A stretch of 24,000 nt of DNA, from assembly GCA_963846695.1 (NCBI GenBank), contig CAWJXL010000002.1, forward strand, positions 257,728-281,727, given 5' to 3'. A program made the translations under genes and the position numbers. This document shows positions 1 through 24,000 of this stretch, one piece after another; positions within the stretch are counted from its first letter, which is position 1; each line of letters opens with the position of its first letter. A model generated the notes under the pieces. The model had not been told where the DNA came from. It saw nothing but the letters and a program-made list of their open reading frames with translations, and made no database searches. This stretch comes from an uncultured Fibrobacterota bacterium (GTDB lineage: Bacteria > Fibrobacterota > Chitinivibrionia > Chitinivibrionales > Chitinispirillaceae).

Positions 1-2
1 TC

Positions 3-500
3 ATGGACGATCGCCTGTTCAGCTATCCTTTTATCTACATGACTGGGCACGGAAACGTTCATTTCACGGCCAGAGAGCGTTTGAGGCTGCGTGGCTACCT
101 GATCGGCGGCGGTTTTCTCCTGGCGAATGACGACTACGGCATGGATACCGCCTTCCGCCGGGAGATGAGGGCGCTCTTCCCCGAGAATCCGCTCGTTGAA
201 GTGCCTGTCGAGCACCCCATCTATTCAAAGGTACATAAGCTACCCGGGCTGCCGAAAATTCATGTGCACGACGGGTTGCCGGCAAAGGGGTACGGCATTT
301 TCTGGGAGGGCCGCCTGATCGTGTACTATGCATTCAGTTCAGACATCGGGGACGGTATGGAGGACCCCGAGACCTACCACGACCGGCCGGAGCTTCACCG
401 CGCGGCGCTGGACATGGGCGTCAACCTCGTGGCCTGGTTTTTCGATCCGAAGGAGTTGAAGGAGTCGCGGCAACCGATGGATGGGGCGGCTCCTCAGTAG
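3..500 (+). CDS. DUF4159 domain-containing protein (5' end cut by window edge)
   Basis: The ORF is open at the window start. FIYMTGHG and GGFLLANDDYG match the DUF4159 family pattern as I recall it. It overlaps the next, convergent gene by 7 nt. Confidence 0.7.
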   Translation: MDDRLFSYPFIYMTGHGNVHFTARERLRLRGYLIGGGFLLANDDYGMDTAFRREMRALFPENPLVEVPVEHPIYSKVHKLPGLPKIHVHDGLPAKGYGIFWEGRLIVYYAFSSDIGDGMEDPETYHDRPELHRAALDMGVNLVAWFFDPKELKESRQPMDGAAPQ

Positions 501-1582
501 CGGCTCCTGGCCAGCCGCAGCAGGGGTGCCGCAGTCCCCGAGAGATGGGTCTCGAACTCGGCGATCCCGAAGTTCCCGATGTAAATTCTCTGCAACGCGA
601 AGAGGTCGGTTTGCCGATCGTTCAGCCCCTCCGACGTTGTCACGCCGCAATCGAAACCGTGCCGCCGCACAAGGCCCCGGATCTTGGTGTCGTGATCTCC
701 ATAGGGGTAGGCGAAGCTCGCGAAACCGCTCCCCCCATAGTTTTCGATAAGTTCCCTGCTCGTCGTTACCTCATCGCTGCACTCCGCAGGGGGGAGGGTG
801 GTCAGACTGCGATGGCTCATGGAGTGGCCGCCGATAAGGTGTCCCTCGGCGACAAGCGCGCGCAAATCCAGATCGGTCATGAAGAGGCCGTCGCACCTGA
901 GGAGGCCGGCAGGCAGTTCGTTCGTTTCGCACAGCTTGCCGAGTGCCGCCTCGCGGTAGCCTCGCGGTAGCGATGCAAGAAACGGCCGAAGCTGCCGGGC
1001 GAGGCGCAGCTTTCCATTTTCACTGAGGTGTTTTCCCGAGATGCGAAGGAAGCCCTGAATATCGATCCGGAAGGGTTTCGACTGCATGGCATCGAGCAGG
1101 AGATAAAGCGCATGGGGCCATGGCAGGCCGGAGCCGTTAACAAGGGAACCGATGGGAAAGAAGGTAGCGCAATAGCGGTGTTTTCGCAGGATGGGTGCGA
1201 CGATGGTACGGTTATCGCGGAAACCGTCGTCAAAGGTCAGAACCACCGAATCCGGGGGCAGCGGATTTCCGTTTCGCAGGCTCGCCGCCGCCTCATCGAG
1301 ACCCACCACTGTGGCGTTACGCGATAGGTAGTCCATTTGAGCCTCGAAACGGCTTTTCTCCACCACCATGCCCATTGCCATGAAGCAGGTATGCGATTCT
1401 CCGGAATCCGCAAATCCGCCAACGCGGTGATAGAGGAGAATGGGAATGCGGCCGCGTCTTCTCTCTCGTCTCAGAAAGAAACGCCCCAGCCCGGAAGCGT
1501 GGAACAACCCGCAGATCCATTCGGTACGGCGGCGCGCAGTTTCCGCATTCGGCAACAGGGTTGAAAGTGAAAGAAGCGCCAT
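494..1582 (-). CDS. polysaccharide deacetylase family protein (NodB homology domain)
   Basis: It carries the NodB-type signature VVLTFDDGFRDN and a later HSMSH. I chose ATG 1582 as start (GGGAGA lies 5 nt upstream). The longer ORF to 1735 would overlap the 3' end of the upstream gene, and ATG 1603 is an alternative start. Confidence 0.8.
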   Translation of the reverse strand: MALLSLSTLLPNAETARRRTEWICGLFHASGLGRFFLRRERRRGRIPILLYHRVGGFADSGESHTCFMAMGMVVEKSRFEAQMDYLSRNATVVGLDEAAASLRNGNPLPPDSVVLTFDDGFRDNRTIVAPILRKHRYCATFFPIGSLVNGSGLPWPHALYLLLDAMQSKPFRIDIQGFLRISGKHLSENGKLRLARQLRPFLASLPRGYREAALGKLCETNELPAGLLRCDGLFMTDLDLRALVAEGHLIGGHSMSHRSLTTLPPAECSDEVTTSRELIENYGGSGFASFAYPYGDHDTKIRGLVRRHGFDCGVTTSEGLNDRQTDLFALQRIYIGNFGIAEFETHLSGTAAPLLRLARSRY

Positions 1583-1605
1583 GCATTCTCCCTGCCGCGC
1601 CATGC

Positions 1606-2607
1606 TCACAGCGGCATCTTGGCCTGCTTTCCGGCAATTTCCCGCACGTAGCGGGGTACGGCATAGCCCGGAAGCAGGCGGCGAAGTTCGACCATGAGCT
1701 TCCTGCCACGCTCGACCCCGGTTTCGAAGTGCCAAGCACCCTTCACCCGGTCGAGCTGGTGAAGGTAATAGGGCAGAACGCCGTTGTCGAGGAGCGCCTC
1801 TGAAAGTTCCACAAGACGGTCGACGCGATCGTTGACGTCACGCAGCAGCACCGACTGGTTAAGCAGCAGGCTGCCGGCCGAGCGCAGGCCCGAGAGCGCG
1901 GCAGGACAGTCGCCCTCGACTCCGCAGCATGATTTGCATGGATTACCACGACGCAGTTCTTGATGTCGCTCAGGAAGGCAATGGTTGCAAGATGGCAATC
2001 GGCCCGGCTGGGGTCGGCCACGGGAAGCCGGGTATGGATCCGGATGGTTTTGACGTGGGGGATTGCGGCAAGGAGCCTGGCAAGACGGTCAAGAACCTCC
2101 GGAGTGAGGCAGAGTGGATCGCCGCCGCTCAGGATCACCTCGCGCAAGGAGGGGTTGCGTTGGATAAAAGCAACGGCCCCTTCAAGCGCTTCCGGCGCGC
2201 TGCATGCCCCCAGGCCATTGCTCCGGCGGAAGCAATAGCGGCAACGAAGGCAGCAAAGGTTGCTTGCCAGGAGGAGTACCCTCCCGCAGTACCTCTGCAA
2301 GAACGCCCCGAGCAACCGAGGATTCGGCGTCGTGCACCGGGTCATCGACGAATCCCTCCCGTTCGGCGATCTCTTCGGTCCTCGGCAGTACCTGGAGGAG
2401 CAGGGGGTCGAACCAGTCGCGCTTACGCATTCGCGAGGCGAAGCTTCGCGGAACGAGGAGGGAAAAAGAGGCCCCGTCGGGGATGTCGTACGGTGCCGCA
2501 CGCGAACCATCGAGCTCCAAAAAGCGGAACAGGTCATTCCGTTCGGTAAACGGCTTCCCGGCCTGATGACACTCGCTGGTGACCATTGATAACTCAGATT
2601 TTTTCAA
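1606..2607 (-). pseudogene. epmB: EpmB-like KamA-family radical SAM protein (lysine 2,3-aminomutase family), interrupted by two compensating frameshifts
   Basis: Three collinear ORF pieces (2607-2182, 2537-1743, 1998-1606) read as one protein. Recognisable motifs are LLVPRSFASRM, DPLLLQVLP, CLRCRYCFRR (CxxxCxxC), SGGDPL, LLNQSVLLRDVND, LPYYLHQLDRVKGAWHF and REIAGKQAKMPL. The outer pieces share a frame and the middle piece is shifted. The total span is 1002 nt, a multiple of 3. The start is TTG 2607 or ATG 2586. Confidence 0.8.
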
Positions 2608-2616
2608 GATACTGGA

Positions 2617-3468
2617 TTACGCGCTTTTCAGGGTATCAAAAAACGGGGAAAGGAGCGATCGGGACATCGGATTTCGCAGGAGATGACGCAGGGCCTTGTC
2701 GCGGAGCAACCGTACACGCTCCCTGGTGAGATTGATCTCGACGCCGATCTCCTCAAGAGTAAAATGACGAGTTGCATTGAGCCCGAAGTACATCCGGAGA
2801 ATGCGTTCTTCACGAATAGGAACTTCCCGGAGCAGACGGTCGATGGTCACCCCCAGTTCACGCCGGTCGCTGTCGGCCTCTTGGTTGGGCTCTTCGCCGA
2901 GAACATCGGCAAGGGTTTTTGCGCCGTCGCCGCTGTTATCGGACCCATGCGGCGAGGGATTCAACGGTGTATCGAAGGAAATCGCCTTGAACTTCGACAT
3001 GACCTCGACAATGTCGGTCTCATGTAGTCTGAACTCCTCCCGCATGATGGTGCCGTAATAATCGCCCCGGTTCCGGTCCATGGCCCGCTTGAAATCCCGC
3101 AACAGAGCGACCTTGTTGAGAGGGATCCGCACAAGGCCGGTCTGTTCGAAAAGCGCTTTCTGCATGGATTGGCGGATCCACCATACTGCATAGGAGATGA
3201 ACTTTACTTCCATGGCGAGGTTGAAGCGCTTCGCTGCCTTGATGAGGCCGATGTTGCCTTCGTTGATGAGATCCAGGTAGGCGATGCCGTGTCCGCGATA
3301 GCTTCTGGCCACGCTGACGACAAAGCGTAGATTCGCCGTAACGAGTTCATCGGCGGTACCGGGCTCATCGCGCTGTACACGCACTATGAGCGCCCGTTCC
3401 TCTTTTTCAGAAAGAACCTTGAATCGGTTGATATCCCGGAAATAGAGCGTTTCCGTTGTCAATTGCAT
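2617..3468 (-). CDS. RNA polymerase sigma factor, sigma-70 family (short RpoD-like format, 283 aa)
   Basis: Region 2 is seen in LRFVVSVARSY, DLINEGNIGLIKAAKRF and FISYAVWWIRQS. Region 4.2 HTH is seen in FTLEEIGVEINLTRERVRLLRDKALRHL. Confidence 0.9.
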   Translation of the reverse strand: MQLTTETLYFRDINRFKVLSEKEERALIVRVQRDEPGTADELVTANLRFVVSVARSYRGHGIAYLDLINEGNIGLIKAAKRFNLAMEVKFISYAVWWIRQSMQKALFEQTGLVRIPLNKVALLRDFKRAMDRNRGDYYGTIMREEFRLHETDIVEVMSKFKAISFDTPLNPSPHGSDNSGDGAKTLADVLGEEPNQEADSDRRELGVTIDRLLREVPIREERILRMYFGLNATRHFTLEEIGVEINLTRERVRLLRDKALRHLLRNPMSRSLLSPFFDTLKSA

Positions 3469-3503
3469 GCAATCCGTTCCCCCCTCGTCCGTCCCCCCGC
3501 GGA

Positions 3504-4806
3504 TTATTTTCCGGCCTGGCCCTTTTTCACCGCGACGCCTTCAACCGTGAGGTTCCGCGACGCATGAGACAAAACCACAATGCCGCTGTCACTCACGAAG
3601 AACCTTTTTGCATCCCCTTCCAAATTATATCCTATTTTGTCGCCGGGTTCCACTCGGACGCCCCGGTCGATGATGGCTTTCCGCACCAGAGCTTTTTCGC
3701 CGATTTCAACGTCAGGGAAAATGATCGAATCCTCCACCACGGCAAAACTGTTCACGCGCACTCCCCGTGAGAGGACCGAGCGAATCACCTTGCCTCCGCT
3801 TATGATGCATCCCCCCGCGACGATCGAATCGAGCGCCTCTCCCTCTTCTTTTTTCCGGCCCCTCGCCGTCAAAAACGAATTTGGCGGGCGGTGACTGGCC
3901 CGCAGCGGTGCGGATCGGCCATTCTTCATTATAAAGATTGATTACGGGGACGACCTCCCGCAACGTCATATTCGCCGCATAATAGGCTTCCAGAGTCCCG
4001 ACGTCCTCCCAGTAAACAGTGGGCTTCGGGCTCTCGCCCGGGATCATGTTGTGCGCCATGTTGTAAACGTAAACGGGATAATCGTGGAATATCTTGGGAA
4101 TCACATCTTTACCGAAGTCGTGCGAGGAAATATTCAGCGAGGCATCATTATAGAGTTCCCTGACCAGAAATTTCTTATTGAAGATGTAGTTACCCATGGA
4201 GACAAGGGCCATGCCCGGCCGGTCCGGCATGTGCGCCGGGTTCTTAGGTTTCTCCTGGAACCCGGTCATGAGCCCGCTCGGGTCGACCTCGATGACGCCG
4301 AATTGCGCAGCTTCACAGAGCGGTTTCGGGATGGCGGAAATTGTGGCGACCGCGCCCACCTGCCGATGAAAATCGAGCATCTGGGAGATGTCCATGGTGT
4401 AGATGTGGTCGGCGCCGAACACGGCGATATAATCCGGGTTCTCATCCTCAATGAGATTTATGTTCTGAAATACCGCGTCGGCGGTGCCTTGGTACCATTT
4501 TTTCCCGGTACGCATCTGCGCAGGCACCGGGTCGATATACTGCCCGAGCATCCGGTTCAGGTTCCATCCGGCGGTCAGATGCTTGATGAGCGAATCGGAC
4601 TTGAACTGGGTCAGAACCTTGATCTTGAAAATGCCGGAGTTGATGAAATTATTGAGGACGAAATCGATGATCCGGTACTTGCCGCCGAAGTAGACCGACG
4701 GCTTGGCACGCTCCTGCGTGAGCGGGTACAATCGCGATCCTTCGCCGCCGGCCATGACCATCGCGAGAACGTTGGGATACCCTAACGGCGATCGTGAAGA
4801 GTGCAT
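3504..4806 (-). pseudogene. glgC: glucose-1-phosphate adenylyltransferase, split by one frameshift (possible sequencing artefact)
   Basis: The N-terminus has GGEGSRLYPLTQERAKPSVYFGGKYRIIDF. After PPAKFVFDGEGPEK the expected beta-helix C-terminus (EALDSIVAGGCIISGG...) continues in another frame (ORF 3504-3929). The shift is at or next to the T6 run 3849-3854. The 1303-nt span is not a multiple of 3. The start ATG 4806 gives MHSSRSPLGYPNVLAMVMAGG. Confidence 0.88.
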
Positions 4807-5012
4807 AACGGACCATTTCAATTGAGGTGCACAGCATCGTGAGCCGGGCATGGATCCTGCCCGCTTTGAAAATAGTTTGTAGGACCGGAGAGATCAAAAG
4901 GTATCCGCAGGGTTTTTCGCATCGAGATAGGGGTGAGAGATCGCACTCAGGGGGCGATTCTGCATCGTCATCGAAAAACACCATACCCGCCACGCCAATA
5001 TTGAGAGTCGCA

Positions 5013-5837
5013 CTATTTCCAGGCTATCGCAGCATAATTTCGTTTCGGAATCCGGTAGAAACGGGCGGCAGGATACCCGAGCATCATGGAGCCGAATACT
5101 GCCTGATCTGGGGGCAAGTCGAGCAATGCTTTTACCGCGGGCGATGCGGATGCCGCAATGGTAAAGTACCCGGCCCAGCACGTCCCCAGGCCGAACGCCG
5201 GGGCTGCCAGCTCAAGATAAGTCAGGGCAATGGTTGCGTCGCCCGCCGCGATGCGGTCCGCACTCTGGCCACAGGCCAGCACGAGGTGCGGCGCATTCCG
5301 GCAGATCGGGTCGTTCCCCTCTCGCCACGATTGAAGGAGAAGGCTGAAATTCAGTTTTCCCGCCATAAGCGACTTCTGCTGTTCCGACTCATCCATCCAC
5401 GTCATGACGGCATTGGTCAACTGCCGCACCTTCGATGTATCGTGGACCACGATCCATTTCACCGGCTGCCGATTGACGCCGGAGGGCGCGTAGCGAACGA
5501 TATCGAAGAGATTTGCTAAAATCGACCGGTCAACCGGCTCCTGCCTGTATTTCCTGACCGAGCGGCGTTCAAGGCAGTATGCGGCAAGTTGCGCCGGGGT
5601 GATGCCGTCGTGAGGTCCTGGTTCCGGAACACTTTGCAGAGTGGGGTGGTCGACCGTTACTGCGTTCTCGGGGCAGGCTGCTTCGCAGTGACCGCAGCGA
5701 ACGCAGACAGCGACGAGGCGATCGGAAACATACGGGAAACCGGTCTCCTCATTTTTCCGGATGATTCGCAGGGGACACAGTTCGAGGCAGATCATGCAGC
5801 GGGTGCATTTTGCGGTATCAAAGGAATTTTGCGGCAT
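5013..5837 (-). CDS. nitroreductase family protein with N-terminal 2x[4Fe-4S] ferredoxin domain
   Basis: Two ferredoxin cysteine clusters (CTRCMICLELCP, CVRCGHCEAACP) are followed by a nitroreductase-type region (RRSVRKYRQEPV, APSGVNRQP). Confidence 0.85.
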   Translation of the reverse strand: MPQNSFDTAKCTRCMICLELCPLRIIRKNEETGFPYVSDRLVAVCVRCGHCEAACPENAVTVDHPTLQSVPEPGPHDGITPAQLAAYCLERRSVRKYRQEPVDRSILANLFDIVRYAPSGVNRQPVKWIVVHDTSKVRQLTNAVMTWMDESEQQKSLMAGKLNFSLLLQSWREGNDPICRNAPHLVLACGQSADRIAAGDATIALTYLELAAPAFGLGTCWAGYFTIAASASPAVKALLDLPPDQAVFGSMMLGYPAARFYRIPKRNYAAIAWK

Positions 5838-5966
5838 AAAGAATGCTTCTCTATGACAGATTTCTGATCACCAGATGTTCCGGCAATGCCTCTCCACAGT
5901 TGCGGAATTACCGCTCCTGACACCTGAAACCTATATTCGTCATTCGTCGCCTCCGGAACCGGCGAA

Positions 5967-6278
5967 TTATCGGTACCATCGGAACAGGTAGAGTCCTACG
6001 ATGAGACCGATGAGGGAGAGCAGGCTGAATTTAATCTGAAAACCGAGCATGAGTTTTATGGCGGCCAGGTCGAGGACCGCCGGCTTATTCTGGCTGAAAT
6101 CGCCGATGCCGATCGGGATGCTGCCGGTAAAAAAGGTTTTCACCACGCTTGCGCCTCCGGGCAGCATTTCAACGGCGCTGTTCAGGTAGGAGCCGATGAT
6201 GATACCGAGAATAGCCGCAAGGAAAAGCGAGGGAAACGATCGGTCTTTCAGAAGGCCCGGCATAGAGGCTCCTTTCAT
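5967..6278 (-). CDS. small membrane protein, DUF4321-like
   Basis: It has two hydrophobic segments. The tail LDLAAIKLMLGFQIKFSLLSLIGLIVGLYLFRWYR matches the DUF4321 pattern as I recall it. The start is ATG 6278 or 6263. Confidence 0.65.
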   Translation of the reverse strand: MKGASMPGLLKDRSFPSLFLAAILGIIIGSYLNSAVEMLPGGASVVKTFFTGSIPIGIGDFSQNKPAVLDLAAIKLMLGFQIKFSLLSLIGLIVGLYLFRWYR

Positions 6279-6352
6279 GCGATCCGCACCGCAGTGAACG
6301 CAAAGACAAAAGAAAATACTTTTCGCCGCACGGTTTTTCGCGCCCGATGCGG

Positions 6353-7582
6353 CTATCGCTGAGGCGCTTCGCGAAGTACCATCGATAACTGAAGGTGGTT
6401 GTTGTTCCTGATGATATCCATGCGAACCGTGTCTCCCACATAGTAATCAAGGAAAAAACCCTCGAGGTCGGCGTGCGTCTGGACTCTCCGGTTGCCGATC
6501 TGGTCGATGATGTCGCCGGCCCGGGCGCCCGCGATGTTGCCGGGGCTCCCCTGCTCCACGCTGACGACCACGACTCCGGAGGAACGGTTGACTCCGAGGG
6601 CGGAGGCGATTGAATGATCGATATTCTGCACGGCAATGCCGGTCCAGATATCGCGGCGATGGCCATATCTGATCAGCTCGTCCGCAACGCGGCGCGCGCG
6701 GTTGATCGGTATGGCAAAACCGATGCCGATGGATCCCTTGTTGCTGTTTGAACCGGTATAGATGAAGGTGTTGATGCCGATCACCTCGCCGTCTGCATTG
6801 ACGAGCGGTCCGCCGGAATTCCCCGGATTGATCGGCGCGTCGGTCTGCAGCATTCCCTGGTAGTACACCCCTTCCGCCGGCGCGAAATTCCGGTTCAGTG
6901 CGCTCACGACGCCGACCGTGACGGTCGGGTGCGCATCGTTGATGAAGGTCAGGAACGGATTGCCGATGGCGATCGCCCATTCGCCCGCCATGGCGTCGTC
7001 GGAGTTGCCGAACTTAACCGAGCGGAATGTGCCGCCGCTCACCGATATCACCGCGATATCGGCATGTTCGTCGGTTCCCACCACCTTCCCTTCGATCCTC
7101 CTGCCGTCGGAAAAGTTGACATAGAGTTTTGCGGCATTCTGCACCACGTGATAGTTGGTCAGGATCATGCCGTCGCTGCGGATGACGAAGCCCGATCCGA
7201 TGCTCTCCATCTGGCGAAAGCTGGGCAGCAGTTCCGGGCCGAAAAAGAAGTCGAAGAAATCATCCGACGAATAGGGTGCATGCACCACCTGGATCTGGGT
7301 AACCACGATGCCGACGACGCACGGCGCCACGGCACGGCTCGCCCTGACGATCGCAGTTTCGCGCGTCGAAGGAACGGCGTCATCCGGCGCGCACGCCGGG
7401 CGGATCTTCGCTTCCGCCGCCATGCCGTTGCCGCCCTTCGGCCGGTCGCTTGAGGCAAGGGTCGCTATACGGACCCCGTAAATGTGGCGTATCAGTTCCC
7501 CTCCGGCGATGAGGCCGCAAACGGCGCCGCACGCGAAGAGCACGGCGTAAAAACCGGTTCTGGCAACACGGCGGTTCATCAA
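6353..7582 (-). CDS. HtrA/DegS-type trypsin-like serine protease with one PDZ domain, N-terminal membrane anchor
   Basis: The catalytic triad context is present: TNYHVV, DIAVISV, GNSGGPLVN. A C-terminal PDZ-like segment is VVVVSVEQGSPGNIAGARAGDII. The N-terminal TM segment is FYAVLFACGAVCGLIAGG. Confidence 0.9.
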   Translation of the reverse strand: MMNRRVARTGFYAVLFACGAVCGLIAGGELIRHIYGVRIATLASSDRPKGGNGMAAEAKIRPACAPDDAVPSTRETAIVRASRAVAPCVVGIVVTQIQVVHAPYSSDDFFDFFFGPELLPSFRQMESIGSGFVIRSDGMILTNYHVVQNAAKLYVNFSDGRRIEGKVVGTDEHADIAVISVSGGTFRSVKFGNSDDAMAGEWAIAIGNPFLTFINDAHPTVTVGVVSALNRNFAPAEGVYYQGMLQTDAPINPGNSGGPLVNADGEVIGINTFIYTGSNSNKGSIGIGFAIPINRARRVADELIRYGHRRDIWTGIAVQNIDHSIASALGVNRSSGVVVVSVEQGSPGNIAGARAGDIIDQIGNRRVQTHADLEGFFLDYYVGDTVRMDIIRNNNHLQLSMVLREAPQR

Positions 7583-8313
7583 TCGACCCCCTCATACAAG
7601 ACTTTATCGAGCACCAGTCCGCAGGCCGGGGCGGTCATGCCGGCGCGCCTGCGGTCCTTTGCCGCGAGCAGTTTGGTCATCGATTCGGTAATGCGTCCCC
7701 TTCCGATATCGATGAGGGTGCCCGCGATGGAGCGCACCATGGTATAGACGAAGCGGTTCGCTTCGATGGTGAATACCCTGAGATCGTTCTCGGTGGTGAG
7801 CGACGCATGCGTTACGGTACAGAGTGCATGCCGCGCTCCGCTCCCGGCGGCGCAGAACGCGCTGAAATCGTGCCGACCTTCAAGCAACCGCGCCGACGAT
7901 TCCACCGTGCTCCAGTCAATGGGGTAGAATACCATCCACGCCCGTTTGAAAAGGAGCGGCCGTTTCCGCGGACAGAGAAGATACCGGTAACGCCTGGACC
8001 GGGCGGAGTAACGGGCGTGAAAGCCCTCCGCAACCGCCTGCAGATGGTAAACGGCAATATCGGCCGGCAACAGCGCATTGACCGATGCTTCAACGGCCGC
8101 GGGATCGAAGGGTGTTTCGGTTTCGACATGGGCGCCCTGACCGAGGGCATGAACGCCCGCATCGGTGCGGCCCGCTCCGACGATCCGGCATGAGGCCCGC
8201 AGGACGGTGTGGAACGCCGTTTCGAGCTCTTCCTGTATGGTCGGCGCGTTGTTCTGCCGCTGCCATCCGCCGTAGCGGGTCCCGTCGTATTCGACGCGAA
8301 AAAAATACCTCAT
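7579..8313 (-). CDS. truA: tRNA pseudouridine(38-40) synthase TruA
   Basis: MRYFFRVEYDGTRYGGWQRQ and the catalytic GAGRTDAGVHALGQ motif are present. It has 4-nt overlaps with both neighbouring genes. Confidence 0.92.
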   Translation of the reverse strand: MRYFFRVEYDGTRYGGWQRQNNAPTIQEELETAFHTVLRASCRIVGAGRTDAGVHALGQGAHVETETPFDPAAVEASVNALLPADIAVYHLQAVAEGFHARYSARSRRYRYLLCPRKRPLLFKRAWMVFYPIDWSTVESSARLLEGRHDFSAFCAAGSGARHALCTVTHASLTTENDLRVFTIEANRFVYTMVRSIAGTLIDIGRGRITESMTKLLAAKDRRRAGMTAPACGLVLDKVLYEGVD

Positions 8314-9447
8314 GGCGCCACGGACTCCTTTGCCGCCGCATTTTCCCGGACGATCCGGAAGCAGAGCATTGCAAGCGTGTTCCTGCCGGGCTCGATTCTG
8401 CCGGTCTTGATGCCGGTATCGAAATCGAGCAGCCGGGCGAGCGCCAGCGAAAGGTCCCGGTCCGAGAAACGGTTTGCTTGGTCAACCACGCCGGGTTTGA
8501 TGATAACCGGGAAGACTCTATTCTCCTGGCCATCGCGTAGAAGGCCGGCCGCTTTACCTATTGCTATCGCGCTGGCGGTCTGCCGTGGATTTTTCGATCC
8601 CCGTGCGTCGGCATAGACGCGGCCCACATCGGGATTCATCGCAAGGAATTTTCGTATCCTGAACAGCGCCCAGAAATGCCTGGCCAGGGCGGCGACGACG
8701 AGCGGCAGGTAGACATTGACTGAAAAAAGGTTATCGATGATGCGGAGAGCGGCGGGGAGATCCTGTCGGCCGAGCGCGGCCGCGAGTTCAAACGGCGTCA
8801 TCTCCCGGAAGCCTCCGGTACTGTGATCGATGGCCGCCCGGTCGATCGCCTTGCCCGGCGGGAGCAACAGGTCGATTTTCTGCAACTCCGAATGCAGAAT
8901 ATCCAGATTATAGCCCACCCGGTCGGCCAGATGGCTCGCATCGTTTTTTGCGATGCGCCTTCCGGTGAGGCGGGGAACATTCTGGACGAGCCATTCATCG
9001 ATTTTATGATCAGGCGGCCGGCTGAATTCGGCGATCATGCAGGCGGGAGGGGTGGCTTTCGAGCGTTCGTTCGCGTGGAGCTTATTGATAACCACACCCG
9101 CCTCTTTTTTATCGCCGTCGATCTCGATGATGCAATAGATGCCCGGAATTTCGCATGATAGCGCGGCGTCGAGGTCATCGAGATCTTCGTCCTCAAGCGT
9201 TTGGGCGTGCGGGAGAAGGAAAATCCGCGTCTCCTGGAACAGCGAGGGTGCAAGCATCCGCTGGATGAAGGTCGCGGCGGGCTCCCGGGCGGCGTCGAAA
9301 CGCTCGCGGGTGCACGATCCCTCGCGTTTTGAAAGTTCGGCGACCAGCGCCTCCCGCATGCGCTCGCGGCTCACGGTGTCTTCACCCCAGAGAACGAAGG
9401 CGCGGGCGGTTATCCGGAAATGCCCCCCTGCCGGATCCGGTCGTCAT
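8310..9447 (-). pseudogene. holA: DNA polymerase III subunit delta (HolA), N-terminus in a different frame (1-nt shift, likely at C6 run 9423-9428)
   Basis: The body matches HolA: LFQETRIFLL, and HSELQKIDLLLPPGKAIDRAAIDHSTGGFREMTPFELAAALG. Reading upstream of GTG 9374 in frame gives ITARAFVLWGEDT, the conserved HolA N-terminal block, but no start codon. An ATG at 9447 forms an ATGA overlap with the waaA stop, in the adjacent frame. Confidence 0.72.
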
Positions 9448-10710
9448 GGTATAAGCGGCTCCACGAGACGCTGCTGCCGGTTCATCTGTTCCGCGAAGAG
9501 CGTTGCGGCCGCCGAGAATTTTCCCGGATCGGTCCACAGGGCGCGTTCCGCGCAGGCGGCAAGCTCCCTGCCGTCGCCTGCCGTGAATCCGACGCCGGCG
9601 GCGAGCAGTTTTTCGCATCCGGAATGCTGGGAGTAATAATGGGGGCCGAAGAAGACCGGGATCCCGAACCGCGCCGGTTCCCAGACGTTGTGACCGCCGA
9701 TATCCTCAAACGTGCCGCCGACGATGGCGGCGTCGGCGAGACGGTACATGGCGTCAAGGATGCCGAGTTTCTCGATGAGACAGATCTCAAAGGCACCGCC
9801 GGACTTCGCCTCGTGAAGACGCCTGACGGCGGGACCGAGCTCGCGGGCAATGGCGTCCGATTCATCAAGATGCCGGGGGACCACGACACACCTGCATGAC
9901 CTGCCGCGTTTCTTCAGCTCATCCAGGCAGGCGCGGAGCACCGCACCTTCCCCCTTGTGCACGCAGCCCGCCGTGATGACGATGTCGCGGTCATCCAAGA
10001 CGCAAGGGACGCCGCAGAGCCGTCCGCTCGGGAGCGGACGGGCGGCTGATCCGGATGTACCCTTTGATGTTGCCCACGATATGCAGCGTTTCCGGTCTGA
10101 CGCCGAGCTTCAGGAAACGGCGCGCATAGTCGTCGTTCTGAACAAGTACTACGTCAAAGCGGCGCATGAACGACCGGACCATTCCGGACAGACGCCTGTA
10201 GTTGGCAAACGACCGCTCCTCCATCCGGGCGTTGGCGATGCCGACCGGAATTCCCGCGGTAAAGCATGCGTGAAGCATGGCCGGCCACAACTCGGTTTCG
10301 AGAAGCCAGACCCGCGAAATGCCGAAGGTCGAGAGGAGCGCCCGCATGAGCGGCAGCGTATCGAACGGCAGAAAGCCCACGGCAATGACCGATGGATCCT
10401 TCATCCGCTCCAGATAATCGACCCCGCTGCGCGTCGTGGCGGTCAGCACATAGCAATCGTCCGGGTTGCGCGCTTCAAGCATGTTCAGGAACTGCTGCAG
10501 AAGCTTGGCTTCGCCCAGCGATGCCGCATGCACCCAGACGACGGAGCGGGACCGGTGACCGCGCACGATGCGCGGCAGGCTTTGCCGTTCGACAAGGTTC
10601 CACCCTTTGCGCCTGCCGAGAGGTCCCAGAAAAGGAAGGACGCATCGACGCATGCCTTCGAGGGCAGCGCTGTAGACGCCGACGCACCATGTGGTGGAGG
10701 CATTGTTCAT
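9444..10710 (-). pseudogene. waaA: 3-deoxy-D-manno-octulosonic acid (Kdo) transferase, split by one frameshift near 9995
   Basis: The N-terminal piece has VWVHAASLGEAKLL, the KdtA hallmark. The C-terminal piece has DIVITAGCVHKGEG and VGGTFEDIGGHNVWEPARFGIPVFFGPH. The pieces (9991-10710 and 9444-9998) abut in different frames. Confidence 0.85.
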
Positions 10711-10779
10711 AGATGGTAAAAAATACTAAATGAGCCCCTGCCTTTAATACCCGCTCATTTTAAAAGCCCGCGTCTTACA

Positions 10780-10808
10780 TTGACTTCTTTGCCCAGCTGA
10801 GGTATTTT
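10780..10808 (+). promoter_or_regulatory. possible sigma-70-type promoter for the lipoprotein/OMP genes (TTGACT-N17-TATTTT)
   Basis: The hexamers were read directly from the sequence in the divergent intergenic region 10711-10883. The -10 element is weak and the host promoter consensus is unknown. Confidence 0.3.
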
Positions 10809-10883
10809 TCATGATTATTTTAAACCCAACGGATAATAAAGTTGCGGTATGAAGTCCGATGAACAGAGATCAAAAGGCGATGC

Positions 10884-12107
10884 ATGCATAAAAGTGGCTC
10901 ATTTCAATGGCTTTCTCCGCTCTGCTCCTTGATTTTCCTGCTTTTTTTCTGCACTACCGATAACACGACCAACCTCGGCAATACTATTATCAACAACAGC
11001 TATCCTCACTTTCGCGGGTATGTCATGGATAGTTCCGACGTTGACACCGCCGCGTTCAGCCTGCCGAGGCCGGGTGACTCGGGATTCGGCATCCATGAGG
11101 TATCGGGGAGCCAGATGCTGGTCGGAGCCGATAGCGGGGAATACGCGGCGGGGTATGTCCGATTTCCCTGCCTGCCCGACACCAATTCAAGCCGTCAGTA
11201 CGGCTCGAACGATACCTTGCGATCAATCGTACTCCGATTCTGGAACGATACCGCCACCACGTCGTTCCCCCTGCAGGTCTGGCGGTCCGATGTCACCCTT
11301 CACGCCGATTCTCCTTCCGCCGCCAGGGGAGATATTCTGCTGGATTCTCTTCTGATCCTGATGAACGATACGGTGAATGCACTGGATTCCATCGTTCTGC
11401 CGCCCGGCGCTTTCGGGGGCCTGGCCGATTCGATATTCCATGCGTGTACGACCTCAAATAAGGATCTGATACGTTCAACGGTATTTAAGGATACCTTCGG
11501 ATTCATCATTGCCAACCCCAACCCCTCCGCCGGGATTCTCCGGATGTATGGAAACCCGCAGCTTGCGGTGAAATTCAAGCGGGGAAACGATACGACGCCG
11601 GTCATTAACTATGGCTCCATCCACACGTCGTACGATGTCGCAGAAGTTCAAAGTCCCGGTTCCATTTCGCAGCCGATCTCCTATGCCTCGAAAAAAACCC
11701 TGATTTTTCGCTATAACGCGACCAGGCTCTGGGCTTCGGTCGGCCCGGATACCTCCCAGATCGTATCGGCATTTTTCCCGCTGTTCCGGCCCGGCGCCGT
11801 CGATACCATCAGCCTGCGCTACCTGCTCCTTGACTCCCTGGTACATGACGGCAGGATTCTCGACACGTTGTTCGCCAGCCCCCCAAGCCCTCCGGGCGTG
11901 GTGACGCTGTATCAAGGCGACACGGTGCAGGCGAATGCGGCGCAATCGCTGCAATTCATCAATATCCTTGAGAACGAACGACACCAATTGCCTTCCAACC
12001 CGAAACTCTTCCTCTACCTTCGCCTGAGTGAAGATGTAAATCAACTATGGAGAAAATCGAATTATTCCACTACCCCGCTCTTGAATGTGACCGCGGCTTC
12101 GCATTAA
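10884..12107 (+). CDS. hypothetical secreted protein / putative lipoprotein
   Basis: The N-terminal hydrophobic leader ends in LLFFC followed by a T/N-rich linker. I recognise no catalytic motif. The codon usage looks like the backbone, and the next gene starts 11 nt downstream. Confidence 0.6.
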   Translation: MHKSGSFQWLSPLCSLIFLLFFCTTDNTTNLGNTIINNSYPHFRGYVMDSSDVDTAAFSLPRPGDSGFGIHEVSGSQMLVGADSGEYAAGYVRFPCLPDTNSSRQYGSNDTLRSIVLRFWNDTATTSFPLQVWRSDVTLHADSPSAARGDILLDSLLILMNDTVNALDSIVLPPGAFGGLADSIFHACTTSNKDLIRSTVFKDTFGFIIANPNPSAGILRMYGNPQLAVKFKRGNDTTPVINYGSIHTSYDVAEVQSPGSISQPISYASKKTLIFRYNATRLWASVGPDTSQIVSAFFPLFRPGAVDTISLRYLLLDSLVHDGRILDTLFASPPSPPGVVTLYQGDTVQANAAQSLQFINILENERHQLPSNPKLFLYLRLSEDVNQLWRKSNYSTTPLLNVTAASH

Positions 12108-12117
12108 TGGAAAGGTT

Positions 12118-13359
12118 ATGAATAGAAGACTGACCGGAACCGCGATTGCCGCGTTCTGCCTCTGCAGTTCGATCGAGGCGCAATCGATACTCTCACTGGA
12201 GTATCCCGGCGGGGTGCCGCTCGCCCATTCGACCGGGTCCTCGCTTGGCATGGAAGGCGCCGGGACCGGGGTTCAGAACGATTATTTCGGCATGAGCGAC
12301 AACATCGCCAATATAGGCGCCACGAACCGGGTGGTTTTTTCCGGGGTCCTTTCCATGGATCTGGTCGATATCCAGGACAACGGGTCAAGCGGCCGCCTCC
12401 TTTCAGCCATGCCGCGACTGATTTCATTTGAGGTGCCCATTACCGCGCTGGGTACCTTCGGTTTTTCGTTTGATGAACGCAGTTCAACCGATTTCAATTC
12501 GACCGGCTTCAGCACGACGTCAACCGGAGTAACCGACACCAGCCGCATCGCCAGCGTGGGCGGAATCAAGGCCTGGCAGCTCGGCTGGGGACATGGCGTC
12601 GGTCGCCTTGGATACGCCGGCATCAGCGTCGAACGGCTTATTTACTCGAGCTACTACCTCACCCGGTATACCACCAGCGATCCGACCGGGGGGTTTCCCC
12701 TGTGCGATACGAGCAGGTACTCCTCGGAAGGCGATGCCATGAGGGCGGGTATTCTCATCCCGATCGAGAAATTCACCGTCGGACTGAGCGGGGAGTATGT
12801 ATTCAACAGTTCGGCGACCGCCCGGTTCTCCCGCACCGGCGTCATCGACTCAGTGGACAGCATCTCCATCGATTCCACCTCGCGCGGTTTCGCCTTCAGG
12901 CTTCCATCCTCGCTTTCGCTGGGGATCTCGTATGCGCCTTCTCCCAAGTGGCTTTTTGCCGCCTCCTCTGACCTGACATTCTGGAATGCGTATTCGTTCG
13001 GTCTGCCGACCAACAGCAATACCGTCCTTACCTACCTCGTCCACAATACGGTTTCAATTTCGGCCGGGGTGCAATTCATTCCAGCGCCGAATATGCTGAT
13101 GCCGCAGTACTGGCAGATCATGCAGTACCGCGCCGGTATCCGCTACAGCCAATTGCCCGACGGCGCTTCCTCCGAAGGCGCCGTTACCGCGGGGATCGGC
13201 ATTCCCCTCTTAAGCGGGGGGGGGCTTCTCGATCTCAACGCCGAATTCGGACGACGGACCGATACCCGCTTCAGCGGGTATGCTGAAAATTTTCTGCAGG
13301 TTACCGTCGGTCTTGACGGCGGCCGTCAATGGTCGAGGAACACCGGAATCCGCTATTGA
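12118..13359 (+). CDS. putative outer-membrane beta-barrel protein
   Basis: The signal peptide is MNRRLTGTAIAAFCLCSSIEAQ. The body has alternating amphipathic, Gly/Ser/Thr-rich strands, and the C-terminus is aromatic (…NTGIRY). Confidence 0.6.
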   Translation: MNRRLTGTAIAAFCLCSSIEAQSILSLEYPGGVPLAHSTGSSLGMEGAGTGVQNDYFGMSDNIANIGATNRVVFSGVLSMDLVDIQDNGSSGRLLSAMPRLISFEVPITALGTFGFSFDERSSTDFNSTGFSTTSTGVTDTSRIASVGGIKAWQLGWGHGVGRLGYAGISVERLIYSSYYLTRYTTSDPTGGFPLCDTSRYSSEGDAMRAGILIPIEKFTVGLSGEYVFNSSATARFSRTGVIDSVDSISIDSTSRGFAFRLPSSLSLGISYAPSPKWLFAASSDLTFWNAYSFGLPTNSNTVLTYLVHNTVSISAGVQFIPAPNMLMPQYWQIMQYRAGIRYSQLPDGASSEGAVTAGIGIPLLSGGGLLDLNAEFGRRTDTRFSGYAENFLQVTVGLDGGRQWSRNTGIRY

Positions 13360-13409
13360 CGAACCAGGGGAATGATTATCACTCCGTTTCCGCCGTACGT
13401 TGATATTCC

Positions 13410-14033
13410 ATGGCAATCGTGCAAACGCAGAATACCCCCTCTTCCCTCCCCGAGGCCTACGACGAAACCTATCTGCGCGTCCTGATGCGGGATCCCGGCC
13501 GCCTCTTTGCCTTCTGGGAGTTTTCAGCCGGGACTTTGAGAACCGCCGCGCAGGCGGCCGGAAAAAACGGAAGCGGGTTCCGGTCGATACTCCGTCTCTT
13601 CATGCTGGATTCCGCGCCGCACGACCGCGGGCTCTCCGTAGCCGACTTTCCGCTTGCGGAAGGGGAGAGGTCGCGATACATTCCGGTGCCGCAGCAGGGC
13701 CGTTCCTACCGGCTCGAATGCGGTTTTGCAACGCGGTCGGGCAGTTTTTTTCCACTGTGCTCCTCGAACATCGTCCTGACGCCGGATGCGACGGTCCACC
13801 CGTACGGGCCGGGGCCGGGGATTGTCGCAGGGCAACCGACCGCCGGCATCTCCGGCGGCCATCCCGATGATGCGCCGGGCAGGGGAGCGTCGGCGGGCGA
13901 CACGCGGCCCCGCCATGATTCCTCCCTTGTCCCGTCGGACGAACTCCTCCATCTCATGGGCGGCAGCGCGCAGGGTATTCCCTCCCGTGAACCCGGAACG
14001 TCCGCCGCGGACCGCCGCACTCCGGTATGGTAA
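13410..14033 (+). CDS. DUF4912 domain-containing protein
   Basis: YDETYLRVLMRDPGRLFAFWEF matches the DUF4912 N-terminal pattern. It overlaps the GH57 gene by 7 nt, a pairing I recall as common. Confidence 0.7.
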   Translation: MAIVQTQNTPSSLPEAYDETYLRVLMRDPGRLFAFWEFSAGTLRTAAQAAGKNGSGFRSILRLFMLDSAPHDRGLSVADFPLAEGERSRYIPVPQQGRSYRLECGFATRSGSFFPLCSSNIVLTPDATVHPYGPGPGIVAGQPTAGISGGHPDDAPGRGASAGDTRPRHDSSLVPSDELLHLMGGSAQGIPSREPGTSAADRRTPVW

Positions 14034-15649
14034 AACCGTCGCGGATGCCGTCTGGAGCGGAACCCGAAGGGTACCTCTGCCTCGTCCTCCACGCTCACCT
14101 GCCCTTTGTCCGCCATCCCGAACACCCGTATATGCTCGAAGAAAACTGGCTGTTCGAGGGGTTGACCGAGACCTATCTTCCGCTTCTCTCCCATTTTGAA
14201 ACGCTTCACGATGACGGCGTTCCGTTCCGGCTCACCATCTCCCTGTCTCCGGTCCTCTGCGCCATGCTCGCCGATCCGCTTCTGGGGCAACGGTACGAGC
14301 GCCACCTTGAACGACTCATCGAACTTGCGGGGAAGGAGGTCGAGAGGACCGGCCGGCATGAGCCGGAGTTTTTCCCGACGGCGCGCCTGTACCGCGACCG
14401 TTTCATGTACCTCCGCGAGTTTTATGCCGGAACCTGCGGCCGGGACCTTATCGGCGCCTTCAAGCGGCTCCAGGATCTCGGGCATATCGAAATCATCACC
14501 TCGGCCGCGACCCATGCCTTCCTGCCGAACATGCAGCATAATGTCAAGGCCGTGGAGGCGCAGATCGCCATCGCGGTTGAGGACTATCGACGGCTTTTCG
14601 GCCATGAGCCGCGCGGTATCTGGCTGCCGGAGTGCGGGTACTACCCGGGCCTTGAATCGATCCTCGCGCGTCATGGCCTGCGCTACTTTTTCGTCGATTC
14701 GCACGGCTTGCTCTATGCCGATCCGCGACCGTTCCGCGGCATTTACGCCCCTCTTATCTGCAAGGAAGCGCCCCTCGCGGCGTTCGCCCGGGACCAGGAG
14801 TCGTCCAAGGCGGTGTGGAGCGCCGACGAAGGGTATCCCGGCTCGCCGGAGTACCGGGAATTCTATCGCGACATCGGTTTCGAACGCGAACTGGAATACA
14901 TCCGGCCGTATATCGATCCGATCGGGACGCGGGTCCAGACCGGGATCAAGTATTACCGGGTGACCGACCGGAAAAGCGGGGACAAGGAGCCCTACCGCAG
15001 GGGAAGTGCCCTTCGCACGGCGGACCGGCATGCGCATGACTTCATGTTCAACCGGCTGCGCCAGGTCCGGGCGCTCGCCGCCCGCATGGACCGGCCGCCG
15101 GTCATCGTTTCGCCCTACGATGCCGAACTCTTCGGGCACTGGTGGTTCGAGGGGCCGGAATGGCTGAACTTCCTCTTTCGCACCATCGCCTTCGAGCAGG
15201 ACTCCCTCCGGCTTGTCACGCCCTCGGAGTATTGCGCCCGCCACAAGGAAAACCAGACCGGAACGCCGCTCTTTTCGAGCTGGGGCGAGGGCGGCTTCGC
15301 GGGCATGTGGATAGACAAAAGCAACGACTGGGTCCCCCGCCACCTCTCGCGGATGGAGGAGCGCATGACCCGTGCCGCGCAACGCCACCCCCGCGCCCGC
15401 GGCCTCATGCGGCGCGGCCTCAACCAGCTTGCGCGGGAGCTGCTCCTCGCCCAGTCGAGCGACTGGACCTTCATCATGAAAACCGGCACCATGGTGGAGT
15501 ACGCCGAGCGCCGGGTGAGGGAGCACGTCGCGAATTTCCTGCGGCTCGACGGGCAGATTGAGAACGGTCGCCTCGACGAGGGTTTCGTCGCCTCGCTCGA
15601 GGAGCGCACCCCGATTTTTCCGCGGCTCTCCTATTCAGTCTACGCCTGA
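14027..15649 (+). CDS. glycoside hydrolase family 57 protein, 1,4-alpha-glucan branching enzyme type (DUF1957)
   Basis: GYLCLVLHAHLPFVRHPE, ENWLFEGLTETYLPLL, WLPECGY and SPYDAELFGHWWFEGPEWL are typical of GH57 branching enzymes. Confidence 0.9.
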   Translation: MVKPSRMPSGAEPEGYLCLVLHAHLPFVRHPEHPYMLEENWLFEGLTETYLPLLSHFETLHDDGVPFRLTISLSPVLCAMLADPLLGQRYERHLERLIELAGKEVERTGRHEPEFFPTARLYRDRFMYLREFYAGTCGRDLIGAFKRLQDLGHIEIITSAATHAFLPNMQHNVKAVEAQIAIAVEDYRRLFGHEPRGIWLPECGYYPGLESILARHGLRYFFVDSHGLLYADPRPFRGIYAPLICKEAPLAAFARDQESSKAVWSADEGYPGSPEYREFYRDIGFERELEYIRPYIDPIGTRVQTGIKYYRVTDRKSGDKEPYRRGSALRTADRHAHDFMFNRLRQVRALAARMDRPPVIVSPYDAELFGHWWFEGPEWLNFLFRTIAFEQDSLRLVTPSEYCARHKENQTGTPLFSSWGEGGFAGMWIDKSNDWVPRHLSRMEERMTRAAQRHPRARGLMRRGLNQLARELLLAQSSDWTFIMKTGTMVEYAERRVREHVANFLRLDGQIENGRLDEGFVASLEERTPIFPRLSYSVYA

Positions 15650-15753
15650 ATTTTACTTACGGTATTATTGTCTTCTAGGGAAAGTGTTAATAAGAGCAAA
15701 AAAAGTCCGTAAAAAATGCTATATTTCCGAAAGAGCCGAAAAAGGGAGTATTT

Positions 15754-16320
15754 ATGCGGGAAATGATACTCACGATTCTTTTGTTCTGTGTGACATCGGG
15801 CAACAGCGAATCGGATACCCCGAAAACACGGAAAGGAGACTCCGCCATGGATACTATCACCGTTGTCAGCACCGCGTTCGGGCAGATGCAGCCGATCCCG
15901 GAGGCCTATACCTGCGACGGCGCCGACGTTTCGCCGCCGCTCTCGTGGGGCGAACTTCCGGCAGGAACAAAGAGCATCGCGCTCATCTGCGACGATCCCG
16001 ACGCGCCCCGCGGCACCTGGGTTCACTGGGTCGCCTACGACCTGCCGCCGACCTGTCAAGGGTTGCCCCAAGGCGTCGAAAAAACGGGAACGCTGAAGGG
16101 GGGCGGCAAACAGGGGAAAAACGACTTTCCCGAAATCGGGTACAACGGTCCCTGCCCGCCGGGCGGCACCCACCGCTACTTCTTCAAGGTGTATGCCCTC
16201 GACACGATGCTCGATCTGCCGCCCGGGAAAACCAAGCGCGAGGTTGAAAAGGCGATGAAGGGGCATGTCCTGGGGCGGGGGGAGCTTACAGGAACATATT
16301 CAAGGAAACCGCGCCCTTAA
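15754..16320 (+). CDS. YbhB/YbcL family Raf-kinase-inhibitor-like (PEBP) protein with N-terminal signal-like leader
   Basis: CDGADVSPPLSW, LICDDPDAPRGTWVHW, GYNGPCPPGGTHRYFFKVYALD are present. An AAAGGGAG Shine-Dalgarno sequence lies upstream of ATG 15754. Confidence 0.9.
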   Translation: MREMILTILLFCVTSGNSESDTPKTRKGDSAMDTITVVSTAFGQMQPIPEAYTCDGADVSPPLSWGELPAGTKSIALICDDPDAPRGTWVHWVAYDLPPTCQGLPQGVEKTGTLKGGGKQGKNDFPEIGYNGPCPPGGTHRYFFKVYALDTMLDLPPGKTKREVEKAMKGHVLGRGELTGTYSRKPRP

Positions 16321-16380
16321 TGCTACCTGTTTTCGCGGTTTACGTTAAGACGTATTTAAAGGGCCTTCGAAGGCAATTAT

Positions 16381-16413
16381 AACGCCATTAGAACGGCATT
16401 AAAACGGCCTGCC
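16381..16413. repeat. about 2.5 tandem copies of an 11-bp unit (AACGCCATTAG / AACGGCATTAA / AACGGCctgcc)
   Basis: Read directly from the sequence. The 11-bp spacing is about one helical turn. The third copy shares only its first 6 nt. Confidence 0.5.
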
Positions 16414-16503
16414 TTTCCACGCCCCCGCCGCCGGAAAAGCATTGCAATCGGATCATGAGCATTTCAGCGATCACCTGAATGCAGATCGCCGGCTTCCACG
16501 GCG

Positions 16504-16622
16504 AAAATTGTGCCGTTTTGCGCCATTATTGCGCCGGCGGTGCAATAAAAAACCGCAAATAAACGCTCCAAAGGCCAAAATTGCGCTTTTTTTGCGCCGT
16601 TTTTCATTTTAACGGCGCAAAA
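16504..16622. repeat. two about 25-bp imperfect direct repeats (16504-16528, 16577-16601) built on TTTTGCGCC(A/G)TT, plus an inverted third copy forming a 12-bp perfect hairpin (16590-16601 / 16611-16622, 9-nt loop)
   Basis: Read directly from the sequence: aaaattgtgccgttttgcgccatt versus aaaattgcgctttttttgcgccgtt. The inverted arm is aacggcgcaaaa. There is also a near-palindrome attgcgccggcggtgcaat at about 16528-16546. Confidence 0.6.
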
Positions 16623-16647
16623 ATATTTACACAAAAGAACATCCGCG

Positions 16648-16989
16648 TCACAAGGTACAGATTGCGCCGAGACGGTCCTCAAGGAGCTTTTGCGCGGCGT
16701 ACAGGTCCCGCAGTTTCTCCTTGCCGAAATCCCTGGCCTTGATCGCCTCGCGCACTTTCGCAAGCTGCGCGCCGACCTCTTCCACCTTGCCTAACTGGTT
16801 GATGCCGAACTTTTCGAGCGACTCTTCAAGCATCGCTCGATGCGCCGCCCAGACGTCTTCTTTCAGGGCTTGGGCCCAGTACTGGAGGGTCCGGCGGGAG
16901 ACTTTCAACTGCTCCGCGATTTTGGGGAACGATATTCCCCGCGCACGCAGTTGGATGAATTGTTCCTTCAAATCACGCGAGTACGACAT
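16648..16989 (-). CDS. small helix-turn-helix DNA-binding protein, function unknown
   Basis: The N-terminal FIQLRARGISFPKIAEQLKVSRRTLQYW looks like a resolvase/terminase-small/IS-type HTH, and the rest is predicted helical. GC is backbone-like (about 58% in one counted line). Confidence 0.55.
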   Translation of the reverse strand: MSYSRDLKEQFIQLRARGISFPKIAEQLKVSRRTLQYWAQALKEDVWAAHRAMLEESLEKFGINQLGKVEEVGAQLAKVREAIKARDFGKEKLRDLYAAQKLLEDRLGAICTL

Positions 16990-17263
16990 GGACGACTTAT
17001 CCTTTCAATCCCCTTTGTTTGGTTTTTCTATCAGTCCGGCACTGCCGCTATGCCGGAAAAAGAGATTTAGACATCGCCATTCAGCTTCAGCCTGTTTCTT
17101 GAAAAGCGACCCTATGGCCGGATATGGCGATGACAGGTGATAATATACTATATTCTCTATTAACAATCACACCCACCTCTGCAACACATTTATTATCAAT
17201 ATGTTATGTATTTGCCGGAATAGCATTTAAGAGGTCTTAATAAGAGTAGCTAAAGAGGCATGA

Positions 17264-17279
17264 AAACATCTAGATGTTT
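17264..17279. repeat. perfect 16-bp palindrome AAACATCTAGATGTTT in a non-coding gap
   Basis: Read directly from the sequence. It is a candidate dimeric-regulator site, and its function is unknown. Confidence 0.5.
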
Positions 17280-17625
17280 AGAAGAATTGCAAATTTTTAA
17301 GGGTTTCTAGGAAAAATGGGTCTAAAGGTGTAGATTCTGATTTTCCAATGTAATTTGGTCTTCGGTGTGTCCATTACTTCGGGTACCGTTCGCTTCTGGT
17401 GCTTGTTCACGCTGCTTTAATATCCCGGTCGTACTTATCTCAAAGAATCTTGCGCTTTTCTATCTATTGCCTCCGCATTTTACGATATGTAATATCGTTC
17501 ACGCGGCCAAAAAGGTAAAGACGCCGTTGGCAGGAGGCTTACTGGGTAGGTGAGTTTGGCCGATATTCAATTCACCATTAAATACAGTTTTCTATTAACG
17601 TGCTGCAATATAAGGCAACACCGGG

Positions 17626-18042
17626 TTATTCAACCGGCAGCATCGTCCCTAATGTTAAACCCGATATCCCACCGATTATCGCCCAAGGCCCACCAATCAA
17701 TTTTCCGATGCCGAGCCCGGCGACGCAACATAGAAGGATATTAATTGTTTGCTTCTCCTGCTTACGTTCGAAGGAAAGAGGTGCTCGCGTTTGCCCATGC
17801 CACCTGCGCGCAGTGCGAGTGGACCTCGTGCCCTTCTCAAGATTGCAAGGAATACAGGCAGGCAGGAGATTGGTGAGGCGGTCCGAACCGCCTTGTGATT
17901 TGGGAACCGAATGATCGATATGCCACGCACCGCGGAAGCTATAGTCACCATAATTTGAAAAAGCCAGATTCTTTCTACATATATGGCAACGTCCATCCGT
18001 TTTATTAAAAATCACGTTTAGCATCTCATTATCAATGAGCAT
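17626..18042 (-). CDS. HNH endonuclease with C-terminal glycine-zipper/transmembrane tail
   Basis: HNH motifs are CHIC...WHIDHSVPKSQGGSD...NLLPACIPCNLEKG. The C-terminal 35 aa ILLCCVAGLGIGKLIGGPWAIIGGISGLTLGTML are hydrophobic with repeated GxxxG. GGAGGG lies upstream of the ATG. Confidence 0.8.
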   Translation of the reverse strand: MLIDNEMLNVIFNKTDGRCHICRKNLAFSNYGDYSFRGAWHIDHSVPKSQGGSDRLTNLLPACIPCNLEKGTRSTRTARRWHGQTRAPLSFERKQEKQTINILLCCVAGLGIGKLIGGPWAIIGGISGLTLGTMLPVE

Positions 18043-18099
18043 ACACCCTCCGGGAATTAAAAATGCTTCAAGAAAAAAATAGTTTGCTGCAAAAAGGTT

Positions 18100-18393
18100 T
18101 TATTTTTTGCCGCATGTCTCGCTGACATTTGCCGATACGAGTTTTGTTGAATCACCTACCTCAAGGGATTTACCCTTTTCTGCATTATGAGATTTGCACA
18201 AGGGAACAATGTACCAACTATTATCCGTTGAGTTATCCTTCTGCACATGTGCACCCACCTCAGTTTTTTCATAGCAGCTTAATACCGGGCAATAGATGGA
18301 AATTGATAGTCCGCTAAATTTTTTCCAATGATCAAGCCAACTTCCACATTTGCAGGTATTATCACTTGTTCCATTAATATTTCTTATTTTCAT
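18100..18393 (-). CDS. Cys/His-rich 97-aa protein with His-Me-finger-like signature (putative minimal HNH-type nuclease or zinc-binding protein)
   Basis: The pattern CKCGSWLDHW...CPVLSC...GAHV...YIVPLCKSHNAEKG resembles a beta-beta-alpha-metal finger with flanking zinc ligands. AAGGAG lies upstream of the ATG, and the gene ends 57 nt upstream of the HNH gene. Confidence 0.6.
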   Translation of the reverse strand: MKIRNINGTSDNTCKCGSWLDHWKKFSGLSISIYCPVLSCYEKTEVGAHVQKDNSTDNSWYIVPLCKSHNAEKGKSLEVGDSTKLVSANVSETCGKK

Positions 18394-18503
18394 ACGATTC
18401 TCCTTAATCTTCAGATTGATGTTAATTTTTCATTTCCCAAAGCTGGGTGAACTTGAAAATGCAAGGTTATTGAACTGATTTTTCCGATAAAATCCAAAGA
18501 CGA

Positions 18504-18704
18504 TTATCCTTTGGGTCTGTCACCTTCGCGGATTTGACCATTCCGGCGGTGTATGAAGAGTTCTGTGTGCTGATTCTGGGCAATACTACGAGCGGCATCG
18601 ATGGCTTCGCCTTGCGTCGTATAAAAAGAAGTCATGCGTTCGCTGCCTTCCGCCCTGATTCCCCACTGACCATCTGACGGTACAACATGCTGGTTTCTCC
18701 CCAT
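18504..18704 (-). CDS. DUF2188 domain-containing protein
   Basis: HVVPSDGQWGIRAEGSERMTSFYTTQGEAIDAARSIAQNQHTELFIHRRNGQI matches the DUF2188 pattern as I recall it. AAGGAG lies upstream of the ATG. Confidence 0.72.
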   Translation of the reverse strand: MGRNQHVVPSDGQWGIRAEGSERMTSFYTTQGEAIDAARSIAQNQHTELFIHRRNGQIREGDRPKG

Positions 18705-18750
18705 GATATGCTCCTTTTAAAGGTTTTCGGGGATGTTATCGATTGGCCTT

Positions 18751-18779
18751 AATATATATTTTGAGTGATCTATTGGCAA
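18751..18779 (-). promoter_or_regulatory. candidate sigma-70 promoter for the minus-strand cassette (TTGCCA-N17-TATATT)
   Basis: The hexamers and the 17-nt spacer were counted directly on the reverse complement. The -10 element is about 45 nt upstream of ATG 18704. Confidence 0.45.
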
Positions 18780-18801
18780 CAATTATTAGAGTTTGTATTA
18801 T
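18773..18801 (+). promoter_or_regulatory. candidate sigma-70 promoter for the XRE-ImmA-MTase operon (TTGGCA-N17-TATTAT)
   Basis: The hexamers and spacer were counted directly. Its -35 element overlaps the -35 of the divergent promoter within TTGGCAA at 18773-18779. Confidence 0.45.
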
Positions 18802-18806
18802 CTTAC

Positions 18807-18821
18807 GTTGGTAGAGCCAAC
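18807..18821. promoter_or_regulatory. operator-like inverted repeat GTTGG-N5-CCAAC just downstream of the -10 element
   Basis: Read directly from the sequence. It sits at the predicted transcription start of the XRE operon. Further TTGGC half-sites lie at about 18743, 18773 and 18834. Confidence 0.35.
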
Positions 18822-18864
18822 TTTTCCCATTGCTTGGCTTGATTCAACATTTTATTTTGATTGC

Positions 18865-19230
18865 ATGCCCCGTGGAAATAGAATCGAGAAGGTTTTTACA
18901 CTCATTGGCAAGAAAATCAGATCTGCACGATCAAAAACAGATTTATCCCAGGATGATCTTGCAGCAAAGGTCAAGCTTGAACGTTCTTCAATAGTCCTCA
19001 TAGAGAGCGGAAAGCAAAGGCTTCCCATTGACCGGCTCTATCTCGTTGCGCGTGAACTTGGGACAACACCGCAAAAACTACTGCCGGAAATGAAAGAAAT
19101 TTTTGAGGAAGCCGATATGGAAAATCCCGCAGTTACTATTCATGGCGGAACTATAGAAGGCAAGAATGAAATGGGAAAGAAGATATTAAAAATGCTTGAA
19201 CAGCAGAAAGGCGGAGGTAAACATACATGA
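18865..19230 (+). CDS. XRE-family helix-turn-helix transcriptional regulator
   Basis: IGKKIRSARSKTDLSQDDLAAKVKLERSSIVLIESGKQRLPIDRLYLVARELG is a classic HTH_3/XRE domain. I chose ATG 18865 over TTG 18793 because the predicted promoter lies inside the longer ORF. Confidence 0.85.
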   Translation: MPRGNRIEKVFTLIGKKIRSARSKTDLSQDDLAAKVKLERSSIVLIESGKQRLPIDRLYLVARELGTTPQKLLPEMKEIFEEADMENPAVTIHGGTIEGKNEMGKKILKMLEQQKGGGKHT

Positions 19231-19757
19231 GAAAAGACACGGTTGAAAGGAAGGCTCGTCTTCTTATCAACAAATGCAACATCAAGACTCCCCCTGTGGA
19301 CATAGTAATTATCGCTAATGGTTTGGATGTCCGCGTTACTAAGGCCAATCTACCTGATGATATTTCCGGCGTTTTGCAGAAGAATGCAACAGGAATAAGC
19401 ACAATAATGGTCAACAACGAGCATGCACCTGTTCGGCAGCGTTTCACCATTGCACATGAATTGGGGCACTACCTTCTTTCAGATAAAACAGGAGTCATTA
19501 TAGATCAGGCGATTTATTTTCGAGACTCACGGTCACAGGAAGCCGCCGATTATGATGAAATAGTTGCTAACACCTTTGCAGCGGAATTGCTGATGCCTAC
19601 ACCATTTGTTAAAAGTGCAATAAGCCGGATAATCAGCGGAGGCAGACTCAATGCACGCGATGACCTGATAAAAATGCTTGCCGATGATTTCAATGTCAGT
19701 ACAACCGCAATGAGCATAAAATTGCAAAATCTTGGATACCGTTTCTCGGTAGCTTAA
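19227..19757 (+). CDS. ImmA/IrrE-family zinc metallopeptidase
   Basis: HEXXH is present in FTIAHELGHYLL. The size and downstream EAADYDEIVANTFAAELLMP are typical of the family. It overlaps the XRE gene stop through ATGA. Confidence 0.88.
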   Translation: MRKDTVERKARLLINKCNIKTPPVDIVIIANGLDVRVTKANLPDDISGVLQKNATGISTIMVNNEHAPVRQRFTIAHELGHYLLSDKTGVIIDQAIYFRDSRSQEAADYDEIVANTFAAELLMPTPFVKSAISRIISGGRLNARDDLIKMLADDFNVSTTAMSIKLQNLGYRFSVA

Positions 19758-19774
19758 ACTGCAAGGCACCTACT

Positions 19775-22672
19775 ATGCCCAATAAGCGCTCCATTATCTC
19801 CACGTTCTCCCGCGCAACGCTTCTCGAAATTGCCCGCTCTTTTGAACTGCCGGGCCTTACCTCAAAGCCGAAAGAAGAAATCCTCGCTGCCCTCATGGGA
19901 AAACGAACTGCAACGATTGAAGAGATATTGAACACCCTGTCGGTAGCGGATATTAAGGCGATCTGCAAGGAATTCTCGATTCCCACCGGGTCGGCGAAGA
20001 AAGACGATCTTGTTGCAAGGCTCCTGAACGGCGAAGCCGGGGACCCGGAAGAAAACCTGGGTCCTAAAGGTAAGCCGCCGCAACCCGAAAAAACGACGCC
20101 AAAAAACTCAAATCAAAAAACCGGATTTCCTATGCCTAAAAGCGATTCAAACGGCAAGCCTATTGAACAATATACCCACGATAAGGAAGAACGGCTCAAT
20201 AACCCGCCGGTGGGTCTTGTGACCCCGCAGACCGATAAAGACGGCGCAAAGAAGAAATACGCCTACGACCCCCACCTTGACCCGCAGCTCCAATGGGCCG
20301 GGAAAGCCGAGCATACCAGCTTCGAAGTACCGACCGTGAGCCTGCACGTACACGAGCGGATCGACCCGAAGAGAATAATAGAACAGATTAAAAAAGAAGA
20401 GAAAAAAGACTCTGAACAAATTTCAATGTTCGAAACGCAGGAGCGGCCGCTCCGGGAAGCCATAGAATTTTATAAACATAAAGACGGATGGACCAACAGG
20501 CTCATTGCCGGTGATTCACTGCTTGTAATGAATTCGTTACTGGAAAAAGAGGGAATGGGCGGGAAGGTGCAGATGGTGTATTTTGACCCGCCGTATGGAA
20601 TCACATATAAAAGTAATTTTCAACCATTTACCAACAAAAAGGAAGTAAAAGATACCGATAATGATTTAGCTACTGAACCTGAAACGATCAAGGCATTTCG
20701 GGATACTTGGGAATTAGGAATTCACTCTTATCTGACTTACCTGCGCGACAGAATATTGCTCGCAAAAATGCTTATATCAGATTCTGGGTGCATATGTTTG
20801 CAGATGAATTCAGAAAATGTCGCCATTACTCGATTGCTTCTTGACGAGATATTTGGCATAAATAACTTGGTTGCCGATATCGTTTTTCGGAAAAAAAGCC
20901 TACCTCTCGGCGCCAAATACGTTGAGACAATGCACGATCACATTCTTTGCTATGCCAAGGATAAAGACCAATTTAAGTATCGCCAACTTTTTCAATATAT
21001 GGATGAGGTAACAAGTCATTGGAGATTCGCTTTACTACCAAATGGGGAAATCCTTCGAATTGCACCTCAGGAATTTCGTTCACCGCAACATCCGAAGGGC
21101 ACAAGATATTATCGGTTGTTCTCTCTAATTGCGCCTTCTTACAGCGCGAACACGGATTTCGTTTATAAATATAAGGGCAAAGAATATCGTCCACCGAGTA
21201 ATGGGTCATGGGTAGTAGACAAACAAAAGCTTGATAAGCTTGCTTTAATTGAAAGGCTTGAAATTGAAGGAAGCAGCATAAGTTATCGATTATTCTTTGA
21301 TGATTTTCCTTATCGAAAGCTTACAAACCTTTGGCTCGATGTTGCGGTATCCTACCAAAAGTTATATGCAGTCCAGACTACTGAGCAGGTAATTTCTCGC
21401 TGTTTATTAATGACCACCGATCCCGGCGATCTCGTCCTCGATATCACTTGCGGTTCCGGTACATCCGCATATGTCGCCGAACAGTGGGGCCGCCGCTGGG
21501 TCACCTGCGACACCTCCCGCGTCGCTATCACCCTCGCAAAACAGCGTCTCATGTCGGCTGTTTACGATTATTATGAGCTTGCGCAACCAGCAGAAGGAAT
21601 TTCCTCGGGCTTCAAATACAAAACGGTTCCGCACATCACGCTCAAGTCCATCGCCAATAACGAGCCCGCAGTCCCGGAGACTCTTTACGACCAGCCTTTA
21701 ATCGACACGAAAAGAAAGCGCGTCACCGGCCCCTTTACCGTCGAAGCCGTCCCCGCCCCTACGGTCAAATCCTTCGACGATATAGAGTCCGAAAACACCG
21801 GAGTTTCCGATACCTCGGTCGCCCGTTCCGGCGAGACCTTGCGGCAGTCGGAGTGGCGGGAAGAACTGCTCCGCACCGGGGTGCGCGGCAAGAACGGGCA
21901 GTATATTAAATTCAGCCGGATCGAGCCGATGAGCGGCACCCGGCATTTGCAGGCCGAAGGGGAAACGAAGTGGTCGGATGCCGGGGCAAATACGGTTCGC
22001 GAAGAGCCGAAGGAGTGGCGACCGCAACGGGTTTTAATCTGCTTCGGCCCGGAACATGCGCCGCTCGAACGGCGGACGGTAGAAAACGCCTGGCAGGAGG
22101 CGCGACCATTCAAGCCGGATATTCTGCTTTTCTGCGCTTTTCAGTTTGACGAAGAGGCGGCAAAGGATATCGACGAGCTAAAGCCGGAAATTGCCGGAAT
22201 GCAACTTCTGAAGGTGCAGATGAACGCTGATTTATTAACCGACGATCTTCGCAAGAAGCGGTCGAGCAATGAGAGCTTCTGGCTCATCGGGCAACCGGAC
22301 GTTGAATTGCGGGAGATCAAAAAGGGCGAACACAAGGGGAAGTATGAGATCGAGGTTTTGGGATTCGATTACTACAACCCGAAAACCGGGGTGGTCGAAT
22401 CAGGCGGCAAGCATCAGATTGCCATGTGGATGCTCGATACCGATTACGACGGAAGAAGCCTTTTCCCCTCTCAGGTATTTTTCCCCATGGCCGGGGAAAG
22501 CGAGGGGTGGGCGACACTCGCGCGAAATCTCCGCGCGGAAATCGATGAGGAAAAAATGGAAGCTTTTCGCGGCACGGTTTCGTTGCCCTTCAGCGCAGCC
22601 AGTGGGAAACAAGCGGCGGTGAAAATCGTGGATGACAGGGGAATTGAAAGCTTGAAGATTGTGAGGATATAG
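19775..22672 (+). CDS. site-specific DNA methyltransferase, beta-class N6A/N4C family, type III Mod-like, 965 aa with N-terminal tandem SAP/HeH-like motifs and a long C-terminal extension
   Basis: Motif IV, VQMVYFDPPYGI (DPPY at 20585-20596), precedes motif I, LVLDITCGSGTSAYVAEQWGRRWVTCD (about 21434-21500). The conserved blocks YDPHLDPQLQWAGK and MWMLDTDYDGRSLFPSQVFFPMAG are those I associate with long Mod-like enzymes. Confidence 0.92.
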   Translation: MPNKRSIISTFSRATLLEIARSFELPGLTSKPKEEILAALMGKRTATIEEILNTLSVADIKAICKEFSIPTGSAKKDDLVARLLNGEAGDPEENLGPKGKPPQPEKTTPKNSNQKTGFPMPKSDSNGKPIEQYTHDKEERLNNPPVGLVTPQTDKDGAKKKYAYDPHLDPQLQWAGKAEHTSFEVPTVSLHVHERIDPKRIIEQIKKEEKKDSEQISMFETQERPLREAIEFYKHKDGWTNRLIAGDSLLVMNSLLEKEGMGGKVQMVYFDPPYGITYKSNFQPFTNKKEVKDTDNDLATEPETIKAFRDTWELGIHSYLTYLRDRILLAKMLISDSGCICLQMNSENVAITRLLLDEIFGINNLVADIVFRKKSLPLGAKYVETMHDHILCYAKDKDQFKYRQLFQYMDEVTSHWRFALLPNGEILRIAPQEFRSPQHPKGTRYYRLFSLIAPSYSANTDFVYKYKGKEYRPPSNGSWVVDKQKLDKLALIERLEIEGSSISYRLFFDDFPYRKLTNLWLDVAVSYQKLYAVQTTEQVISRCLLMTTDPGDLVLDITCGSGTSAYVAEQWGRRWVTCDTSRVAITLAKQRLMSAVYDYYELAQPAEGISSGFKYKTVPHITLKSIANNEPAVPETLYDQPLIDTKRKRVTGPFTVEAVPAPTVKSFDDIESENTGVSDTSVARSGETLRQSEWREELLRTGVRGKNGQYIKFSRIEPMSGTRHLQAEGETKWSDAGANTVREEPKEWRPQRVLICFGPEHAPLERRTVENAWQEARPFKPDILLFCAFQFDEEAAKDIDELKPEIAGMQLLKVQMNADLLTDDLRKKRSSNESFWLIGQPDVELREIKKGEHKGKYEIEVLGFDYYNPKTGVVESGGKHQIAMWMLDTDYDGRSLFPSQVFFPMAGESEGWATLARNLRAEIDEEKMEAFRGTVSLPFSAASGKQAAVKIVDDRGIESLKIVRI

Positions 22673-22674
22673 CG

Positions 22675-24000
22675 ATGAACGGACAAAATCGGTTTGAGCC
22701 TATCGAACAGGCGCTTCTAAAACCGGCAGGTGCGCGGTTTTGGAAATGCGCCTTGCAAATTAATCCTTTTGATTATGCAAAGAATTTCCAAGGAGACAAA
22801 TCTGTCCAAAGCGAAGATGCCTATAATCGTGCTTTATGTGATGCATGCGTTACAAATAAAGTGGAAATTGTTGGCATTGCCGATCACGGCTCGGTTGAAA
22901 GGATCGATAATCTTCGTGCTATTCTTGAAAAGGTCTCTATTTGCGTTTTCCCTGGCTTCGAAATTGCAAGCACCGAAAAGATACATATGGTTTGCCTTTT
23001 TGAGCCCGGCACCCCGATAACAACTCTCAATCGGTATCTTGGAAATCTGGATATGACTGATTCTTCTGACCCAGTGCACCCATCAAATTTTAGCTGCCTT
23101 GAGTTAGGAAAAAAAATTCTTGATCTGGGCGGTATCTGGTATGCCGCACATATGACAGGGAATAACGGCTTATTAAAACTTGATGGCCCCGGAGATAATT
23201 ATAAGCATATCTGGGAAAATGAACATATAGTTCTTGCAGGTCAGATTCCCGGTTTGAAAAAAGATCTCCCGGAAAACTATTTGAAAATAATTGACAATAT
23301 TAACGTTGATTATTATCGCAACAGGAAAATTGCGGTTATTAATGCCAGAGATGTTTTCTTGCCGGAGGACATTTCGAATGCATCTTCCACCTGCCACATA
23401 AAAATGACTTTGCCGAGCATTGAAGCGCTGAAACAGGCATTTTTTGATCCTGAATCAAGAATCCGTCTGCAAGCCGAAATCGAGCATCACCCACCATCCA
23501 GAATTATCGCCATTGCCTGGGAAGGTAATTTTCTCGATGGAATCAGAATACATTTAGGCGAGAATCTTAATGCCTTGATTGGAGGACGCGGAACCGGAAA
23601 ATCCACCATAATCGAAACAATCCGATACGCATTTAATAAAGCTCCCCTTGGTGAGGAAGCCCGTAAAGCTTGTCTTGAAATTCTTAAATCAAATATGGGT
23701 TCTGGGACGCAGGTTAGCCTGAAAATTGCATCCCAGACAAGGCTCGGAAAAGAGTTCATAATTCGTCGTCGGTTTGGAGATCCTCCGGAGGTTTTTGATG
23801 ATGCGGGTATGCTCTCTCAATTTTCTCCTAATGAATTAATGCCAGGACTTCAAATTCTTGGCCAAAATGAAATAATTGAAATTGCGCGCAACACTGCAAG
23901 CCAGTATGAACTAATTAAAAAATTTATTCCCGACAGTGCTGCGCTTCAAAAACGGATTGCCGAAATACGAAAAAAACTTTCGGATAATCGAATGCGGCTT
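22675..24000 (+). CDS. PHP-like phosphoesterase domain fused to SMC/ABC-type (AAA-like) ATPase; 3' end beyond window
   Basis: My own translation from ATG 22675 (2 nt after the MTase stop) runs 442 codons without a stop to the window end. PHP-like blocks are VEIVGIADHGS, VFPGFEIAS, IHMVCLF and WYAAHM. The ATPase head has NLNALIGGRGTGKSTIIETIRYAF (Walker A at 23581-23607), followed by LGQNEIIE and a helical, coiled-coil-like stretch. Confidence 0.85.
   Translation, partial: MNGQNRFEPIEQALLKPAGARFWKCALQINPFDYAKNFQGDKSVQSEDAYNRALCDACVTNKVEIVGIADHGSVERIDNLRAILEKVSICVFPGFEIASTEKIHMVCLFEPGTPITTLNRYLGNLDMTDSSDPVHPSNFSCLELGKKILDLGGIWYAAHMTGNNGLLKLDGPGDNYKHIWENEHIVLAGQIPGLKKDLPENYLKIIDNINVDYYRNRKIAVINARDVFLPEDISNASSTCHIKMTLPSIEALKQAFFDPESRIRLQAEIEHHPPSRIIAIAWEGNFLDGIRIHLGENLNALIGGRGTGKSTIIETIRYAFNKAPLGEEARKACLEILKSNMGSGTQVSLKIASQTRLGKEFIIRRRFGDPPEVFDDAGMLSQFSPNELMPGLQILGQNEIIEIARNTASQYELIKKFIPDSAALQKRIAEIRKKLSDNRMRL

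Follow-up and report, generated by a model that had tools for sequence, protein, structure and literature searches.

What kind of unit do three small genes form when they share a control region with a divergently oriented repressor operon? The question is raised by a stretch of 24,000 nucleotides from an uncultured Fibrobacterota bacterium (GenBank assembly GCA_963846695.1, contig CAWJXL010000002.1, positions 257,728 to 281,727 of the forward strand), which we call the window and whose own numbering is used throughout. Its minus strand carries, in succession, genes for a DUF2188 protein, for a 97-aa protein termed p97 and for an HNH nuclease with a membrane tail (HNH-tail). We lean, if narrowly, towards a composite cassette, in which a repressor/protease pair guards miniature effectors, DUF2188 and HNH-tail form the core, and p97 is a separate, mobile gene.

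A divergent cassette at the edge of a low-GC island

The leftward operon begins with the DUF2188 gene (18504..18704, minus strand, 66 aa), continues with p97 in the middle slot (18100..18393, minus strand, 97 aa) and ends with the HNH-tail gene (17626..18042, minus strand, 138 aa). AAGGAG lies 7 nt 5' of the DUF2188 and p97 starts and GGAGG 5 nt 5' of the HNH-tail start; the gaps on either side of p97 measure 110 and 57 bp, and DUF2188 and HNH-tail stand 461 bp apart with p97 inside. Facing away from them on the plus strand are a gene for a CapH-like XRE-family repressor (18793..19230; HTH_19, E 1.5e-9; PADLOC capH, E 2.6e-11) and one for a CapP/ImmA-like M78 metallopeptidase (19227..19757; Peptidase_M78, E 3.4e-19; PADLOC capP, E 1.1e-31), whose ORF overlaps the XRE stop codon. 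The ORF call starts the repressor at 18793, but the ATG at 18865 is the likely true start.

Between that start and DUF2188 lies a divergent control region of 160 bp (18705..18864, assigned to neither strand). It holds two promoter-like sites back to back, TTGCCA-17-TATATT on the minus strand (18779->18751) and TTGGCA-17-TATTAT on the plus strand (18773->18801), each matching 10 of 12 consensus positions, together with a 13-nt direct repeat, GTTATCGATTGGC at 18735-18747 and GTGATCTATTGGC at 18765-18777, which we infer to be a putative operator. By gene order and PADLOC matches, this is the CapH/CapP layout, with XRE and M78 genes upstream of, and opposite in strand to, a DUF2188-first operon; ImmR/ImmA pairs share the XRE plus M78 composition (Lau et al. 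2022, bioRxiv 10.1101/2022.04.27.489752). The pair heads, in addition, a same-strand methylase/ATPase/helicase operon, which it may primarily regulate, and in that case the mechanism proposed below would be weakened.

Within the leftward operon, a weak terminator-like hairpin sits just past the DUF2188 gene (18494..18514, minus strand) and a promoter-like site precedes p97 (18425->18397, minus strand), both of them consensus matches only. These two elements are compatible with p97 having its own expression signals. They could uncouple p97 from the XRE-controlled promoter, which would likewise weaken the mechanism.

The three minus-strand genes form the left edge of an island of about 20 kb with a GC content of 0.40-0.50, against 0.56-0.63 elsewhere. 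Rightward from XRE and M78 it encodes a 965-aa Type III-like methylase, a TrlF-family ATPase, an AlbA_2/HATPase_c_4 protein and a ResIII helicase, with an ABC-3C-type gene farther right. Comparison with five same-genus genomes shows the left flank to be conserved up to about 16311; the empty site of the island was not recovered in these five, where the right flank is not adjacent to the left. An Rfam scan of the window gave no match.

The sequence-only reading of this DNA had described three small minus-strand genes with strong AAGGAG/GGAGG ribosome-binding sites, oriented divergently from an XRE operon with which they share a control region. The ORF calls (66, 97 and 138 aa), the sites found 5-7 nt 5' of all three starts and the gene map bear this description out, and the assignments it gave to the two outer proteins, DUF2188 and canonical HNH, agree with the profile matches given below. 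The defence or abortive-infection flavour that it saw in the setting is supported by the capH/capP matches and by the methylase, TrlF ATPase, ResIII helicase and ABC-3C genes.

DUF2188 and the tail-anchored HNH nuclease are recurrent partners

The 66-aa protein matches PF09954 (DUF2188) at E 5.6e-22, with 78.1 bits against a cut-off of 22 in a Pfam profile search, as well as the PADLOC models for candidate PDC-S16 (E 1.5e-26). Earlier work connects DUF2188 with PDB 5JN6 and with HicB antitoxins (PMC13621843), and Aravind's group interprets DUF3892 as a sensor domain of dsRBD/HPF-like type that is joined to effectors. A direct PDB sequence search with the 66-aa protein returned 5JN6 at an insignificant E of 0.9. 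We regard the protein as a putative small dsRBD/HicB-like sensor, adaptor or antitoxin.

At the other end of the operon, the 138-aa protein matches PF01844 (E 3.4e-9; 37.2 bits against a cut-off of 21.4) and bears the motif CxxC...DH...N...CxxCN. The catalytic and zinc residues C19, C22, H44, N58, C63, C66 and N67 are all present and are conserved in its family. By hydropathy, residues ~100-137 make up a hydrophobic, glycine-rich tail, the C-terminal ~38 residues, of the glycine-zipper membrane type. Homologues of ~140 aa share this architecture of an HNH core, a TRTAR..TRAPLS segment and a Gly-zipper tail, and several of them match Gly-zipper_YMGG. This protein is the likely effector of the cassette, and DUF2188 may sense, or may restrain the nuclease.

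How often do the two meet elsewhere? Among 74 distinct HNH-tail loci, the HNH-tail gene is immediately preceded by DUF2188 in at least 8 besides the window and by DUF3892 in 5-6, with a gap of -6 to +30 bp in most; L104, L115, L156, L157 and L176 show the DUF2188/HNH-tail coupling with gaps in this range. XRE and/or M78 genes occur within 2.6 kb upstream in 17 of the 48 loci with enough flank, divergently in 11 of the 17. The homologues also include loci with DUF3892 followed by HNH-tail and loci that combine HNH-tail with E2/E1/JAB genes, as in L097. Neighbours were assigned with a simple ORF finder and a handful of phmmer seeds, which makes the counts lower bounds.

The closest relative of the window arrangement is L098, in which an equally short M78 gene and XRE are divergent from DUF2188, a middle gene and HNH-tail, in that order, the last of these apparently frameshifted. 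Its middle gene encodes not p97 but a 128-aa, Hjc-like protein (E 0.0017, below cut-off), and because this gene differs, the middle position is a variable slot.

The middle gene belongs to a large family of predicted two-zinc mini-proteins

The p97 family is the most novel element of the cassette. The protein has no match among Pfam, NCBIfam, PHROG or PADLOC models, and yet its family comprises 1330 clusters at 90% identity and 1363 representatives at 50% identity, nearly all of them ~96 aa long and with a median pI of 8.2. Members at 47-76% identity come from Zixibacteria, Saccharibacteria and other Patescibacteria, Proteobacteria, Acidobacteriota, Bacteroidota, Planctomycetota and two archaeal lineages, a cross-phylum pattern that points to horizontal spread. 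The N-terminal extensions of some longer members contain no domains and look like over-called starts.

The invariant residues, C14, C16, H22, C35, C40, C66, H/C69 and C94, are all zinc-type ligands, with position 69 exclusively H or C, and from them we infer two zinc sites. H49 and N70 are less strictly kept (His in 81% and Asn in 79% of 108 representatives), and where one is lost the other tends to be lost too. Distant phage variants have lost zinc site 1 and kept C..C..GAHV..WYIVPLCxxCN. Tandem-duplicated members exist, which suggest a p97 dimer; some of them lack both H49 and N70, and the p97 scaffold can therefore serve a non-catalytic role.

Is p97 a second nuclease beside the HNH protein, as the sequence-only reading had supposed from its GAHV...PLCKSHN motif? 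The motif is present as described, and the core, C-x4-C ... GAHV ... PLC-x2-[HC]-N, most resembles, at the level of residues, a zinc-stabilised His-Me (beta-beta-alpha-metal) nuclease. Two AlphaFold models (pLDDT 90.5, AF2, and 85.2) predict strands at 46-52 and 61-65 and a helix at 67-70, so that H49 and N70 would occupy the positions expected of a beta-beta-alpha-metal site. The His-Me-like motif and the matching predicted secondary structure stand, but a significant profile or fold match does not accompany them. Foldseek of the two models against PDB and BFVD gave no match at E < 1; profile searches of the PDB stayed at E >= 0.27, the best being Hpy99I (E 0.27), with the HNH protein 4H9D at E 0.4-1.2; PF16786 reached 2 of 57 family members at E 0.014, below cut-off; and hhalign of the p97 and HNH-tail families aligned the expected motif with P 0.11. 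Since neither sequence nor fold comparison linked p97 significantly to any nuclease, its nuclease identity is plausible but unproven, and we put the chance of nuclease activity somewhat short of even.

Other hits were set aside. Caspase-6 and a cytokine receptor appeared at chance level in the PDB searches, which were run with the single sequence and with profiles, and TT_ORF2-like (PF02957), matched by 29 of 57 members, covers just the short CxC..W..HW motif below cut-off, a coincidence.

p97 is a stand-alone, mobile gene

The same reading had taken the three genes as a unit, and this part did not survive comparison across genomes. A scan with one genome per species yielded 53 p97 loci, or 55 independent loci together with metagenomic contexts. 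p97 occurs in none of the 74 distinct HNH-tail loci, and none of the 55 p97 loci contains both partners; the trio was found nowhere else, the outcome that the reading itself had named as its failure. Singly, DUF2188 adjoins p97 in 2 of the 55 loci (L039 and L065, upstream of p97 in both) and a relative of the window's HNH gene does so in 3. The next gene downstream on the same strand fell into 36 different clusters among 37 cases; when 42 such neighbours were sorted by Pfam family, HNH alone appeared more than once, the others being mostly unannotated or defence-type (HaeII, HsdR, OLD-like ATPase). Composition separates p97 from its neighbours in the window as well, with a GC of 0.381 (GC3 0.347) against 0.522 and 0.487 for the flanking genes. 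p97 is a stand-alone, independently mobile gene that was probably acquired separately between DUF2188 and HNH-tail.

Regulators of a particular kind recur around it. p97 is divergent from XRE-M78 pairs in 6 of the 55 loci, in one of which (L041) it is the sole cargo, and from LexA-like S24 repressors in 4 Patescibacteria loci; altogether 10 of the 55, plus the window, place p97 behind self-cleaving or protease-cleaved repressors. Small nuclease genes also recur: tiny HNH genes lie downstream in about 7 loci, GIY-YIG-like genes with borderline Pfam scores occur nearby, and on large phage contigs p97 stands beside homing endonuclease genes. The mini-HNH type found after p97 also precedes HNH-tail genes in L152 and L166. 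These contexts fit a self-contained, tightly repressed, mobile effector.

Some of this mobility may be of the integron type. Imperfect, attC-like hairpins closed by TAAC...GTTA follow p97 homologues in L028, L033 and L026, and in at least two to three loci p97 is, judged from these hairpins, an integron-type cassette; the attC score was crude and separated the clearest cases only. Around the p97 of the window no attC-like site was found. Six same-genus genomes yielded no p97 and 40 relatives a single weak match, and the collections of cultured plasmids and of phages each contain one weak homologue, both unannotated.

A proposed regulated module and its alternatives

The composite cassette suggests an order of events, proposed because of the CapH/CapP work (Lau et al. 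2022). The XRE protein would repress the back-to-back promoters until the M78 protease, once activated by DNA damage or by an infecting phage, cleaves it. DUF2188, p97 and HNH-tail would be expressed in consequence, and the HNH-tail protein, and perhaps p97, would cut DNA at or near the membrane, so that the phage would be restricted or the infected cell killed. Gene identities, recurrent pairings, regulator associations and the mobility of p97 are the observations on which this scheme builds; repression and cleavage, the nuclease activity of p97 and the defence outcome are predictions.

Could the three genes nonetheless be a dedicated toxin/immunity or abortive-infection system whose three components depend on one another? 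Their common orientation, short gaps, strong ribosome-binding sites and shared upstream control region would suit such a system, and L098 shows the identical three-slot layout, but the middle gene there is a different one, p97 is missing from every HNH-tail locus and never has both partners in its own, and its composition is unlike that of either neighbour. We regard interdependence as very improbable, and the three-gene-system reading of the cassette is close to refuted. It is also improbable, though a little less so, that XRE-M78 serves an integrative element as its ImmR/ImmA-type switch, the three genes being early genes or cargo of that element with no defence role. The architecture of the pair, the size and low GC of the island and the fact that same-genus genomes lack it beyond the conserved left flank are in keeping with such an element, as is a 14-bp direct repeat flanking the island, although a small search scored this repeat weakly (E 0.015). 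Integrase, excisionase, replication and transfer genes were not found in the island, however, and its other genes are of the defence type (Type III-like methylase, TrlF ATPase, ResIII helicase, ABC-3C).

A different doubt concerns p97 itself, which might be a non-nuclease: a zinc-stabilised factor of mobile elements that binds nucleic acid or protein, perhaps one directed against defence or against a repressor, or one that inhibits adjacent small nucleases or gives them specificity. All eight fully conserved residues are zinc-type ligands while H49 and N70 vary, tandem fusions without these two residues exist, and a fold or profile match to nucleases is missing; the occurrence of p97 in integron-type cassettes, phages and a plasmid agrees with this reading, and its frequent place next to nuclease genes is what one would see of an inhibitor. 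Most p97 loci, however, have no adjacent nuclease, and in L041 p97 stands alone behind a repressor pair, which is better explained by a self-sufficient, tightly repressed effector. The phage variants, moreover, retain exactly the His/Asn/zinc-site-2 core and lose the rest, and H49 and N70 are lost in correlated fashion, both of which count against a mere binding factor. We hold the binding factor to be possible but unlikely, and continue to prefer the composite cassette with p97 as a separate, mobile gene.

A broader proposal, which we put forward tentatively and with more doubt than belief, is that the p97 family consists of minimal (~96 aa) two-zinc His-Me nucleases, self-sufficient single-gene effectors that damage-sensing regulators (XRE/M78 or LexA-like) keep silent, and that rows of miniature nucleases constitute an inducible 'nuclease arsenal' class. 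If this were true, p97 would represent a previously unrecognised class spread over bacterial and archaeal phyla, phages and integron cassettes, and the rows of p97, mini-HNH, GIY-YIG, Hjc-like and HNH-tail genes behind such switches would be an unnamed class of defence module. For the present locus, the adjacency of three genes does not mean one system; the design is modular, with interchangeable miniature effectors. The tail-anchored HNH nuclease offers a concrete effector for DUF2188/DUF3892 operons, which the literature describes as uncharacterised. The p97 family is very large, cross-domain and unannotated, with a confident predicted fold for which no structural relative was detected, and p97 is small enough for quick biochemical or structural testing.

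Relation to known systems

Each part of the cassette has a known counterpart from which it also departs. The DUF2188 gene of the window matches PDC-S16 and lies close ahead of an effector-like gene, a position that would suit an antitoxin or a sensor; PDC-S16, however, is catalogued as a single-gene candidate, whereas here and in at least eight loci DUF2188 is paired with an HNH-tail gene. p97 resembles integron gene cassettes in the attC-like hairpins that follow some of its homologues, which fits its variable same-strand neighbours and cross-phylum spread, but the copy in the window has no flanking attC-like site.

Zinc-containing His-Me nucleases (T4 endonuclease VII, Hpy99I and McrA-type HNH; PDB 3FC3, 4H9D) are the sole class to recur among the sub-threshold database hits of p97. 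T4 endonuclease VII has a CxxCN (C-x2-C-N) arrangement. With these nucleases p97 shares a Cys pair, a His and C-x2-[C/H]-N, with the Asn directly after the last zinc ligand, and the residues would lie on a predicted hairpin plus helix. It differs from them in having no significant sequence or structural match, in a second predicted zinc site built from the N- and C-termini, in a His outside any D/H-H dipeptide, and in the variability of both His and Asn.

The closest counterpart of the whole locus is the class of CapH/CapP operons. Lau et al. (2022, bioRxiv 10.1101/2022.04.27.489752, Fig. 6F) describe CapH/CapP-like pairs transcribed away from operons for DUF2188 or DUF3892 proteins, and others that accompany an E2/E1/JAB system; the window repeats the first of these arrangements, with its XRE repressor and M78 protease divergent from a DUF2188-first operon. 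The partners named in that work are cyclases, a cNMP-binding/TIR protein and hypothetical proteins, whereas the tail-anchored HNH nuclease and the p97 family are not named there, and the regulators of the window differ in also heading the same-strand methylase/ATPase/helicase operon. Taken together, the comparison supports a regulated nuclease/defence module that is a variant of the published CapH/CapP operon class.

Contexts of p97 homologues

Homologues of p97, the 97-residue, predicted two-zinc mini-protein encoded by the middle gene of the minus-strand cassette (18100-18393), occur in several distinct settings. In three of the loci compared, the homologue is immediately followed by attC-like hairpins, imperfect and closed by TAAC...GTTA (L028, ~3000-3090; L033, ~1600-1700; L026, ~5300-5380), and in these genomes it is an integron-type cassette. 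Four Patescibacteria loci (L034, L035, L048 and L052) carry LexA-like genes, with LexA_DNA_bind and Peptidase_S24 domains, divergent from the homologue; in L048 a Dam-type methylase is fused to the LexA-like protein, and the intergenic region is conserved among the other three.

Three homologues of 185-231 aa (P0126, P0130 and P0170) contain two p97 domains in tandem, an arrangement which suggests that the single-domain form works as a dimer. Both H49 and N70, residues of the His-Me-like core, are missing from P0130 and P0170. Four IMG/VR contigs from phages, about 80 to 160 kb long (L073, L074, L082 and L084), carry p97 variants with a single zinc site; the variant gene stands alone on the plus strand, and the homing endonuclease genes (GIY-YIG/HNH) are divergent from it.

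Operons of the membrane-tailed HNH nuclease

The window's layout recurs in L098 (2307-4432), where M78-XRE diverges from DUF2188, a middle gene and the membrane-tailed HNH gene. The middle gene encodes a 128-aa Hjc-like protein, possibly of the PD-(D/E)xK type, at the position occupied by p97 in the window, and the HNH gene has an apparent frameshift ahead of its membrane tail. Another recurrent occupant of such operons is a SEC-C-ending protein of 232-245 aa, placed between XRE and the HNH gene in L132 (2295-3032) and between XRE plus M78 and the HNH gene in L158 (2935-3633).

The island and its rightward gene row

The ~20-kb low-GC island has a 14-bp direct repeat, GCCTGCCTTTCCAC, close to each of its two GC transitions: one copy is at window 16407-16420 and the other at 15508-15521 of L002, the locus holding the rightward part of the island (E 0.015, from a search of small size). 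The repeat may represent a duplicated attachment site; the island showed no integrase, and a search of relatives did not recover its empty site. A minus-strand gene for a 113-aa HTH_23-type protein (16648-16989), host-like in GC (0.576), separates a conserved PEBP gene from the low-GC cassette and is followed by ~480 bp of AT-rich non-coding DNA (17150-17625). At the right end of the island, a 580-aa ABC-3C-type DUF2326/CTD10 protein adjoins a 256-aa protein with weak HNH_2/HNH matches (L002 12440-15173, minus strand), a pair that looks like a second defence-type module.

A single row of genes on one strand (window 18793-24000 and L002 1-8140) encodes XRE, M78, a 965-aa Type III-like methylase whose N-terminus carries a SAP domain, a 900-aa TrlF-family AAA ATPase, an AlbA_2/HATPase_c_4 protein and a 926-aa ResIII helicase. 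The row looks like a restriction-like system with a CapH/CapP-type pair at its head.

What the first reader, a model, noticed from the sequence alone, without database searches (positions are those of the whole stretch)
18865..24000. Candidate regulated, methylation-linked defence operon: XRE - ImmA/IrrE - Mod-like MTase - PHP/ABC-ATPase, with no Res helicase in view
Four same-strand genes are packed with coupling-type junctions: an ATGA overlap at 19227-19230, a 17-nt gap before the MTase, and a 2-nt gap before the last ORF. The MTase has the motif order (DPPY before the SAM-binding loop) and conserved blocks of type III Mod-like enzymes. Where a Res SF2 helicase-nuclease would be expected, the next gene instead encodes a PHP-like phosphoesterase fused to an SMC/ABC-type ATPase head. 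I recall a PHP-plus-ATPase architecture only as the single-gene Ppl defence reported by Gao et al. 2020. I do not recognise its translational coupling to a Mod-like MTase under a repressor/protease switch as a described system. A PHP nuclease/phosphoesterase with an ABC ATPase as the restriction arm and the MTase as the self-marking arm is a plausible reading. The window ends inside the ATPase, so further components are unknown.
Basis: partly seen in the sequence, partly recalled or inferred. Interest (0 to 1): 0.8.

Follow-up and report, generated by a model that had tools for sequence, protein, structure and literature searches.

The report
Restriction-modification operon carrying an embedded TrlF cassette
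The four genes are real, but they most likely form the front half of a type III-like restriction-modification operon that has a separate, uncharacterised PHP-nuclease/ATPase cassette (TrlF, usually with TrlG) inserted between its methylase and its restriction gene, and are not a new methylase-plus-PHP restriction system.

Summary
XRE (18865-19230), ImmA/M78 (19227-19757), a 965-aa Mod-like methyltransferase (19775-22672) and a PHP + ABC-ATPase ORF (22675 to the window end) lie on one strand with exactly the junctions described.

The interpretation that the PHP-ATPase replaces Res is not supported.
- In 80 metagenome loci with a 57-81% identical Mod, a Res gene (NCBIfam BPTD_3080 family restriction endonuclease, Pfam ResIII) follows in 71. 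The other 9 contigs end within 1.9 kb of Mod.
- In 15 of the 71, 0.65-2.9 kb of cargo sits between mod and res. It includes SoFic, HEC-01, HEC-09, a DUF1828 pair and toxin-antitoxin-like genes.
- The last ORF belongs to the TrlF family, named after the Photorhabdus temperature-restriction locus, and is not Ppl.
- TrlF is followed by TrlG (AlbA_2 + HATPase_c_4) in 56 of 72 genome loci.
- Wherever this Mod precedes TrlF and enough DNA is available (5 of 5 loci), the order is Mod-TrlF-TrlG-Res.
- TrlF-TrlG also sits between hsdS and hsdR of type I systems.

The window therefore most likely shows a regulated type III-like R-M chassis with an embedded TrlF(-TrlG) cassette. The cassette is a plausible but untested defence module. 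The window's own downstream DNA could not be retrieved.

The parts
17626..18042 (-). HNH endonuclease gene (138 aa), the last gene of the divergent minus-strand unit
   Evidence: Pfam HNH, E 3e-9. A 50% identical homologue sits in the same position in L092.
18100..18393 (-). 97-aa Cys/His-rich ORF of unknown family, between DUF2188 and HNH
   Evidence: ORF list. No Pfam, NCBIfam or PADLOC match.
18504..18704 (-). DUF2188 gene (66 aa), divergent from XRE; matches the PADLOC candidate PDC-S16
   Evidence: Pfam DUF2188, E 6e-22. PADLOC PDC-S16, E 1.5e-26. Conserved in divergent position next to XRE-ImmA-Mod in L089 and L092.
18705..18864 (.). Divergent control region with back-to-back promoter-like sites and a 13-nt direct repeat (candidate operators)
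   Evidence: Promoter-like sites: + strand 18773-18801 (TTGGCA-17-TATTAT) and - strand 18779-18751. Direct repeat GTnATCnATTGGC at 18735-18747 and 18765-18777. These are consensus matches only.
18865..19230 (+). XRE-family HTH repressor (121 aa), CapH-like
   Evidence: Pfam HTH_19/HTH_3. PADLOC control protein E 9e-12 and capH E 1e-11. 61% identical to the homologue in L089.
19227..19757 (+). ImmA/IrrE-type M78 zinc metallopeptidase (176 aa), CapP-like; HELGH at 19455-19469
   Evidence: Pfam Peptidase_M78, E 3e-19. PADLOC capP, E 1e-31. Motif position.
19775..22672 (+). Mod-like beta-class N6/N4 DNA methyltransferase (965 aa). SAP-like N-terminal extension (aa 52-85), DPPY at 20585-20596, CGSGT at 21449-21463, and a conserved C-terminal region of about 330 aa.
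   Evidence: Pfam N6_N4_Mtase E 4e-27 and SAP. PADLOC MTase_III PDLC03632, E 9e-141. PDB type III Mod subunits 6k0w and 4zcf. Relatives are paired with Res.
22675..24000 (+). N-terminal 442 codons of a TrlF-family protein, cut by the window end. The PHP nuclease-like domain spans about aa 1-265. The ABC/SMC-type ATPase head starts at about aa 270, with Walker A at 23581-23604.
   Evidence: NCBIfam TrlF_fam_ATP: 223 bits over model positions 2-462 of 944. Ppl: only 55 bits. AlphaFold model plus Foldseek: EndoQ, RNase AM and SMC/Rad50 heads.

Best explanation
The region is the 5' part of a horizontally acquired, type III-like restriction-modification operon. The operon consists of a long Mod methyltransferase plus, beyond the window, a BPTD_3080-family SF2 helicase-type Res.

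Its mod-res junction is used as an insertion slot for self-contained accessory defence cassettes. In this window the slot holds a TrlF gene (PHP nuclease-like domain + ABC/Rad50-like ATPase). TrlF is most probably followed by TrlG (Schlafen/AlbA_2 + HATPase_c_4) and then by res.

Shown:
- the gene order and junctions in the window;
- the family assignments;
- the near-universal Mod-Res pairing;
- the use of the mod-res slot by known defence genes;
- the TrlF-TrlG pairing;
- the recurrence of TrlF-TrlG between the modification and restriction genes of both type III-like and type I systems.

Inferred:
- Mod methylates host sites and Res restricts unmethylated DNA in the usual way.
- TrlF-TrlG acts as an independent, probably abortive-infection-type second layer. 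The ABC ATPase TrlF would sense a nucleic-acid or phage cue. Toxicity would come from the PHP nuclease and/or the Schlafen-like TrlG. This fits the TrlG-dependent growth arrest of the Photorhabdus temperature-restriction locus.
- The XRE/ImmA pair is a CapH/CapP-type repressor and DNA-damage-activated protease. It sits at a divergent promoter region and likely controls the minus-strand DUF2188-HNH unit. Because no terminator intervenes, it probably also controls read-through into mod and the cargo.
For: Family assignments:
- NCBIfam TrlF scores 223 bits on the half-length window fragment. Full-length relatives exceed the 350-bit cut-off: L084 502 bits, L154 593 bits.
- The PHP and SMC-head folds are confirmed.
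- Res scores 1090-1095 bits on NF046055 (cut-off 800) and matches Pfam ResIII.

Mod-Res pairing:
- Of 80 metagenome loci with Mod relatives, 71 have Res: 56 directly adjacent and 15 with cargo between. The 9 without Res have no more than 1873 nt after Mod.

Cargo in the slot:
- SoFic (E 3.5e-116), HEC-01A/B (E 1e-161 and 1e-68), HEC-09, PD-T4-4, a PDC-S37/Hhe-like gene, PDC-S22 and PDC-M24B.

Mod-TrlF-TrlG-Res operons:
- L084 has Mod 7371-9980, TrlF 9977-12625, TrlG 12641-13834 and Res 13819-16632.
- L021, L016, L037 and L018 have the same order, some with additional cargo.

TrlF-TrlG as a unit:
- They are adjacent in 56 of 72 genome loci.
- They are embedded in type I R-M on plasmid pCFR-0b27 and in L066.

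Closest Mod relatives:
- L089 (69% identical Mod): DUF2188(-), XRE, ImmA, Mod, SoFic, Res.
- L086 (81% identical Mod): AlbA_2, Mod, SoFic, Res.

Other support:
- A rough NJ tree puts the window's TrlF outside the type III-embedded clade, which implies independent insertion.
- GC content drops from 58.9% to 45.8% at the island.
- Embedding of defence systems inside other defence operons is documented by Payne et al., bioRxiv 10.1101/2024.01.29.577857.
- The TrlG-dependent growth arrest is reported in PMC7554251.
- CapH/CapP biology and its link to DUF2188 operons are described in bioRxiv 10.1101/2022.04.27.489752.
Against: - The window ends inside TrlF. The source contig (314 kb, holding the 100% identical Mod P0121) could not be retrieved. 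TrlG and Res are therefore predicted, not seen.
- The window's TrlF is only 40-50% identical to any TrlF found and lies outside the clade of Mod-embedded TrlFs.
- 16 of 72 TrlF loci have no TrlG.
- No experiment shows that TrlF-TrlG defends against phage. It is absent from PADLOC-DB v2.0.0, where only partial Ppl hits appear.
- Res is only weakly similar to canonical type III Res models (PADLOC REase_III E 4e-9, no PDB sequence hit). 'Type III-like' rests on Mod and on operon logic.
- In L151 and L154 a TrlF-family gene sits directly upstream of Mod-Res. This recurrent linkage could mean functional cooperation, not passive embedding.
Confidence: 0.75

Rival explanations
1. Mod plus the PHP-ATPase form a Res-less, R-M-like system. 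The PHP nuclease with its ABC ATPase cuts unmethylated DNA, and Mod marks self.
For: Mod and the PHP-ATPase are separated by only 2 nt with a Shine-Dalgarno-like sequence. The PHP domain's best structural match is the DNA endonuclease EndoQ. TrlF-family genes touch this Mod family in two different arrangements, embedded and directly upstream.
Against: All informative relatives of this Mod have a Res: 71 of 80 loci, with the rest on truncated contigs. All five Mod-TrlF loci with enough sequence carry Res after TrlG. About 90% of TrlF loci have no such Mod nearby. The same slot holds unrelated cargo such as SoFic and HEC-01.
Confidence: 0.05
2. TrlF-TrlG is not autonomous cargo. It is functionally wired to the host R-M as a guard, in the way PrrC works with EcoprrI. 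The R-M complex would hold it inactive, and it would fire when a phage anti-restriction factor disables Mod/Res.
For: TrlF-TrlG occupies the PrrC-like position (hsdM-hsdS-X-hsdR) in type I systems and the mod-X-res position here. The junctions overlap and look translationally coupled in L084. TrlF-family genes link to this R-M family repeatedly in different arrangements. PrrC is cited as almost exclusively type I-embedded by Payne et al..
Against: Most TrlF-TrlG pairs stand alone, with no R-M gene within 10 kb. The Photorhabdus locus is toxic without any R-M partner. The slot also holds several systems reported to work autonomously (HEC-01, HEC-09, SoFic).
Confidence: 0.15
3. TrlF-TrlG is a stress- or temperature-responsive growth-arrest (toxin-antitoxin or addiction-like) module with no antiviral role. 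It merely hitch-hikes in the R-M island and stabilises it.
For: The only experimental phenotype is temperature-induced growth arrest in Photorhabdus (PMC7554251). TA-like genes (MNT/HEPN, PIN) share the slot. TrlF genes are often disrupted by an IS element or a frameshift.
Against: The domain set (ABC ATPase + nuclease-like domain + Schlafen-like domain) is typical of defence systems. TrlF is related to anti-phage Ppl. Its companions in the slot are mostly validated or candidate defence systems. It lies next to McrBC-like genes and type I R-M elsewhere.
Confidence: 0.1

Closest known systems
Type III restriction-modification systems (EcoP15I/EcoP1-type Mod + Res)
   Same: The Mod is a beta-class N6/N4 methyltransferase with DPPY before the SAM loop. 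Its best solved-structure relatives by sequence are type III Mod subunits, and it matches the REBASE-derived PADLOC MTase_III model. In relatives, a roughly 930-aa ResIII/SF2 helicase-type partner lies downstream in the same operon.
   Different: The Mod is 835-970 aa, against about 640, with a long conserved C-terminal region and here a SAP-like N-terminus. The Res belongs to the separate NCBIfam BPTD_3080 family and is barely detected by canonical REase_III models. Accessory genes are often inserted between mod and res. The operon is preceded by a CapH/CapP-like pair, not a classical C protein alone.
Temperature restriction locus TrlR-TrlF-TrlG of Photorhabdus laumondii (PMC7554251)
   Same: The last ORF belongs to the same NCBIfam family as TrlF (PHP + AAA-like/ABC ATPase). 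In most relatives a TrlG-type AlbA_2 + HATPase_c_4 gene follows directly.
   Different: No TrlR-type small regulator is present here. The gene is embedded behind a DNA methyltransferase. Sequence identity to other family members is 40-50% or lower. The window does not reach the TrlG position.
Ppl single-gene anti-phage protein (Gao et al. 2020, recalled from memory; NCBIfam NF042955, PADLOC PDLC02208)
   Same: Same overall architecture: an N-terminal PHP phosphoesterase plus an ABC-type ATPase with a long insert.
   Different: The window fragment scores 55 bits and full-length L084 TrlF 155 bits, against a cut-off of 1000. TrlF usually has a partner gene (TrlG), whereas Ppl works alone.
Defence systems embedded in other defence operons ('guilt by embedding', Payne et al. 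2024 bioRxiv 10.1101/2024.01.29.577857; PrrC in type I R-M)
   Same: Autonomous defence cassettes (HEC-01, HEC-09, PD-T4-4, SoFic) sit between the genes of a host defence operon. TrlF-TrlG behaves like such a cassette and is also found between hsdS and hsdR.
   Different: That study analysed Hma, BREX, DISARM and type I R-M as hosts. Here the host is a type III-like Mod/Res pair. TrlF-TrlG is not among the PADLOC v2.0.0 HEC or PDC models.
CapH/CapP (and ImmR/ImmA, DdrO/IrrE) repressor-protease switches (Lau et al., bioRxiv 10.1101/2022.04.27.489752)
   Same: An XRE HTH gene overlaps an M78 HExxH peptidase gene. PADLOC capP scores E 1e-31 and capH E 1e-11. A DUF2188 gene lies divergently, as described for CapH/CapP-associated operons.
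   Different: The pair is also co-directional with, and only 17 nt from, the mod gene. It may therefore drive two operons. Cleavage and DNA-damage sensing are untested.

Membership tests
Type III R-M | Mod subunit: beta-class N6/N4 MTase with motif IV (DPPY) N-terminal to motif I, homologous to known Mod subunits | tested here: met
   DPPY at aa 271-274 and CGSGT at aa 559-563. PADLOC MTase_III, E 9e-141. PDB 6k0w and 4zcf Mod subunits.
Type III R-M | Res subunit (SF2 helicase-nuclease) encoded in the same operon | not testable with these tools
   The window ends at 24000 inside TrlF and the source contig is not retrievable. In relatives, Res is present in 71 of 80 Mod loci and in 5 of 5 Mod-TrlF loci with enough DNA.
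Type III R-M | Res of relatives is homologous to canonical type III Res (EcoP15I-like) | tested here: inconclusive
   Pfam ResIII E 5e-11 and NCBIfam BPTD_3080 family restriction endonuclease 1090 bits. However, PADLOC REase_III scores only E 4e-9 and there is no PDB sequence hit.
TrlF family (NCBIfam NF045780) | Whole-protein score at or above the curated 350-bit cut-off | tested here: inconclusive
   The window fragment (442 of about 890 aa) scores 223 bits over model positions 2-462. Full-length relatives L084 and L154 score 502 and 593 bits.
TrlF family (NCBIfam NF045780) | N-terminal PHP domain fused to an ABC/SMC-like ATPase | tested here: met
   AlphaFold model with pLDDT 89. Foldseek matches EndoQ, RNase AM PHP and SMC/Rad50 heads. 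A profile hit to the PHP protein 9etk.
Trl locus (TrlF-TrlG pair) | AlbA_2 + HATPase_c_4 gene immediately downstream of TrlF | not testable with these tools
   This position lies beyond the window end. The gene is present in 56 of 72 related genome loci. Pfam domains were confirmed on L084 TrlG.
Ppl (Gao et al. 2020) | Match to the Ppl family model at its curated threshold | tested here: not met
   NCBIfam Ppl_antiphage scores 54.6 bits (window) and 155 bits (L084), against a cut-off of 1000. The PADLOC Ppl hit is partial only.
MADS | Homology of the MTase and ATPase to mad2 and mad3, plus the other mad genes | tested here: not met
   mad2 E 3e-8 and mad3 E 1e-4 are only generic domain-level hits, far below the MTase_III and TrlF matches. 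No other mad genes were seen.
Hma | HmaA helicase, HmaB methylase and HmaC ATPase homologues | tested here: not met
   No Hma model appears among the PADLOC hits listed for Mod (best 25 of 39), TrlF or Res. Only the embedded cargo (HEC-01, HEC-09) is shared with Hma loci.
CapH/CapP-type regulator pair | XRE HTH repressor gene adjacent to an M78 HExxH metallopeptidase gene, next to a defence operon | tested here: met
   Pfam and PADLOC hits. HELGH motif. Divergent DUF2188 unit and co-directional Mod operon, conserved in L089 and L092.
CapH/CapP-type regulator pair | ssDNA/DNA-damage-stimulated cleavage of the repressor, leading to de-repression | not testable with these tools
   This requires biochemistry or reporter assays.

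The most novel reading that the evidence does not exclude
TrlF-TrlG is a previously unrecognised anti-phage system that is repeatedly captured between the modification and restriction genes of type I and type III-like R-M operons. It may act there as a guard that fires when the R-M complex is disabled or overwhelmed. On this reading, the 'temperature restriction' of Photorhabdus would be autoimmunity of this system. The mod-res junction of the BPTD_3080-type R-M family would be a new hunting ground for embedded defence genes.
Probability: 0.3. Interest if true: 0.65.

Novelty: new variant of a known kind. Interest (0 to 1): 0.45.

Why it matters
- It corrects an attractive but wrong reading. 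The PHP-ATPase does not replace Res; it is cargo inside an R-M operon.
- It extends 'guilt by embedding', described for Hma, BREX, DISARM and type I R-M, to a widespread type III-like Mod/Res family. That family's mod-res slot holds validated systems alongside unknown cassettes.
- It nominates TrlF-TrlG as a defence candidate. This pair is common on plasmids and chromosomes, and its only known phenotype is heat-induced growth arrest. Clear mutational targets are available.
- It gives a natural example of a CapH/CapP-type DNA-damage switch placed in front of an R-M operon and a divergent DUF2188-HNH unit.

Tried and rejected
Attempts to extend the window:
- Exact look-ups of the Mod protein and of its 100% identical database copy P0121 found no contig.
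- The ImmA look-up returned only a 4.4-kb contig that ends inside mod.

Families rejected:
- Ppl (far below threshold).
- MADS (generic hits only).
- Hma (no matches).

Searches that found nothing:
- Sequence search of Res against solved structures.
- Literature searches for a defence role of TrlF or TrlG. Only the Photorhabdus paper turned up.

Other checks:
- I looked for a common alternative partner in the 16 TrlF loci that lack TrlG and found none.
- I checked whether XRE/ImmA travels with TrlF. It does not. It travels with the SAP-extended Mod clade and DUF2188, whatever the cargo.
- The protein homologue search for TrlF returned only truncated or split proteins under 770 aa, although intact genes of about 890 aa are common in genomes. 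I treated this as a property of the search, not as biology.
Full report
**Observation.**
- XRE 18865-19230 overlaps ImmA 19227-19757 in ATGA.
- A 17-nt gap precedes a 965-aa ORF at 19775-22672.
- A 2-nt gap, with a GAGGA Shine-Dalgarno-like sequence, precedes an ORF that starts at 22675 and is still open at 24000.

Profile searches confirm each domain call.
- XRE matches HTH_19/HTH_3. ImmA matches Peptidase_M78 and has an HELGH motif.
- The 965-aa ORF matches N6_N4_Mtase, with DPPY (aa 271) before the SAM loop CGSGT (aa 559). PADLOC MTase_III scores E 9e-141, and the nearest solved relatives are type III Mod subunits.
- For the last ORF, an AlphaFold model built on 39 sequences (pLDDT 89) matches the PHP nucleases EndoQ and RNase AM in its first domain and SMC/Rad50 heads in its second domain.

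**What the last gene is.** NCBIfam places it in the 'TrlF family AAA-like ATPase' (223 bits on half a protein). Ppl scores only 55 bits against a cut-off of 1000. Full-length relatives pass the TrlF cut-off: L084 502 bits and L154 593 bits, against 350.

TrlF is named after the temperature restriction locus TrlR-TrlF-TrlG of Photorhabdus laumondii. There, loss of TrlG (AlbA_2 + HATPase_c_4) or of the whole operon relieves growth arrest at 36 C (PMC7554251).

A scan of one genome per species with a TrlF N-terminal profile gave 80 loci. In 56 of the 72 loci with enough downstream DNA, a roughly 400-aa AlbA_2/HATPase_c_4 gene follows TrlF directly. The other 16 have no common partner.

**What the methyltransferase belongs to.** The exact Mod protein exists in the protein collection (P0121, on a 314-kb contig), but that contig could not be fetched.

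The next relatives are informative.
- The 81% relative sits in AlbA_2-Mod-small ORF-Fic-Res.
- The 69% relative sits in DUF2188(-)-XRE-ImmA-Mod-Fic-Res.
- The Fic gene is SoFic (PADLOC E 3.5e-116).
- The Res is a 'BPTD_3080 family restriction endonuclease' (1090-1095 bits, cut-off 800) with a Pfam ResIII helicase domain.

A metagenome scan with Mod gave 80 loci at 57-81% identity.
- Res follows in 71 of them. The gap is 33 nt or less in 54 and 261 nt in two more, where the Mod alignment stops early. In 15 loci the gap is 0.65-2.9 kb.
- The nine loci without Res all end within 1.9 kb of Mod.

The inserts include HEC-01A/B (E 1e-161 and 1e-68), HEC-09 (NYN), a fused ATPase-Toprim-like gene, a recurrent pair of an unassigned ~160-aa gene and a DUF1828 gene (the latter matching PDC-M24B), MNT/HEPN, PIN and KilA-N (PDC-S22). 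This Mod/Res family therefore has a cargo slot between mod and res.

**TrlF in that slot.** Among the TrlF loci, every one that has this Mod upstream and enough DNA continues TrlG-Res.
- L084 has Mod 7371-9980, TrlF 9977-12625, TrlG 12641-13834 and Res 13819-16632, all overlapping or nearly so.
- L021 is equivalent.
- L016, L018 and L037 carry additional cargo in the same slot: HEC-01, PD-T4-4 and a PDC-S37/Hhe-like gene.

TrlF-TrlG also lies between hsdS and hsdR of type I systems, on the Citrobacter IncC plasmid pCFR-0b27 and in L066. In L151 and L154 a TrlF-family gene lies directly upstream of Mod-Res.

Most TrlF-TrlG pairs have no R-M gene nearby. On a rough NJ tree, the window's TrlF falls outside the clade of type III-embedded TrlFs. 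The embedding therefore arose more than once. This is the behaviour that Payne et al. describe for autonomous defence cassettes embedded in Hma, BREX, DISARM and type I R-M.

**The regulators.** XRE and ImmA match CapH (E 1e-11) and CapP (E 1e-31).
- They travel with the SAP-extended Mod clade whatever the cargo: TrlF here, SoFic in L089, KilA-N in L092.
- They always have a divergent DUF2188 gene (PADLOC PDC-S16). L092 also has the HNH gene.
- Lau et al. report that CapH/CapP usually lie divergent to the operon they control and are linked to DUF2188 operons.
- The 160-nt intergenic region contains back-to-back promoter-like sites and a 13-nt direct repeat.

The switch therefore probably serves the DUF2188-HNH unit and, by read-through, the mod operon. 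This step is inferred.

**Mechanism proposed.**
- Mod methylates host sites, and a downstream BPTD_3080 Res restricts unmodified DNA. This is inferred from homology and operon conservation.
- TrlF-TrlG acts as a separate second layer, in which an ABC ATPase senses a cue and a PHP and/or Schlafen-like nuclease domain arrests growth. This is inferred from the domains, from the relation to Ppl and from the Photorhabdus phenotype.
- A guard relationship with the R-M, as in PrrC, cannot be excluded.

**Verdict.** The finding is real but is best read as a type III-like R-M operon with an embedded TrlF(-TrlG) cassette, not a Res-less MTase/PHP-ATPase system. What is novel is the host type for embedding and the nomination of TrlF-TrlG as a defence candidate.

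Noticed in passing
window 1-17000 versus 17600-24000: GC content falls from 58.9% to 45.8% where the HNH/DUF2188/XRE/Mod/TrlF block begins. Upstream genes are housekeeping (GH57 branching enzyme, HtrA-like protease). The block looks like a horizontally acquired island.
   Followed up: partly
window 17626-18704 (- strand); L089 8692-8922; L092 7880-8939: A divergent unit of DUF2188 (PADLOC PDC-S16), a 97-aa Cys/His-rich ORF and an HNH endonuclease is conserved next to XRE-ImmA-Mod. It may be the primary target of the CapH/CapP-like switch.
   Followed up: partly
L091-L170 (mod-res gaps, e.g. L099 3770-5511, L107 9688-11424, L111 2783-4061, L153 4352-5035, L145 7232-7877): The mod-res junction of this R-M family works as a small defence island. 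It holds HEC-01A/B, HEC-09, a fused ATPase-Toprim-like gene, a recurrent 160 aa + 262 aa pair (the larger has DUF1828 and matches PDC-M24B), MNT/HEPN, PIN and SoFic. L165 (2655-4141) has two unassigned ORFs.
   Followed up: partly
L154 3758-6550 and L151 about 7190-9952: A 930-aa TrlF-family protein (also 385 bits to Ppl) sits 10 nt upstream of Mod-Res, with no TrlG. This is a second, different linkage between PHP-ATPases and this R-M family.
   Followed up: partly
L086 8689-9927: In the closest retrievable Mod relative (81% identical), a TrlG-like AlbA_2 + HATPase_c_4 gene stands alone immediately upstream of Mod, without TrlF.
   Followed up: no
L171 (plasmid NZ_CP026233.1, 184977-200236): On an IncC conjugative plasmid, TrlF and a TrlG homologue annotated 'RNA-binding domain-containing protein' lie between hsdS and hsdR of a type I R-M. 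722 plasmid records hold a match to the TrlF N-terminal half, 272 of them over at least 80% of the query, mostly in Enterobacteriaceae.
   Followed up: partly
window 22747-22764 (TrlF aa 25-30): At the end of the first beta-strand, where I expect canonical PHP domains to carry the HxH metal-binding motif (from memory, not tested), TrlF relatives have C25, A26, L27, Q28 and N30 invariant (CALQ-x-N; position 29 is nearly invariant V and is I in the window). Other PHP-like positions (H71, E96, H104, H159, D226) are also invariant in the 39-sequence alignment.
   Followed up: no
L001 11375-12460; L004 10001-12650; L003 10001-12013: TrlF genes are often disrupted: an IS insertion in L001, a frameshift split into 460 + 447 aa in L004, and a truncation in L003. 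The protein homologue search returned only products under 770 aa, although intact genes of about 890 aa are common in genomes.
   Followed up: no
L016 4196-6109 and 9423-9980: The Mod of L016 appears split. Its body lies about 3.3 kb upstream, and a 185-aa ORF resembling the Mod C-terminus sits just before TrlF, with HEC-01A/B in between. This suggests insertion into, or duplication of, the 3' end of mod.
   Followed up: no
L006 9768-9965, L007, L009, L010: Free-standing TrlF-TrlG pairs in Burkholderiales are preceded by a small ORF of about 65-115 aa that looks like a ribbon-helix-helix (CopG-like) protein. It may be the counterpart of TrlR.
   Followed up: no

Follow-up and report, generated by a model that had tools for sequence, protein, structure and literature searches.

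A TrlF-family PHP-ATPase with a conserved Gln-x-Asn motif in place of the canonical PHP metal motif

The reading frame that runs off the end of the window (the whole 24,000-nucleotide stretch of DNA analysed here) forms the 5' half of a TrlF-family gene that is intact and translationally coupled. The gene product is a member of this already named family of defence-island proteins, which combine a PHP-type metal domain with an SMC/Rad50-like ATPase. On sequence comparison the family splits into two deep subfamilies, one with the canonical PHP metal centre and the other, represented by the protein described here, with a fixed Gln-x-Asn (QxN) centre. The family has a name already, and its conserved QxN subfamily is new relative to the literature searched, in which neither a description of it nor any paper joining "PHP domain" and "QXN" was found.

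Gene integrity and family membership

The frame starts at the ATG at position 22675 of the plus strand and is open for 442 codons up to base 24000, the window edge. The preliminary description had reported it as a long ORF missing from the supplied track, and the ORF listing bears this out: the closed ORFs at 22675-24000 are just 22730-23020 (plus strand) and 23487-23759 (minus strand), and the long frame is visible once open-ended ORFs are included. Its absence is an artefact, since the track leaves such frames out. A frameshift or stop just beyond the window had been named as the sign of a decayed gene. The decay reading fails because the frame continues past the edge (contig G000:C2) for another 1,377 nt, ending at the window-equivalent position 25377 and giving 900 aa with no stop and no N. 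The stretch 22675..24000 (+) accordingly holds the first 442 of 900 codons of a gene located at L001:4675-7377. The ATG is preceded by a Shine-Dalgarno sequence, GAGGA, 7 nt upstream and by the stop codon of a methylase gene 2 nt upstream.

The NCBIfam model NF045780 (TrlF_fam_ATP) matches the protein with 517.1 bits against a cut-off of 350 (E = 1.5e-154), residues 19-899 being aligned with model positions 2-944 of 944, a match well outside what chance would produce; a genome-wide profile search again gave 516.9 bits on this model. Models and Foldseek agree on the architecture of TrlF, namely an N-terminal PHP-type domain and then an ABC ATPase of the SMC/Rad50 kind into which a coiled coil is inserted. 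The Walker A motif, GGRGTGKS, spans residues 303-310 (23581..23604, +), and the signature LSTGQK, the Walker B motif LIVDQPED and the D-loop (LIVDQPED-NLD), and the H-loop (ATHN) follow beyond the window edge. All of these motifs are intact and invariant in the alignment, and the set is split by an antiparallel coiled coil, as in SMC/Rad50-like ABC ATPases, with helices predicted between residues 421 and 665 approximately. The model of the full chain (pLDDT 88.2) matched the Smc head (1e-11) and the JetC, Rad50, MukB and RecN heads with coiled coil in Foldseek, and a phmmer search of the PDB with the single full protein as query retrieved SMC/ABC heads only. No Ppl or TrlF structure was present among the PDB structures searched with Foldseek.

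Fold of the N-terminal domain

Residues 1-290 (22675..23544, +) are predicted to adopt a true PHP fold. The structure prediction that had been suggested as a check gave a PHP barrel (AF2, pLDDT 89.1, pTM 0.85), with the barrel core at about residues 20-245 followed by a conserved linker, IKMT...DPxSRIR. Foldseek ranks 1-23 in the PDB are PHP proteins throughout (probability 0.95-1.00), the best matches being endonuclease Q (EndoQ, 3e-7), BAD_1165, RNase AM, Pol III alpha and PolC. In the model the conserved residues each lie at, or just past, the C-terminal end of a predicted strand. The PHP domain of the preliminary description is thus borne out at the level of the fold.

Profile alignment, another of the checks suggested, gave a divided answer. 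Pfam PF02811 had no match at E<=1 with the whole protein nor at E<=0.1 with residues 1-290, and does match 26 of the 41 aligned relatives. Comparison by hhalign with the N-termini of canonical HxH-type PHP-ATPases, on the other hand, gave 99.9 % (E 2.5e-35, 250 columns). With a profile built from QxN-type N-termini alone a solved PHP protein was reached at E = 0.47 at best; a mixed profile reached EndoQ (2.6e-10), BAD_1165, TM0559, RNase AM, PolC and YcdX. Direct searches with the single protein lacked the sensitivity to detect this domain; the PHP assignment draws on the transitive profile-profile match together with the fold. The distance from motif I to Walker A, about 277 residues, is equal in the HxH-type PHP-ATPases.

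Metal-ligand positions

The nine ligand positions of PHP domains have the consensus H, H, D/H, H, E, H, C/H, D/N, H (PMC3666897). In the protein described here they read Q28, N30, ? (S43), H71, E96, H104, H159, D226 and F228, so five of the nine (positions 4-8) are kept, positions 1, 2 and 9 are lost, and position 3 is uncertain, with S43 here and His in most close homologues. Motif I, A26-L27-Q28-I29-N30 (22750..22764, +) on strand beta-1, holds positions 1 and 2 and, aligned to 23 canonical PHP-ATPases, stands in place of D-L-H-x-H. The canonical D-x-H-x-H motif, which is absent here, is outside the NCBI definition of the family, yet it separates the two subfamilies. Motif II, D70-H71 (22882..22887, +), keeps position 4, and H71 shows no variation in alignments A1-A3 or in either clade. 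The bridging Glu of position 5, E96 (22960..22962, +), is an invariant column in the same alignments and aligns with EndoQ E76. The alignments also show positions 6 and 7 to be kept as H104 (22984..22986, +) and H159 (23149..23151, +). In motif V, N223-A-R-D226-V-F228 (23341..23358, +), the Asp of position 8 is kept as an invariant column (D226), the His of position 9 is replaced by Phe, and residue 228 varies across the QxN clade (A, S, E, K, D, C, F, V, W or Y). Three MAFFT alignments and the HMMER alignment with EndoQ place D226 at position 8, and hhalign shifts the motif by one, with R225 opposite the Asp; the exact register of motif V is therefore taken from MAFFT and HMMER only.

These assignments agree with the preliminary description, whose motif strings were all recovered: ALQIN (residues 26-30, 22750-22764) where DxHxH is expected, ADHG (69-72), FEIAS (95-99), IHM (103-105) and AAHM (157-160) as the retained His/Glu positions, and NARDVF aligned with the terminal D-x-H of the relatives. 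A proper HxH elsewhere in the domain, which would have overturned that description, was not found in residues 1-290.

Conservation and phylogeny of the QxN subfamily

The 120 closest homologues all have A26, Q28 and N30, within an invariant C25-A-L-Q-[VI]-N-P. Statistics at positions 26, 28 and 30 are circular if the groups are defined by those residues, and the clade was for this reason taken from a tree restricted to the ATPase half (FastTree, midpoint root, sampling seeded by similarity to the protein of the window). In this tree all A-Q-N sequences belong to one clade of 116-117 tips (support 0.993) with D-H-H proteins as the sister group, and the A-Q-N state is seen in 106 of the 114 scorable tips of the clade. 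Whether the QxN variant is clade-specific, as the preliminary description asked, can thus be answered in the affirmative. H71, E96, H104, H159 and D226 are conserved at 98-100 % in the QxN and DHH groups alike. Within the PHP-like domain, pairs of sequences share on average 38 % identity in the QxN clade vs 39 % in the DHH relatives, and in both groups these values exceed those of the initial half of the ATPase head and of the coiled coil. An accompanying acid-to-amide switch on a later strand (Glu to Gln190) holds in the 120 close homologues, falls below 90 % across the wider clade and was dropped.

The metal site had been called divergent or partly degenerate. It is divergent, but not degenerate, as the replacements are fixed and the domain is as conserved as in the HxH relatives. 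Judged from these alignments, the QxN replacement appears to be a fixed remodelling under selection and not erosion in this genome, and we consider it quite likely that the metal site is functional and under selection.

Genomic context

The operon is headed by an HTH (XRE) gene and an M78/ImmA-type peptidase gene (18793..19757, +; PF12844, PF06114), which are CapH/CapP-like (PADLOC capH 2.6e-11, capP 1.1e-31). Then follows a gene for a Mod-like N6/N4 DNA methyltransferase of 965 aa (19775..22672, +; PF01555 4e-27, PADLOC MTase_III 9e-141). Past the window edge, trlG (L001:7380-8606) begins 2 nt after the trlF stop and encodes a Schlafen-like protein with AlbA_2 and HATPase_c_4 domains (PF04326 7e-19, PF13749 2e-18); a Res-like nuclease gene is also located just beyond the edge. 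The TrlF-TrlG pair lies between the Mod-like methylase and the Res-like nuclease, with no trlR. TrlF-TrlG is a mobile accessory module, here occupying the methylase/Res slot of a Type III-like restriction operon with HTH/ImmA-type control.

A second TrlF-TrlG pair in the same genome (contig C6) is of the HxH type, its TrlF having the motif D-F-H-L-H. The two TrlF proteins share 26 % identity, in the ATPase half only, and the two TrlG proteins 30 %, and the C6 TrlF is 47 % identical to the TrlF of Yersinia ruckeri pYR3. QxN-type TrlF is found without TrlG at 7 of 16 loci, and also on plasmids of S. epidermidis and B. mycoides; solo genes of this type in Firmicutes genomes and plasmids are intact, and the PHP-like domain is the sole non-ATPase module there. 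The idea that TrlG was recruited to compensate for the loss of HxH was rejected, since HxH-type TrlF also has TrlG (C6, pYR3) and QxN-type TrlF is often without it; TrlG was therefore not acquired as a substitute for a missing nuclease.

Comparison with known systems

The closest described system is the trlR-trlF-trlG (TRL) locus of Photorhabdus laumondii (Hapeshi et al. 2020, PMC7554251), which shares with the present locus the NF045780 family protein with its PHP-type domain and SMC-like ATPase, the adjacent TrlG (AlbA_2 and HATPase_c_4) and a patchy, mobile distribution. It differs in that its named relatives are of the HxH type, the TrlF of Y. ruckeri pYR3 reading A-D-F-H-L-H-T where the protein of the window has A-L-Q-I-N, and in that the pair described here lacks trlR and is placed inside a methylase/Res operon behind the HTH/M78 pair. 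Ppl (Gao et al. 2020; NF042955, PADLOC PDLC02208), a single-gene anti-phage PHP-ATPase, has the same order of PHP and SMC/ABC-type ATPase domains, the ATPases being comparable in length, and its HMMs align with the present TrlF over the ATPase and the linker. The score on NF042955 is, however, 172.7 bits against a cut-off of 1000, and the PADLOC Ppl model covers residues 236-894 and none of residues 1-235. In addition, the PHP domain of Ppl is an active 3'-5' ssDNA exonuclease (PMC12904381) with ligands assumed to be canonical, and Ppl works alone, whereas the present TrlF is accompanied by TrlG inside a MTase/Res operon.

Among PHP proteins the closest solved structure is EndoQ of Pyrococcus furiosus (PDB 5zb8, 7k30; E 3e-7, TM 0.56 on query), which is also the best match of the mixed sequence profile and aligns with TrlF motif by motif (H8/H10, E76, H84, H139, D193/H195). 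It differs in having HxH, D-x-H and an extra Zn-finger domain and in lacking the motif II His and the ATPase. [quoted passage not shown] There, however, Arg, Phe, Asp and Gly have taken the place of five ligands and no metal is bound, whereas QxN-type TrlF keeps positions 4-8 and has Gln and Asn fixed at positions 1 and 2. A His-x-His to Gln-x-Asn change on strand 1 of a metal-dependent barrel hydrolase is described for NagA of the amidohydrolase superfamily (E. coli / V. cholerae), with the second-metal ligands and the last-strand Asp retained (PMC6016474). NagA is a (beta/alpha)8 amidohydrolase acting on amides, unlike the (beta/alpha)7 PHP domains acting on phosphoesters, and the likeness is one of analogy, not of functional homology. 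In the other half of the protein, Mre11-Rad50/SbcCD and Wadjet JetC share the SMC/JetC/Rad50-like heads with coiled coil and the logic of a metal nuclease joined to an SMC-like ATPase; TrlF differs in that its nuclease-type domain is PHP and not calcineurin-like and is fused in one chain, and in that its coiled coil is short (about 350 residues).

Possible function of the QxN site

A reading that we favour by a slight degree, by analogy, is that of a rebuilt site with fewer metals that still binds and probably hydrolyses a phosphoester ligand. The trinuclear PHP site would have been rebuilt once, in one large, monophyletic subfamily, and then frozen, with D-x-H-x-H becoming A-x-Q-x-N, the His of position 9 released to drift, and H71, D226 and the "second-metal" triad Glu96, His104 and His159 retained. 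Such a site would hold fewer ions than a canonical PHP domain, one at the E-H-H site and perhaps a second, harder ion coordinated by Gln, Asn, Glu and Asp. It may bind, and probably still hydrolyse, a ligand, for instance a nucleotide or the 3' end of DNA, and this event may be coupled to the ATPase and, at this locus, to the Schlafen-like TrlG. Taken by itself, the proposition that the QxN PHP site is still hydrolytic is nearly balanced, inclining slightly to doubt. Natural QxN variants of NagA are active single-metal enzymes, and an engineered QXN mutant is active where the AXA mutant is dead (PMC6016474); NagA being an amide hydrolase of a sister superfamily, this analogy is chemical and not direct. 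In the relative Ppl the PHP domain is an NTP-gated 3'-5' ssDNA exonuclease (PMC12904381). Phosphodiester hydrolysis by PHP nucleases normally takes two or three ions, which speaks against a working site, as do the loss of three of the nine ligands, Ser at position 3 and the blindness of PF02811 to the domain.

The main rival, which we regard as possible and rather improbable, is that the PHP-like domain is catalytically dead and serves as a nucleotide or DNA-end sensor or as a docking scaffold through which the ATPase and TrlG or Res are regulated; killing or cleavage would then be due to the Schlafen-like domain of TrlG or to the Res-like nuclease. The two His of beta-1, the Asp before them and the terminal His have all gone, residue 228 drifts freely, and the Pfam PHP model gives no match. 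There is also a precedent for a PHP domain retaining a structural role after the loss of metal ligands (PMC3666897), although in that case, Pol III alpha, five of nine ligands went to residues such as Arg, Phe or Gly, whereas the replacements here are invariant polar Gln and Asn and the E-H-H triad and the Asp are all still invariant. The PHP domain of Ppl also binds inhibitory NTPs, which makes a purely sensing descendant conceivable (PMC12904381). A partner with a nuclease-type domain is adjacent at this locus; HxH-type TrlF has TrlG too, however, and the solo QxN-type genes offer no other candidate effector domain. In Photorhabdus, whose genetics is the only basis of the growth restriction/defence phenotype of TrlF, the mutations that escape growth restriction are all in trlG and none in trlF (PMC7554251). 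This fits TrlG as the effector; the Photorhabdus TrlF is presumably of the HxH type, as the named Y. ruckeri pYR3 homologue is.

That the gene is a decaying relic or pseudogene with an active site eroding in this genome is very improbable and was rejected. The missing canonical motifs and the absence from the ORF track give such an impression at first sight only, against a stop-free frame of 900 codons that matches the family model end to end, intact ATPase motifs, "odd" residues that are invariant in hundreds of homologues and tight operon coupling; a truly broken copy in a relative genome (G036) looks different and has several stops. Still less credible is that the domain is not PHP, or that the alignment is mistaken and a proper HxH is to be found in another place. 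The single protein indeed gives no direct Pfam or PDB sequence match for its N-terminal domain, but the top 23 Foldseek ranks, led by EndoQ, are all of the PHP fold, hhalign is confident across 250 columns, the conserved residues sit at strand C-terminal ends of the predicted barrel, and residues 1-290 contain no H-x-H; this reading was rejected as well.

If the site is reduced and working, QxN-type TrlF could be the first PHP lineage to turn the trinuclear His-rich centre into a single-metal (E-H-H) or mixed hard-metal centre, through the HxH-to-QxN switch that NagA evolved independently. This last proposal is tentative, and we hold it to be somewhat doubtful.

Significance for the TrlF family

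TrlF and TrlG form a mobile pair that is widespread within loci of the Type I, Type III-like and BREX kinds and occurs on plasmids as well, some of them from clinical genera. Since the Pfam PHP model is blind to the QxN subfamily, its members carry in many records no label beyond "AAA ATPase" or "ABC transporter ATPase". The presence of both HxH and QxN variants in one genome offers a natural pair for asking whether the PHP domain acts as a nuclease or a sensor. If the parallel with NagA is true, active-site simplification would be convergent in two related superfamilies of barrel hydrolases. If the centre is indeed reduced and working, the change would retune the domain and not kill it, the outcome being a different metal, a different leaving group, or the conversion of a processive 3'-5' exonuclease into a ligand-gated sensor of ends or nucleotides that would license TrlG or the restriction enzyme next to it. 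A genome with both HxH and QxN pairs would then hold two functionally distinct versions of one immune module.

The trlF gene and its product

A frame open on the plus strand from ATG 22675 to position 24000 encodes 442 amino acids and has no stop at its 3' end when open-ended frames are allowed in the ORF listing. As stated in the preliminary description, the closed ORF list holds only two short ORFs there (22730–23020, plus strand; 23487–23759, minus strand); the long frame is missing because that track leaves out frames running off the window. The ATG lies 7 nt after a GAGGA box and 2 nt after the stop of an upstream 965-aa gene. With the window mapped to G000:C2:257728–281727 (contig CAWJXL010000002.1 of assembly GCA_963846695.1), the frame could be followed to window-equivalent position 25377, for a 900-aa product uninterrupted by any stop or N. 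The suspicion that a stop or frameshift just beyond the window might mark a decayed gene therefore does not apply.

The protein falls within NCBIfam NF045780 ('TrlF family AAA-like ATPase'), a family that already has a name and is widely annotated, and is an ordinary member of it; its score is 517 bits (cut-off 350), with residues 19–899 on positions 2–944 of the 944-position model. The runners-up, Spaf_1101 (203 bits vs. 475) and Ppl (173 bits vs. 1000), are distant. Pfam matches cover only the ATPase (AAA_23, AAA_21, SMC_N); the Pfam PHP domain has no match in the protein even at E ≤ 1 and no precomputed match in any of the 120 homologues listed, and the PADLOC Ppl model aligns from residue 236 onward only. 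The protein has the full set of ATPase motifs, which do not vary across an alignment of 44 sequences: Walker A GGRGTGKS (23581–23604, plus strand, script-verified in the translation), signature S782-x-G-Q, Walker B D805-Q-P-E, D812 and H838. In the full-length AlphaFold model (pLDDT 88.2, pTM 0.75) two head halves are separated by long helices (approximately residues 421–665), and the structural matches are Smc heads with coiled coil (1e-11), JetC of Wadjet, Rad50, MukB and RecN. Many homologues sharing the A-x-Q-x-N motif described below (QxN type) are annotated at source as 'ABC-type lipoprotein export system ATPase subunit', 'cobalamin/Fe3+-siderophore transport ATPase' or 'DNA repair ATPase RecN'. 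Homologues of approximately 627 aa in Planctomycetota MAGs (L023–L036, L040) start right at the ATPase head and have no PHP domain.

The PHP-like domain and its metal site

All motif strings quoted in the preliminary description are present in the translation, their positions being verified by script. On the plus strand, ALQIN lies at 22750–22764, the motif II DH at 22882–22887, E96 at 22960–22962, H104 at 22984–22986, H159 at 23149–23151 and NARDVF at 23341–23358. Full ORFs were read from 80 related loci taken from genome assemblies. Where close relatives have [FY][WY][KR]-C-A-L-Q-V-N-P, more distant PHP-ATPases have F-F-R-x-D-L-H-I-H-S, W-R-x-x-D-L-H-N-H-S or W-x-K-W-D-L-H-I-H-T, and in both groups approximately 276–280 residues separate motif I from Walker A. 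A 41-sequence domain alignment, in which L27, E96 and D226 are invariant, bears out the proposed placement, with ALQIN under DLHxH and D226-V-F228 under D-A-H. The motif V register is off by one residue in hhalign; three MAFFT alignments and a HMMER alignment to EndoQ D193 favour D226 as the Asp.

Homology to canonical PHP domains follows from profile comparisons and the predicted fold. Compared by hhalign, a QxN-only profile (226 sequences) matches an HxH-only domain profile (D-x-H-x-H type) at 99.9 % (E = 2.5e-35, 250 columns), and a mixed profile matches the solved PHP proteins EndoQ (2.6e-10), BAD_1165, TM0559, RNase AM, PolC and YcdX. The QxN-only profile scarcely reaches solved PHP proteins (E = 0.47), which shows how weak the signal is at the sequence level. 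AlphaFold models residues 1–290 with confidence (pLDDT 89.1, pTM 0.85), and the best 23 PDB matches of that model are all of PHP fold, including EndoQ (3e-7), BAD_1165, RNase AM, Pol III alpha and PolC. Every conserved residue in the model lies at or just beyond the C-terminal end of a predicted strand, the place where the metal site of PHP barrels is formed.

The nine metal-coordinating positions of PHP domains have the consensus H, H, D/H, H, E, H, C/H, D/N, H (Barros et al., PMC3666897). The two His of positions 1 and 2 are Q28 and N30 in the window's protein, the Asp preceding HxH in canonical members is Ala26, and the His of position 9 is F228. Position 3 is uncertain (S43; His in 90 of 120 close homologues). 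The later His and Glu positions are kept, as had been noted, with H71, E96, H104 and H159 at positions 4–7, and D226 occupies position 8. In the YcdX structure the metal sites are reportedly formed by positions 5, 6 and 7, by positions 1, 2, 5 and 8, and by positions 3, 4 and 9. On this map the E-H-H site would be intact, the first site would keep its Glu and Asp with Gln and Asn replacing two His, and the third site would be largely gone.

Conservation of the QxN motif

In the 120 closest database homologues (47–58 % identical) C25, A26, L27, Q28 and N30 are invariant, as are D70/H71, F92-P-G-F-E96, H104, H159 and D226. An exhaustive search with residues 1–285 gave 969 representative clusters at E ≤ 1e-3; of the top 150, 98 have C-A-L-Q-x-N and one has canonical S-D-L-H-I-H; the others are mostly fragments or near variants (V-A-L-Q-V-N, C-A-F-Q-V-N, A-A-L-H-V-N). 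Over 149 full-length proteins of both types, the canonical site states are x-D-H-H-D-H-E-H-H-S-D-A-H and those of the QxN type C-A-Q-N-[DN]-H-E-H-H-x-D-[VI]-x, the last position varying freely (A, S, E, K, D, C, F, V, W, Y).

To prevent circularity, the tree was built from the ATPase half only. The replacement is clade-specific: all A-Q-N sequences fall into one clade of 116–117 tips (support 0.993), which also contains three A-H-N, one A-H-H and one D-H-H sequence, three further single-residue variants (V-Q-N, S-Q-N, A-Q-A) and three rows with gaps, and whose sister group is a D-H-H clade. H71, E96, H104, H159 and D226 are 98–100 % conserved in both groups. Mean pairwise identities of the PHP-like domain, N-terminal head half, coiled coil and C-terminal head half are 38, 34, 22 and 50 % in the QxN clade and 39, 35, 27 and 51 % in D-H-H relatives; the profile is the same, and this comparison of regional identities gives no sign of relaxed constraint on the PHP-like domain. 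The replacement has essentially a single origin and has been retained ever since. Of the suggestion that the site is divergent or partly degenerate, divergence stands, as HxH and the terminal His are replaced, but decay does not, the replacement being held clade-wide with no sign that constraint was relaxed.

An independent lineage (L063:5359–8091, a Candidatus Paceibacterota MAG) has D-L-Q-I-Q for D-L-H-x-H and Arg for the terminal His; outside the QxN clade, these ligands were thus lost in parallel. For comparison, a truly decayed TrlF copy in a relative genome (G036:C3:119208–121801, L091) is broken by several stops (TGA, TAG, TAA).

Operon and genomic settings

Upstream of trlF are genes for a Mod-like N6_N4 methylase, an M78/ImmA-type peptidase and an XRE HTH protein, the latter two being CapP/CapH-like by PADLOC. 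Downstream are trlG (AlbA_2, Schlafen-type, + HATPase_c_4; 408 aa; L001:7380–8606, window-equivalent from 25380, L001 coordinates being 18000 lower than those of the window) and a BPTD_3080-family Res-like restriction endonuclease gene (926 aa; L001:8632–11412, window-equivalent to 29412; NF046055, 1097 bits; ResIII helicase). The lack of a Res helicase inside the window is an edge effect, as these two genes complete the operon just beyond it. Gaps between operon genes are 2–25 nt, and the best promoter-like site precedes the HTH gene. From that gene onward (18793–24000) the GC content is 46 % vs. 54 % for the genome, which is consistent with horizontal acquisition.

The TrlF-TrlG pair occurs alone at L082, L084 and L085. 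QxN-type pairs are found within a BREX operon, between PglX and PglZ (Methylovulum psychrotolerans PGFZ01000018.1, L083), between hsdM-hsdS and hsdR of a Type I system (Citrobacter IncC plasmid pCFR-0b27, L094) and, arranged as in the window's locus, between an N6_N4 methylase and a ResIII protein (L086, L087). The pair is therefore a mobile accessory module in a slot between modification and restriction genes. Only three of 41 related genomes have intact TrlF, and one more has a stop-broken copy. In Firmicutes, intact QxN-type TrlF stands solo, without TrlG, on S. epidermidis p1 (L095) and B. mycoides p207 (L096) and at 7 of 16 genome loci (L008–L011, L013 and L016 are among the solo loci).

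A second TrlF-TrlG pair and the founding operon

Another contig of the assembly, C6, carries a second TrlF (4496–7129; 529 bits, above the TrlF cut-off) and its partner TrlG (7117–8319; L092); the pair (C6:4496–8319) stands alone among housekeeping-type genes. The C6 TrlF has canonical motif I (A-D-F-H-L-H-T), N-H at motif II, the E, H, H and D retained and Lys for the terminal His. It shares 26 % identity with the window's protein, in the ATPase half only, and the two TrlG proteins are 30 % identical. Because estimated contamination of the assembly is 8.8 %, both pairs may or may not share one cell.

TrlF is named after the 'temperature restriction locus' trlR-trlF-trlG of Photorhabdus laumondii, in which growth at 36 °C is made possible by mutations in trlG (AlbA_2 + HATPase_c_4) and trlF yielded no such mutations; Yersinia ruckeri pYR3 TrlF is a homologue named there (PMC7554251). 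The pYR3 protein and TrlF of Pseudomonas syringae-group plasmids are the nearest plasmid relatives of the C6 TrlF (47 %). Since pYR3 TrlF likewise reads A-D-F-H-L-H-T, the founding TrlF is presumably of the HxH type, and the window's gene represents a separate QxN subfamily annotated by PGAP under the same name.

Possible function of the QxN site

In the related Ppl, the PHP domain is a 3'-5' ssDNA exonuclease restrained by bound NTPs, and a drop in nucleotide pools sets it off on 3'-OH ends (PMC12904381). For the QxN subfamily we favour a site that would still work, with fewer metals. The complete E-H-H triad does not vary, nor do the Asp and the motif II His. Positions 1 and 2 are held as Gln and Asn, although in a dead site one would expect them to vary in the way position 9 does. 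Intact solo TrlF of the QxN type in Firmicutes has neither TrlG nor another effector domain. [quoted passage not shown]

The main rival is that the domain is a non-catalytic sensor or scaffold. [quoted passage not shown] The Photorhabdus genetics, pointing to TrlG as the growth-arresting component, lean the same way (PMC7554251). We consider a functional site under selection quite probable; within that reading, catalysis and pure sensing are about evenly balanced. Recruitment of TrlG as a substitute for a lost nuclease is unsupported, since HxH-type TrlF has TrlG too.

In the literature searched we found no description of a large monophyletic TrlF subfamily with a fixed A-x-Q-x-N centre, of its escape from the Pfam PHP model, of its keeping exactly the second-metal triad and the Asp, or of the coexistence of QxN- and HxH-type pairs in this assembly. 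The QxN subfamily offers a clean, testable handle on the role of the PHP domain in TrlF systems.
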